Origin: Selaginella moellendorffii
Lineage: Eukaryota > Plantae > Lycopodiophyta
Length of the DNA stretch: 64,000 nt
Direction of reading: 5' to 3'
Assembly (NCBI RefSeq): GCF_000143415.4
Contig: NW_003314305.1
Coordinates: 191,325-255,324, forward strand
The notes beneath the pieces were generated by a model. That model was not told where the DNA came from, ran no database searches, and was given only the letters and a program-made list of their open reading frames with translations. Positions 1 through 64,000 of the stretch are shown here, one piece after another. Within the stretch, counting starts at the first letter, position 1. Every line of letters starts with the position of its first letter. A program made the position numbers and the translations under genes.

Positions 1-639
1 GGCTAAGACGGCAGAGCACGCAGCCAGGCTGGAGATGGCGCCTGATTGTGGATGCCAGGTGGTGGTTAGATTCACCGGTGTGACCAAGGTAAAAGGGGGC
101 ATGGCTTTAGTATAACAAGCTGATATATCAGTGGTACTTGGGGTGTCGGTCATGGGATCGGACACGTGGAGCACTTGGATCAAGTGCAAAGGTTGAATGG
201 CGGGGATGCCATTCTCGGGGTTAGCAAGCCCAAGTCTGAAATAGGACTTATGAAGGTTGTGAGTGAGACTCCTCCAAGTGGTTGGAGGTGTGGTTAAGTG
301 ACTAAAGTAAAATGGAAAATTTAGTCGCTTACATCCTTCTTGGACTCCATCTCGGACTCTATTTCGGTCCATCTCAGGTCCTCTTGTGTCCCTTTTCTAG
401 AGACTCACTTATTGCTCACTTCGTGCTTGTTCCTCAAGCACTTCATTGAGAGTTCCACTCCCGCTCTAAACCTTTCAAGTCGGAGCTTTCAGTCCAAATA
501 TGTTACGCTCGTTTGGCTTTCACTTCAGCCACTACCACGTGGCACCCTTCTGGCTCCACTTTGGGGCCTAGGGATTTTGTGTCTCACAAATTGTTACTTA
601 TCATTCTTGAGATGATGCTCAGTATTTGTATAAATTTCC

Positions 640-2230
640 TACATGTCTCCAAGGGATGGTATTATAGTGGTAAAATGGTTTGAGTGCAGCCACTTGTGTA
701 AATTGGAGCATTCTCTTAACATTTGGACATACTGACAATTATGATGATGTTTTTCAACAATTGCATTGTTTTTGTCAAGGGCCATCTAAGTTAATGATTG
801 AATTAAATATTTATTTCTAGAGTTTGTTTCATGTGAAACAAAATATATCGAAGCGGATCAAGTTGAGAATGTTGTAGTTAACACTTTGTCAAAATCTTAT
901 AGGACTTGTGCATACATTTACTTTAGCCACCTTTAACAATACTCTTAGACAAACACAATATTATAACATGTTGCTTCTTCCACTTTTTACTACATATCCT
1001 TTAGCACCATTTTATGTGGGAGATGGTCTTGTTCCAATAGAGGTTAATGTTATTGTTACTAGTGTTTAGGGACAAGGGCAAGGACATAGTTATAGCTGTG
1101 ATATCTACTATTGAGTATGTGATAAGATTGGCTACGTGTATTGGTGTTATCAGTGTTTTCTAGATTGGTGTCCTTCATTTCTTGGGTAAAGGCTTTGGCA
1201 TTAATAATATCCTATTGGTGCTACTATGGTAAAAAGTCTTGACACAAAGATTCTTTTGAAAAACAAGGAGTCGCACAAGTAGTGGAAAGCCTTTATGTGA
1301 ATAAGTTAGTGACCCTTCCATCCTTCTTTCGAAAGTACTATCAAGGGGTTCACTTAGCACAAGTTCATCTAATGTTTACTTTTTAAGCCTATTTCTATAA
1401 CAAGAGATCTTTTATAATTCTCTTCATATTAGTTGATATAGGCTCAAGTTTTTCTTTTATTGCTCAACCTATTGCCACATGTTGCCGTTTACAATTGTGT
1501 CGTACTATAAAGCCAATTTTTATTATTTATGGCAACAATTATACACATGTATATGCATGAGATGAGGTGGACCTAGTTATATGTGTGGGAGATCTTGAGC
1601 TTGAACTTCAATTGTTGCAAGTGGTGTCGAGTCAAAATTTTAACCTCATTCTTAGTATGGATTGGTTACAATACAATCATGTTAAATATTATTTTAAAGC
1701 TTCTCCTCATTGTTTCATATTTTTTTATATTTTTTCCATTCCTCTCACTTTATTTCCCCTTCATCCCTTTTTTACCTTTGCTTCCATCACTTTTGTCTTT
1801 CCATTACTTCCTACTGTGTTTTCATCTTTCTCCTCTATTCCTTTTCTAGATCCCTCCGATGGTCTTTGTGTTGTAACAGTGAATTGATTCAAGAAGGAGT
1901 ATATTAATCTCTTTAACTTCAACTTATTGTCTTAGGCCAAAATTTCAACACGTCATCCTATTTTAACTAGGGATGCTTGTCCAATCAAAGTTTTTATTCA
2001 GTGTCAGTCACCAAAGGAGATTAAAATTTTATGCGTGAACTTCAAAGAGATATTAGAGAAAGGGTGTTATTCAAAAGTCTCGGAGTTCTTGGGCATGTGA
2101 ACTTCATTTTATGACGAAGTTTTATAAGAGTATTCACTTTTGCATTGACTTACGCTTTTCCTCACACTATTAATCTCCTGGATCGTTTAAAGAGATTTTG
2201 TTGGTTCAAATATTTTTCCGCATTTAGTCG
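640..2230 (+). mobile_element. Degenerate Ty3/gypsy LTR-retrotransposon internal remnant (gag, aspartic protease, start of RT)
   Basis: ORF 1567 contains FNLILSMDWLQYNH, the gypsy protease C-terminal motif xLILGMDWLxxH. 1945-2220 reads as decayed RT N-terminus (H.I.T.DA.PI...S.W...CIDLR). 650-830 resembles a decayed retrotransposon gag. Many stops and frameshifts. Confidence 0.7.
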
Positions 2231-2373
2231 AGCTTGGTGGAACAGAGTTCATAACCAAGATCATATGCTAGTGGCAAAATTGAAGCAATAACAATGAGCA
2301 AAAGCTTGAGTTTCAAGGAGACCATTAGTCTAATAATTTATTATGATTTTTACAAACTCATTCCTTTACACAG

Positions 2374-2460
2374 GTAAATGCTTGGGCCATAAACTTCTTA
2401 GCTGCATCTCTAGAGCTCAAGCAAATGGTGAAAGCACTTCATTCAGTGGGGATTGAGGTG
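2374..2460 (+). pseudogene. Isolated isoamylase (GH13, ISA3-like) exon fragment
   Basis: Translates VNAWAINFLAASLELKQMVKALHSVGIE(V), matching isoamylase VNTWGYSTxNFFAPMSRY...EFKxMVKALHSAGIEV with internal deletions. Flanked by AG (2372-2373) and GT (2458-2459). Confidence 0.75.
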
Positions 2461-3033
2461 CCTAGGCTGAAGCATTATGTTACATTACATCTCCACCTTC
2501 AATTTGCAAGTGTATTATATTTGATGATAAAGTCTGCTTTCTTGTGAGATAGCAATGCCGGATCAGGTGCTTGGCCGTGAGCTGGCTCCTTTTCAAATTC
2601 TCCATCACCTTGGAAAGGAGTAGGCCACATTGTTGCTTGTTTCTGACACAATGAAGCGCATGCCAAAGTTGATGATGCATGACCTCGATCAAATGTGAAA
2701 GCTGGACTCTCTAATGCTCGCTTGGAGAGTTGCTCCTGGAACGCTTGGGCAACTAGGAGCGCCATGCTCCACTAGACTAGGCACGAGGTGCTCAGCTGTT
2801 ATATAAGACTCTTTGAAGTTAATCGATTTCTGCTAATCCATCAAACTGCAAAACATTAAAAGAAACAAGGAAGAATTGACAACCTGAGAATTCCAGAGAA
2901 TATTTTGTTCTTGAATCTTGTCTAGAAATTTTCTAATATCATCATGATAGTAGGTTTCAAGAGTGTGCCCGTGGAGGAAACTTTGCAACTTTGCTGGAGT
3001 ACTCGCGAATATGCTCAGATTTTGATGTGATAG

Positions 3034-3830
3034 TTACATCAATTTGTCAAGTGCAGGTGACCGGCCTGGGCATATGCTACAAACATCAGCTTCCATGAGA
3101 CCAAAAACATTCCAAAATAAATCACTTATCATCCATTTTGCCTCGTAGCTGGTCTGTTTGTGGACACAGTATCTTTCACAACGAGCCACTGAGTAGCATA
3201 AGATAGAACAGGTCTTTTGATACCCATTCATGGTAAGCTGTTCAATCAGTGTTCAGCAAGATGGAATTGTGCGTGGGATCTTTTCCAATGTCCTCTCAGC
3301 TCCTCAAAGATAATTTCACATATGCCATTAACAATAATTTTGTCAAATATATGTGAAGGAAGAACAGTTAGAACCAAGCATAGTACGGAAGGCTGTAAAT
3401 CCACCTTCTGTGCTTCTGGACAAGCTTCTCGATAGAGATGCCTATTCTCGGCATAAGCTCTTGCCAGTTTTTCCTGTACACAGCCTGGAAGGCTGCAAAT
3501 TCGGCCATCAGCTCGCTTCCGCATGAGACTCGGCAGGCGGGTGAGCACTCTGCCCTCGCGATCACAGAAATGGTACACAGCTCTTGCTCGTACATAAACG
3601 AAGGATTGTCTACCATCGCAGAGCATCGGTATGGCATCTGTCTGGTATGGGTGCTTTCCGCGCTCGAGGCCAAGAGCAAGATCCAGCTGAAGAAGGAGTT
3701 GTCGATCAGCACACAAACCCAGCGCGACAAGTCCTTCTTGAGCCAGCACTCGCGGAGGAACTTGGTCTTGAAGATGGCACTCAGTGTCTTGTAGCCGCTC
3801 ACAACGTCGTGTTCGTGATCAATATCACTG
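3034..3830 (-). pseudogene. Frameshifted coding-like segment of unknown family
   Basis: Overlapping ORFs 3368-3802, 3246-3749 and 3034-3231 in different frames with coding-like composition; no recognisable motif. Confidence 0.3.
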
Positions 3831-4390
3831 TTAATAAGAGGTGGGGAGATTGGTTACAAATCAGTTGCTCTTTCCATGATCAAGGGCAAGTCTACGTTTC
3901 CAAGCTGGTTTCCAAGAGGTCCAAGAATCGGGAAATCTTGTACTAGGGCTGGATCGGAAGGCTCCTATTGATGGAAATAGATTAACGGTTAGATTTAAAA
4001 GATTAATTGGAATATGCGGTAGATCTGATAAGTCCGGGGTGCTTGGGCATGAGGACCCAAGTTATGCTCTCGCCAGCACTCTCAAGACGAGTGCCTCGAG
4101 TGATGTCCTTTTCTCTCACCAAGGATCCTGAGTGACTTTTGATCACTTTTTCACGGAAAGTGTTACAATTTGACCGTAAAGATGGTCAAATCATCATACT
4201 CATATATTTAAACGAAAGAGCCCGTATAATAATGGCATATACTGGCAACACTTATTCTGGGCATATGCCAAAATCTAACAGCTGAGATTAAACAATGGGG
4301 AGTCGTGACTTTTGGGATCATAAAAAATTTCAATTGTCTTTTAGGGCGCGTGACCATGAGGAGAGAGCATCGATCATCGCTAGCAGGAAG

Positions 4391-4396
<6 letters not shown>

Positions 4397-4424
<28 letters not shown>

Positions 4425-4445
4425 CCTCTGTGTATGTGTGTGTGT
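4397..4445. repeat. (TG)n microsatellite
   Basis: Direct reading of the sequence. Confidence 0.95.
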
Positions 4446-5213
4446 TTGATGAGGTCTTCATTGCAGAGCACCTCAGTAGTTGATTTCGGATCATACTTTC
4501 CTGGTGGACCATTCAAAGAACCATGGAACGATTTAGAAGGCTACAGTCAGCTGTACGTGAAGAACTGAAGCTGCCACTGGTTGGTTCATTCTCGAGTTCA
4601 AAAGCACAGGATACCGTGGTTAAATATCATCTGGTAAAAGAGTCTTGATCCCCCTATCATCGTCCCTGTGATTCTAACTTGAGATGTTCCAGGATGACCA
4701 AGATATTCCGGCCAATCGCAGCAACGGTGACATCGAGCCTGGCGAGGGACCAAAAACCTCCTACCAAAAGCCGCAACCTACATTTGTTCCTTATCCAACA
4801 CCTTTGAGTGATTTCCTTTGATTTAGACACTAGAAAAAACTTTAACGCGTTCGTTTTGGACAGCTCCGGAAGAAGTCCTGGGAACGGCACTGGATAACAA
4901 TCCTAAGCGGCTGAAAGTCCCAGCCTATTCCAACGAGGTTGTGTTTGTTTCTCCGTTTGCAAAGGTTTGAGAGGCTCACGGCTTTCTCTGTGTCGCCATA
5001 GTTGTGCTCGATGATCAGCGAGAACAGGCTCGATGCCTTCCAGACTTACGCGGGGAACAAATCCGCCGGCATCCGCCTGCGCAGGTGCATTCGGTAGATT
5101 GACGTGCTCTGCTCGGAAATGCGACGAGGATTGGGAGTGAAAGGCGAAGAGGCTCTGATGGAGGGCACGACAGGGACGACGTCTTGGACAACGAGGGGAT
5201 TCACGTTGTCATC

Positions 5214-5408
5214 GACGACTAGAATCAAGGTTCTTCACTCTCTTGCTCATCGCTATTCTTTTTTCGAGTCTCTCAAGTCCCTGTTTGTTCCAGGTTCTTG
5301 AGGCTGGAACCACGACTAGAATCAAGGTTTTTCACTCTCTTGCTCTTTGCTATTCTCTTTCGAGGCTTAAAGTTCCTGTTTGTTCCAGGTGCTCGAGGCT
5401 GGAACCAA
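5214..5408 (+). repeat. Two tandem ~96-bp copies (intron-like GT..AG plus micro-exon)
   Basis: acgactagaatcaaggtt..cactctcttgctc..gctattct..tcgag..cctgtttgttccaggt..gaggctggaacca occurs twice back to back. Confidence 0.85.
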
Positions 5409-5499
5409 GAGAAAAAATAGAAATTTTCGTCCACGGTTCACTTCCTTGTTCTTCAGTTGTGTTTTTAATGCATTGAGAGGGATTTCTATTTTGCAGCGC

Positions 5500-6959
5500 T
5501 ATAAACCCGATCCAGCAATCAGCTCCAGCAGCAGCCGCTGGGGTGCAAATTGGGCCACACCTGCAATGTGGTCAAGAATCTCATCTACATTTTCGGTGGC
5601 TGCGGCCGGGACGAGTGCCAGACCAACGATGTTCACGTCTTTGACATTGGTATAAGTTTCATCTTCTGGGTTTTCCGGAAATATGGTTTTGATCATGTTT
5701 TGGTGGGATCGCGCAGGGACGTACATCTGGAGCAAGCCTGTGATGAAAGGAACGCACCCTTCTCCTCGGGACAGCCACAGCTCCACGGCCGTCGGGTCTA
5801 AGCTCTATGTGTTTGGTGGTACCGATGGAACCAGCCCGCTAGACGATCTCTTTGTTTTGGATACTGGTAAGCGAGTTCTATCGATTTTTTTTTCTTGTTC
5901 TTATCATCCGATGCAGCTACCAACACCTGGGGGAAACCCGACGTTTTTGGTGATGTTCCTGCTCCGAGAGAAGGACATAGCGCATCTCTTGTGGGAAATC
6001 CAGCGATCCCTCAGAGGAGTACTACAACGACCTCCATGTTTTGAACACGAGTAATATCCTGTTATCTTTCCTGGTTTTCTTCTAAACTCTTTTTTTTCCT
6101 GTAGATACTTTTGTCTGGAAGAAGATTTCTACCACTGGAGTCTCGCCTATACCTGCTCTTCCTATAAGAACTGTTGCATTGTCATGGGTGGTGAGGACGG
6201 TGGTAATGCCTATCTATACGACGTTCATATTCTGGACACAGGTACATACATTGTGCTGGTTTTAAACTTGCGAATTCATTTGTGTTCCAGAAACAATGGC
6301 ATGGCAGGAGGTAAAGACGACTGGTGCCGAGCTGATGCCAAGAGCCGGTGAACGTAGAGCGAGGCATATTATTCTTCTATGGGGGATGTAACGAAGAGCT
6401 TGAAGCTCTGGATGACATGTATTTCCTCGACACAGGTTGGCTTCTTCTTTTATTGACATTGCTGCTGACAATATGGTTGCCATTTTTCTGTGAAAAGATG
6501 CTGAGGGAGAAAGATCCATCAGAACCAAAGCTATCCATGCGTAAGGAACTTAAGAGACGGCGGCAAGAGTATCATGCCACACCATTCGTGCTAGACAAGC
6601 AACGGGATGCGGACAAGAGCTTGGTTTCATCTCACGGAGGTATCTGCAGAAAACCTTGGACCTCTCCAAATTTTCCCTGTCAAACTCATGCTACAGAGTT
6701 TCAAGCTCACGTTCAGCTGCTAGGCGAGAAGATGTTCGAGGCTAGAGTAAGCAACGTATTCAACTACGGATACACGCTAGATGCCTCCATCGATGGGAAG
6801 CTCTTCCGTGGGCTGCTCTTCTCGTACAAGCCTGGCTTTGCTCAGGCAGTGCAATCTTACATCCTCAGTTACTCTCTAATGCCAGGAAGGAAAACATCAC
6901 AGGAGGAAACCACAGGACAAATTGTAATAAAGAATGCAAGCCTTATAGAGAACTACTAA
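5500..6959 (+). pseudogene. Galactose-oxidase/kelch-repeat protein, pseudogene with internal deletions
   Basis: Spliced exons give GHTCNVVKNLIYIFGG, PRDSHSSTAVGSKLYVFGG, PREGHSAS, IVMGGEDG and a C-terminal FEARVSNVFNYGYTLDASIDGKLFRGLLFS domain. Parts of several kelch blades are missing (e.g. after SASL, after SPIP, after MPRAG) and there is an in-frame TAA just upstream of the first blade. Confidence 0.85.
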
Positions 6960-7299
6960 CATTTTACAATGAATGGCATATCTCCATTTTTTTGGTTTCA
7001 AAGAGATTCTTTTTTTTTTTTACCTGCATATCATTGTGTAAAATTTTAACTTCAATGACATGCAGTAAAGCCTTGGTCAAAAGGCCGTAGTAAAGGCCAA
7101 CCGAGCAAAGAGGAGTTCAAAGAAACCATGGATATCCATACTTGCTCTTCCTATAATTATTAAAGTTTCACAAAGTCTTTATTACACAGCCTCACCTTTT
7201 TATTGTTCTTCTGGGTTTCTTCTTTGTCTACACAATACAAAAGATTGTTTTTGGTTTGCTTAAGCAAACCTATAGGGGGACTGGGATGGTAGTGAATAT

Positions 7300-7611
7300 A
7301 CCTAGAATATGCTTGGATATTCTGGGATATTCTACCATCTAACGGTTGGTATTCATTTAGATTAATCTGGTATTTATAATTTATAAACATGTTTATAATT
7401 TATAAACTTTCCTAAACCCTTTCTAGTATATTCTTTTTTATTCTATTATCTAATGGTTGATATGCAATAAGATTAATCTTGTGTTTATAAATTACTAACA
7501 TGCTTATGATTATAAACTTTATTTAATCAATTAGATTAATAAGTAATAATAAAACTACCATTAAACAAACCAAGCGTTGCTACATGCAACGCATAGCAAT
7601 TTGTTTTTTAG
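7300..7611 (+). mobile_element. Small AT-rich repeat, probable non-autonomous Helitron end
   Basis: Hairpin gcgttgc-tacat-gcaacgc (7574-7592) followed by TTAG|T (7608-7612). Internal motifs (ttaatctg.t.tttataatttataa, aaacttt.ct.aa.c.ctt.ctag.atattct) recur at ~47520-47700 and ~56980-57180. Confidence 0.5.
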
Positions 7612-7719
7612 TAATGTACTTTTTTTTGTTAGTTTACCTTCTTTATAATCTTCTGTGAACACAGACGTGAAAAGGTGATACACTGCTAGAATCCTTCCTA
7701 ATCGACTCTCTTTTGCAGA

Positions 7720-8235
7720 GTGGGTGCTAATACATGGTCCCTACTTTACACTTCTATAATGCAAAAGCTACAGGCTTGCCACAAAGAGGGGTATAAACTG
7801 GTGAAGTGCAATGATTTCCCTCCTCGGAAACGGTAGTGTGGTTGCTCTAGGACCTGACTGTAAGCCTGTCAAATACTTTTTCTTTGGCGTTACATGAATG
7901 GTTTGTCTCAAGGTGGTAGCAGTGAATCCACTTGGAGGAATCCGCACAGCCGTGGAGAGAACACTTCAGGCTGGAGTCATCCCGAGGAAAGGATATCTGC
8001 ATGGGACGTAGTGGCAGGGTAAGAGATAACAGATGAGAAACTGAAATGCAGTTTTTGTTTTTGGATTCACAGGTACACATCCTCGGCTGTGTATGCAGCT
8101 GCATTGGAGGATTCGCTGACGCCAGGAAAGTTTGCTGACTTTGTGGTGTTGTCCGAGTCTCCTTTTGGACAGGGCACGGGCATTTTTCCTCCAGTGGTTG
8201 TGTTCGTTGGTGGAAATTTTGCCTTCCCTTCTTAA
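7720..8235 (+). pseudogene. C-terminal fragment of a LAF3-like amidohydrolase (Amidohydro_3)
   Basis: Exons read VVAVNPLGGIRTAVER...ERISAWD and YTSSAVYAA...SLTPGKFADFVVLSESP...VFVGGNFAFPS*; frameshifted. Confidence 0.75.
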
Positions 8236-8275
8236 GGCGTTATTCCATAATTATTTGGTCTTTTAAATATAGCAT

Positions 8276-8560
8276 ATTTGCGAGAAGATTGGTGAGGAGA
8301 AAGCAGCCAGAATCATCAAGCAGCTGGTAAAGACCTTCAAAGAGATTTATTTGAGGGGCGTGGTTCACCAGAATCTCAAGCTCGACAACATTCTTTCCAA
8401 GCTAAACATGCATGACAAGTGGTGATCAGCACCTTTAGGAGATATCACAACAGCGAAGTACATGGCAGCTGAGGTGGTGGAGAACAAGGATTGGAGCTCT
8501 ACATGGTAGCCATCGAAATGTGGGGGCTAGGAGCAATTTTATACAAGACGCTGGGAAAGG
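8276..8560 (+). pseudogene. Ser/Thr protein kinase fragment (subdomains VI-IX)
   Basis: EEKAARIIKQLV..EIYLRGVVHQNLKLDNIL (decayed HRDLKPDNIL), YMAAEV, EMWGLGAILY. Confidence 0.8.
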
Positions 8561-8831
8561 GAGGATACCAGCCAATGGTTTTCTTTTTTGTATTCTCCGG
8601 ACATCAACATCTCTTATGTCTATGGCTGGAAAACATTTTCAGTGGCTGCCGAGAACAACTGCAGAATGAAAACAAGTTGGAACGAAAAGGAAAACGAGGG
8701 AGTTGAAATGTAAAGAAAGAATTGTAAAACGTTTATTGATATATAAATAAAGATCAAAGTTGAATCGAGATCTTTCACTAATCATCCAATATATTCAAAC
8801 AAAAGAGCCTCATTGATCATTGCAGTAGGTT

Positions 8832-11408
8832 TCCCTAATTTTATATATATAAAATATTGGAAGTTTCAAACCAAATAATGAAAAATATGCAGCTTATTCA
8901 CAATGAAATATTTTAGATACTGCTCAAGCAACGGAGATAAAAATAAAAAAACAAACACAATTCTAAATCCAATGAGCAACTAATGGGTGGTCTTGATAAA
9001 TTATTAAAAGAGATAAATCCCTATGCTAATGCATTCACAATATTGTAAGAAATAGAGAATGAAGTGTTAAAATTAACAAAATTTCAAAGAGGCATAAGTG
9101 ATATTGTAATACATATAAAAGGCAATTAGACAACTGATCCAAGATAATATAATGCACTAGGTTCAAATGATTTTAAACATTTAGTTGTACAAAGATGGTA
9201 TTCATTGATGAATTTTTTTATTATGTCTACTATTTACGATATATTTAAAACAAAAAATATGTTCAATATGTTTAAACATGTATTATCAAATCAATCATAT
9301 ACTCTTTCTTCTATAGAATAAAAACTTTATAGAACAAAGAGTATCTGATTAATTCAATGCTACATTATTAAAATTAAACATAATTTTTTTTACAAAGATG
9401 GTATATAGTACACACAATAAAAGATATACTATAAAGTTAAAAGTAAATAAAGTAGTGACTATAGAAATGATATATTTTATAACTTAAAATAGAAGAGTTG
9501 AATAGCTCCAGCTATTATATCTTGTAAATAAGTTAAACTTTTATCATAATCTTATGATTTTTAACTTTATGATATTGCACAAATATGAGACTATATCTGA
9601 GCTAATAGAAAACTCAATATGAGTAGATTCATTGATGAATGTCTGTTATTTACAATAATAATTTGTGCATTGATACATGGAAAACAGATACATAAAATAT
9701 CTTAAAAAATGTGATTCATCACCACTTAAAATTTTAATTTTAATAAAGCAATCAATGGACCATTTTTTTATTTTCTGATATGTTATGGTTTTAGGAACAA
9801 AACAATATTATGAACCATAAATACCATAATATCAGGATAAAAACATAACTTTCATTGAAAGATTTTAGCCTCAATTTAAATTTATATAAAAATAAATTAA
9901 ACATAAAGGTAAGAATCTTAATTCATTTTAGCATTCTCTCTATATAAAAACATATACACAAAGAATCTTAATGATATAAAATATAATACCTTAACCTTTA
10001 GATAGTACTTCTAAAAAGCATAAATGTAAATATTATGAAGGGAGAGGATATCAAATACAAATATGGAAAAAATAATTCTAAAAAAAATATAATGTAATTT
10101 TAAGGAATCTTTTTAAATAAATTTTAAAAATTACTAAATATAATAAAAGAAAAAATAAAATATCTAAATTATAATATAAAAAAGTAATTTCTATAAAAAT
10201 ATGATATTTTCTAATTTAAAATAGAGGAGTTAATAGTTCTAGATATTTGTTGTGTAAAATATTTTCTTATTAGTAAACTTATGGTTGGCTTAGATGTAGT
10301 CTAAGATTTATATAATATCATAAATTTTCTACCATTTTATCCTACATTGCATTTATACATGAAAAACATAATAAGGTATAAATATGACTGAGACAACATT
10401 AATGGACCATATACAGAATTTTAATTATATGATATTAAACCTATCTATATACCATTCATGAATTTTCTGATATATTATAGCTCTAGCATAAAGAAAAGAT
10501 TATATATCATCAAACCCTACTCTACCCCAGTATAGAGTAAAAAATTACCATTCATTTATCATCATAAAGTTTCAGCATTCATAACAGTGTTATAAAGCCT
10601 TAATTTTAAATATAAAAACATGAATATAAATAAATAATAATATTATTGCAGATTTATAAAAATAAATACAGAAATAATGTTTATGATATATAATAGAATA
10701 CTTTCTATTTTAAATATTACTCTCAAAATACATGAATATAAATATTAGGTAAAAAGAGAATATCAATGATAAATACGTAAAATATTAAAAGTTTTTAAAT
10801 GAAAATATAACACATAAAGCTAACGTCTGTCACTTATTATTTTGCAATTCCAAAACTTTCAGTCTGAAATGATGAAAAGAGAAACTCCATAACAATGTTT
10901 ATATTTTTTAAATTTAAAAGATTTATGCACTTTAAGTGAGTTTTTTAATATATATTAAATATATTTTTAACATCATTATAATTTAGTGTACCTATGTAAC
11001 ACATACTTTATTAAGAGAAAAAATTATATAGTTTAATAAATTATCAAATAATAAGATTTTTATTAATTATATAGAGATTTCAAATAAAAGAAAAAATTAG
11101 TTAATAAAAAAATGACTCATCTGGCCATGGGATCCCACAGTGAGAAATTCGATTTATAGAATATCCAAGACTTCAGTCAACAATCAGAATTTTAAATATA
11201 ATATAATGTACTGAGTTATATTTATTATGTTATGATGTTTGTTGGTGATGGAGTCAATTGTAGAAGATATTCTTAATATGTTATGTTTAACTATATATCT
11301 TATAATTATGATTATGTTAAAAATTACAAATACGCTTACAACTCTTTGAAATTATTAAAATATCAGAAATAAACACAATGCTCCCAGCGTAGCTGGGACT
11401 TTTGCTAG
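8832..11408 (+). mobile_element. Helitron remnant
   Basis: Canonical 3' end: hairpin tcccagc-gta-gctggga (11382-11398), then CTAG (11405-11408) followed by T. A decayed Rep N-terminal segment lies at ~8880-9170 (ILDTAQAT, LDKLLKEINPYANAF, DPR*YNA). Body very AT-rich; 5' end uncertain. Confidence 0.75.
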
Positions 11409-11699
11409 TACTCCCTTATTTAAATGTGCTATTGGCATATGGCATCTGGCGTCTTTTATTCCATTTTTAGAATATTATTTCTGAATATGCTTATCAATAC
11501 CCCGCGTGCAATTCAAAGCCATCAAATAGATGGCAAAGATCAGGTGCCAAAAGGGTGGCAACGCTTCAATTTTGATTTTAATGTCGCTCCAAATCAAGTG
11601 AAATTTCTTAGGGCAATCGGGCAGATTGTAAGCGCTCTGTGTGTGTGTGTGTGTCAAGGATGTGTCAAGGACATGTCAAGGATGTGTCCAAGCTTGCTA

Positions 11700-12540
11700 A
11701 GGGCAACATGCTGCTTGCGCTATTGGTGAACAACCGATCAAGGTAGATTGAAAATTCTTTACTTTTTTCTGAAGACAATTTGCAGGGACTGCTGAATCCT
11801 GCAGCTATGGCTAGGCTGGCGCTTGGAGAAGCTTTGACGAATCTTGTTTGGGCTAAGGTACTCTCATCTTAATTGTGTTTACACATTATGATGTGTTTAA
11901 CTTTGCAGGCTGAACTTGATTCCGACATATATGTACAATCCTGTTGTTGCTCTTCGTGACACTATGATCGAGCTTGAGGTTGCAATAGAAGGTGGAAAGG
12001 ACAGCTTGTCAATGGCTGCTCAAGCAGGTGGTGAAACTATCAAGGCACCTGGGAATCTCGTCATTAGTCGTATGTGACTTGTTCAGACATTACACTCATC
12101 ATCACCCCTGATTTGAAGGTACTGAAATTCATATCCTTTCATTCAAATCTGATTACTTGCCTCTTCCAGATTGGAGAGGAAGTTGTTCTTTTGCACATTA
12201 CTGTTGGGACTGGCAAAGGTCGTCTAGGAGGTTTAGCACTGGCCCAATTTTTTTATCAGGTCAGACAAACTGTGGTTTTCTTTCCTTGCTAGCTTCCACC
12301 ATGGGGATTATTGATACTTGCCTGGATGTTGAAATATTTAAAACGTGCCTTCAATGCGACGCAGGTGATCATGTCATTCATCGGTTTTCTTTTTTAAAAA
12401 ATCTGGATTTTTCTGCGGACAGGACCTTATTGGCAAGAAACTTACTTCTGCAGGACATGATATCGGAGTTATAGTTTCATTGCTATAGTTTCATAGTTTC
12501 ATTGTCTTTGCGAGAAATTATGGCATTGAAGTAGACATTC
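11700..12540 (+). pseudogene. Phosphoribosylformylglycinamidine synthase (PurL/PUR4) internal fragment
   Basis: Exons: ACAIGEQPIK / GLLNPAAMARLALGEALTNLVWAK / IELEVAIEGGKDSLSMAAQAGGETIKAPGNLVIS..VTCSDITLIITPDLK / GKGRLGGLALAQ / AGHDIS. Introns retained, frameshifts present. Confidence 0.9.
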
Positions 12541-14949
12541 CCACTTCATGAACCGGACACTCTAAGCATATCCATGGGAGGAGCTATTGCTACAGAAGTT
12601 GGGGATGAGACCACTGAACCATTAGAATCAGAAACAGATCAAGCATCAACTTAAATGCAGTCAAAGACGTGTTCACAACCTTGAGCTTCAGGTAATCTCT
12701 ATCCCTGCTTCATTGTAAGAGAGCGCCAGTGCTGAGAATTTCTTCTGTAACTTTTCCACCCTATGGGATGCATGAAGAACTGGGCATTCAATTACAAGCT
12801 TTTTACACTATGCAGAAAGGAATCATACTATTCAACCAGAAGCCTTGCATGAGTATTGATTTCCTTGTAAAAGCCAAGAAGTGGAGAAAATCCTGAAGAG
12901 GTTGCCAGGTTCCTTCTGAGTGCCACAGGTCTCAACAGAGGCAGGATCCGAGTTGGCAACGTAAAATCTGGCTGGAAAATTATGGTTATGATAACAAAGT
13001 TTTGAGTAATTTTGGACAAAGTATCAATGCTTTTTCAATTACAGATTTTTATTACTGCTGCAACAGATAGAGATAGCGGCATTATGCATTTTGCATTTGA
13101 ACTGGTGGAGAAAGTTGCCAGAAATAACTTTCAACACATTACTGAAACCGAGAACACAATATTCATGAATGGCATTCTTGTGTTCATAAAAAAACAAGTT
13201 TAATGACAATATCAGCCTCAACACTTTCACTTTTCTGCATTTTTGCGCGTTGGTGAAGGAGAGCTCAGTACTTTCAGATAGTAACAAACATCAAGTTGTT
13301 CCATGCAACTTCATTGGAATCATCAAAAGATAGCAATCAGTGATTTTGAGAAGTAAGACAATTGTTATTACTCTCGTTACCACAGGCTGACGGTTCATTC
13401 AGATGAGATTGTCAGTAAATTTTCATAACAAATGACGAGTTTATATGCCCAAGCAGACGTATTTGCTTATGGCAAGGTCAGTAAGGAATCTCTCGTGTTC
13501 TTTCATGTTCTAAATGTTTCTTTCTTTGTATCCCCGAGGAACCTCGAGCAGAAGGTGTTCTGGATTATTTGATTCCTCATAGAGTAAGTTCCTGAAGGTT
13601 CTTTCCTTGCAACTCTATAGTTACCTTTTTCTTGCAGACTTTCACAGGAAACCGTCCATCCCTAAGTGTGCTGTATTATAGATCCAGATTACAAATGATC
13701 AAATGCAGATTTTGATTTGATATCAAGTGATGTTATCATATTATCATCTATGTGCTGTTATCTTCAAAGATGTAGGCAATAACAGCATCAATGCAGGGAA
13801 GAATGCTGTATCTGCCATAAGTGTGTAAGTTTTGGAAAGCACTGTCATAGTTGCTCAAGAAAGAGAAAGAGATTGAAAAACAATATATGAAAAACTCATG
13901 CATATGTACCATCATTCCCGCCCATCAAGTCTGGTAAATCTGAGAGAAAAGCTTTCACACTCCCACTGGGACCAAGTATGGAAGTAAAAAAACCAAAGCA
14001 AAGAGCAAGCGTTTTTTTTCTTTCAAAACCTGAAGCTCGGGCTGTCTAGCTTGAAGGCAAGCTCTCTGGCTGCTGCCACCACATCGACATGGCCATAGTG
14101 AGGAGTTAACGATGAGATTTCATGCCTCGCTGTGTCAGACAAATGACCCAACCTGCGTAGAGTACCAAACTTGTAGGAAATGAGTACTACTTACATGAAC
14201 AACCCCTGAAAATCAGTGTTGGCAAGGATGCATTCATGTCCCAGGCCATCTATGAGAAGATCCTCTGGTGTTTCAATCCCACAAACAGCAACTACAACCA
14301 AACAACCAACTTGAGTTCCTTCAACTCAATCATGAAGTAGACTGTCTCTCAGTTTCTCCGAGTGACCAAGTCAGCTTGCAGGGAGTCTTGTGATGCTACA
14401 AATATTAAACCTGGTGAATCAATCCTTTTAAGAGTGCCTTGGCTGGGAATTGAGTAGCATGTGCATGGCCTTGCCACCAGTTTTCACCATCTATGCTCGG
14501 GTTACTACAAGCAAAAGCTTTGTTAGCTTCTTCTCAGAGATGAAAGAAAAACTCAAGCTACCTTCTGCAGTTCCATAGAGAAAAAGGACAACCACATGTC
14601 ATACAAATGGTAGATAGCTTAAAAAAATAAAAAATTAGAATTTACCTCCCATGATAAATTTAAATGACGATATTAAAAAAATTAAAAACTTTCACAATAA
14701 TCTTAATAAATTCAAATAATACAGCTTTTTAATTATTGATAATGTAGCTACTGAATAGTTATATTACTATTACAGTAATATTAATGACATGCTTTGGAAA
14801 TTGGGATTAGAGCAGTAACAAAACAAAATGGAATTTTGTCATGCATGATGACATTTTCACACTTTTATGACAATACAGGTTTACTTCTTCTTTTAAGCAA
14901 AGAAACTCTACTATATCATTCACCACTATAGTGTTCAGAAAATACTAAA

Positions 14950-15445
14950 AATGTCACTAATAATCACTATTTTATAATACAATAATAATAATAAAAAGAG
15001 CAATTCCATATATATGCTGCTCAATTTCATTATATATACATGTGTCTATACATATATATATATAGATATATATATACACACACACTGAACTGCTTACCTA
15101 AAATAGTTTTAGCTCTGTAGTATAGTCAACTGTAATGCAGCTATTCTCTGTTTTTCAAAAACCACATATGGTAGTTATGCTATATTCAATCAAATCGCTA
15201 TGGACTTACAGACATTGAAAGGCACAAAAAGCAATTTAGATAATCAGAGACATGAAAGCCTCCTACCGATTTTCTGCAGCATACTTCCATAATAGGCTCC
15301 TTAATAGATATCTGACACAATACGTGGTAAATGTCACTAATAATCACTATTTTATAATACAATAATAATAATAAAAAGAGCAATTCCATATATATGCTGC
15401 TCAATTTCATTATATATACATGTGTCTATACATATATATATACAT
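14950..15445 (+). repeat. Local direct duplication of ~110 bp (14950-15062 and 15330-15440)
   Basis: aatgtcactaataatcactattttataatacaataataataataaaaagagcaattcc...gtctatacatatatata is present twice. Confidence 0.9.
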
Positions 15446-15545
15446 ATATATATAGACACACACACACACACATGTATATATGGTGGCAGTAAACTGCATG
15501 GGAGGACCCTAGCACAATACGTGTGTGTGCATGCATGTGCGTGCG

Positions 15546-15726
<181 letters not shown>

Positions 15727-18499
15727 AGTATGTATATGTGGTCTGCTGCTCACACCACTCTGATAACCAGCCCAGTGATCGATCTCTCCAAGAACATCCT
15801 CTTGTTAAATCCATCAAACTCGCAGTTTCCACCTGTGAGTAGAATCATCCCATCCATAACTCGGCTGACGAGTTAGTTTGGCACTCTCCTCATGGCAATG
15901 GATGCCATTTCTCCCACTTCTGCCTGATCTACAGGCTGGATGAATATCTCTGAATCGTTCCACACCAAGTACTATTTGGTAGTCCTTCTCAGTAAGAGGC
16001 CGTTGTATTACAAACTCTGGCACTATTTCCTGCAGTCCGGGTGGTGGCGCTGAAGTATATGAAAGATCAATTTCCTGGAAGTAAAGCAGTTAGAAAGGGA
16101 AAAGAAAAGTAGTTCTTCAAGTATTCCGCCTCATTTTCTAAATCAATAAGCTTTGAGGATAGTTTTGCTGCTGCCATTTCTTGAAGCTGCTAGCCCTGTT
16201 TTTCTCTCAAAGCTGCCAGTTCATCCTCCCCAGGCTGCTCTTTTTCAGGTGGCAGTATCCATGGCACCTGCCACCATCTCGTTTTCACTAATGCCTAGGG
16301 AGATTATAACTGATGAAATAAATTGCTACAACATTGACACACCGAACTGCTTACCTAAAATAGTTTTCTAGAGGAGTATATGTAAAGCTAACGGAGAAAG
16401 CATTAAAACAAATGGAAGAAGAGTATCGCTTGTACATCTTTTACATCTTTTTCTTTCTAAATATTTACAACTCGGAGAAGTATCTAGAGGAGTTGAAGGC
16501 CAGGCATTGTGAAGTTTCAACCAAGGTATTAGTGGTTCTGGAGTTGTTTGTTTGTGATGGTTTTGCCATAAGCCTCTCCACGGTGCTTAAGTTGTGTGGG
16601 AGCCTGGTGGATGTGTGGCTTAGAGAAGGAGAGGGTCACTCCCAGGCGTGTAGAAAACAATGCTGCCGTGTCAAACTCAGTAAAAGTTTTTGGAATCTGA
16701 CTTTGTTCTTATGTCAGGATTTCAGGATAAATACAACACAGAGAATAGGCCTTGGCCTTGCTTTAGAGGGCTTCACTAATAAGATCTACGAGGCATAGAA
16801 CATAGTTAAATTCATCACATTTGTTCCTGTTATTTTCAACTGCAAATGTGTTGTCCCATCAAGCCAGATGACTACTCAGATTCTTCTCAGATAATTCAAA
16901 TTCTCTGCTTGAGAAAGTTGTGATCACAACAAACAAGTACTTCAAGCCACCTGGATTGCTGTTAAGATTGGATCGTGAGTTAAAAGCTCTTGGATAGATT
17001 TCTTTCGCCATTTTTTGCCGGTCTACACAACTTTAGTCACATGTAAGTTCATTGGCTACCTCATTGTCAATGCCACTTTGTTTCAGTGCGCCAGATAATA
17101 CTAAGATACATGCAACTTAGGGAAGGTTAGTATGACACATGTCTTGGAGCTTCCTCTTCATAGTGGCCTCCCATGCCTCACTTCCATCATCAATAGTACG
17201 TGATGAGTGAGAACGAACGAAATGCCTTTAAAAGAATAAAAGAATAGACAGATTTACATAACATATAATATGTATAAAATGAGCATCTCTAGCAAATTTC
17301 TCCAGTTGTACCTTGAAGCATTGTCTGCTGGTACCGGAACTAAGTGACTTGTGCAACCTTTCTGAGCCACCCAACTTCGACAACACTTGGGCCATAACAA
17401 TCCTCTTCTAATGTTTTCTGATCAGACAAGTTGCATCAAAGAACTTCTTAATTTCATGATTGGAGTTTAGACTATGACCCTTTACAGGAGTAGTGACAAC
17501 ATAAGTAAGTGAAGGTTTTTTTTTCTAGATTCTTGAGAGTCCAGAGCTGGTTGCCAGAATCTGGTAATTGAACTTATAGATGTATACTCTTTCTCTTGGT
17601 TTTGAAGGTATTCTTAATCAACTTAGTTGCAAAGACTAATGAAGAGCTCATTGAATTGCTAAAAGACTTACTGGTGGTGGGGAGAATGCAAAGAGAAACT
17701 CTCCCATTCTTTTTTGACAAATTGTCAACTACCAACCTTAGAAAAGGATAATCCCAGGATCTTTGCCAATAATTTCTTCCCCTCTTTGACACGGCTAGAG
17801 TGGATGCAAGTGCTGAAGCTGCATTTTGCACCTGCAAAGTTTCTGTGACCAACTTGTAGCATTAAAAGCTGTAAATGACTATTCAATTCCACTCCTTTAA
17901 CATGGCTCTCTCTTTTCTTTTTTTTTTTAAACAAAACAAAAAGGCTACCTAAGACGCCACCAAGTCTCATTACTGGGAGAACCACCAAGTCTCATTATAG
18001 GGAAAAACATCATAAGTCATTGTTCTATTATTTCTTGGCCGTGAGCTGGCTCCATGACCTTGAAACGCAGTTGAGTAGGCCACATTGTTGGCGATGAGCT
18101 TTTTTTGACGCAATGAAGCGTTTCACTCAGCACAGCAGCGATCACCGATCAACCCAGGAGAGTTGCTCCTGGAACGCTTGGTAACTATGCCTTCTAGCTG
18201 GAGCGACATATCAAGCTTCCACTAGAGTAGACAGAGGAGCTTACCGATTCCGTGGAGGGCTTTGGCTGTTATGGGAATATTCACTCAGAGCAAGATTTAA
18301 CACTATAAAAGACTCTACTAATGAAAGAAAGTTTGCAATTTCATATCAATTTTTCAGCATGCGGATTTACACAGATTTTTAAGAGAAAAGGTGAATCCTT
18401 GCCACAAGAACTAAGGGTTTAGATCGATCACCCAGCAAAATGCTGCCACCAGCATGGTTATATGTGAGATGGCGAGTGGGAGTACCTTTGGAGTGGATG

Positions 18500-19616
18500 C
18501 CAGGGAAGGCATGTACTGCCCTAGAAAGCACACTAATAGAACTTGTCACTCAGGAGTTTGATCACAGTGAATGAAACAACAAAAATAAGAATATATCCCA
18601 ATTGGAACCAGTACATCCTTTCATCCTGAGACTTTGACTAAGACTTTCCCCTACCATTTTACCAACTTTCAACTAACCTCTCGTCACTGTTTCTCGAGCT
18701 CTTGACACAATAGACCGCACCCCTGAAGGAACTCTATGAACATGTCCTCCACCTGTAACTATTGAAACAAATATCCATCGATCGTCATCTGTGGTGGAAA
18801 ACGCAAAGTCCGTAGTACAGGCTGTGGCTTCCACCATCCGAAGTTCCAATGAGGCATAGATAGCAAAAACTGCATCCAGCGTTGCCTAAACAGACCAAAC
18901 AAGTTATAAGTCAATGCGAAACAAAGTACAAAGCGTTCATTTACACACCTGTATCAAAGTCCACCATCCCGACTCGCTGCGTAGCTCCTCTAACACAGCC
19001 AAAGTTGGGAATGATGATAAGAGATGACATTTTCTCCCCAGTGGCTACACCACCAAAGGTGATCTTGTTTGGATCCCGACTGGCACGACGAATCCGCATT
19101 CTCCGGTCTAGGCATTCTCCAAGAGCTTCCTCAAAAAGGTTCCCATGCTGCTTATACTCGTAAACAATCTGCCCATGAACGTTGGCTATTGCTGGTGTTA
19201 TGTGTAGCAGCCCCATGTCATGTCTACACGATAAGACGTCCGGAAGAGTGACCACTCCAGCCTTATCGTGAACGCGTAAGTTTTTGAGGAAGATCTTGCA
19301 ACGCTTGGTAAGCTTGCTTGCTTCTGGCCTTACCCCGTGGATGGTTTCCAAGAGAGCTGCGGTGATAAGCTTGATAAACCTGCCTCCTGCGTCATTCTTC
19401 CGAAGATCTTGGAACCGTTGCTCAAAGGACTGGCAAATGCTGCCCAACTGAGGGTGTCGGGCAGCAAGAACAAGCGTCCACAATCAGCCCTTCCCTAAGG
19501 TACTCTAGGTACAAAGAGTGGTATGACATCACGCCTAACATCCAGGTATCTTGTTTTGCATATCGGCAGCACATGACAAAATTGTCAAAACCTCTTTTAA
19601 TGCTCCGAGGAATCAA
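18500..19616 (-). pseudogene. Coding-like, probably disrupted segment of unknown family
   Basis: ORFs 19422-19616 and 18941-19483 in different frames; no recognisable motif. Confidence 0.3.
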
Positions 19617-19871
19617 ACATTACCTTTAAAAGCAGCTACCTCAAACGCTATGGCATTGGTAAACCCATGTTGCTCTAAGCTCTAGTTCCTCAGCTAGCCG
19701 CACACTGCATCCTTCCACGTAAATTAATAATATACCCTTGGATTGTAACCGTCAATCAAAGTCAAAGAAAGTCAAACAAAATCAACGTAACTCCTGTGCT
19801 GCTAGAGGAGCTCAAGAGGAATAAGCAGTTCTGATTTCGTCTATCCGTATTTCATGCCCAAAACTTCGGTT

Positions 19872-22696
19872 CTAACTGCCTTCCTCTTCGTCTTCGTTGT
19901 CTTGTGGAGCATTGAAAAGGTCGGTGTTCTCGGGGAACACGAGACCAACGTCCGAGTTTAAGATCGACGGAACCACCACTGGGAAGTCTCGTATCCGTCC
20001 GTAAGATGGCCCAGCCTCGAGCGCTTCTGGTTCAATCCCGATGAACGAAGCTCGTCCAACAAGTCCGGGACCGGTGATGGTTATCACGCTGTCACCTTCG
20101 TCAGCAAACTTCACCACCGGACGAGACCGAGGTGGAGATGCCCGAGGAGGGGAAGCTGCCGCTGATGCTACTTCTCCTAGATTGCTATCCGGTCCAAACT
20201 TCACAGTGGGCCGAGGCTTAGCGTCCGCTGGTTTTGGAGCCTTCTCACTGACTTCCACGACTTGAGGAGCTATGGATATCGAACGACGCTCGGAGATCTT
20301 TGGTGGTGTTGCTGCCGGAGCTCCCGTAGTTGCTGCCACTGCTGTGCTGCTGCTACTACTAGCCGCGACATCTGGAGTGTTTGGCCTGCTTCGAGGAGGA
20401 GTAACACTCTGCTTGCCTGGCGCCGACGAAGTTCCTGCGGCTGCTGCTGCCAAAGCTGCTGCTTCCGACGGTCTCAAAGGCCTCACAGACTTGGCTCGAG
20501 GAATAGTCCCTTTGACGTAAGCTAAAACGTTGGGCCGGCTGTATGGAGGATTGAAACCAGGTGGAAGCTCTGGAGCCGACGTTGGAACTAGCTGAGTGCT
20601 GTTGGCGTCGTGTTTTATGTGAGAAGCCGGCGGCCTCGTTTCGGGTCCAAAGTGTGAAGTAAAGATCGGATCCACTTTCTGGACTCGTTGGCGCATCGAC
20701 TCAATGCTAGTCGATTGATCCCCAGCAGCAGCAGCAGCAGTAGCTGTAGCAGCATCGCCTTCCTCCACCACATCAGCGATTGTTCTTCCAGTGACCACAG
20801 ATCCCAGCATGTTTGGATTCTCGTAGAAGTGAGTTCTTTTCCTTAGAACTGGAGCCAAGCTCAACGGAGAGCCACCACCCGCGGGAGTAACTTGCCAGCC
20901 TCGAGAAGGACTTCTTGTCAGCTGATACGGTCGCTGCTGCTCCGGAAAGAGCTTTGGCCTCGGACCACCTTGCTGCTGCTGCTGCTTCGCTGATCCTCCT
21001 CCTGAAGATTTTCGTGATGTTTGCGGTGGTATGGCTATGGCCGACTGTCTCCGGGATGATCTTCTTCCTAACGAGTCCACTGAGGCTCGAGGTTGGACAA
21101 CTGTGAATCTTCGGTGAAACTCTTCTTCTGTCTCATGCTCCTCGTCGCTGTCGTCGTCGGATTTGGAGGCTCGAGCAAGCAACTCCAGTGTTGCTTGTTC
21201 GTCATCAAGGACAGGAGCTTTGACGTAGAACATGTCTTCGTAAATGCTCGAATCCACGTTAAATGAGAACCGTGGTGCTTTGGCACGTATCTGTAGGACA
21301 ACAGCAGCGCACGATACATCCTTGGTCACTAGAAATTATTTTACCTTTGCATGGTGCTCTTCTATCAAGTCAAGCACCTGGCGGACAAAACTGACCAGGA
21401 GAATCCGGCACTCTTTCGTTAGCTACACGAGGACTATATAAGTGTGGATGCACGGAAAGGAAACGATCCTTGCTTACATCTTGTAGACCGTCACCTTGGA
21501 AGAGGCTCCCTTTCTTAAAGAGAAGACGATAGATCTCATCCGAGTAGCGAACTTCGTCCTGGAGCCTAGTAAGCGTTGGATAATCATCGTTGGGTTCTCT
21601 CCCTAGAAAATGATGACAAACAAAGCACTTCGGTGACTGGAAACTCTTCCAGAACAGATTTTAGTTACCTGGATCAGTCAAAGACATTATATCCCAGAGA
21701 ATCAACTGCTGCAACACTGCGCTCTCCTGCCTGTCCGCTTCAATCGACACAGCTTCGATCTCCTTTTTCAGATCAGCCATCTCGGCATTAGCTCGTAGTA
21801 GCTCCAGCTATTCCAGCTAGTATCTGACCCGAGTTAGAAAAACGAAAAACAAAAAGGCTGATGCAGAGGTTTCTGGATTACCTGAAGTGCCTGAGCTTCC
21901 TCGCCATGAAGAGAAGCAAAGAGGCGCTTCTCGGAAGGAGATAGCGCTAACAATCCCCGGATCTCTCCAACAACAGCGCGAGCGCAGCGAAGATCTCCTG
22001 GACAGGAGAGAAACAAAAAAGCAAGGTTTAGCTCTAGAAAAGTTTGCGTTCCTTTACCTTGTAGCTCTTCTCTACTCTCGGCAGCGAGAACCAGCTTCTC
22101 TGTCCATTCTTCCTACAAAAAAGAAGAACAAGAAGAAGAGAGCTTGAGCAATCAAGTTTGATAAATACATACGCACCAGATTATCACGGGACGAGGCTGC
22201 TAGAATGTAAGTCTCGGTCTTGGAAAATCCAACGTGTTGTGTGCCGATGTTAAGATAAAAAACATATCTTCGCAGCTTGCCTCCAACATCCGCGGACTCT
22301 TTGATCGTGCAGCCCTCGATTGGAATAAGTCCCAGAGGAGTTTCTGTCTAAACGAAACAAATGAAACAAAAACAGTGGCGATGGTCATTTCTATCGAAAC
22401 TTGGATTACCTGTTGCTCGCTTATAAAGTAGAAGAGAAAATATCCCTGTAAGACGAAGTAGCGGCGTTTCCACGATGTAAACCGCCCTCCGCGCTTCTCC
22501 AGGTAGCCAGCAATCTCTGGATCGCCCCACAAAACTCTCTAGGATAGAATGCGCGTGTTGTTAGATCGATGATTTGGGCGAGAATCCTGTTGCTTACCTG
22601 GTTTTGCATCCCCGACAAGGTAGTGGTCACGGATTCCCTGGGCAATCCTTCCTTGGCAGCGGTTTCTCGCTTCCCAGCCTCTTCCTTGCCCGCCAT
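19872..22696 (-). CDS. PH-domain protein with coiled-coil middle and long Pro/Ser/Ala-rich disordered C-terminus (multi-exon)
   Basis: ATG at 22696. PH signature AGYLEKRGGRFTSWKRRYFVLQGYFLFYF then TPLGLIPIEGCTI..YILAASS. Canonical short GT-AG introns; large last exon ending at 19872. Confidence 0.8.
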
Positions 22697-24523
22697 TTTG
22701 CTTCAAGCTTAGTAGACCTAGGGCTTGCAAGAAGAATATCCTCAATGTTTGTTTAAACTTCAAAATTTGATTGCACAAAAGTGAATTTAAACTTTGTAAG
22801 AAATAACTCTTAACATTTATGTCATTCATATTTATAGCAAGTATTTCTTGTGGATATGAGATTATATTTTATTCTAACTTTTAATTTACCTTTTTTAGCA
22901 TATATTTAACATTAATAGTTTTAGCATGATTAATGAGAAAAAATTATGCATATGCAACCTTTGTTCATCTATATCTATTGTTATAAAATAATTTTTTATA
23001 TCATGGACTCAATCTTCCAAAAGTTAATATTTCCATATATTTTTTAACTTGGGTGGTTTATAGTGTATAAACTTTAAAATTCATGCAATTGAAAGCAATT
23101 GTAAAACTTTATTATCTTCAAAACTTGAAAAAGGATTTAGTTAATTAAGTTTAATTACCTTAACTCCTTTATTACTTTTTTTTTGTTTTCTTTATTTAAT
23201 TTGTGAACTTCTTTTGGTAAATTCTTAATCTTAATATCTTGAATTGTGGTATAGCCTCAAGCCCAATCTTTTAACATGGTTTCAGCCTCTTTCATAGCAT
23301 CTTTAATATAAATTTCCTCCCTTTAATTTATCATTAATATAATTTTATTATGCCATCCAACCAATTGCGTGCATGCCTTTATCAATAAATAAAATATTTT
23401 TATCAAATGGTATAATCTTACATATGTCGATTCAAAGTTTTTAGTAAAGTTTTTGTGTATATAATAAAAGTTGAATATAAATTACTGAGACAATCCCTTT
23501 AATACCAAATATAATATACATAAATTTGGAGTCAAACCTCAAGGGCATTGTACTATAGAACAATCTGGTATACACTAAAATGCCCTATAAACACCAAACT
23601 CCATATATTTAGCCTTTTTACATAAAATATTATTAAATAAAATTTAGCAAAATTTTAATATACTAGTGGTCTAATGCAAGAAGATGGTTACCCCAACTTG
23701 GGTTTATGAATATATAATAAAAAGCAACATAACCTAATAGAAACCAAATTAAGGTCAATCATGCTTTTAACCACTATTCTATTTTAAATTTTGAACTCCT
23801 CTCAATTGGCCCATGAAGGAGTTTGTCTAACTAAGTTAAGTATGCTTGACTAATAATATTTAAGAATTCCATTCTTATACTCTTCTGATTAAAGACTAAT
23901 TTTTCAACTAATTTGGATAGAGACTAACAAAGGAACTGGTAATATCAACCTTTTACCATCATTGAAGTAAAATGAGAATCTAAAAAATGACTAATATCTT
24001 TTGATATTTAAAATCACATTTGCGACAATTTACGTGGAGAGGAAAAGGTTCTAGTCACTTTACAACAAAATTTCTGCATTACAATATGTTAGAATTAGCA
24101 AAAGAAAGCAATAAAGCATAGAATTCTTATCATAAACATATAATTCTTGAAAATTCAGTATAAGTAGTGTCTTTAAACATGATCACTCTAGATAAGCTAG
24201 CTTTTGAAGAGTATATAAGATAATGTGCTTTTCTCAAGGATTTTTTAGGCTGCATTACAATAACAATAACATAATCTCTTCTACACTTCTTCTTTGTACT
24301 ATGATAGCTTTTCCTCCACAATAAGGTAACAGAAAAATTTATAACTCCACTTTCATAACTTTGTTTTTGTTTTTGGTTTTTCTTTTTCCCAGAATTATAT
24401 GAGCTCAACAAAAGGGTGTATGTTATTTCCGTGGGATTGAGTGTGTGTGAGTCGCGGTGCTACTGAGACTTGGATTCTGATTTGGGTAAAGCATGAGCTT
24501 CACCGTCTATCTGTGTCTCTCAG

Positions 24524-24680
24524 GCGTATTTACATGTCCTACTGAGACCAGCATGGACCCTCGACAACTACGACTTAACAGTCCAGTTTGAATTGGACGA
24601 TGACGCGCTTACCAAGACTATCATTGGCACCATTGGAGATGTTAATTCATATCAGCATCCAGATGCAAAAGGTTACTCGA
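24524..24680 (+). pseudogene. Presequence protease (PreP, M16C) C-terminal exon fragment
   Basis: TLDNYD...ELDDDALTKTIIGTIGDVNSYQHPDAKGYS matches PreP LTKAIIGTIGDVDSYQLPDAKGY; deletions and a stop upstream. Confidence 0.85.
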
Positions 24681-25500
24681 TGTGTGCTGCGCAAACTACA
24701 TCTTTCAGCATTTCCTTCCCTTGTCTCTCGTCCATTCCAGTATGCTCTGCTAAATTCTACGAACAAAAGAAGGAGAAGGGAGCAAATCCTATCAACAAGG
24801 TGCGTCATCACTCTACTCTTACTGAATCTAGGAAACTAAAACAAAGATGGTGTTATTTGTTTCTGAGTAAGTTTCTCCAAGTGTTCGTCCACACACCGCC
24901 CTCGATTCGAAATCCTCCCACTGGCTTTCCAGCCTCGAGAACTCTTTTGGTGTTCATCATGGGCCAGCTCCACACCAGGACGTGAGCAAAGCAACCTGGG
25001 AAGAACTCTAGGATCTCAGAAACTTGCCATGATCTTAAAATCATGTTTTCTTCCATCCGTTAGAAAAGTAGACTACACAAAAACTAAACTTTGATGTACC
25101 AGGAGTCTTTCAAATTGAAGCTTGTGCACTAGATGATGGCAGCTCCCTTCTCACAAAAGCAATCTCATTCAAATACTAAAGAAACTTTCAGTATTTTACC
25201 TTGATTGACAGGCTGATTACCAATATTCTATTGACCACATCCACGACATTCTTTTCTTACCGTCTTATCGTTGGGAATTCCAGAGACAATAAGCTATCGA
25301 AAGAACGCAGAGAAAAAATCTAAAGGATCATTTGGACAGTCCCGGGAGGAGGAGACTCTGATTTCAATCGCATGCAGCCACGGATGGAACTGTGATGGAA
25401 AGTCTTTGTCAGGAATCGTTTTCATGGGTGCAAAATGGAAATGGACGTCTTTACTGCGAAAAGAGGAAGAAATGTTTCAATCCTCTTCGCCTTGACCTTC

Positions 25501-26929
25501 CTAGTTCTTGTACTTTGAACTCCTTTTCGAGGCTGTCCTGGTCCTGACCAGATGCTCAGGTGTAAGCCAGAGCAACGAATCGCCGCGACTCATGTTACGT
25601 AGCATCTTGATAAAGTCCTGCCCGGGCAGATTGATCCACTGCGTAGAAAAGCTAAACAATTCAGATGTCTTTCCAGAAGAACTTCGATGCTCTAAACGTT
25701 ATTACGATCGTACCTGGGGCATCTCGTGCACGTAGTCCGAGTAGGGGAAGTTTGGACAGTTTTCACCCCGGAACTTGATGTAAGCTCGGTCATAGATCCT
25801 GTGATTAAACATTTTATCAAAAATCTTTCTAGAAAAGAAAGGAAACAAACCTGGCTGCGGCTTCCGGGGTGCTGGATGACCCGATGTATATCTGTTTGTT
25901 CTTGTCGACAGCCCTGATGGTTATGGAAAAAAGAAATCAGCGTGATTGTTTAAGAACTCACTACTCTTTGAGAAAACGAGAAAACGAAGAAGAACATACT
26001 CACCAAATGTGCGCCTCCCACCGCTCGACTCGCTTGTAGAACGAGACTCCAACGTAGCTGGACGACTTTGCAGTGTATCTCCTAGCGGACTTTGGGGGGG
26101 TTCTTTTCCTTTTGCTCGCTTCCTCTTCCAATCCCTTCGGAGCAACTGCGGTCTTCTTCTTAGAACACTTAGAGCTCGAGCTGTGAGACGAAGGCTTGAT
26201 CGTGGTAGTTCTCTCAGTCGCAGAGCTCGAGCTGGACCTCTTCCTCCTCGAAGAAGAGGACGTAGTGCACATCCCCGGGGTGGCCCAAGTGGCCATGGAG
26301 AAGGGCTTCTTCTCCTCTTTGATTACCAGATGATCATCATCAGCCCGCTCACCATTGCCGTCGGTGGAAAACCAAAAGCTTGCCGGTTCCTCACTGCCAC
26401 CTTCTTTATTCTCGGATTCAGGAGCCAGTGATGAAGAGGGAGAGCTTTGAGACTCCACTGTTGCCATCGCTGGTGAGAGCGGTGCTAGACGACGTCGCTT
26501 TGTTCTTGGCGCCCTCACCACTGCTGGAGCTACCGGGGGCAATATAAATGCGGCTGCATGAGCACGAGAAGGAGCTGCTGGAGGGTCTAGCAGTGGATCA
26601 TGCTCAGCTCCATCCATAGCTGCCAGGAGGCCGGGATCAACTGGAGGGACTTCCAGAACTTTTTGAGCTCGAGCTGAAAGAAGATGGTGTGACGGCCAAG
26701 GAGAGCTTCTAGCTTTGCGTGATGTCGAACGCCGGCAGCGCGTGCCCTTGACAGTGGTATCTTGACACCGGAATCCCATTGCAAGAACTTGCACAGCCAG
26801 AAGCTCCATCGACGAGCAGGGCGAGAGCAAAACATCGGTTGGAGAGGGGCGGCGACTGGGTTGCGTCTGCAGCAGGGCGGCAGTTTCAGCTGCTACCGTG
26901 ACCGATCGAAAAGGATTGACGCGAGGCAT
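25501..26929 (-). CDS. euAP2-like transcription factor with one AP2 domain (4 exons)
   Basis: SSSYVGVSFYKRVERWEAHIW | AVDKNKQIYIGSSSTPEAAAR | IYDRAYIKFRGENCPNFPYSDYVHEMPQ | WINLPGQDFIKMLR...RSSKYKN* (TAG at 25503-25501). Intron positions are those of AP2-subfamily genes. Confidence 0.85.
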
Positions 26930-29900
26930 GATCTAGCAAAACAAGTCGAAAATGAAGGACAAGAGAGCAACTTCTAAGAGATTTTTCTTGAGAAGAGACC
27001 GAAGCAATTGCTCCTAGAGCACGAGGTCGTGTTTATTCAGGCCAGCACTCAAACAAATCGGGGCCGTCCACGACAATTCCCATTGACGTGAGCCCATCGC
27101 AGCCGCCCATTAACACTACCATGGCTTTCAGTGCCACTAGATTCGCGCCGATTCGCGCCCGTCGCGTACGGAATAAGACAACTGTACTTTCGTACATGGT
27201 CAACCATAGGGACGGATAACTATCGACACTGCATTGAATTGTTTCCTAGTCATCCTCATTCCCCCGGAGTGGTCATGCACAGACAATAAGAAATCTTGAG
27301 GCAACAAATCCGCGGCATGCATGAGACAGCTCAATTGGAATGAACCACGTACCTTACTATGCTTGGGTGAACGAAAAGTAACAGACGTTTGAAAGTTTCC
27401 AAACACCCGAAGAAAGCATGGAAACTCCAAAACCAAGAGTCACTTTAGCAAATCCTGGTGAAATATTTCTATAAAGCCACCTAAAGAATACTTGCATACC
27501 AAAACAGAAAGTCACTTCATCAGTTACCATCAAGGAATGTATCTTTAGATCCTTCTGAAGTATTTTTCATACTTGGGATTCTACAAAGCCCTCTGTCGTC
27601 TATGGGTAAATGGTTAAAACAGGATTTGAGTGAAGTTCTTTCTGTGATCGACCATTCTTTTCTCGTCTATTCCCATCCAGGAGGTGAGTAAATTCTTATG
27701 GTCTTCCACCATTTTCCCCAAGATCAAGCCATGATGGCATTCACGCATTACGCCTTACTTCCGTCCACTGCGCTGGATCCAACAGCCTCCATGCCCGAAA
27801 ATATGTGAAGATTGAAGTTGCTGGCCCAAGCCACAAGAGCAAAAATGCGAACACAAAAACACAATAGCCGGCAAAACGTGGGAGTTCGTCATTCGAGATT
27901 AGTGTGAAGGAAAGCGGGCTTCTTGGCGTTGTATGAAGGAGAAAAGGCGTTTCAGAAATCCTTGAACATAGTGTGATCAATGGCAGTGGGAGCTGGAGGA
28001 ACAGAGCTCTGGCCAGCCGCGGGTCAATGGGATTCTATGATGCAATCTACAAGGAGGGGAGGATCGAAACATCTGTAATGTCAACGTTTTCCATGATCTC
28101 CCCATGGTTCGTCCAAACCCTGCAAAAGTATATGGTTCGAGTGGCGTTGGTGATCTTGTTCTTGCAGAAAAAATTAATATTTATGTTGATGGTATTATTG
28201 CTGTTCCTTTTGTGCTTGCCTTCTCCATCACCTCCTTCCTCCACAGTCATCCATGTCTGAAAGAGTCACAATCGAAGATCTGGATGCTGGCTCTATCACT
28301 GCTGAAATCTCTATGAGCTCCAAACACAAGCAACTCTAAAACAGCCTTCATGACTATAGTAATAAGCTTTATAATTTTGCTGATTAATTGCTAGAGGCCA
28401 GAGGCCCTATATACTTCTAAAGTATGCATGGTCTTCTGCAAGTAACTGTATAAGATGTTTCAAGCATGATTTTGTTTTCCTATTAAATGCCAGGGCGTGG
28501 GTTCAAATCCCACTCTTGAAATGGAATTCAAATTATGCTAAGTATCGGTGCTCCTATTTTATTGTGTACATTGCTAGTTCCAACTCCAAATTGGAAGTCC
28601 AAATGGACCTTCAAATTAACGATGGTCGGCTCTCCAAACTCAAGCAAGCAGCGGGTGGCTACAATTCTCACCAGTTGCTTACTCCGTTGCCTGGCCAGCT
28701 GTGATAGACGATGCTGCCAGTTTCAACGCCAGTTTCCTCTCGAGTTTCACGTAACCTCCTCCAGACTTTCCTAGACCCTCTGGCTATAAAGAGAACAAAC
28801 AAGAGTATCTCCTAGAACAAATATGGAAAGCTTACCTCGATGAAACCAGCAAGACAACTTCACATTCGAGGAACGTACTTTGGTTGATGAGCAAGCAATG
28901 CTCTCCTTGATCTCTTTCTGGATCAATGACACGCATGATGACAATTTACATATTGAAGTTTTTGCTAGTTTTGTGCGAAGGAAACAAGAAGAAAGAAGAG
29001 GAAATTTAAGACATCCTCCATTTCCCCGATTCTAATAGGAAGAAGGCGACGCTCCGGGTCGGTTAGAATCGAGGATAAACCTATTTTGTAACTCGACCTC
29101 TTCTACGCACGCGACGAGGATCTGGCAGATTCTTCTTGGATTTTCTCGCATTGCTTGGGGCGGATCACTGCGTTGATCCGGGATGACAGCGTGGCCACAT
29201 TCGAGCTGGAATTCGCAAACCACCACCGCCGACGAGGTGAAATCTTGAATCTTCACGTCTCGGTGTCGGGGTGATTCTGGCAGTGACGTCACTGAGCAAC
29301 TGCTGCTCCTGGAGGATTTCGAGGATCTTGCGCCAGAGATCACTATTCCAGGGCTGTAATTCCGCGTTGCGGAAGATGTAGAGGCCCTGGCAAGCTCGCG
29401 CAGATTATCCAGGATTCCTCCATGAAGGACATCTATGGAAGATGATGACAACGATGATCATGAAGTTGCTGCTTGAATGCTTGAAGAAGTATCCTCCAGT
29501 GTGATGCTATCTTGTTGCTGCAAAGGCGTGGAGCAGCAGGATTCAAGACAATGACTTTGCTCCCTCAGGCGCTTCCCTGCTTCCATCCCCAGGCGACGGG
29601 TTTGAAGCATCTCTTTCCGTGTGGAGGATGAAGCTTGCAGCGCTTCTCAAGCCGCTAGAACTTCCTGGAGAGCTGATACAAGCTCCAGTGCACTGCCACG
29701 AGTGTCCAGTGTGGACGAGTTCCAGGGCGAGGAGAACACAATAATCCTTCTGTCGCTGGTGAGCCCTGGAAAGATCGGCTTCCTCCACATCGCTAGTGTA
29801 GCTCTCTGTCCCTGGGCCAGCGTCAAAGATAGGGAAGTGTTTATTTCTGAGTACAAATCCACTGCTATGCTTTATTGGTCATATGGAAGTGGTCTAGTGC

Positions 29901-31254
29901 ATTTTCACAAGTAGAATGCACACTCCAACGGCTTAAGTTAGAGGGTCACACTCCAAGATAGGTGAAGTTCACCATGATGTGGCTTCGAAGAAGATGGTCA
30001 ATCGGAAAACCACTTGGTGTCTTGGCAATTGAGTGGAAGAGTGCCTTAGGAGGAGTTTTGCATTCCTTAGAGCATAGTGGGTGGCTAGGAGGTGGAGGGA
30101 TTATGAGTAATGCAAGAGTTTTGTTTAGCTTTGTACTTTTTTAGTTTTTTTAACAAGGTTTTGAAATCATGTTTAGCATAAGCACTATCCTTCTCACCTC
30201 GTCTTTTGGTTTCTATAAATATTCTACACATTCTCAAGCACAGTATTCTTTGTGACTCCAGAAACTATCCTCTTAAAGAGCCATTTGTTGAACTTCTCAA
30301 GGGAAACTTGCATACATTTCTGAATTGTTATCCTATGGGATCCTTGGGTCATATCTAGTGGGGAAGGAGAGATGGAGCCAATAAGATTAAGCCATCTCAG
30401 CAAAAAGTGACATTGTTCTTTTAGACCTAAACAATTTTCCTCCCCAATGGCTTTATGGGAGTGTGATTCCATTGTGGGGGTAGTGGGTTCTTCAACATTC
30501 AAGGTAAGAAAATTGGCTAGATAGGCTTGAGAAATTTAGGCATTCTTAAAACCCTGAATACAGCCATTTCTGAAAGATCTTAGAGAATGTTGTCCCACTG
30601 GTGAGAGTTTCCTTCTCTCATTTTCTCTTGACACAGCCAACAGTGGGAAATGATGACATCATTATGTCCAATGCTTAATTTAAACAAGTATTTCATTGCT
30701 ATGTATTCTAAGTAGTATATTAGAATATACATTTAAAGACAAATCACTATGCTCTTCACACTAATAAATTTAGTGTCCTATTTATTAGTGCCTTAAACCT
30801 AAACCTCTACTACTTGTGTCTAGTTAAAATTCATGGGTGTAGCATTTTCCATTTTATCAAAGGCAAGTTTTGATTTCCACTCAAAGCTGAGCAAGTAATC
30901 CAAAGAAGAATTGCAAAAGTGATTGTGCCCCATAAATCACATGGCTTATATACTTTTCAAAACTCAATAGCTTTGTTGAAGTGACTATGTTAATCACACT
31001 ATTATTAGCTAACATACTATAGTGTAGACCATCCCTTTGACTTTGAAAGGCAACGTAGTCTATTCTTTTGAAGTGTTGAATAAAGTTGCTCTTTCATATT
31101 ACAAGGTTTATACTAAAGTTCATACAAATCGAAATGTTAATATATGCCAACTTTGTTATTCTTGAAGAAGAATTGATTGTCTTCCTGCAATCAAAATATT
31201 AATATGTATAATCTTATTCAATTGCTAGAACAATCAAAATGTTCAATTTTGTTA

Positions 31255-31282
31255 CTCTCTCTCTCTCTCTCTCTCTCTCTCT
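31255..31282. repeat. (CT)n microsatellite
   Basis: Direct reading of the sequence. Confidence 0.95.
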
Positions 31283-31934
31283 AAACGAAGTGAAAGTGAA
31301 AGTGATAAATGATGAGCTGATTAGCTTCTCCAAGTTAGAAATGCTGAAATTTTTTAAAATTTACCATCTTTACCCTTTAACTCCATTTTATTACCTCATA
31401 CATAATTAATTTATTCATATCTCCATCAGTAAGACTATGCAACGGCCATGTCTCGTCTTAAAAAATGGTGCTACTAAATATTTTAGATTGTGAAATGTGA
31501 TGGGACAATTTAAAGAAACAAGAGTTTTTATCCCACATATGACACTAATGCTATCAAACATAAAAATTCTATTCAAAATGTGTAAAAGGCAATTTCCAAT
31601 CCATTTAGGTTATTGCTTAACAATCTCTAAATGCCAAAAACATACATTTGACTAAGTTAGAGTTTATTTGCCCCACCCAATTTTCACTCAAATTTATGTA
31701 ACTTTATCAAAATGCACATCACTTAGAATTAAAATTCAAACTTTCCTCAACATCCCTTTGTTTTCATAAAGAGGTTTTATATTAAACCTCTTTCTAAACC
31801 GCCGAGCCTGAATTTAATTATGCTTAGAATATACTCCCAGCTCTCATTTCTTAAAGCACACATCATCCACCTTGAAAAGGCTTTGGGCAATCGTGGTAAT
31901 ATAGGGTGAATGTGTGTCACAAAGCACTAAGCAA

Positions 31935-32699
31935 TCACGATTCATCAGCACCAGACGAGGACGCGACCGTGATCCCGTGCTTGACAAGCAGCTTGTTGAG
32001 ATTGGCAGCCGAACAAACCTCGTACTTGACCGCCCCGCTCTCGGGCACCACATACAGCTCCGCCAGCTCCAGCTTCTCCGCCGAGAGGCTGGTGCTATCC
32101 ATCGTCTTGCTCAAAACCTTGAGCGCCAGAGCCACCGCCTCCTCCCTCGTGATCTCATCCTTGTAGTCTTGCTTGAGCATCGACTGCGCGGCCTGGTTGT
32201 TCGCCCCGATCGCCCCCGCCTTCCATCCGCCATAGTTGCCGCTGGGATCGCTCATGTAGAGCTGGAAGCCATAGCTCGAGTCGTAGCCGGCGAAGATGAA
32301 CGACACCCCGAATGGGCGGAGGCCGCCAAACTGCGTGTAGCCTTGCTTGGTATCGCACAGCGATCGAACGAGCTGCTCCACGGGCATGGGCTCCTGGTAC
32401 GAGAGCGTGTAGCCCTGGGCGGCGACTCGGGCGGTGTTGATGAGGATGTTGGCGTCGGCCATGATCCCTGCCACCGCCGCCGCGACGTGCCCATCGATCT
32501 TGTACATCTTCTCTGTGGATCGCGACGCGGCGAGGAGCTTCGATGTGACGCGCTTCTCCGCCGCCAGGACGACGCCGTCGCGAGCCAAAACCCCAATCGC
32601 AGCGCCCGCGTTGCTGATCGCCTCCATGGCGTACTCTACCTGGTAAAGCCGCCCCTCGGGCGAGAAGATCGTGGTGCGACTGTCATACCGCCTCGACAT
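31935..32699 (-). CDS. PAC1: 20S proteasome subunit alpha type-4 (alpha3), intronless
   Basis: [28 protein letters not shown]; complete 254-aa ORF. Confidence 0.97.
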
Positions 32700-32838
32700 T
32701 CTTGCTTGCTCGCTCTCCTTCGCCCTAGCCCGGATCCTCTCAAGAACCCTAAACTTTGATTAGGAATAATGCCAAGAATGTTCAAAGGATATGCTTAGAA
32801 ATATTCGTTAGCATATTCGATTTTCAATTTCGGCAATT

Positions 32839-35148
32839 TCATCCATAGCTATGCATGCACACGATACAATCACCACACGCTGGTCCTTTTTTCTCCATCG
32901 GCAAAGACACGTCGCCTCCCACTGCCAAGAACAAGCGAAAGAAGGAATGAGAGAAGGGATGAGAATGGAAGTTTGTTCGTACCCATCGTGTAAGAAGCGG
33001 TCGGAAGATTGAGAACTGTGGTCTTGATCTTGGTCATCAAGTTGATGCTGTTCGTGACCCCTTGTGATCCCACGCCGCTCTCACGGATTCCCTGCGAAAC
33101 ATCCAGAAAATTATAGTCACAATGCATTGCTTTTCGAATTATAACTCGACCTGGAAAGGGAAGTGATCGGGACCACGAGCCGGAGCGGAATTTATTTGGA
33201 TCGTTCCGCTTTCCATGGCATCGCTCAGGAGCATAGCTTTATTGATATCGGATGTGAAAACACAGCCCTGCCACGGGAAAACGAAAGGACGTAACCTTCT
33301 TTTGGTTTCCATCGGGAATATGAGCTTACTTGGAGTCCATATTTGCTAGAGTTGCAGTGCTTGACGCCTTCTTCTGGAGTCTTGATGCGCATGACCGGTA
33401 TCACGGGGCCAAAAGGCTCCTCCCACGCGATTCTCATGTCCGTTGTTACGTTATCGATCAGCAATGGCCATATCAGGTTCCCTTGCCTCTTCCATTCCTG
33501 TCGTGAAAATTCTTTTCAAGCTGACTCATCCAAAAGGAAGTTATGACCGACTTGCCTGGCAAAGCTTCGCATTCTTGGCTTTTGCATCCGTGACCAGGCC
33601 TTCGATAAAATTTGCCGACGCTTCAGTCACAACGGGGACAATATCACAGTTGTTCTCAGGAGGCCCAACTTTCAGCTTTGCCACCTTTGCATTCACGCTG
33701 GAAACCAGCTTGTCTGCTACGGATTCCATCACCAGCACGACTTTAACTGCCGTACAGCGCTGCCCACTGCAAGCATGAGCATTTTCAGACCAAATTGAGG
33801 GACAAAATACAAAAGTATGCACCTGAAGGAAAAGCCTCCTTTTATAATGTTCGTCGCTGCCAGTTCAATGTCGCCATCCTCAAGAACAATCATAGCATCC
33901 TTCCCACCAAGCTCCATTTGCAGCGGCACCATTCCAGCCTTCTTTGATATCGACATCCCAGTGTCACAGCCACCCGTAAAACTGCACATTGAAACCAATA
34001 ACCAAATACTTCTATAAGAGAAACCAGCCTACAGAAACATTTCTTACCTGATGCAGTTTACTAGAGGATGGGTGGTAACATAATCGCCAAGCTCTGATGC
34101 TTTGATCGGAACACACGAAAGTAGCCCCTTTGGAAATCCTGCCAGGTGAAAGCAATGCATCATGTGTAACGTTGACACCGAGCCCTGCGTCGGTGGCTTG
34201 ACCACTACAGCATTTCCAGCAATGAGAGCGGGACCGATCTTTGAGCAAGTCAAGTTCACGGGATAATTGAATGGAGGAATCGCCAGAATGACTCCAAGAG
34301 GGGCCTGCGAAAGGAGTTAAATCAAACTACTGTAGCTCATAGAAAAGAAAGAACAAAGACCAACCTTCGAAGCAAGGCACAGCTTGTTCCTTGGATTTCC
34401 GGGAAAAGAATCCGAGAAGAGAAACTTTCCCTCGGAGAGTATCCTGATTCCTTCCGCAGTGTAGGACAGCAAATCTGCGGAGCGAACAACCTGAAAAGCC
34501 CAATCAAACGAGTCTGGAAATGCTGCTTACTTTGCAGGATCAACGTTTTTTTATGAGACCTCGGTGACGGAATCCTTGGCTGGCTTGGCCACTTCTTTCA
34601 CCAGACACTCGGCGATCGGTCCCTTGTTCTTTCTCATGATCTCTGCCACCTTGTGGAGCATTTCGGCTCGCTTGTAGAGCGGAGTCTTGGCCCATATCTT
34701 CTGTGCCGCCTTCGCACTTTGGAAAGCTTGGTTCACCTCATCCTTAGAACAAGCTACAGTGACAAGAAGAAGAAGGAAAAAAAAAAAAATCAGCTCATGT
34801 TCAGAGAAAACTAAGAAAAGATCGAGTGTAAGCAGCAAAGAATGCTATATAGCTACATTCTAGTACCCGAACCATGCAATGCTTCTATCGGTTAACAATC
34901 TCCTGCACGAACCATGCAATGCTTATCGGCTAGAATGGATGCTATAGCTGCAATGCTGCTACCAATCTCTAGAATGGATGCTATAGCTACATTCCAGCAC
35001 CTGTGATCTTGTAAGCTTGCTTCCCAGCCACTGTGGGATTGTAGACGTATGAAATATTCCCGGACGAGGAGAGCCGCCAATGTCCATCGGCGTAGAATTT
35101 GTAGACATCGCCTTCGATTATCTCCTTGAATGTGCCGGTCCCGGCCAT
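32839..35148 (-). CDS. GAPN: Non-phosphorylating NADP-dependent glyceraldehyde-3-phosphate dehydrogenase (ALDH11), multi-exon
   Basis: [19 protein letters not shown] start at 35148; [53 protein letters not shown]. The 3' end is uncertain (stop at 32870 unspliced or ~32839 if spliced). Confidence 0.93.
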
Positions 35149-35343
35149 TCTCCCACCGGCGCCGCCTCGCCAAGCGACATAGCTCCTCCTCTTTCTCTTG
35201 CCCGCCCTAAAACATGCTCAAAGGTCCCCGTTTCGAATCCTGGAAGAAAAGGCGCGAAAATTCTAATTGCATATTCGAGAATCTCCTGGAAAAGCGAGCA
35301 TTCTAATTCTTTGCGTTTAGGGCTAGGGCTCTTGGCTGGAAGC
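35149..35343. promoter_or_regulatory. Probable bidirectional promoter, GAPN / CDS
   Basis: Two divergent start codons only ~195 bp apart. Confidence 0.6.
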
Positions 35344-37234
35344 ATGCAGCCCGACGGAGAGGACGCCATGGCGTTGCCATCGCCAGCTGCGGCGGCGCTC
35401 GTCGCCACCGCCAGCGTCGCGACGCAAGCTGCCGTGGCGAGGCAGCGGCATCGCAAGCGCAGCCACGAGGAATCGCGAGTAAGCTCTACTCCTTCTAGGT
35501 CTAGATTTTCCAAGAATGCGATTGAAATCTCGATTGCCAGAGCGCGGATTTCGGTAGAACAAATGGGGAGCTTCTTGTGGACGATCGCAACAAGTACCGG
35601 AGCATGAGGACTCGAGTCCAGTCGTCGGTGCTCATGATCGGTGGCTTTGCGCTCATCGTCTATCTCGGCCACCTCTTCATCGCCTTGATGATCGTGGTCA
35701 TCCAGGTGCTCATGGCCAAAGAGCTTTTCACGCTCGCGAGAGCTTCTCACAGGGAACGAGATGGACAGCCGGGCTTTATTAGGCTTAATTGGTACGTATA
35801 TTTTTTTTGTTTCTTCTTTGCATATCAGGCTTCCACACCTTGATCTTGTGCAGGTACTTTTTCTTCACAGCCATGGTATATGCCTACGGTAGGTTCTTGA
35901 AAAAGCAGTTTGTGAATACCATCTCATCCGACAAGATTCTCCTCATGATCTTCAGCGGGCTCATCAAGTATCACACGATGATCTGCTATCTGATCTATAT
36001 CACAGGTTTGTTGTTTTCTGACAGCGTGTAGCTGATATTCTACTGTTTCTTGTAGGATTCGTTTCGTTTATCCTCACCCTTAAGAAGCGGATGTATCGGC
36101 AACAGTTTGGAGAGTTTGCTTGGACGCATATGATACTGTTCGTCGTTTTCGCGCAGTCGTCTTTCACTGTCGCAAATATTTTCGAAGGCATAATATGGTC
36201 AGTGCGGCGTCAGTTCACTTTATTTTACTCTGTCTCTCACGTCCAATGTCGTAGGTTTCTTCTCCCGGTCTCGCTGATCGTGATCAACGATATTGCTGCC
36301 TACTTGTTTGGATTCTTTTTTGGACGAACGCCTCTTATAAAGCTGTCGCCGAAGAAGACTTGGGAGGGCTTTATTGGTGCTTCTGTCACGACTATAATAT
36401 CTGCTTTTTTGGTAAGACCACGAGTGAGAATATTTGCAGTAGATTTTACTGTTGTAATTGTAGCTGGCAGATATCATGGGAAGGTCACAATGGCTGATTT
36501 GCCCTCGGAAGGTAGCCCAAACTACCTTAGTCAATTTCTAATTTGAAGCCAACAGTGGAAGTATCTTTGTAGGATTTGACAGTGAGTTGGCTGGAGTGCG
36601 ATCCGGATCCCGTGTTTAAGGATGTTCAATATCAACTTCCGTCCTGGATAACCTTTGTGGTAAGGGAATTCTTGTCCTTGCTGTAGAGTCACATTTCTCT
36701 TTGGCAGACACGCCGGGAGTACGTAGAGGTGATGCCTTTGCAAATTCATGCACTTGTGTTTGGATTGTTTGCCTCGAGCATTGCCCCCTTCGGTGGATTT
36801 TTTGCCAGTGGCTTCAAAAGAGCATTCAAGATAAAGGTACGATTTAGCTTGGCATGCAGCTTGTGAGCATTTACGCTAACCACCGTTGCACAGGACTTTG
36901 GAGACAGCATTCCCGGGCATGGAGGAATGACAGACCGCATGGACTGCCAGGCATGTCACTTTTCCTCAGATTTTGTGAACCGTTGTTTTGCTCATACTTT
37001 GCGAACCGCAGATGGTTATGGCCGTGTTCTCGTACATTTACCTCCAGTCCTTCATTACTTCACACAACTACACTGTAGAAAGCTTTCTGGCGCAGGTATT
37101 CGAAGTTATTTTCTTGCCCACTCCTCATCTTGCTTCTGGTGTTTGGTTTTGAGAAGATTCTAGCCCATCTTTCCAAGGAGGAGCTGATAGAACTCCACTT
37201 ACGGCTTACAAATATCCTGCTGCAGCAGAACTAA
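35344..37234 (+). CDS. CDS: Phosphatidate cytidylyltransferase (CDP-DAG synthase), multi-exon
   Basis: [80 protein letters not shown]; stop TAA at 37232-37234. Confidence 0.95.
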
Positions 37235-37647
37235 AACTAGTAAGTATGTGGATTTAGTCCCGACCAAGTAATTATTTCCGTATCACGCAGGCTTTTGTGG
37301 TCACTTGTAGGAGCTGCTGTACATTGTACTGTAACTTCTAGGCTGGTGTATAGCTTTTACGTTGCGAGAATCGATTCAAGTAGCATATATACCTGTTCTT
37401 CGTTATTCAACGTGGCGACTATCTGCCACGCGTCACGCGCTAACTGCTGACACAAATCGGACGGCCCACTGGTCGACAAGTGTTAGTCGTCAAAATGGTC
37501 ACTTTCCGCAACGAATCGCATACTAGGTCTGCTTTTCTCATTCTCGAGCTCCAGGAGGTAAGCTCCATTGTGAGAGTCTGTAGCGTAGTTTCTCTATCTG
37601 ATGTGATCTTTGTTCCTTGGCAGTTTCTTAAGCTCTAGTCCACCAAA

Positions 37648-39153
37648 ATGGCCAATGGAGGGACCGATGTCAAGCAAGGCCCCAAAATACTCCTGGAGAA
37701 GGTGCCACACCTCAAGAGCTTCCTCCCGGACTTGCGATCCTATCCCAACCCGCTCTACCAGAACAGTTACTTCCATCCAGTTCCGGGGTTTTTCGTCACG
37801 GACAGGGAGGCCATCGCCCAGAACATCGTCATGGACGTTGACAAGCCGGTCGATCAAAACCAGCGCTACTTTGCTCGGGCAGGGCCTCGAGAGCGCGTCT
37901 TCTTCGAAGGCGAGGAAGTGAAAGTTGCCATCGTGACGTGCGGTGGCTTGTGCCCGGGGATGAACACGGTCATTCGCGAGCTGGTGAACGGTCTGTGGTA
38001 TCAGTATCACGTACGTGATATTAGGGGGATTCAGGCTGGCTACCGGGGATTCTTCTCTTCGGAGCACGTCCCGCTGACACCCAAGGTTGTGGATCACTGG
38101 CACAAGCAGGGAGGAACCAGGCTGGGAACTTCCAGGGGTGGCTTCGACTTGCAGAAGATTGTGAACGCGATCCAGGATCGAGGCTACAACATTGTTTTCC
38201 TCATTGGAGGGGATGGAACTCTTCGTGGTGCTGTGGAAATCTTCAACGAGATCAATAAGCGCTCGCTCAAAGTCTCCATAGCTTGTATCCCGAAGACTGT
38301 GGACAACGATGTCGGCATAATTGACAGGTATCCTAGATTAAAAAAACGAACTTTTCTTCTTCTTTTTCCTTTCGTTTTCGACAAGTGTGAGTAACTTTAC
38401 GCGCTGGTGCGCAGATCATTTGGTCTCCAGACTGCTGTGGAGGTGGCACAGGAAGCCATTAGTGCAGCTCATGTCGAGGCGGAAAGCACTCCAAACGGCG
38501 TCGGGCTTGTCAAGGTTATGGGACGCTACGCCGGCCACATCGCCGTGAATGCAACGCTGAGCAGCAGGGACGTGGACTGTTGCCTCATTCCGGAGATCAA
38601 GTTCTTCACGCAGGGCCAAGGTGGACTCTTCGAATTCATGGAGCAGCGGCTGATGGACAACGGGCACTGCGTCATCGTCATGGCGGAGGGTGCCGGGCAG
38701 GACTTGCTGGACGAGAACTTGAAGGAGTCGACCAAGGATGAATCCGGCAACGTCTTGCTCCGGGACATCGGACTCTGGCTCAGCACCGAGTTCAAGAAGT
38801 GGTGGAAGGAGAAGCACCCGGACAAACTCTTCGCCGTCAAGTACATCGATCCGACTTACATGGTTCGTGCCGTCCCAAGCAACGCGACCGACACTCTCTA
38901 CTGCACCATTCTCGCTCACTCGGCGATTCACGGGGCCATGGCTGGCTACACGGGCTTCGTCGCAGGCCCAGTGAACGGGAACTACTGCTACATCCCTCTG
39001 GAGCTGGTTGCGGTGACCAAGAATCCAGTGGACGTGAACAATCCATCGTGGGCGTGGGTGCGATCGGTGAACAACCAGCCAGACTTTGTTCCTCCGGGCG
39101 ATGATCGTCACAAGGCGCAAGAGAAGGCCGTCCAAGCCAACTTAACACATTGA
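37648..39153 (+). CDS. PFK: ATP-dependent 6-phosphofructokinase (PFK2-like, one coding intron 38328-38415)
   Basis: AIVTCGGLCPGMN, GTSRGG, IGGDGT, IPKTVDNDV, VMGR, YIDPTYMVRA. GGDG indicates the ATP-type. Likely 5'UTR intron at 37558-37623. Confidence 0.95.
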
Positions 39154-39204
39154 TGTGGTTTGGCACAAAATAAAAGAGCTATGTTCTTGTTTAGAACAAT
39201 AAGC

Positions 39205-39330
39205 ATCCAACGGTTGATTTTTAAACTATTTTAGGGTATCCCATCCAACGGCTGACTTTTATAGGAAATTAGGGCCTCATCCAACGATTGATTTTTAAAG
39301 GATAGGAGTAGCCTTATCCAACGGTTGAGT
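39205..39330. repeat. Four spaced copies of ATCCAACG(G/A)YTGA (MSA-like motif or small MITE)
   Basis: catccaacggttgat (39205), catccaacggctgac (39242), catccaacgattgat (39278), tatccaacggttgag (39315). Confidence 0.7.
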
Positions 39331-39419
39331 ATGCTCAACGTGGCACAAAGATGCCTCTGCCACGTGTTACGTTTAATTAATCAATAATAATACTGTTACG
39401 GTAGTTAAGTGGAATACTT

Positions 39420-41450
39420 TTAGATGGCCAGCTTCAAGTTGAGATCCACATCTTGGGCGCTGCTGCAACGGCGACGATGATGCTGATGATGATGGCGATT
39501 ATCCTGCCGGTGGGACACGGTGATGCTGTGCTCCACCTCCTCGATCGTTGACACATCCGTGAAGGAGTTGCCATAAGAGCTCGGAGATTTCTGGCTGCTG
39601 CTGCCATCCTCAACATCAGTCAGTGTTTCCTGGATCCAAAATAATGTCATGTCTGTCATCAGTCACCAGTGACAACGAAGAAAACCCAAAGAGAGCAGAA
39701 AAGAAAAGAGGGAGAGAGGAGGGGATATGTCATCTATAATATCGTACCTGCAGCGACAGTGACGATCTTTGCTGCTGCTGCTGGGCAGCGGCGGGAGAAG
39801 CGTTGGTGTTGGCAGAGCAAATCAGGCTCCTGCCGCTGGACTCGACGTCGCTGTGCGAGATTGAAAGGCTCAGGGCGAGGAAGTCAGCCCCTGATGACAC
39901 CAGAGCCTTTTTCGCCGCCGAGCATGATGTGGAGTCGAGATAGCAAGCAGCCGCGACTCGCTTGCGCAGGAATGGCATGCTGGAGACGCTGGACGTGCTG
40001 CTGTCGGTCGGGTGGTGCTCGCTCTTGACGAGATTGTCAAAGCCAGGCGCGGCACCAATGCAACTCGGCTGCTGCTTGATTGCATCGGCCTTAAGAAACG
40101 GCAGCGATGATTTGCCAAGCGCATTACTGCACGCAAACAAAAGCCACTCTCAGTTCCATGATTCGGTCGACGACACAGCGTTGAAGCAACGAGAAAAGAG
40201 AGACAAGAGACTGGCCACCCACGCACGCAATACCTGATGCTCCGAGGCGTATAGTGCGCGCCCGGCTTGAGAATGTTGTCGGCGGTTTCACTCTGCGAAG
40301 AGTTGGAGTGGATTTCCCCGTGATCCAGGGAAATCACGACGCATGGACGCTGCTTCTCCACAGAAGCCTGCCAGGAAGAAAGCGAGTCAATCTCCCTGTA
40401 TACTTTACGCGAGCAAACGCACAGCACAAGGAACGAGCGAACTTACATTATGCATGCTAGGCCACACTTGGTGTCCTGGAAAGTTTGTTTGGAAAGAAGA
40501 GAGCTCCTTGGGAATGCCAACCTTGAGACAGCCAGCCAGCGCGAGGAAACAAAAGAGAGAAACAAATGCTTGTTAAAAGCTTCACGAGTAGAGCGAGGCT
40601 TAGAAAACACGAAACGTACCATAGACAATTCCCTGCAATCGCGCGGCATCGGGAGTGACCCCGGTGGCAGCGACGCATCGAAAAGCTGGCCGGAATTCAC
40701 ACCCAAGGGGTGATGCTCGCCACCAGCTTTTCGCTGCTGCTGCTGCTGCTGCTTGACCACCATCGCATCCTCGTTGCGCGAGGAGCTGGAAGAAGCAGCC
40801 ACGCGCATCATCGCCGCAGCCATGAGACCCCCCGCATTCTTATCCGGAGGAGCTCGAGGAGGAGGAGCCACCAAGGCCGGCACCAGAGGCGAGGATTTGG
40901 ACGTGGCCACCATTCGTGCCACCTCGTGCTGCTGCACCAGAATTTCTAGCGGCGATGGCTCCACGGACGGATCACAGCCTCCCGGCGAGAATCCCCCATT
41001 TCGATGATCCGGCGAGCCACTGCTGCTACCCCTGTAGCCACTCCCAAAGCCCAAGATCCCCTTAATGTGGTGGGGGTGGTGGTGGTGGTGCCGCGGAGTC
41101 GAGGAGAGGAGAGGATAGACATCCTGGTCCAGGAATCCATAGCCGGATGGCAGCGGCACCAAGCCCAGCGACGCCAGGCACGCCGATTCCTGCTTGCTCT
41201 CCTCTTGCAATCGCAGCTTCTCTAGCTGCGCCACGCCCAATCCCCGCTGCGGCTGCTTCTTTGGCCCATTCTTGCTCTTGCGCGACCGGCCGCGCGCTCC
41301 CTGGAGGAGCGAGGACGATGGCTCATCGCCGCCGCCTCCCCTAGAGATCCTAGACACGACCTTATCGGCCGTGAAGTGAGCGCTGCCGTGATGCCCCAGC
41401 CCCGAGAGAACCTTGTCGTGGTCCGAGGATCTCACCACCAATGCGGCCAT
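39420..41450 (-). CDS. SPOROCYTELESS/NOZZLE-TIE (SPEAR) family EAR-motif repressor, multi-exon
   Basis: SPL motif PKKQPQRGLGVAQLEKLRLQE near the N-terminus and terminal EAR motif VDLNLKLAI*; ATG at 41450. Confidence 0.88.
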
Positions 41451-44400
41451 TCTCGGGCGAAATCGCGGTGGAATCACGCCGAAATATCGCTGCCCCGGGC
41501 CTCGCCGCCCTCCATCTCGTCACACATTGCCAAGAACAAGGAAGGGAGCGCTGCGCGCTCGCGCGGCGAATGGATCGATCTCCCCTTACATAGGCTCGAA
41601 CCCTGGCAATGGAATCGAAATCCCAGTGGTACCTTGCACCGCAGCTCTACCTAGCTCGAATCGATCACAAAGAGAATGCGATCGTCGCTCTCGCCGCTAG
41701 CGCTCGCTCCTCCACTTCTTCACATTGGCCTCCATATTACTCTCGCTAAAATAACCTCATCCTTAACAGTAGAACCCTAATCCCCCGTGGCACCGCCGTC
41801 GGATGGCCGCCATCGGACGACGCTAATTCTCCACCACATCCCGGCCGTCGGATCCCCGATCCAACGGTCAACGCGGCATTTAACTGGCTGCCCCCGTTAC
41901 GTGTGTCGCGCGCGCCGTAAAAGCCAAATCGCGCGGTAAGTTAACGGGAGGAAAGCTTACCGGCAGGGTAATCCAGCTGACTGACACCTGGCGGCGCAGC
42001 CGGTAGCGCGCGCAGGCTAAGATCTGGGCCACTACTGGGAAACTGGCGCAGTGCCAGTCAATGCGTGACATATTTTGGCAGGCTGGCACAAATTCCAGTT
42101 CCCCGCAGCAAACGTACGGCAGGGTACGGCCCGGTCACATTAATGCGGCGGCCGGCGATTCAGCTGTGTGGCCCCCTCATGGGAGTACGTACGAGGGAAT
42201 CAGATCTGGGGTTCGATTCCCAGCGCAAGCGTTTAGCACGATGCCCTTTGTAATCTAAATCTTTGTTTCCAAAGATTTCGTGCGGCAGTCTTTGGATGAA
42301 TTTCTAGAAGCGATGGACACCGCCCAAAATTCTTGGCGTGGACAGGCTTTGAAAATGCCGCGAGAGGGGAATCCGGATTAGGTCAAGGTGGCGTGGATCC
42401 AACGCTAAAGAGATCCATACGCATGCCGCTGGGGGCGTGATAAGTGGCATAAAACAATGGGCAAATGCCCAGTACACTTGGTGTATAGATTGTATAATTG
42501 ACACAGTCCAAGATGCCCGCGCGACGAGCTAGCTGATTGATTGACTGATTGATTGATCCATGGACGGAAGAGAATCTCAATCACAGACAAAAAGAGCGAG
42601 AGATTTAGGGTTTATCGCGCTTAAACCCTATACCCAAAAAGAGACGCGACGCTAGATTTGCAATGCCGCTGTTGGGCACTACACGGCCCATGTTTGGTCG
42701 GCTGCTATCATCCCACACGACAAACGAATTCCCTCAAATTCACCTTTCATATATGCCACCAAATCTAGCGGGCGGTCCCCCAGACTTGGCAAAACTAGCC
42801 TTAGCCCACTTTGAAAACGTCAAAAGAGATAGATCATCATCATGTAGATAGATATAGCTGGGGGAAGGCGTTACATCGCAGGCCCTGTACCATCGCCAAT
42901 GGCAAAATTCCACATCGGCCATTGGTCAGAAAAATCATAGTCCTTTGGATAGAGACGTACCACTAAGTGAGAACCACAGCAGTCGCTCTGCTCGGCGAAT
43001 ATACCCCTTGGGTGACCGCCACCTGGCGCCCAGTTTCTTGCCTGCCAGGCCAGACGATTTGGCCACCCCACTTCTGTGCCAATGAGCGTCCGGCCAAATC
43101 CAGCTCGCGTAACCAAATTGTCTGAAGTGGCCAGTGGATAGATAGGAATATCCGCCACGCATTCAAAGGTCATGCTGAAAAAGGTGGTGGTGCCAAGATT
43201 TAGGGCAAATGCAAGGCTCCCCAAAGGTCACTTTCGATTCGGACCCATTGCGAAAGAAGAAAAGTTGGCCTTGGCTCTATTTTTCGTGCGTGGTGTTGTG
43301 CACCACCTTGCTATTGTTGGCAAGTCTGAGGTAGGTGCCCGCCACCTTTCCACATCCGAGCGTGCGTGAGTATTAGGGTAACACATTCAAAGCATGTAGT
43401 TTAGGTGGGAGCCAGTCAAAAGAGTCCGAACCAAGATCAAGATCCCTGCTTGAACGTGGCAGTCAGAAACAGATTGTTTGTTGGGCCGGCAAAAATATTT
43501 CGTGGGCTGGCCGTACGAGCAAAGGTGGCGGGGTTTAGGTGTGTGTGTTTGTTTGGAGTGGAATATCTGCGCGAGTACGGGTATGGGTCAGTCCCGGATC
43601 CAATTCCCCGGAACTGGAAATCAGTTGAGCGGTGCTTTCCTCGACCCATTCTTTTGCTTTTACCCTTTGCACCCTTTTACCTTTGGGGGTTTTTATTCGT
43701 CCCCTCCACCACCTTTTACGTCATAAACCTTTGCGGGTCGGGTCAATTCGTCAATCAGTCAGCAGTCAGTGTGACCCAGAGTGTGTGTTTTGGGGTCACA
43801 AGCAAAGCGTGACACCGAGATAGACGAGCGAGACGTGTGTGATCAAAGGGCAAAAAAGATGATATGGAAATGGATTGGGCCGAGGGATGCATGCCTAGAA
43901 TCGTGGTGGGCCTGCGCTCTCCATCCCAATGACATATCTTTGTTGCATAAAAGCCAGATCTTTGTGGATGCCTCCAAGCCCGGCTCGCAATCCCTGTGGG
44001 GCTGGGGGGTAAAAGGCGTGTAAAAATCTTCTACTTTTCCTTTACCACTGGCTGCCTGTTACTCCCCTATCATCTGTTTTGTGTGCTGGTGTGCTTTGGT
44101 GGGGGTGTCAGCCAACCCTGTGTATCCTTGTCCCCGCAATCCGAGACAAGGCTCTTCATTGAGCGCCAGGACCACTTCCTCCAAATTCTTTTCCTTTCCT
44201 GGCCTAAATTGTCTAATTGGGTGTGATAAAATACCATAGCCTTGTGCACTGCATGTAGCTATAGGAATATTAGACACCCAAATATCTTGGAATAGTCCAA
44301 GGCATATGCCTCCCACGGTGTACGGCTTGGGCCATATGGCCACTTCAGGAAAGAAAAAGGTGGGAAAGCGACGGTAGCCGGTTTCAACGGGCGATGTGGA

Positions 44401-44835
44401 CTGAATAATGTGTGGTCCCGATCTGGCGCTCCTGTCACGTGGGCTTGTCTCGGCCGTCGGTATCCAGACGGTAGATCTCCCGGGCATTATTTTAGTAGTA
44501 AGTATTATTTTAGTCAATTAAGCTTGTTTAGTGTTTGTGTTGGCAGCGAGAAACATACCATTACTGTGGCCATGACAGTGTGTGCTCGAAATTTCACACA
44601 CGCCCTAAACAACAATATAGAATGAGATTTGATTATTTTTCTTTTGGGCACCCACAAGCCACATGGTGATAAGGTTGAATAAGGAGGTGACAGCGTGATC
44701 TGATATGAACCTTTGGAGTTTTTGATATGGCGAGTGCTGGTTATCCAACCTACACTGCGCATTGATGTTGGTGGCGGGGGAATATTATCAATCAATATTT
44801 AGCAAATTGGATCCTGTCTTTTGGAAAGTTTAATG

Positions 44836-44905
44836 TGATTTTCTGGTTGGGCATGAGCAATGGCCACGGGATGGGTTCAAGAGGTGAAAGAGAATCTAAT
44901 GCCAA
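44836..44905 (-). pseudogene. Truncated 5' stub of the PPR gene at the array boundary
   Basis: Identical to 54310-54379, but the PPR body is absent to the left. Confidence 0.85.
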
Positions 44906-45354
44906 AGTTGCAATGCTGATTCAGGCCTATTTAGAGCCATCCAGGCCAAATAGATTACAATTCTTATATTCTTTGTCCGCTCGGGGAGAAAGAAAAAAAA
45001 GCATATGTTGATCTGCAAACCAATGCTTTTGATTTCATTGGATTTTTAATCACAGCCCAGTGCGTTCTTAATGGCACAGAGGAGACAGGCCTGGAAGCAG
45101 CTGGGGGCGATTCTCCAGGACCAGAAAGCCTGACTAATCAAAGAGCCACGTAAATAGAAGCTCAAAGAACTATACGAAACAATGGAAAACATGGAAAGAC
45201 GATGGAAACAAGCTATGCGATGGAACAATGGAAAACAATGGAAAAAACACAACATCCAAGAACATCTTCGACGATTCATGACCCTCGACAACCTGGAGAG
45301 TCTACATGAGAACTCAGGAAACGACGGAAACTTCATTGCAAACTTACGGATTGC

Positions 45355-47275
45355 CTAGAACTGGGGACGGCCCTGCTGAAACCGGGAGGTGAAACTTTGC
45401 CCTCCGCATTCTAGCTCGACCTTCATGCCATCCCGAAAGCTGAGAACATACTCGGAGCACAAGTTTATGAGCTCGTGGCCGAGGACGAAATCGTGGCGAG
45501 CCAGATTCATGACCGCGAAATCCAGGCATCCCTTGAACCCGCCCTCGAGCTCAAACTCGAGGTCCGCCACTTTGCGATTGCTGGGCTGCGCGGTGCTCCC
45601 CACAAGCAGGTTGACGCTAAACGGACGGCACAGCGAAGTCGTCAGCCCGAGGCGGTTGACGGCGTTGACCGACACGAAGCTGTCCGAGTTCTGGCTGAGC
45701 ATGAAGGACGCCGGGCGGCCGTTGACCGTGCCCCGGAGCCAGCGGCCATAGTCGTCGTCGCCCATGAAGGACACCAGGCACGTCTTGGCCAGCGGCGCCG
45801 CCGTGAGCTCGGCTACCAAGTCTTGAGCCTCGTTCAAGCTGCCTGGCTGCTTGCCCGCCACGAACTCGGCCACCTCAGCGTTGGGCACCGACTGGAGAAA
45901 GCTGCATACCTCGAGAGGAAGAAGCTCCATTTCTTGCCCTAGGACCGTTTCAGGAGAAGAATATACCCGTGATTTTAAAACCCTGCTTGGGGCCCTGGTG
46001 CTCATCTCAAGATGTAGAGCCGCATCCAAATTCTCAGGGCTGTGCTTGAGATATCCCGGCACTACACTCTTTTCCAGGTCCTCAAGAACGTTAGCAGGGA
46101 ATATTCGCACCTTGTTCTTTTCGGCCCAAACCATGGTACGTGTACATTTGTTTTCCTTGATGATCTTTTTCATAGTTTCTGAGCCTTGTAGCTTGATCTT
46201 ATTCACCACCTGAACAACAATGACAGAAAAATACGACATCGGTCTCTAGAAGGTTTGCTATCAGTTTTCAGATCTTCTTACTAGGTGATTGTCATGGGCT
46301 ATGTTCCTCGAGGCGAGGGCACAGACGCAATGCCAGTGCATGACATCGGCGAGCACCTGGTACTCTTTCTCGGGAGGACGTGGTAGAGGGAGCGGAGGTT
46401 CAGGCCCTCTCCTAGAGTCTCACACCTGGATACGTCTTGGAGCTTGCAGCTTGATGCCGTCGCGAACGTGATAGTTGATGTGGATGAGCTGGCCAGCCTA
46501 AGGTCACAGTTCCAAAACACCATCAGGATATTATTCCATTGATGGTTTCATAGGTGCTTTTATTGATGAGGCTGTTCCCAAAGCTTATATAGCTTCGTCT
46601 TCTAAAATGATAGCCGAGCTTGGGAAACGTGAAAACCATGAGAATCATAACTTCTGGACGATGTCCAAGCCCTTTCATCACCTGCAAGTTAACAGAACTG
46701 AAAAGAGAAGCGAGCAGAAACTCACGGCGTTTACTCCTCAAACTGGGGACGACCCTGGTGGAACGGCGAGGTAAACTTCTGCCCACCGCCTAATCCAAAG
46801 TCGACCTTGATGATACCATCATCGTCCTTGTAAATCGCCTCGGAGCACACCTTCAAGAGCTGGTGCCCGAGGACGAAATCGTGGTGAATCAGATCCATAA
46901 CTGAAAAATCCATGCTGAAACTTGAGTTTGCGAACTTTGCGATTGTGGGGCGGAGAGGGGTTCCCGCCCAGGAACTTGACGCAAAACGGGCGGCACAGCG
47001 TCGTGGTCGGCCCCAGCCTATTGACCGCATTGACCGACACGAAGCTGTCCGAGTTCTGGCTCAGCATGAAGGATACCGGGCGGCCGTTGACCAGTTGCCG
47101 TAGTCCTCGTTGCCCATGTAGACACCCAGCACCGCTTGGCCAGCGGCGCCGCCGTGGCCACCACGGCTTGGGCCTCGCTCACGCTGCCTGGCTGCTTGGC
47201 CGCCACGAACTCGGCCACCTCGGTGTTTGACACCGACTGGAGATAGCTGTGTACCTCGAGAGAAAGAAGCTCCAT
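45355..47275 (-). CDS. Gag-CTD-like + retropepsin-like (pseudo)protease locus, copy 1; upstream module frameshifted, downstream module open
   Basis: FLQSVPNAEVAEFVAGKQPGSLNEAQDL (gypsy Gag-like) then LRGTVNGRPASFMLSQNSDSFVSVNAVNRLGL...DFVLGHELI (retropepsin pattern without D(S/T)G). Confidence 0.65.
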
Positions 47276-47987
47276 TTTTTCCTAACTTTTCTTGCCCTAC
47301 TGGGAGAAGAATATACTCAACAGAAAGTTTGCGCTATAGATGCCAAGCCAGGAGCATAAACAAAGAGCGAAAGAGTGAGGAGTGAAGCTTTCTTTCAGTA
47401 AAAGCAATACACTTTCCTGGTTGTTCTTGGACAAGGAAGTCCAGCTTAAATTAACAAATCTCACATGTACAAAACTATTAACAGTATATAATTTTTGGAA
47501 CCTGTATCTAAAATATACTAAAATATTTTGGAATATTCTACTATCTAAAAATGTTATTCATTTTGTATCTATATAAACTTTCTTAACCACTTACTAGCAT
47601 ATTCTAAGTTAATCTGATGTTTATAATTTATAACACAAGATTAATTTTATTACAAGCTATCAATATGATTAATAAATAATAAGCACTCAAATTATTTAAT
47701 TTTTAATTTTTGAGAAGAGAACCAATCATTTATGACATCTCCCACAATGATATCGCTCCATTCGGTACAAACACGTCCCATACAAGAACTTCCCACGTCC
47801 TCCAGTTTATCTGAGTCACTAAGAAATAAGAAACAAGAAAAGAATTGCTTTCTACCTGATTAGCAGAATGGTGTTGCTTGACGTCTTCAATCCCTTTGTT
47901 GGTAGCATGAAGGCAGAGCAAAAACAGCAGAGCAAATTTATTGATATTTCATCTTTATTTCATACATAACTATTTTCATATCGATCT

Positions 47988-48491
47988 TTAGTAAGGTTTC
48001 TGGCCTCCAACGTTGCCTGGTGGATCATAGTTGCAACTCACAATGTACGCATTCGCACCATTGCATTTCACTCGAGCGCATCCCACTCGCACCGAGTTCC
48101 TCCACACAACCTGAGTGTAGTGCCCGCACACCTTGCCCGGAGCACAAGTGTTTGATGCGTAATTGTAATCAGCCTTTTCCTTCACCCATTCTTTGACTGC
48201 GTCCGTGGCTGGAGGCGGCGCCAAGCCATCGCTCCCCCTCCACATATACAAGTTCTCGCCATACGGCCCGCTAGAGTGGACCATTTGACAGCTCGCCTGG
48301 AGAGTCGAGGCCCAGTTTTGCGCATACGAGGCAACTTGCTCGTTCCAAACCAGCGGAGGAACATTAACAGCAGATCTCGCGGAGTTGTGTGCGTCGACAA
48401 GATCACTCTCCGTGCTTGCAAGACCTGCGTGGAGAAATCCAGTGCCATAGATCACAAGAACCATTAGAGTTGCACGAAGAACTCCCCCCAT
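47988..48491 (-). CDS. PR1: Pathogenesis-related protein 1 (CAP/SCP), secreted, copy 1
   Basis: Signal peptide; HNSAR, HSSGPYGENL, CGHYTQVVWRNSVRVGC, CNYDPPGN..GQKPY; ATG at 48491. Confidence 0.96.
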   Translation of the reverse strand: MGGVLRATLMVLVIYGTGFLHAGLASTESDLVDAHNSARSAVNVPPLVWNEQVASYAQNWASTLQASCQMVHSSGPYGENLYMWRGSDGLAPPPATDAVKEWVKEKADYNYASNTCAPGKVCGHYTQVVWRNSVRVGCARVKCNGANAYIVSCNYDPPGNVGGQKPY

Positions 48492-48885
48492 AGCGATCAA
48501 ACTAGAACGCGGATTGCACAACTAAAAAGTATAGGAGCACGAAAACTTACTGTGGGAGACCATCCTCTTATAAAGCAGAGCGTAGGCATGGGGATCTCCC
48601 TTTGGATACGGCAAATACATTTCTTCTTAATGTTAGTCTTGCTTGCTCGCACGAGATTTTCCACGTCGTTATGCTCGTTTTTTTCTTGATCAATGACAAG
48701 AGATGGGTCAGTGACTTGACTTAACCGGCATGACCTTCCAGAATTCCACAAGATGGTTGCTGGGAACTTAAATAGTTCTATAGATCATAGATCATCAAGA
48801 ATAAAGATGACCTACAAATTAACGAATATACCAAGAAAAGTATGCAAGTATATGATTCTCTTCGATTAGGTCATAGATAGAGAAC
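48492..48885. promoter_or_regulatory. Divergent promoter PR1/vWA with W-box cores
   Basis: ggtcagtgacttgactt at ~48706-48722 (TTGACT and TGACC on the opposite strand), TGACC at ~48731 and ~48808, TATA-like TTTATAA on the minus strand at ~48568-48574. Repeated at 57961-58354. Confidence 0.55.
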
Positions 48886-50582
48886 ATGGCGGCAGGGTTT
48901 GAGAATTCCGAGGTAAGCAGCACGCTCCAGGAAGACGAGATCGTCCATCTTAGCGAGGAGCTAGGCTGGCTAGTGATTGGCGAGCAGCCGGAGCTCAAGA
49001 TCATCGGCGAGGTCGACAAGATCAAGGCCAGGGGAGAAGAAGAAGAAGAAGAAGAGCGATGCTATACAGCGCTCGTCCATCTCAAAGCTCCCAAAAGCGA
49101 TAGCTCCGATGATGCTCGCGCCCCGGTCGATCTGGTCACAGTGCTGGACGTGAGCGGCAGCATGCGCGGCCAGAAGCTGGAGCTCGTCAAGACCGCCATG
49201 GAGTTTGTGATCCGGAATTTGCGACAGCAGGACCGCCTCGCGATCGTCTCCTTCTCGGACGAGCCCAAAGTCCATCTCGGTCTCAAGAGGATGACTTACG
49301 ACGGTCGAGAGGCGGCACTCAGTGCAGTGGAGAAGCTGCGGACCCTGGGAGGGACCGAGATCCGTCCGGGGCTAAAGGCTGGATTCGATCTTCTCTCGCG
49401 GCGCAGGAACAGGAACCCGGTGTCGAGCATCATGCTTCTCTCGGACGGGATGGACAATGCGATCACGTTCAAGCGATGCAAAGTTCTTCCAGTGGATTCC
49501 TACCTCGAGGACTGCAGTGAGCGGGTTCCAGTGCACACTTTCGGATTTGGAAGTGACCATGATCCCGAGGCCATGCTCAGCATCGCCGAGGCCACAGGCG
49601 GCAGCTTTTGCTACGTGCAAGAGGAGTCCACCGTCCAGCACGCGTTTGCTCAGTGCATTGGCGGGCTGCTTAGCGTGGTGGCACAGGAAGTGGAGGTCTG
49701 CATCGAGGCGAGTGGCGGAGCGAAGATCAGGAGTGTGGAAGCCACCGCCGGAACGACGGCCATGGATGGCGATCGAGCTGCGACAGTGAAGCTTGGATCC
49801 TTGTACGCGGAAGAGGAGAGAGATATCCTGGTGGAGCTCTTGCTGCCTAGCTCTGACTCGAGCTCTTCGTCGATGGAACTTCTCAAAGTTGGGGGGAGCT
49901 TTCGAGACCCCGGGCAGTCGAACAAGACCCAGCAGTTTGCAACTTCGAGCTTGGTAATCCAGGAGCTCAAAGCTGGCGAAGAAGAGGAGGCGGTAAGGAT
50001 TGAGGTGGACAGGCAGAAGAACCGTGTGAGTGCCTCGAAGGCGATGGCTGCCGCTCGTAAGCTGGGGTCTGGCAGCTTGGCATCGGCAAAGCAAGCGCTG
50101 GTGGACGTGAAGGAAAAGATTGAGAGCTCCCGAGCGTTTGGAGCTGGCGATGGCTTGTCCAAGAGATTGGTGAGAGAACTCGACGAGCTGATCCAGTGCA
50201 TGAAGGAGGATTATTACCAGTTTGGGGGGCATGCCATGCTGCTTGCCAAGGGGAATTCTCACTGCAACCAGCGAGCTTCGTACCAGCCAACGTACCAGCC
50301 AACATGTAAGACATTTTGGACAGCTCTTTTGTGTTCTAACTCTTGTGAACTCTCTTCTCTCTCTTTGAATCAGCCCGTTTTGCCGGTTGCAGCAGCAACA
50401 ACGTACCTCTCTGTGGCAGCACCAACCACAGCAGCAGCAACGTAGCGTTCGCAAACTTTAGCAAATTCGATTTCCACGCTAGAAGTTCCTTGGCACAAGA
50501 CGATGAGCCAGAGACATCCTATGAAACGTCGGCGATGGTAGATATGCTGGACAAGTCTAAGAAGTTCAAGAGTAATAGATAA
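48886..50582 (+). CDS. vWA-Vwaint protein (RING-less WAV3-family-like), copy 1; intron 50306-50373
   Basis: RAPVDLVTVLDVSGSM (MIDAS), GGTEI, IMLLSDG, PVHTFGFGSDHD, AFAQCIGGLLSVVAQE, SHCNQRAS. The spliced last exon restores SYETSAMVDMLDKS. Confidence 0.9.
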
Positions 50583-51027
50583 ATCTAGATTTTTCTATTT
50601 GATGCATGTTGCGGTGTGTTGGTGGAAACATGGAGAAGTTAAGCAAAAGAGCAGAATCACAGAACTTACAGATCACTGGAAACCTGGTGAAAGCCCTTGC
50701 AGCTGTGGCATCCTAGTTGATGTTGCAAGCATAAACAGTAAGATAAAGGGAGATAACCAGCTTTATACTTGAGAATGGCATCACCATCTTTAAGCAAGCA
50801 ACCTCTCCATTTTGTGATCAAACTAAAGATGGAGAGAGCTGGATTTTGTGAGCTTTTGATAAGCTGATTCATTGCAGCGTTTTCTCGAAATCAAATACAT
50901 GGCGATGGCGTTCCAGGACAAAACGTAATAGTTATAATAGATACCCTTGTTCAGTAAAGGTATAAAGTTCGAAACCTTCGCCCACACGGCAAGTAGCTAG
51001 CTACGTAAATAGCTCTCTTCGATTACA

Positions 51028-52739
51028 ATGGCGGCAGGATTTGAGAAATCCGAGGTAAGCAGCATGGATCTCACGCTCCAGGAAGACGAGATCGTCCATC
51101 TTAGCGAGGAGCTAGGCTGGCTAGTGATTGGCGAGCAGCCGGAGCTCAAGATCATCGGCGAGGTCGACAAGATCAAGGCCAGGGGAGAAGAAGAAGAAGA
51201 GCGATGCTATACAGCGCTCGTCCATCTCAAAGCTCCTAAAAGCGATAGCTCCGATGATGCTCGCGCCCCGGTCGATCTGGTCACAGTGCTGGACGTGAGC
51301 GGCAGCATGCGCGGCCAGAAGCTGGAGCTCGTCAAGACCGCCATGGAGTTTGTGATCCGGAATTTGCGACAGCAGGACCGCCTCGCGATCGTCTCCTTCT
51401 CGGACGAGCCCAAAGTCCATCTCGGTCTCAAGAGGATGACTCACGACGGTCGAGCCGCGGCACTCAGTGCAGTGGAGAAGCTCCGGAGCTTGGGAGGAAC
51501 AGAGATCCGTCCAGGGCTAAAGGCTGGATTCGATCTTCTTTCGCGGCGCAAGAATAGGAACCCGGTGTCGAGCATCATGCTTCTCTCGGACGGGATGGAC
51601 AATGCGATCACGTTCAAGCGATGCAAAGTTCTTCCAGTGGATTCCTACCTCGAGGACTGCAGTGAGCGGGTTCCAGTGCACACTTTCGGATTTGGAAGTG
51701 ACCATGATCCCGAGGCCATGCTCAGCATCGCCGAGGCCACAGGCGGCAGCTTTTGCTACGTGCAAGAGGAGTCCACCGTCCAGCACGCGTTTGCTCAGTG
51801 CATTGGCGGGCTGCTTAGCGTGGTGGCACAGGAAGTGGAGGTCTTCATCGAGGCGAGTGGCGGAGCGAAGATCAAGAGTGTGGAGGCCACCGCCGGGATG
51901 ACAGCCATGGATGGAGATCGAGCTGCGACGGTGAAGCTTGGATCCCTGTATGCGGAAGAGGAGAGAGATATCCTGGTGGAGCTCTTGCTGCCTAGCTCCG
52001 ACTCGAGCTCTTTGTCGATGGAACTTCTCAAAGTTGAGGGAAGCTTTCAAGACCCTGGGCATTCGAACAAGACCCAACTGCTTGCAACTTCGAGCTTGGT
52101 GATCCAGGAGCTCAAAGCTGGCGAAGAGGAGGAGGCGACAAAGATCGAGGTGGACAGGCAGAAGAACCGTGTGAGTGCCTCGAAGGCGATGGCTGCCGCT
52201 CGTAAGCTGGGGTCTGGCAGCTTGGCGTCGGCAAAGCAAGTGCTGGTGGACGTGAAACAAAAGATAGAGAGCTCCCGAGCGTTTGGAGCTGGCGATGGCT
52301 TGTCCAGGAGATTGGTGAGAGAACTCGACGAGCTGATCCAGTGCATGAAGCGGGATTATTACCACTCCGAGGGACATGCTGTGCTGCTTGCCAAGGGGAA
52401 TTCTCACTGCAACCAGCGAGCTTCGTACCAGTCGAGAGGTAAGACATTTTGGACAGCTCTTTTGTGTTCTAACTCTTGTGAATTTTGTTACTTAAATCAG
52501 CACGGAAGCGCCCCGCCTTTTTCGAAGGTGGCAGAGGTGGCAGAGGGGGCAGAGGTGCTGGTGCTAAACCACGGAGCAATGCAGCTCCTTGTCTTGGTGC
52601 TAGTGCTAAAAGAATGAGCACTGGTGGGGTTCTTTCAGAAAGCCTGGTACAAGAGACATCCTCAGATGATGAGTCGTACCGAACGTCGGCGATGGTAGAT
52701 ATGCTGGACAAATCCAAGAAATTCAAGAGTAAGAGATAG
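51028..52739 (+). CDS. vWA-Vwaint protein copy 2; intron 52439-52500
   Basis: As copy 1; last exon ARKRPAFFEGGRGGRGGRG...SYRTSAMVDMLDKSKKFKSKR*. Confidence 0.9.
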
Positions 52740-53308
52740 ATCTAGATTTCAAGTTGACAAAGCTCGAACTTGACAAGCATAAGTGTGTTCCGAACTCCAA
52801 AGTAAGCGTTTCTGGCCCAACACGATCCAGATCCAGCCATTCCCCATCCAATGGTCAGGTCAACGACAAGAAATAGTCAACGACCCATACCTAAGCGTCC
52901 GACGTGAAAGCACTGGGCCTTCTTATGGAGTTTGCATTGCTATCGTTTTCTGGACTTTTCTCCTCAATCAGTTTGCAGAGCCAGATGCTCGAAGCCCTGA
53001 TGCTGCACTCCACAGTCAAGATGATGGGAGCTCCCATCAATGCTGATTAAACTGGAGGGTTTTCAAAGCTCTACTTCAGAAATCTGGTGTGGACAATCAG
53101 CCCATACAATTACCTTTGCTATGTTCCAGAACAAGAAGCTTATTGTCTATCAATCTAAGGAGGACATGTAACTTCTTGCTCCTTCTGTCACATGCATTTT
53201 TAACAAAAGTAGTCTTCTTCAGAGAAACAAATAGATCTTGTTCAATTCAGAGAGGAGAGGTAGTAATTGTGGATGAAACCGACTGTATTAAATATTTATA
53301 CACATTGT

Positions 53309-54328
53309 CTAGTTTGTTATGCTAGCAAGAAGCATGTAAGGACTTGCTCTAAGGAGCTTTTGATCCTGTTGTAAGTAGAAGATGTTACTGGCTACTCGTG
53401 CCCCACATTCCACATCGTTCTGTAGTCTACAGGCACTCAGCAAACATCCCCATGAAACGTCATCGGGAGTGAATGGCATGCTGTGAATCAACTCTTCTGC
53501 CTCGTGAATCCTTCCCATTCTCGCCAGAATGTCTATCATGCATCGGAAGTTTTCCACTGACGGTCTAAAGTCGTGATCAAAAGCCATGGATCTAAACCAC
53601 GACAGCGCCTCCTGGAGCATTCCTTCGTGGCTAAACGCAAACAAAATCCCTGTGACTGTCGTCTCCTCGCAGTTGACACCTTCAACGCACATCCTGAACG
53701 ATAGCTCCAACGCAGTTTGGATGTAACCTTTTTGAGCATAAGCAACGATCATAGCATTCCAGGAAACCGTGTTTTTCTCATGCATTTGGTGGAAGATTTC
53801 TTTTGCTTCGAAAAGATGGCCATTATGGGCATGCGTTACGATCAGAGCATTCAAGACTGATGTTTCTTGAGAAGCGTTCCAAGGGATTAAATCTCTGGCT
53901 TGAGTCACGTTTCCATTCTCTCCACAAGCGATTACCATGCTTGTCCATGACAGATTATTGCTCGCCGGGATTTTCTCGAGCAAAGCTTTTGCGTGATCTA
54001 GATATCCAGCAGTGGCTAAAGCTGAAATTGCAGCGTTCCAACACATAAGGTCACGCATGGGGCACCTCTCAAAGTAAACTTTCGCTTCTTCCAACTTCCT
54101 CTTGGACACGAGCACACACACCATTGAAGTCCAGCTTATCACGCTCCACCCCGGCATTTTCCAGAATGTCGTTGTGGCCATGCAAAGATTACCAGAATCC
54201 GCGTTTGCTTGAAGTATAGTCGTCCACGAAGCCAAGTTTCTCTGAGGCATGTCGCCAAAAAGCTCGCAAACTTTCTCAGTATTAAGATTCTCGCGGTACA
54301 TCTGAAGCATGATTTTCTGGTTGGGCAT
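53309..54328 (-). CDS. PLS-class pentatricopeptide repeat protein with E domain (no DYW)
   Basis: Repeats MPQRNLASWT, MPGWSVISWTSM, NTVSWNAMIVAYAQKG, FRCMIDILARMGRIHEAEELIHSMPFTPDDVSWGCLLSACR, ASPYMLLASI. First ATG at 54328. Confidence 0.88.
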   Translation of the reverse strand: MPNQKIMLQMYRENLNTEKVCELFGDMPQRNLASWTTILQANADSGNLCMATTTFWKMPGWSVISWTSMVCVLVSKRKLEEAKVYFERCPMRDLMCWNAAISALATAGYLDHAKALLEKIPASNNLSWTSMVIACGENGNVTQARDLIPWNASQETSVLNALIVTHAHNGHLFEAKEIFHQMHEKNTVSWNAMIVAYAQKGYIQTALELSFRMCVEGVNCEETTVTGILFAFSHEGMLQEALSWFRSMAFDHDFRPSVENFRCMIDILARMGRIHEAEELIHSMPFTPDDVSWGCLLSACRLQNDVECGARVASNIFYLQQDQKLLRASPYMLLASITN

Positions 54329-54831
54329 GAGCAATGGCCACGGGATGGGTTCAAGAGGTGAAAGAGAATCTAATGCCAAAGTTGCAATGCTGATTCAGGC
54401 CTATTTAGAGCCATCCAGGCCAAATAGATTACAATTCTTATATTCTTTGTCCGCTCGGGGAGAAAGAAAAAAAAAGCATATGTTGATCTGCAAACCAATG
54501 CTTTTGATTTCATTGGATTTTTAATCACAGCCCAGTGCGTTCTTAATGGCACAGAGGAGACAGGCCTGGAAGCAGCTGGGGGCGATTCTCCAGGACCAGA
54601 AAGCGTGACTAATCAAAGAGCCACGTAAAGAGAAACTCAGAGAACTATACGAAACAATGGAAAACATGGAAAGACGATGGAAACAAGCTCTGCGATGAAA
54701 CAATGGAAAACAATGGAAAAAACACAACATCCAAGAACATCTTCTCGACGATTCATGACCCTCGACAACCTGGAGAGTCTACATGAGAACTCAGAAAACG
54801 ACGGAAACTTCATTGTAAACTTACGGATAAC

Positions 54832-56752
54832 CTAAAACTGGGGACGGCCCTGCTGAAACCGGGAGGTGAAACTTTGCCCTCCGCATTCTAGCTCGACCTT
54901 CATGCCATCCCGAAAGCTGAGAACATACTCGGAGCACAAGTTTATGAGCTCGTGGCCGAGGACGAAATCGTGGCGAGCCAGATTCATGACCGCGAAATCC
55001 AGGCATCCCTTGAACCCGCCCTCGAGCTCAAACTCGAGGTCCGCCACTTTGCGATTGCTGGGCTGCGCGGTGCTCCCCACAAGCAGGTTGACGCTAAACG
55101 GACGGCACAGCGAAGTCGTCAGCCCGAGGCGGTTGACGGCGTTGACCGACACGAAGCTGTCCGAGTTCTGGCTGAGCATGAAGGACGCCGGGCGGCCGTT
55201 GACCGTGCCCCGGAGCCAGCGGCCATAGTCGTCGTCGCCCATGAAGGACACCAGGCACGTCTTGGCCAGCGGCGCCGCCGTGAGCTCGGCTACCAAGTCT
55301 TGAGCCTCGTTCAAGCTGCCTGGCTGCTTGCCCGCCACGAACTCGGCCACCTCAGCGTTGGGTACCGACTGGAGAAAGCTGCATACCTCGAGAGGAAGAA
55401 GCTCCATTTCTTGCCCTAGGACCGTTTCAGGAGAAGAATATACCCGTGATTTTAAAACCCTGCTTGGGGCCCTGGTGCTCATCTCAAGATGTAGAGCCGC
55501 ATCCAAATTCTCAGGGCTGTGCTTGAGATATCCCGGCACTACACTCTTTTCCAGGTCCTCAAGAACGTTAGCAGGGAATATTCGCACCTTGTTCTTTTCG
55601 GCCCAAACCATGGTACGTGTACATTTGTTTTCCTTGATGATCTTTTTCATAGTTTCTGAGCCTTGTAGCTTGATCTTATTCACCACCTGAACAACAATGA
55701 CAGACAAATACGACATCGGTCTCTAGAAGGTTTGCTATCAGTTTTCAGATCTTCTTACTAGGTGATTGTCATGGGCTATGTTCCTCGAGGCGAGGGCACA
55801 GACGCAATGCCAGTGCATGACATCGGCGAGCACCTGGTACTCTTTCTCGGGAGGACGTGGTAGAGGGAGCGGAGGTTCAGGCCCTCTCCTAGAGTCTCAC
55901 ACCTGGATACGTCTTGGAGCTTGCAGCTTGATGCCGTCGCGAACGTGATAGTTGATGTGGATGAGCTGGCCAGCCTAAGGTCACAGTTCCAAAACACCAT
56001 CAGGATATTATTCCATTGATGGTTTCATAGGTGCTTTTATTGATGAGGCTGTTCCCAAAGCTTATATAGCTTCGTCTTCTAAAATGATAGCCGAGCTTGG
56101 GAAACGTGAAAACCATGAGAATCATAACTTCTGGACGATGTCCAAGCCCTTTCATCACCTGCAAGTTAACAGAACTGAAAAGAGAAGCGAGCAGAAACTC
56201 ACGGCGTTTACTCCTCAAACTGGGGACGACCCTGGCGGAACGGCGAGGTAAACTTCTGCCCACCGCCTAATCCAAAGTCGACCTTGATGATACCATCATC
56301 GTCCTTGTAAATCGCCTCGGAGCACACCTTCAAGAGCTGGTGCCCGAGGACGAAATCGTGGTGAATCAGATCCATAACTGAAAAATCCATGCTGAAACTT
56401 GAGTTTGCGAACTTTGCGATTGTGGGGCGGAGAGGGGTTCCCGCCCAGGAACTTGACGCAAAACGGGCGGCACAGCGTCCTGGTCGGCCCCAGCCTATTG
56501 ACCGCATTGACCGACACGAAGCTGTCCGAGTTCTGGCTCAGCATGAAGGATACCGGGCGGCCGTTGACCAGTTGCCGTAGTCCTCGTTGCCCATGTAGAC
56601 ACCCAGCACCGCTTGGCCAGCGGCGCCGCCGTGGCCACCACGGCTTGGGCCTCGCTCACGCTGCCTGGCTGCTTGGCCGCCACGAACTCAGCCACCTCGG
56701 TGTTTGACACCGACTGGAGATAGCTGTGTACCTCGAGAGAAAGAAGCTCCAT
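54832..56752 (-). CDS. Gag-CTD-like + retropepsin-like (pseudo)protease locus, copy 2
   Basis: Near-identical to copy 1, including the same frameshifts in the upstream module. Confidence 0.65.
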
Positions 56753-57456
56753 TTTTTCCTAACTTTTCTTGCCCTACTGGGAGAAGAATATACTTAACAG
56801 AAAGTTTGCGCTAGGAGCATAAACAAAGAGCGAAGGAGTGAGGAGTGAAGCTTTCTTTCAGTAAAAGCAATACACTTTCCTGGTTGTTCTTGGACAAGGA
56901 AGTCCAGCTTAAATTAACAAATCTCACATGTACAAAATTATTAACAGTATATAATTTTTGGAACCTGTATCTAAAATATACTAAAATATTCTGGTTTATT
57001 TTACTATCTAAAGATTGTTATTCATTTTGTATCTATAATTTATAAACTTTCTTAACCACTTACTAGTATATTCTAAGTTAATCTGATGTTTATAATTTAT
57101 AACACAAGATTAATTTTATTACAAGTTATCAATGTGATTAATAAATAAAAAGCACTCAAATTATTTAATTTCTAATTTTTGAGAAGATAACCAATCGTTT
57201 ATGACATCTCCCACAATGATATCGCTCCATTCGGTACAAACACGTCCCATACAAGAACTTCCCACGTCCTCCAGTTTATCTGAGTCACTAAGAAATAAGA
57301 AACAAGAAAAGAATTGCTTTCTACCTGATTAGCAGAATGGTGTTGCTTGACGTCTTCAGTCCCTTCGTTGGTAGCATAAAGGCAGAGCAAAAACAGCAGA
57401 GCAAATTTATTGATATTTCATCTTTATTTCATACATAACTATTTTCATATCGATCT

Positions 57457-57960
57457 TTAGTAAGGCTTCTGGCCTCCAACGTTGCCTGGTGGATCATAGT
57501 TGCAACTCACAATGTACGCATTCGCACCATTGCATTTCACTCGAGCGCATCCCACTCGCACCGAGTTCCTCCACACAACCTGAGTGTAGTGCCCGCACAC
57601 CTTGCCCGGAGCACAAGTGTTTGATGCGTAATTGTAATCAGCCTTTTCCTTCACCCATTCTTTGACTGCGTCCGTGGCTGGAGGCGCCACCAAGCCATCG
57701 CTCCCCCTCCACATATACAAGTTCTCGCCATACGGCCCTTTAGAGTGGACCATTTGACAGCTCGCCTGGAGAGTCGAGGCCCAGTTTTGCGCATACGAGG
57801 CAACTTGCGTGCTCCAAACCAGCGGAGGAACATTAACAGCAGATCTCGCGGAGTTGTGTGCGTCGACAAGATCACTCTCCGTGCTTGCAAGACCTGCGTG
57901 GAGAAATCCAGTGCCATAGATCACAAGAACCATTAGAGTTGCACGAAGAACTCCCCCCAT
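57457..57960 (-). CDS. PR1: PR-1 copy 2
   Basis: As copy 1, with five amino-acid differences. Confidence 0.96.
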   Translation of the reverse strand: MGGVLRATLMVLVIYGTGFLHAGLASTESDLVDAHNSARSAVNVPPLVWSTQVASYAQNWASTLQASCQMVHSKGPYGENLYMWRGSDGLVAPPATDAVKEWVKEKADYNYASNTCAPGKVCGHYTQVVWRNSVRVGCARVKCNGANAYIVSCNYDPPGNVGGQKPY

Positions 57961-58354
57961 AGCGATCAAACTAGAACGCGGATTGCACAACTCAAAAGTA
58001 TAGGAGCACGAAAACTTACTGTGGGAGACCATCCTCTTATAAAGCAGAGCGTAGGCATGGGGATCTCCCTTTGGATACGGCAAATACATTTCTTCTTAAT
58101 GTTAGTCTTGCTTGCTCGCACGAGATTTTCCACGTCGTTATGCTCGTTTTTTTCTTGATCAATGACAAGAGATGGGTCAGTGACTTGACTTAACCGGCAT
58201 GACCTTCCAGAATTCCACAAGATGGTTGCTGGGAACTTAAATAGTTCTATAGATCATAGATCATCAAGAATAAAGATGACCTACAAATTAACGAATATAC
58301 CAAGAAAAGTATGCAAGTATATGATTCTCTTCGATTAGGTCATAGATAGAGAAC

Positions 58355-60069
58355 ATGGCGGCAGGGTTTGAGAATTCCGAGGTAAGCAGCACGCTCCAGG
58401 AAGACGAGATCGTCCATCTTAGCGAGGAGCTAGGCTGGCTAGTGATTGGCGAGCAGCCGGAGCTCAAGATCATCGGCGAGGTCGACAAGATCAAGGCCAG
58501 GGGAGAAGAAGAAGAAGAAAAAGAGCGATGCTATACAGCGCTCGTCCATCTCAAAGCTCCCAAAGACGATAGCTTGGCCGCCGCCGATGCTCGCGCCCCG
58601 GTCGATCTGGTCACAGTGCTGGACGTGAGCGGCAGCATGCGCGGCCAGAAGCTGGAGCTCGTCAAGACCGCCATGGAGTTTGTGATCCGGAATTTGCGAC
58701 AGCAGGACCGCCTCGCGATCGTCTCCTTCTCGGACGAGCCCAAAGTCCATCTCGGTCTCAAGAGGATGACTCACGACGGTCGAGCCGCGGCACTCAGTGC
58801 AGTGGAGAAGCTCCGGAGCTTGGGAGGAACAGAGATCCGTCCAGGGCTAAAGGCTGGATTCGATCTTCTTTCGCGGCGCAAGAATAGGAACCCGGTGTCG
58901 AGCATCATGCTTCTCTCGGACGGGATGGACAATGCGATCACGTTCAAGCGATGCAAAGTTCTTCCAGTGGATTCCTACCTCGAGGACTGCAGTGAGCGGG
59001 TTCCAGTGCACACTTTCGGATTTGGAAGTGACCATGATCCCGAGGCCATGCTGAGTATCGCGGAGGCCACAGGCGGAAGCTTTTGCTACGTGCAAGAGGA
59101 GTCCACCGTCCAGCACGCGTTTGCTCAGTGCATTGGCGGGCTGCTTAGCGTGGTGGCACAGGAAGTGGAGGTCTTCATCGAGGCGAGTGGCGGAGCGAAG
59201 ATCAAGAGTGTGGAGGCCACCGCCGGGATGACAGCCATGGATGGAGATCGAGCTGCGACGGTGAAGCTTGGATCCCTGTATGCGGAAGAGGAGAGAGATA
59301 TCCTGGTGGAGCTCTTGCTGCCTAGCTCCGACTCGAGCTCTTTGTCGATGGAACTTCTCAAAGTTGAGGGAAGCTTTCAAGACCCTGGGCAGTCGAACAA
59401 GACCCAACTGCTTGCAACTTCGAGCTTGGTGATCCAGGAGCTCAAAGCTGGCGAAGAAGAGGAGGCGACAAAGATCGAGGTGGACAGGCAGAAGAACCGT
59501 GTGAGTGCCTCGAAGGCGATGGCTGCCGCTCGTAAGCTGGGGTCTGGCAGCTTGGCGTCGGCAAAGCAAGTGCTGGTGGACGTGAAACAAAAGATAGAGA
59601 GCTCCCGAGCGTTTGGAGCTGGCGATGGCTTGTCCAGGAGATTGGTGAGAGAACTCGACGAGCTGATCCAGTGCATGAAGCGGGATTATTACCACTCCGA
59701 GGGACATGCTGTGCTGCTTGCCAAGGGGAATTCTCACTGCAACCAGCGAGCTTCGTACCAGTCGAGAGGTAAGACATTTTGGACAGCTCTTTTGTGTTCT
59801 AACTCTTGTGAATTTTGTTACTTAAATCAGCACGGAAGCGCCCCGCTTTTTTCGAAGGTGGCAGAGGTGGCAGAGGGGGCAGAGGTGCTGGTGCTAAACC
59901 ACGGAGCAATGCAGCTCCTTGTCTTGGTGCTAGTGCTAAAAGAATGAGCACTGGTGGGGTTCTTTCAGAAAGCCTGGTACAAGAGACATCCTCAGATGAT
60001 GAGTCGTACCGAACGTCGGCGATGGTAGATATGCTGGACAAATCCAAGAAATTCAAGAGTAAGAGATAG
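58355..60069 (+). CDS. vWA-Vwaint protein copy 3; intron 59769-59830
   Basis: 5' flank and N-terminus like copy 1; body and 3' end like copy 2. Confidence 0.9.
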
Positions 60070-60633
60070 ATCTAGATTTCAAGTTGACAAAGCTCGAACT
60101 TGACAAGCATAAGTGTGTTCTGAACTCCAAAGCAAGCGTTTCTGGCCCAACACGATCCAGATCCAGCCATTCCCCATCCAATGGTCAGGTCAACGACAAG
60201 AAATAGTCAACGACCCATACTTAAGCGCCCGACGTGAAAGCACTGGACCTTCTTATGGAGTTTGCATTGCTATCGTTTTCTGGACTTTTCTCCTCAATCA
60301 GTTTGCAGAGCCAGATGCTCGAAGCCCTGATGCTGCACTCCACAGTCAAGATGATGGGAGCTCCCATCAATGCTGATTAAACTGGAGGGTTTTCAAAGCT
60401 CTACTTCAGAAATCTGGTGTGGACAATCAGCCCATACAATTACCTTTGCTATGTTCCAGAACGAGAAGCTTATTGTCTATCAATCTAAGGAGGACATGTA
60501 ACTTCTTGCTCCTTCTGTCACATGCATTTTTAACAAAAGTAGTCTTCTTCAGAGAAACAAATAGATCTTGTTCAATTCAGAGAGGAGAGGTAGTAATTGT
60601 GGATGAAACCTATTAAATATTTATACACATTGT

Positions 60634-61644
60634 CTAGTTTGTTATGCTAGCAAGAAGCATGTAAGGACTTGCTCTAAGGAGCTTTTGATCCTGTTGTAAG
60701 TAGAAGATGTTACTGGCTACTCGTGTCCCACATTCCACATCGTTCTGTAGTCTACAGGCACTCAGCAAACTTCCCCATGAAACGTCATCGGGAGTGAATG
60801 GCATGCTGTGAATCAACTCTTCTGCCTCGTGAATCCTTCCCATTCTCGCCAGAATGTCTACCATGCATCGGAAGTTTTCCACTGACGGTCTAAAGTCGTG
60901 ATCAAAAGCCATGGATCTAAACCACGACAGCGCCTCCTGGAGCATTCCTTCGTGGCTAAACGCAAACAAAATCCCTGTGACTGTCGTCTCCTCGCAGCTG
61001 ACACCTTCAAGGCACATCCTGAACGATAGCTCCAACGCAGTTTGGATGTAACCTTTTTGAGCATAAGCAACGATCATAGCATTCCAGGAAACCGTGTTTT
61101 TCTCATGCATTTGGTGGAAGATTTCTTTTGCTTCGAAAAGATGGCCATTATGGGCATGCGTTACGATCAGAGCATTCAAGACTGATGTTTCTTGAGAAGC
61201 GTTCCAAGGGATTAAATCTCTGGCTTGAGTCACGTTTCCATTCTCTCCACAAGCGATTACCATGCTTGTCCATGACAGATTATTGCTCGCCGGGATTTTC
61301 TCGAGCAAGTGATCTAGATATCCAGCAGTGGCTAAAGCTGAAATTGCAGCGTTCCAACACATAAGGTCACGCATGGGGCACCTCTCAAAGTAAACTTTCG
61401 CTTCTTCCAACTTCCTCTTGGACACGAGCACACACACCATTGAAGTCCAGCTTATCACGCTCCACCCCGGCATTTTCCAGAATGTCGTTGTGGCCATGCA
61501 AAGATTACCAGAATCCGCGTTTGCTTGAAGTATAGTCGTCCACGAAGCCAAGTTTCTCTGAGGCATGTCGCCAAAAAGCTCGCAAACTTTCTCAGTATTA
61601 AGATTCTCGCGGTACATCTGAAGCATGATTTTCTGGTTGGGCAT
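60634..61644 (-). CDS. PLS-E PPR protein copy 2 (9-bp in-frame deletion, AKA)
   Basis: Near-identical to 53309-54328. Confidence 0.88.
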   Translation of the reverse strand: MPNQKIMLQMYRENLNTEKVCELFGDMPQRNLASWTTILQANADSGNLCMATTTFWKMPGWSVISWTSMVCVLVSKRKLEEAKVYFERCPMRDLMCWNAAISALATAGYLDHLLEKIPASNNLSWTSMVIACGENGNVTQARDLIPWNASQETSVLNALIVTHAHNGHLFEAKEIFHQMHEKNTVSWNAMIVAYAQKGYIQTALELSFRMCLEGVSCEETTVTGILFAFSHEGMLQEALSWFRSMAFDHDFRPSVENFRCMVDILARMGRIHEAEELIHSMPFTPDDVSWGSLLSACRLQNDVECGTRVASNIFYLQQDQKLLRASPYMLLASITN

Positions 61645-64000
61645 GAGCAATGGCCACGGGATGGGTTCAAGAGGTGAAAGAGAATCTAATGCCAAAGTTG
61701 CAATGCTGATTCAGGCCTATTTAGAGCCATCCAGGCCAAATAGATTACAATTCTTATATTCTTTGTCCGCTCGGGGAGAAAGAAAAAAAAAGCATATGTT
61801 GATCTGCAAACCAATGCTTTTGATTTCATTGGATTTTTAATCACAGCCCAGTGCGTTCTTAATGGCACAGAGGAGACAGGCCTGGAAGCAGCTGGGGGCG
61901 ATTCTCCAGGACCAGAAAGCGTGACTAATCAAAGAGCCACGTAAAGAGAAACTCAGAGAACTATACGAAACAATGGAAAACATGGAAAGACGATGGAAAC
62001 AAGCTCTGCGATGAAACAATGGAAAACAATGGAAAAAACACAACATCCAAGAACATCTTCTCGACGATTCATGACCCTCGACAACCTGGAGAGTCTACAT
62101 GAGAACTCAGAAAACGACGGAAACTTCATTGTAAACTTACGGATAACCTAAAACTGGGGACGGCCCTGCTGAAACCGGGAGGTGAAACTTTGCCCTCCGC
62201 ATTCTAGCTCGACCTTCATGCCATCCCGAAAGCTGAGAACATACTCGGAGCACAAGTTTATGAGCTCGTGGCCGAGGACGAAATCGTGGCGAGCCAGATT
62301 CATGACCGCGAAATCCAGGCATCCCTTGAACCCGCCCTCGAGCTCAAACTCGAGGTCCGCCACTTTGCGATTGCTGGGCTGCGCGGTGCTCCCCACAAGC
62401 AGGTTGACGCTAAACGGACGGCACAGCGAAGTCGTCAGCCCGAGGCGGTTGACGGCGTTGACCGACACGAAGCTGTCCGAGTTCTGGCTGAGCATGAAGG
62501 ACGCCGGGCGGCCGTTGACCGTGCCCCGGAGCCAGCGGCCATAGTCGTCGTCGCCCATGAAGGACACCAGGCACGTCTTGGCCAGCGGCGCCGCCGTGAG
62601 CTCGGCTACCAAGTCCTGAGCCTCGTTCAAGCTGCCTGGCTGCTTGCCCGCCACGAACTCGGCCACCTCAGCGTTGGGCACCGACTGGAGAAAGCTGCAT
62701 ACCTCGAGAGGAAGAAGCTCCATTTCTTGCCCTAGGACCGTTTCAGGAGAAGAATATACCCGTGATTTTAAAACCCTGCATTGAGCGTTTGGTGGTGCTC
62801 ACCTTCAAGATGTAGAGCCGCATCCAAATCCTCAGGGCTGTGCTTGAGATATCCCGGCACTACACTCTTTTCCAGATCTTCAAGAACGTTAGCAGGGAAT
62901 ATTCGCACCTTGTTCTTTTCGGCCCCAAACCCATGCATTATTCAGACATGGTACGTGTACATTTGTTTTCCTTGATGATCTTTTTGATAGTTTCTGAGCC
63001 TTGTAGCTTGATCTTATTCACCACCTGAACAACGATGACAAGTGTGGTTACAGCGAGGAATCAAAAACCTTGTTTCGACTTCCTCAAGTTCGCAATGTGC
63101 CAGGCCGAACAGAACCTGCTTGTTGGCCGCCCTGACGTCCAGAGCCTGCAAAAGAGTGCGAGAGGAGTCGCTATGTAAAAGGAGCTCGACAAATACGATA
63201 TCGGTCTCTAGAAGGTTTGCTATCAGTTTTCAGATTTTCTTACTAGGTGATTGTCATGGGCTATTTTCCTGGAGGCGAGGGCACAGACGCAATGCCAGTG
63301 CATGACATCGGCGAGCACCTGGTACTCTTTCTCGAGAGGACGTGGTAGAGGGAGCGGAGGTTCAGGTCCTCTCCTAGAAGTCTCATACCTGGATACGTCT
63401 TGGAGCTTGCAGCTTGATGCCAGAGTTGATGTGCATGAGCTGGCCAGCCTAAGGTCACAGTTCCAAAACACCATCAGGATACTTCTGGACGATGTCCAAG
63501 CCCTTTCATCACCTGCAAGTTAACAGAACTGAAAAGAGAAGCGAGCAGAAACTCACGCCGTTTACTCCTCAAACTGGAGACGCCCCTGGTGGAACGGCGA
63601 GGTAAACTTCTGCCCACCACCTAATCCAAAGTCGACCTTGATGATACCATCATCGTCCTTGTAAATCGCCTCGGAGCACACCTTCAAGAGCTGGTGCCCG
63701 AGGACGAAATCGTGGTGAATCAGATCCATGACTGAAAAATCCATGCAGCCCTTGTACCCGCCCTCAAGCTGAAACTTGAGTTTGCGAACTTTGCGATTGT
63801 GGGGCGGAGAGGGGTTCCAGCCCAGGAACTTGACGCAAAACGGGCGGCATAGCGTCGTGGTCGGCCCCAGCCTATTGACCGCATTGACCGACACGAAGCT
63901 GTCCGAGTTCTGGCTCAGCATGAAGGATACCGGGCGGCCGTTGACCGTGCCCCGGAGCCAGTTGCCGTAGTCCTCGTTGCCCATGTAGCACACCCAGCAC
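61626..64000. repeat. Tandem unit 3 (partial, more divergent after ~62780)
   Basis: Near-identical to unit 2 up to ~62780, then indels and SNPs. Confidence 0.9.
62148..64000 (-). CDS. Gag-CTD-like + retropepsin-like (pseudo)protease locus, copy 3; upstream module intact, 5' end off-window
   Basis: ORF 63562-63993 CYMGNEDYGNWLRGTVNGRPVSFMLSQNSDSFVS...EGGYKGCMDFSVMDLIHHDFVLGHQ is uninterrupted; downstream module is ORF 62148-62723. Confidence 0.7.

Follow-up and report, generated by a model that had tools for sequence, protein, structure and literature searches.

A haplotype-specific tandem array of PR-1, RING-less vWA and Gag-protease-derived genes in Selaginella moellendorffii, and its probable origin by segmental duplication

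Among described multi-gene repeats, soybean Rhg1 consists of a 31-kb unit present in 1, 3 or 10 copies, and its copy number sets resistance, according to PMC4455779, which summarises Cook et al. 2012. The Selaginella moellendorffii locus described here resembles Rhg1 in that unrelated genes are repeated head-to-tail, with the same junction at each copy and a copy-number difference between haplotypes (here 3 vs 1), and in that extra copies go with more transcript from at least one resident gene. It differs in its 7.3-kb unit, in its resident genes, which are unrelated to those of Rhg1, and in the simple truncation of the PPR gene at its boundary; moreover, whereas the Rhg1 phenotype is tied to copy number, here only a transcript share is consistent with dosage.

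The resident genes can be compared with three further systems. Like the PR-1 genes of tandem clusters in land plants, those found here have a CAP domain, six cysteines, a hydrophobic N-terminus and the CAPE motif, share 50-60% identity with angiosperm PR-1 and are duplicated in tandem. Unlike in PR-1-only clusters, however, PR-1 is here the passenger of a larger mixed segment, its copies are scarcely represented in the RNA that was read, and nonsynonymous change exceeds synonymous change. The vWA genes share about 40-45% identity, over the vWA domain and the region that follows, with the WAV3/WAVH/EDA40 family of RING-vWA-Vwaint E3 ligases across land plants, but have no RING, a very long branch and a Vwaint score under the Pfam threshold; since RING-less relatives are common in the WAV3 family, they are not new in kind. 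Mammalian PEG10 is a Gag-protease gene of Ty3/gypsy origin. The third gene shares its retropepsin fold with DDI1 RVP domains and PEG10-type genes, the fold being preceded here by a probable C-terminal tail of a Ty3-type capsid, and like other retropepsins outside active retroelements it is a single-copy-type host gene that lacks reverse transcriptase and integrase and is transcribed and spliced; it differs from both in carrying SQN at the catalytic site and in its restriction, among relatives of traced source, to S. moellendorffii.

Layout of the array on two haplotypes

We analysed a 64,000-nucleotide stretch (the window) of S. moellendorffii scaffold GL377609.1. Self-BLAST and pairwise identities resolved unit A (44836-54309, 9474 bp, with an extra vWA gene nested inside), unit B (54310-61625, 7316 bp) and unit C, which occupies 61626-64000 of the window and, on scaffold extension, continues past the window end to about 69013 in the same numbering, where a full-length PPR gene follows. 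The initial annotation had proposed a repeated ordered set in units of about 9.47 and 7.32 kb plus a partial third, with PR-1, vWA, dead-protease and PPR sequence co-amplified, and this layout was borne out. In the self-BLAST, 44836-50349 matched 54310-59812 (97.4%), 51028-55702 matched 58355-63040 (98.0%) and 44836-46225 matched 61626-63040 (96.7%), and pairwise identity among units A-C was 98.2-99.3% at aligned bases. The additional 2145 bp of unit A correspond to a second vWA gene (48886-50349 aligns with 51028-52482 at 94%).

Both unit junctions have the same sequence and lie inside a 592-aa PPR gene. At the A/B junction (54310-54313), which recurs identically at 61626-61629, the PPR-side and unit-start-side sequences share a 4-bp TGAT microhomology and nothing else. 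The PPR copies of units A (53309-54309) and B (60634-61625), both on the minus strand, are accordingly 5’-truncated fragments that retain the C-terminal 334 of 592 residues, and in the longer ORFs at 53309-54379 and 60634-61695 the first 22 codons are junction read-through from a TTG ‘start’. The near-identity of the units and the PPR assignment, which Pfam confirmed, both stand, but the notion of a four-gene cassette does not hold, because in units A and B the boundary cuts PPR. A complete 592-aa PPR gene is found at the array end and on the allelic scaffold GL377567.1, and the PPR transcript contig carries the alleles of the other haplotype and continues into the full-length gene.

The published S. 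moellendorffii assembly contains both haplotypes, which are 98.5% identical (PMC8839085). Scaffold GL377567.1 carries a single unit, and its left flank is collinear with that of the array at 98.6% over 10.6 kb, in agreement with the published value. The gene order there, taken to be the ancestral one, is flank, Gag/dead-protease gene, PR-1, vWA, PPR, subtilase; on the array haplotype unit C is likewise followed by the full-length PPR gene and the subtilase, and the Gag/dead-protease, PR-1 and vWA trio is adjacent on both haplotypes. Copy number therefore differs between haplotypes (3 vs 1 unit), with both states present in one heterozygous individual. In total, the array haplotype carries three PR-1, four vWA and three protease-like genes, together with one intact and two truncated PPR copies. 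The PR-1, vWA and first-domain protease ORFs are open in every unit, as would also be expected of a selected amplification.

Genes carried by the repeat

The PR-1 genes of unit A (47988-48491, minus strand, intronless, 167 aa, Pfam CAP at 82.7 bits) and unit B (57457-57960, minus strand) belong to a set of copies that match the CAP domain PF00188 at 79-83 bits, and the best solved relatives of the unit B protein are the basic PR-1 9lyt (E 3.6e-42) and tomato P14a (1cfe). At the C-terminus of all four copies (4/4), CNYD is followed by an exact PxGNxxxxxPY match, which corresponds to the CAPE1 precursor motif of CNYx and then PxGNxxxxxPY (PMC12584273). The gene is a canonical PR-1, and the initial annotation was right in giving it a CAPE motif. 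Variable codons among the copies comprise 13 nonsynonymous and 2 synonymous changes. Positive selection (dN/dS >1) was considered and set aside, as this ratio does not depart significantly from neutrality (P about 0.19, our own binomial estimate); the pattern and the near-silence of these genes fit drift as well as they fit selection.

Three vWA genes lie on the plus strand of the window: A1 (48886-50582; 542-aa model P0007), a mosaic of allele-like and A2-like tracts with a diverged C-terminal linker; A2 (51028-52739; 549-aa model), which lacks the PR-1-side spacer; and B (58355-60069; 550 aa, P0006), which is strongly transcribed. Owing to the mosaic structure of A1, ordering the duplications by divergence was given up. 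Searches used the first exon and the database models P0006-P0008 rather than a hand-joined spliced CDS, and the vWA domain was recovered by PF00092, PF13768 and PF13519 at 66-78 bits, beginning at residue 82. Pfam RING models and RING patterns had no match in P0006-P0008, and a 394-bp spacer followed by a vWA domain starting at residue 82 would leave no room for a RING exon; without a RING finger, the protein alone would be unable to act as an E3 ligase of the WAV3 type. The description ‘RING-less vWA-Vwaint’ is thus upheld for RING-less vWA; Vwaint is a borderline case, with 20.9-22.2 bits in the window's copies, under the Pfam cut-off of 23.5, and a passing 24.3 bits in the 86% identical paralog P0008. 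In a FastTree of 40 proteins the nearest relative was a RING-bearing S. moellendorffii member, though this long-branch join is unsure. Together, these features make the protein a RING-less, fast-evolving member of the WAV3 family, and dN/dS values of 0.12-0.38 (first 1410 bases only) place all copies under purifying selection.

The remaining gene, on the minus strand, comprises a Gag tail and a degenerate retropepsin, with ORFs in unit A (45355-46239; 294 aa, conserved domain 45358-45903), unit B (54832-55716, the copy on which transcript extent was determined from RNA) and unit C (62148-62723; 191 aa, the upstream part being broken by indels). A second retropepsin-like domain on the same strand, an older paralog, is frameshifted at 46731-47281 (A) and 56217-56758 (B), where tblastn splits it over frames, and is intact in unit C (63571-64000, running on to 64122 past the window). 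Just 3’ of the unit B ORF stop lies a 55-nt GT..AG intron (54768-54822, minus strand), which one RNA-type contig from run X1 shows spliced out. In the unit A ORF the first 60-100 codons are probably untranslated. Between the two retropepsin-like paralogs omega is 0.46; the domain is under coding constraint, and the gene is transcribed and spliced.

Neither the 294-aa ORF nor its relatives in the window match Pfam even at E=10, so its retropepsin nature had to be approached through transitive homology and fold search. A word-based protein search with the ORF recovered nothing beyond this locus on the two haplotypes, and an exhaustive search found five proteins in all. Pfam RVP_2 recognises two relatives, P0004 and P0005, and a profile of the family matches DDI1 RVP domains at E 1e-4. 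The AlphaFold model has a pLDDT of 63 (70-90 in the core), and its top Foldseek matches are without exception DDI1, EIAV, HIV or SIV proteases; relatives, profile and model agree on a retropepsin fold. Where the true retropepsin P0005 has DSG in the alignment, both window paralogs have SQN and P0003 has SN; with the catalytic Asp-Ser/Thr-Gly replaced in this way, protease activity would not be expected. In the paralog P0003 (50% identity) both Ty3_capsid, at 34.2 bits, and Retrotrans_gag are recovered above threshold, while the window copies have no Pfam capsid match and retain only the last ~40 residues of the capsid region. These comparisons support the initial view of a retroelement-derived dead protease, and suggest that the gene combines a Ty3/gypsy-derived Gag tail with a retropepsin fold.

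Transcription and the shared PR-1/vWA spacer

PR-1 and vWA had been described as head-to-head across about 390 bp containing W-box cores. The divergent spacer is indeed 394 bp in both unit A (48492-48885) and unit B (57961-58354), and each contains one TTGACY W-box (TTGACT at 48716 and 58185, respectively); the cores are thus present but not enriched, as the whole window contains 64 such sites against 75.6 expected by shuffling.

PR-1 genes are normally inducible. In two RNA runs (X21 and X22) from untreated-looking samples, depth was 46-100 over vWA, 0-2 over PR-1 and 1-7 over the protease-like gene, giving a gap of 30-fold or more between vWA and PR-1 despite their common spacer. Over these two samples this goes against the proposed co-regulation, though co-induction upon treatment would still be compatible with such depths. 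Allele-private vWA variants made up 19% and 27% of reads, leaving about 73-81% of vWA reads to the array haplotype; the array copies together thus exceed the lone allelic copy about 3-4-fold in transcript, although the read-mapping threshold may under-count the latter. With more copies, the array haplotype takes a larger share of the transcript; this is a dosage effect, on which selection could act. Private alleles of vWA A2 were not seen in RNA (<10%), nor was the unit-B-private allele at 55363.

Origin of the array

We favour, at a probability of roughly 65%, a haplotype-specific, microhomology-mediated tandem segmental duplication, expanded by unequal crossing-over, in which gene content is incidental. 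A single non-homologous event at the 4-bp TGAT would have linked the PPR gene, broken in its middle part, with a position ~520 bp past the protease-like gene, generating a 7.3-kb direct repeat; unequal crossing-over between the two copies would then have produced the third unit, which would account for the identity of both junctions. The vWA gene would have been duplicated again within unit A, and gene conversion would have held the copies 98-99% alike while making vWA A1 mosaic. Since PPR is split at the unit edge, breakpoint position would determine which genes the unit contains.

A dosage amplification retained by selection, as at Rhg1, is conceivable but unlikely; its target would most plausibly be vWA, or else PR-1, with the remaining genes hitch-hiking. 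The difference of three units against one, the preponderance of array-derived vWA reads, the purifying selection on vWA copies and the further vWA duplication in unit A would all fit such a history, as would the multi-gene Rhg1 precedent and the integrated vWA/Vwaint domains of Lr9 and Pm57, two resistance proteins of wheat (PMC10260399; PMC11153570). However, vWA A2 has no shared spacer and its private alleles went unreported in RNA, the allelic copy is perhaps under-counted, and for the nearly silent PR-1 the 13:2 codon pattern is equally well explained by drift.

The initial annotation had instead favoured a co-regulated defence cassette over a random duplication, with PR-1, vWA, dead protease and PPR amplified as a functional unit under a shared W-box promoter. 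We consider this reading very doubtful. It draws on the head-to-head spacer, the CAPE motif kept in all PR-1 copies, the adjacency of the trio on both haplotypes and the constrained, transcribed and spliced protease-like domain, but the unit boundary truncates PPR, the allele has one unit, vWA and PR-1 depths lie at least 30-fold apart (in two untreated-looking runs), W-boxes occur at chance level and, in units A and B, decay has overtaken the second protease domain. Furthermore, at paralogous vWA, PR-1 and Gag-protease loci of the same genome, none carries two of the three families, and word-based and exhaustive searches traced relatives of the protease-like gene to no other named species.

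It is similarly improbable that the locus is truly single-copy and that the tandem units arose when allelic or paralogous reads were joined wrongly in assembly. In favour of such an artefact, the assembly holds both haplotypes, the unit-B-private allele is missing from RNA reads, and none of the listed records (RNA contigs, and run X16, which is probably DNA from a different genotype) bridges 54310, so that the array rests on one Sanger-era assembly. Yet the sequence is free of N gaps, the other haplotype has a separate assembly and a sequence of its own, and identity is higher among units A-C than between them and the allele (96.7-98.1%). Each of the three units and the nested copy also has private substitutions and indels, which two alleles cannot account for, and the allelic share of vWA reads, about 20-27% instead of 50%, is in keeping with several active copies on the array haplotype. 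Very improbable, too, is a lycophyte-specific functional unit in which a domesticated, catalytically dead Gag-protease would bind or protect either the C-terminal CAPE precursor of PR-1 or a protease of the pathogen, the RING-less vWA protein would act as scaffold or decoy, and the 3-vs-1 copies would be a selected resistance dosage polymorphism at an Rhg1-like locus in a non-seed plant.

Under the favoured segmental duplication, the locus provides a well-resolved lycophyte case that brings together a microhomology junction, growth by unequal crossing-over, gene conversion, a boundary gene cut short and a copy-scaled transcript, and it cautions that the gene content of a repeat unit should not be taken as a functional module. 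Its most interesting resident is the transcribed and constrained Gag-tail and dead retropepsin gene, for which all traced hits are from S. moellendorffii. Should copy number prove to affect pathogen resistance, Rhg1-type loci would have here their first example beyond the seed plants.

A tandem array on one of two haplotypes

Using self-BLAST and a repeat finder, we identified three head-to-tail units: unit A at 44836-54309 (9474 bp), unit B at 54310-61625 (7316 bp) and unit C from 61626 to about 69013, its end placed with scaffold extension beyond the window. The coordinates and the two unit sizes in the initial annotation (about 9.47 and 7.32 kb) are thus correct. A second vWA gene accounts for the extra length of unit A, which contains A1 (48886-50582; taken to 50592 in the mosaic analysis) and A2 (51028-52739). 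Pairwise identity among the units is 98.2-99.3%, counted over aligned bases. The 294-aa ORF at 54832-55716 is recorded on scaffold GL377609.1 of the Selaginella moellendorffii assembly GCA_000143415.2, whose sequence matches 44832-64000 exactly, reaches 65716 and is free of N runs; a further extension reaches the equivalent of position 75350, and no fourth unit follows unit C in this extended sequence. The left flank carries a phosphofructokinase gene (two ORFs, 37648-39153, forward strand) and, on the reverse strand at about 39407-41477, a gene for a 544-aa protein that has no Pfam domain; neither is defence-related.

The assembly contains both haplotypes of a single plant, which are about 98.5% identical (PMC8839085). 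P0001, a gene model fusing two protease-like domains, maps to scaffold GL377567.1, where the locus is collinear with the left flank at 35363-45992 at 98.6% identity over 10.6 kb, as expected of allelic divergence. This scaffold carries one gene set in reversed orientation, in the order subtilase, 592-aa PPR gene, vWA, PR-1, protease-like gene and the shared flank with the phosphofructokinase gene; on the window scaffold, a full-length 592-aa PPR gene and the same subtilase lie 3' of unit C. Two alleles laid in tandem were rejected as an explanation of the array, since the separately assembled allelic unit is 96.7-98.1% identical to each of units A-C, below their identity to one another. Judged from the assembled sequences, the haplotypes thus differ in copy number, three units versus one.

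Unit junctions and the PPR reading frames

The repeat boundary corresponds to position 5270 of the GL377567.1 locus, within the PPR coding region, so that PPR sequence belongs to the supposed cassette only as a by-product of the break position. A cassette of four intact genes was not confirmed, as the PPR ORFs of units A and B align only to the final 334 of the 592 residues of the full protein, their first 22 codons being junction read-through that starts at TTG. The A/B and B/C junction sequences are identical, and TGAT is the only sequence that the two flanks of the breakpoint, in the PPR gene and at the unit start, have in common. These junctions suggest a single microhomology-mediated duplication and, after it, unequal crossing-over between the copies.

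Expression was assessed over 53000-58900 with two sets of contigs and the reads of two raw RNA-seq runs. At 13/13 informative sites the PPR RNA contig has the alleles of the other haplotype; it continues beyond the junction into full-length gene sequence, and therefore derives from the full-length PPR gene of that haplotype. The few raw PPR reads show only unit C or other-haplotype alleles at 53724 and 53791, and no read or contig bridging the A/B junction occurred among the records listed for this interval.

The vWA, protease-like and PR-1 genes

The vWA proteins combine a vWA domain with a weak Vwaint match in Pfam. Their relatives are WAV3-like RING-vWA-Vwaint proteins (about 40-45% identity); the window proteins have no RING finger. 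A quick tree, to be read with long-branch effects in mind, places them as a long branch beside a RING-bearing S. moellendorffii member, with RING-less proteins originating many times in the family. Exon 1 dN/dS is 0.12-0.38 in all comparisons. In A1, the conserved C-terminal tail is kept and the linker preceding it (the final 350 aligned columns) is highly diverged; this copy is a mosaic of 200-bp tracts, some allele-like and others A2-like, a pattern that gene conversion would produce.

In the two raw runs, vWA RNA depth is 46-100, on the strand expected for plus-strand RNA. Variants private to the allelic vWA account for 19% and 27% of reads and none private to A2 was reported among the vWA reads; these shares fit about three active copies on the array haplotype versus one on the other. 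At 58708, about 20% of vWA reads show a T that occurs in none of the five assembled copies (A1, A2, B, C and the allelic gene), which all read C; this suggests an unassembled copy or a difference between strains. In the stretch 58122-58366, RNA coverage is absent as far as 58318, and a contig of RNA type starts at 58361, just past the annotated ATG at 58355; this leaves a very short 5' UTR or a true start codon further downstream. Clipped reads at 58390 carry the N-terminal variant of P0008, an 86% paralog, indicating that it is expressed in the same samples. One haplotype of a paralogous vWA locus (L005, GL377586.1) has an extra partial vWA at 802-1853 (83-93% protein identity), which was not seen in the same span of the other haplotype (L004) and would be another haplotype-specific vWA duplication.

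Pfam returned no domain for the protease-like protein, and an exhaustive protein search yielded five proteins, namely the two haplotype copies, P0003, P0004 and P0005. The family profile matches DDI1 retropepsin domains in the PDB, and the top fold matches of the predicted structure (pLDDT 63) are retropepsins only. In the alignment, SQN stands in place of the catalytic DSG, which is present in P0005, a true retropepsin. P0003, encoded by an isolated S. moellendorffii gene, is 50% identical to the window domain and passes Ty3_capsid, Retrotrans_gag and RVP_2. Its gene, at L003:10001-11334 (GL377569.1), is flanked by those for oxidosqualene cyclase and protein disulfide isomerase. The protein joins a Ty3-type capsid to a retropepsin-like domain without the Asp, and the gene appears to be a second copy from this family, either domesticated or decaying. 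P0004 (574 aa; L007:906-2630, on a Logan contig of run SRR33208242) has about four tandem RVP_2 (retropepsin-like) domains, all without the catalytic Asp.

Between the two paralogous protease-like domains of each unit, dS is 0.46, dN 0.21 and omega 0.46, which indicates coding constraint in the past; frameshifts interrupt the upstream domain in units A and B, and it is intact in unit C and the allele. RNA depth for this gene is 1-7 on its own strand in the two raw runs, an RNA-type contig spans 54836-55539, and a 55-nt GT..AG intron directly follows the stop. Since contig coverage ends near 55540-55560, translation of the 294-aa ORF probably omits its first 60-100 codons.

The PR-1 genes are intronless and encode 167 aa with a CAP domain (Pfam). 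Among solved structures they hit plant PR-1 (E 3.6e-42 and 5.1e-36), and their identity to PR-1 proteins from angiosperms is 50-60%. The proteins contain six cysteines and have a C-terminus with CNYD and an exact match to PxGNxxxxxPY, the CAPE1 consensus (PMC12584273). Variable codons across the four copies comprise 13 nonsynonymous and 2 synonymous, an excess that by our own estimate is not significantly above neutrality. PR-1 RNA depth was 0 and about 2 in the two raw runs.

The defence-module reading

The repeat itself and the gene identities in the initial annotation were confirmed: PR-1 with its CAP domain and CAPE1 motif, a RING-less vWA, a DSG-less retropepsin fold and a PPR. Its interpretation as a co-regulated defence cassette was not borne out, given a vWA depth of 46-100 versus 0-2 for PR-1, a W-box motif (TTGACY) that occurs once per PR-1/vWA spacer and 64 times in the window versus 75.6 expected, and paralog loci without the partner genes. 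PR-1 and protease-like genes are absent beside the closest vWA paralog (86% identity, present on both haplotypes), the Gag-protease paralog P0003 lies among unrelated genes, and no vWA or protease-like gene was found at three other PR-1 loci within the flanking sequence examined. A defence link of the vWA gene is conceivable by analogy, since Lr9 and Pm57, two resistance proteins of wheat, carry integrated vWA/Vwaint domains (PMC10260399, PMC11153570). In structure, the closest known kind is the multi-gene tandem copy-number variant, as at soybean Rhg1 (PMC4455779).

What the first reader, a model, noticed from the sequence alone, without database searches (positions are those of the whole stretch)
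45355..47275. Possibly domesticated Ty3/gypsy Gag-protease gene with a systematically dead active site (D(S/T)G replaced by SQN)
Seen: in all six module copies (two per unit) the retropepsin-like pattern LRGTVNGRPxSFML-SQNSDSFVS..AVNRLG...DFVLG has SQN where xLxD(S/T)GAxxxFIS carries the catalytic Asp. Where visible, it is preceded by a Gag-capsid-CTD-like stretch (FLQSV.N.EVAEFVA.KQPGS..EAQ). No RT, RNaseH, integrase or LTRs are nearby, and spliceosomal-type donors/acceptors surround the modules. The two diverged modules share the same SQNSDSF replacement, so the catalytic loss predates their split. Inferred: a co-opted pseudoprotease (dimerisation scaffold, substrate trap or effector decoy), analogous to domesticated Gag/protease genes such as ASPRV1, PEG10 and Arc but catalytically inactive.
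Basis: partly seen in the sequence, partly recalled or inferred. Interest (0 to 1): 0.78.

Follow-up and report, generated by a model that had tools for sequence, protein, structure and literature searches.

The report
Dead retrotransposon protease gene remnants, Selaginella
A spikemoss (Selaginella moellendorffii) gene cluster carries repeated copies of a small gene descended from a jumping-gene coat-protein/protease, whose protease fold is kept but whose catalytic aspartate is gone; one of the two versions is intact and was kept by selection, and the other is broken in every copy.

Summary
The motif is real. SQNSDSF occurs six times on the minus strand, in the place of the retropepsin D-S/T-G loop. 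The six copies are not six witnesses. They are two tandem paralogs (A and B, about 1.4 kb apart), each triplicated by a recent segmental duplication that also carries PR-1/CAP, vWA and PPR genes.

The window is Selaginella moellendorffii scaffold GL377609.1. The finding's span is the ab initio model SELMODRAFT_444449, which fuses broken B1 to A1.

Homology to Ty3/gypsy Gag-protease holds, but only through intermediates:
- Pfam does not match A or B directly.
- A paralog on another scaffold (P0020/P0023) has Ty3_capsid, Retrotrans_gag and RVP_2, and also has Ser at the Asp position.
- AlphaFold gives a retropepsin fold (pLDDT 80), and its closest solved structures are DDI1 and HIV proteases.
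- No LTR, RT or integrase lies within about 10 kb of either locus.

dN/dS over the protease-like domain is 0.42-0.48, with bootstrap intervals below 1. A is a 191-codon ORF, intact in all four copies seen. Every B copy is frame-broken, by two independent sets of deletions. No relative was found outside this species except a multi-domain dead retropepsin from an unidentified organism.

Verdict: a real, lineage-restricted, partly decaying Gag/pseudoprotease remnant family. Domestication is plausible but unproven.

The parts
45355..45930 (-). Module A1. A 191-codon ORF plus stop (start MELLPLEV). Residues 1-50 are a helical Gag-capsid C-terminal stub, and residues 55-191 are the retropepsin-fold domain without the catalytic Asp. 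The mechanical ORF runs on to 46239 (294 aa), but that extension is not shared by A3 or the other haplotype.
45688..45696 (-). Codons Ser79-Gln80-Asn81 of A1, which occupy the D-S/T-G active-site loop of retropepsins. The Ser codon is AGC.
46731..47275 (-). Module B1, a paralog of A (about 67% aa identity). It is a pseudogene: the ATG is in place, but deletions of 1, 13 and 23 bp (near 47122, 47093 and 46916) split it over three frames.
54832..55407 (-). Module A2. Its protein is identical to A1 (2 nt differences).
56208..56752 (-). Module B2, with the same three deletions as B1.
62148..62723 (-). Module A3, an intact 191-aa ORF. This was the query for the searches and for the structure model.
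63562..64000 (-). Module B3, which runs off the window end. Its body is in one frame, but locus L001 shows a 19-bp deletion after codon 7, beyond the window, that puts the ATG out of frame. It is 99% identical to the single B copy of the other haplotype.
45000..64000 (.). The tandem segmental duplication (units of 9477 and 7316 bp) that carries the A-B pair together with host genes: PR-1/CAP (47988-48521, 57457-58089), vWA (48886-50445, 51028-52617, 58355-59947) and PPR (53309-54379, 60634-61695). The other haplotype has a single unit.

Best explanation
A and B are host-resident remnants of a Ty3/gypsy Gag-protease reading frame in Selaginella moellendorffii.

Shown:
- An ancestor like the paralog P0023 (Gag capsid, then a linker, then a protease-like domain, with no zinc knuckle, no pol and no LTRs) had already lost the catalytic Asp, which became Ser.
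- A 5'-truncated derivative kept only the last capsid helices plus the pseudoprotease domain. It duplicated in tandem to give A and B.
- The A-B pair was then triplicated in this haplotype, together with neighbouring PR-1, vWA and PPR genes.
- The protease-like domain keeps the retropepsin fold.
- It evolved under purifying selection after the Asp was lost and after the in-situ A/B duplication (omega about 0.4).
- B has since been frame-broken in both of its lineages, while A remains an intact 191-codon ORF.

Inferred:
- A cannot hydrolyse peptides, because a retropepsin active site needs one Asp from each subunit of a dimer.
- If A is expressed, it most likely acts as a non-catalytic binding or dimerising module through the retained beta-barrel and cleft.
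- My preferred specific mechanism is trans-dominant interference with Gag/protease of related gypsy elements. This would parallel Gag-derived restriction factors such as Ty1 p22.
For: Identity and origin:
- The exhaustive protein search found only 5 cluster representatives. P0020 scores 5e-27, P0021 5.7e-9 and canonical P0022 1.4e-4.
- Pfam on P0020/P0023 gives Ty3_capsid at 34-38 bits (cut-off 29.1), Retrotrans_gag at 24.0-24.2 bits (cut-off 24.1; P0020 just above, P0023 just below) and RVP_2 at 21.0-21.2 bits (cut-off 20.3).

Dead site: Ser sits at the Asp column in A, B, P0020 and P0023, with the same AGC codon.

Fold: the AF2 model has pLDDT 80.4 and pTM 0.73. Foldseek against PDB puts DDI1 RVP domains, HIV/XMRV proteases and rickettsial APRc at the top (E about 2e-6, target TM about 0.7). 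The viral library gives DDI1-type, caulimovirus and retroviral proteases.

Not a mobile element now:
- There is no pol and there are no LTR-like repeats at either locus.
- Both loci are allelic on both haplotypes.

Selection:
- dN/dS over the protease-like domain is 0.42 for A-B (bootstrap 0.26-0.70), 0.44 for A-P0023 (0.24-0.68) and 0.48 for B-P0023.
- dN is lowest (0.09) around the former active-site loop, and dS is even along the ORF.
- A-B similarity is confined to the ORF plus about 40 bp.

Other points:
- A is intact in A1-A3 and in the other haplotype.
- The stub aligns with the end of the P0023 capsid domain.
- Ty1 p22 is a precedent for a Gag-derived trans-dominant inhibitor (PMC4599808).
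Against: - Neither A nor B matches any Pfam family directly, even at E<=10.
- No ortholog was found in any other species among 1.84 billion cluster representatives or in three word searches, so conservation across species is unshown.
- All four B copies are broken.
- One allele of the paralog (P0020) carries a roughly 356-bp insertion inside the ORF.
- The A and B branches carry equal numbers of assignable amino-acid changes, 11 and 12, so A is not visibly more constrained than B.
- Allelic A comparisons show 3 non-synonymous changes among 4-6 differences, which is uninformative.
- No transcript or protein evidence could be consulted.
- Loss of the D-S/T-G 'fireman's grip' may weaken dimerisation. 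Dimer formation was not modelled.
- The restriction-factor mechanism is pure inference.
Confidence: 0.6

Rival explanations
1. Purely neutral relic. A, B and P0020/P0023 are decaying fragments of an old gypsy element with no host function. The omega below 1 would be a leftover from the time the lineage was still mobile, or a short-sequence artefact, and A is intact only because its copies are very young.
For: - B is broken in all copies by independent lesions.
- The P0020 allele has an insertion.
- No orthologs were found outside the species.
- Amino-acid change is equal on the A and B branches.
- A copies differ by only 2-6 nt, so their intactness says little.
- Another decayed retropepsin fragment lies at 1393-1668.
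Against: - A and B are adjacent, same-strand tandem copies, so their divergence (dS about 0.5) built up in place and not in a transposing lineage. Even so, omega is 0.42, and no bootstrap replicate reached 1.
- At that divergence a 191-codon ORF, and a 329-codon ORF in P0023, remain open.
- The flanks have diverged beyond alignment while the ORF has not.
- The sequence still specifies a confidently predicted fold.
Confidence: 0.3
2. Internal region of a non-autonomous LTR retrotransposon (Gag plus dead protease) that is still mobilised in trans by autonomous gypsy elements.
For: The Gag-PR architecture of P0023. Purifying selection could act on Gag for packaging.
Against: - No LTR-like direct repeats lie within +-10 kb of either locus.
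- Only two loci turned up in the protein collections.
- Copy increase here is by segmental duplication together with host genes.
- A has lost almost all of Gag.
Confidence: 0.05
3. Still an active protease that uses a different acidic residue, for example the conserved Asp four residues further on (NSDSF in A and B, SSDNF in P0020/P0023).
For: That Asp is conserved in A, B and P0020/P0023.
Against: - It aligns with the His/Gly position of canonical DSGSTHSF, not with the catalytic loop.
- From general knowledge, the +4 position in HIV protease (Asp29) binds substrate and is not catalytic.
- The Gly of the triad is also lost.
Confidence: 0.03

Closest known systems
Ty3/gypsy (Metaviridae) Gag-protease region (Pfam Ty3_capsid/Retrotrans_gag + RVP_2/gag-asp_proteas)
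   Same: This is the evident ancestor. Paralog P0023 matches Ty3_capsid and RVP_2 above their cut-offs and Retrotrans_gag at it (24.0 vs 24.1 bits), in the canonical order. A keeps the fold and the second motif (D-x-V-L-G).
   Different: There is no D-S/T-G, no CCHC zinc knuckle, no RT, RNase H or integrase, and no LTRs. A keeps only about 35 residues of Gag. A and B themselves fall below Pfam detection.
Mammalian domesticated Gag-protease genes PEG10 and RTL1/PEG11
   Same: They are Ty3/gypsy-derived, have lost their LTRs, and are host-resident Gag-plus-protease reading frames.
   Different: PEG10 and RTL1 retain the DSG protease motif (PMC3406341) and are conserved across mammals. The Selaginella family has Ser in place of Asp, is seen in one species only, and is partly pseudogenised.
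ASPRV1/SASPase
   Same: It is a stand-alone retropepsin-like domain gene of retroelement origin.
   Different: SASPase is an active protease that processes profilaggrin (PMC3406341). Module A lacks the catalytic residue.
DDI1 retroviral-protease-like (RVP) domain
   Same: These are the closest solved structures to the model (3s8i, 4rgh, 4z2z, 2i1a).
   Different: The similarity is in fold only (9-17% identity). DDI1 has a D-S/T-G-A site and UBL/UBA domains, and A has none of these. A is not a member.
Gag-derived trans-dominant restriction factors (Ty1 p22/p18)
   Same: This is a 'works-like' analogy only: a truncated retroelement structural protein that could poison assembly or maturation of related elements (PMC4599808).
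   Different: p22 is encoded by the element itself and is capsid-derived. Here the retained part is mainly the protease fold, and no interaction has been shown.
P0021/P0024 (Logan SRR33208242/41, organism unknown)
   Same: It is the nearest relative outside Selaginella in the exhaustive search (E 5.7e-9). Its retropepsin-like domains also have Ser at the Asp position.
   Different: It has three and a half tandem domains in one ORF and no Gag. Its Ser codons are TCN rather than AGC, so the loss may be independent.

Membership tests
Retropepsin fold / clan AA (Pfam RVP_2, gag-asp_proteas, Asp_protease_2) | Retropepsin beta-barrel fold | tested here: met
   The AF2 model has pLDDT 80.4. Foldseek top hits are DDI1 RVP domains and HIV, XMRV and APRc proteases, with E about 2e-6 and target TM about 0.7. 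Caveat: the 12-row alignment includes three canonical retropepsins.
Retropepsin fold / clan AA (Pfam RVP_2, gag-asp_proteas, Asp_protease_2) | Sequence match to the family profile at gathering score | tested here: not met
   A and B get no hit even at E<=10. It is met only marginally by paralogs P0020/P0023 (RVP_2 21.0-21.2 bits against a cut-off of 20.3). Homology of A rests on the chain A-P0020 (5e-27) and A-P0021 (5.7e-9).
Retropepsin fold / clan AA (Pfam RVP_2, gag-asp_proteas, Asp_protease_2) | Catalytic Asp-Ser/Thr-Gly triad | tested here: not met
   Ser-Gln-(gap)/Asn sits in that column in A and B, and Ser-Asn-Ser in P0020/P0023.
Retropepsin fold / clan AA (Pfam RVP_2, gag-asp_proteas, Asp_protease_2) | Second conserved block (D-x-[IV]-L-G followed by a helix) | tested here: met
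   D147, L150 and G151 are invariant across dead and canonical sequences. The model has helix 152-157.
Retropepsin fold / clan AA (Pfam RVP_2, gag-asp_proteas, Asp_protease_2) | Homodimer forming a shared cleft | not testable with these tools
   Only monomer prediction was available.
Ty3/gypsy Gag capsid | Match to Ty3_capsid / Retrotrans_gag | tested here: inconclusive
   Paralog P0023 matches Ty3_capsid at 37.7 bits (cut-off 29.1) and Retrotrans_gag at 24.0 bits (cut-off 24.1). A and B keep only a stub, with no Pfam hit. The stub aligns with P0023 119-151 at a shuffle p of about 0.01. The AF2 model of the P0023 Gag part was too uncertain to use.
Ty3/gypsy Gag capsid | CCHC zinc knuckle after the capsid domain | tested here: not met
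   No C-x2-C-x4-H-x4-C is present in P0023, P0020, A or B, read directly from the sequences.
LTR retrotransposon (autonomous or non-autonomous) | Flanking long terminal repeats | tested here: not met
   The only direct repeats found are the A/B modules themselves and the segmental units.
LTR retrotransposon (autonomous or non-autonomous) | RT / RNase H / integrase next to Gag-PR | tested here: not met
   The called genes within +-10 kb at the three loci carry only CAP, VWA, PPR, PFK, squalene-hopene cyclase, thioredoxin and similar families. tblastn found no more Gag in the window.
Domesticated transposable-element gene | Purifying selection after immobilisation | tested here: met
   Omega is 0.42-0.48, with bootstrap upper bounds of 0.68-0.76, including between the in-situ tandem copies A and B. 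It is weakened by the broken B copies.
Domesticated transposable-element gene | Orthologs at syntenic positions in other species | tested here: not met
   No relative from another identified species was found. Only the two haplotypes of one plant are syntenic. Genomes of other Selaginella species could not be searched at the DNA level.
Domesticated transposable-element gene | Expression as a host gene | not testable with these tools
   No transcript data were available. The exact 191-aa ORF is not in the protein collection.
DDI1 family | UBL (and UBA) domains flanking an active D-[ST]-G-A RVP domain | tested here: not met
   No such Pfam domains were found and no Asp is present. The similarity is in fold only.

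The most novel reading that the evidence does not exclude
A lycophyte-specific domesticated Gag/pseudoprotease family. The catalytically dead retropepsin domain would have been kept by selection as a trans-dominant inhibitor: it would form inactive heterodimers with, or trap, the Gag-protease of gypsy retrotransposons. Alternatively it could be a decoy within the co-amplified PR-1/vWA defence-type gene cluster. Either way it would be a plant counterpart of Gag-derived restriction factors, built from the protease instead of the capsid.
Probability: 0.12. Interest if true: 0.7.

Novelty: new variant of a known kind. Interest (0 to 1): 0.35.

Why it matters
Retroelement-derived host genes are well documented in mammals (PEG10, RTL1, ASPRV1), and those cited keep their protease motif. 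A plant lineage that kept the retropepsin fold under purifying selection after losing the catalytic Asp would be a natural retropepsin pseudoenzyme. It would also be a candidate protein-level brake on gypsy elements. The practical lesson is more modest. The annotated gene SELMODRAFT_444449 is a fusion of a pseudogene with a 191-codon ORF, and the apparent six-fold recurrence reflects a haplotype-specific segmental triplication of a PR-1/vWA/PPR cluster.

Tried and rejected
- Direct Pfam scans of A, B3 and the B1 pieces (each piece scanned apart) gave nothing relevant, even at E<=10.
- phmmer against PDB sequences gave nothing.
- The three word-index searches (A; the P0020 protease region; a profile of protease-like domains) returned only self hits plus two canonical metagenomic retropepsins.
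- The fetch of an annotated region does not hold this scaffold.
- The AF2 model of full-length P0023 was too uncertain over the Gag part (pLDDT about 50). I ran no fold search on it, so the capsid assignment rests on Pfam.
- The organism behind SRR33208241/2 could not be identified from papers or from the contig's other ORFs.
- I looked for more Gag or pol pieces in the window by tblastn and Pfam, and found none apart from a decayed retropepsin fragment at 1393-1668.
- I considered the antisense 155-aa ORF (45475-45942, +) as the real gene and rejected it, because all homology is on the minus strand.
- I considered gene conversion as the reason A and B share the motif and rejected it. dS is even along the ORF, and the unlinked paralog shares the Ser.
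- I considered the downstream Asp as a shifted catalytic residue and rejected it on the alignment.
- I assembled and searched no joined (spliced) model of my own. The database models P0002, P0019 and P0020 were used only by id. I built no read-through or repaired version of B.

Full report
**What is there.** The window is Selaginella moellendorffii scaffold GL377609.1, assembly GCA_000143415.2. The finding's span, 45355-47275 on the minus strand, is exactly the annotated hypothetical gene SELMODRAFT_444449 (P0002, 421 aa).

A six-frame motif scan finds SQNSDSF six times, all on the minus strand. The copies form two types:
- Module A lies at 45355-45930, 54832-55407 and 62148-62723.
- Module B lies at 46731-47275, 56208-56752 and 63562 to beyond the window end.

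A and B lie about 1.4 kb apart in the same orientation. The A-B pair is repeated at 9477 and 7316 bp as part of a segmental duplication. That duplication also carries PR-1/CAP, vWA and PPR genes. The three A copies differ by 2 nt and encode the same protein. The 'six copies' are therefore two paralogs, each triplicated very recently.

**The other haplotype.** The other haplotype of the same plant is scaffold GL377567.1 (locus L004). It has a single B-A pair between the same neighbours. Its flank matches window 35363-45992 at 98.6%, and its B matches B3 at 99.0%.

**State of the copies.** A is a 191-codon ORF starting MELLPLEV, intact in A1-A3 and in the other haplotype, with 3 amino-acid differences in the latter. 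The 294-aa mechanical ORF of A1/A2 is not shared by A3 or by the other haplotype, so the 191-codon ORF is the conserved unit.

B is broken everywhere:
- B1 and B2 share deletions of 1, 13 and 23 bp that spread the module over three frames.
- B3 and the other haplotype's B share a different lesion, a 19-bp deletion after codon 7 that leaves the ATG out of frame.

The annotated 421-aa protein reads B1 out of frame after the first deletion and then 'splices' its way into A1. I take it to be an ab initio artefact. I built no spliced or repaired model of my own. Searches used single ORFs by reference, the B pieces were scanned apart, and database models were used only by id.

**Is it a retropepsin?** Direct scans say nothing: there is no relevant Pfam hit for A or B even at E<=10 and no PDB sequence hit. 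The word-index search found only the protein itself.

Because the protein stayed open, I ran the exhaustive search. Among 1.84 billion cluster representatives only five score below 1e-3:

| Hit | What it is | E-value |
|---|---|---|
| P0019 | the other haplotype's B+A model | 2e-193 |
| P0001 | the 294-aa A ORF itself | 1e-122 |
| P0020 | a paralog on scaffold GL377569.1 | 5e-27 |
| P0021 | a 574-aa protein from an unidentified Logan assembly | 5.7e-9 |
| P0022 | a canonical DSGS retropepsin | 1.4e-4 |

P0020 and its allele P0023 (329 aa, a single uninterrupted ORF) match Ty3_capsid (34-38 bits, cut-off 29.1), Retrotrans_gag (24.0-24.2, cut-off 24.1) and RVP_2 (21.0-21.2, cut-off 20.3). P0021 matches RVP_2 at 1.5e-22. 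In alignments, the Asp of the canonical L[IV]DSGS aligns with Ser in A, B, P0020/P0023 and all three P0021 domains. The second retropepsin block, D-x-V-L-G, is invariant.

AlphaFold2 on A with a 12-row alignment gives pLDDT 80.4 and pTM 0.73: three N-terminal helices followed by a beta-barrel. Foldseek places it with DDI1 RVP domains, HIV and XMRV proteases and rickettsial APRc (E about 2e-6, target TM about 0.7), and with DDI1-type, caulimovirus and retroviral proteases in the viral library. The retropepsin fold and the missing catalytic Asp are therefore both confirmed.

**The Gag stub.** The N-terminal 50 residues of A align colinearly with residues 119-151 of P0023, the end of its Ty3_capsid match. 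The local score is 39, against 25.4 +/- 4.5 for shuffles (p about 0.01). No other Gag piece is in the window. A and B are thus 5'-truncated derivatives of a P0023-like Gag-pseudoprotease frame, and they also lack its roughly 40-residue linker. None of the proteins has a CCHC knuckle, read directly from the sequences.

**Mobile element or host gene?**
- Neither locus has pol domains among the called genes within +-10 kb.
- Neither locus has LTR-like direct repeats.
- Both loci sit at the same place on both haplotypes.
- Copy number here grew by segmental duplication together with host genes.

Over the protease-like domain, dN/dS is 0.42 for A-B (bootstrap 0.26-0.70), 0.44 for A-P0023 (0.24-0.68) and 0.48 for B-P0023. 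All three share Ser with the same AGC codon, so this divergence post-dates the loss of the Asp. A and B are adjacent tandem copies, so their divergence arose in place. dS is even along the ORF (0.32-0.64), which argues against gene conversion. dN is lowest (0.09) around the former active-site loop.

Several facts count against a strong claim of domestication:
- Every B copy is broken.
- The P0020 allele carries a roughly 356-bp insertion in the ORF, which the annotators treated as an intron.
- The A and B branches carry equal numbers of assignable amino-acid changes, 11 and 12.
- Allelic comparisons are too small to be informative.
- No relative was found in another identified species.
- I had no expression data.

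**How it most likely works.** That the site is dead rests on established retropepsin chemistry: one Asp from each subunit forms the active site. From that I infer that A cannot be a protease. If A is made, it is a non-catalytic retropepsin-fold protein that binds partners through the barrel or cleft, or by dimerisation.

The most specific hypothesis I would test first is trans-dominant interference with the Gag/protease of related gypsy elements, by analogy with the Gag-derived Ty1 p22 inhibitor (PMC4599808).

My estimates for each layer of the claim are:

| Claim | Probability |
|---|---|
| Retroelement origin with a dead site | about 0.95 |
| A is, or until recently was, a selected host gene | about 0.5 |
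| The restriction or decoy mechanism | about 0.1 |

**Comparison and novelty.** PEG10 and RTL1 are Ty3/gypsy Gag-protease genes that retain DSG, and SASPase is an active retropepsin-like protease (PMC3406341). This family differs in four ways: it lacks the Asp, it keeps little or none of Gag in A and B, it is restricted to one species so far, and it is partly pseudogenised. A full-text search for 'retropepsin' together with 'pseudoprotease' found only two unrelated papers.

I rate it a new variant of a known kind, of modest interest. It is a real and tidy case, but lineage-restricted, without functional evidence, and partly decaying.

Noticed in passing
window 1393-1668 (+): A decayed canonical retropepsin fragment (..LVDIGSSFSFI.., a stop, then ..LILSMDWL). 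It still has the Asp and is unrelated in position to the A/B modules. Pfam found no RT or integrase ORFs nearby; the only Pfam hit nearby was Kelch repeats in the ORF at 5683-6054.
   Followed up: partly
window 45000-64000 vs L004 (GL377567.1): Structural difference between haplotypes. This haplotype has three tandem units of a PR-1/CAP, vWA (with a weak, sub-threshold Vwaint hit), PPR and A-B cluster, and the other haplotype has one. Unit 1 has two vWA genes (48886-50445 and 51028-52617).
   Followed up: partly
L003 906-2630; L005 1604-3379 (Logan SRR33208242/41): A 574-591-aa ORF from an unidentified organism, with three and a half tandem retropepsin-like domains. All have Ser (TCN codons) in place of the catalytic Asp. 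It is the closest relative of module A outside Selaginella.
   Followed up: partly
L002 10055-10410 vs L006 10001-10990: The P0020 allele of the Gag-pseudoprotease paralog carries a roughly 356-bp insertion inside the ORF. The insertion shares 64-67-nt inverted repeats with sequence about 400-600 bp upstream, which looks MITE-like. The P0023 allele is uninterrupted. The locus lies between inverted duplicated squalene-hopene cyclase genes.
   Followed up: partly
window 31935-32699 (-): An uninterrupted 254-aa ORF for a 20S proteasome alpha subunit, with no intron in the coding region. It is named 'alpha 3' by the sources of its cluster.
   Followed up: no
window 45475-45942, 54952-55419, 62268-62735 (+): A 155-aa antisense ORF runs through each A copy. 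This is typical of GC-rich coding sequence, and no homology supports it.
   Followed up: no
window 8001-12000: A markedly AT-rich stretch (27-31% GC), against 38-59% elsewhere in the window.
   Followed up: no
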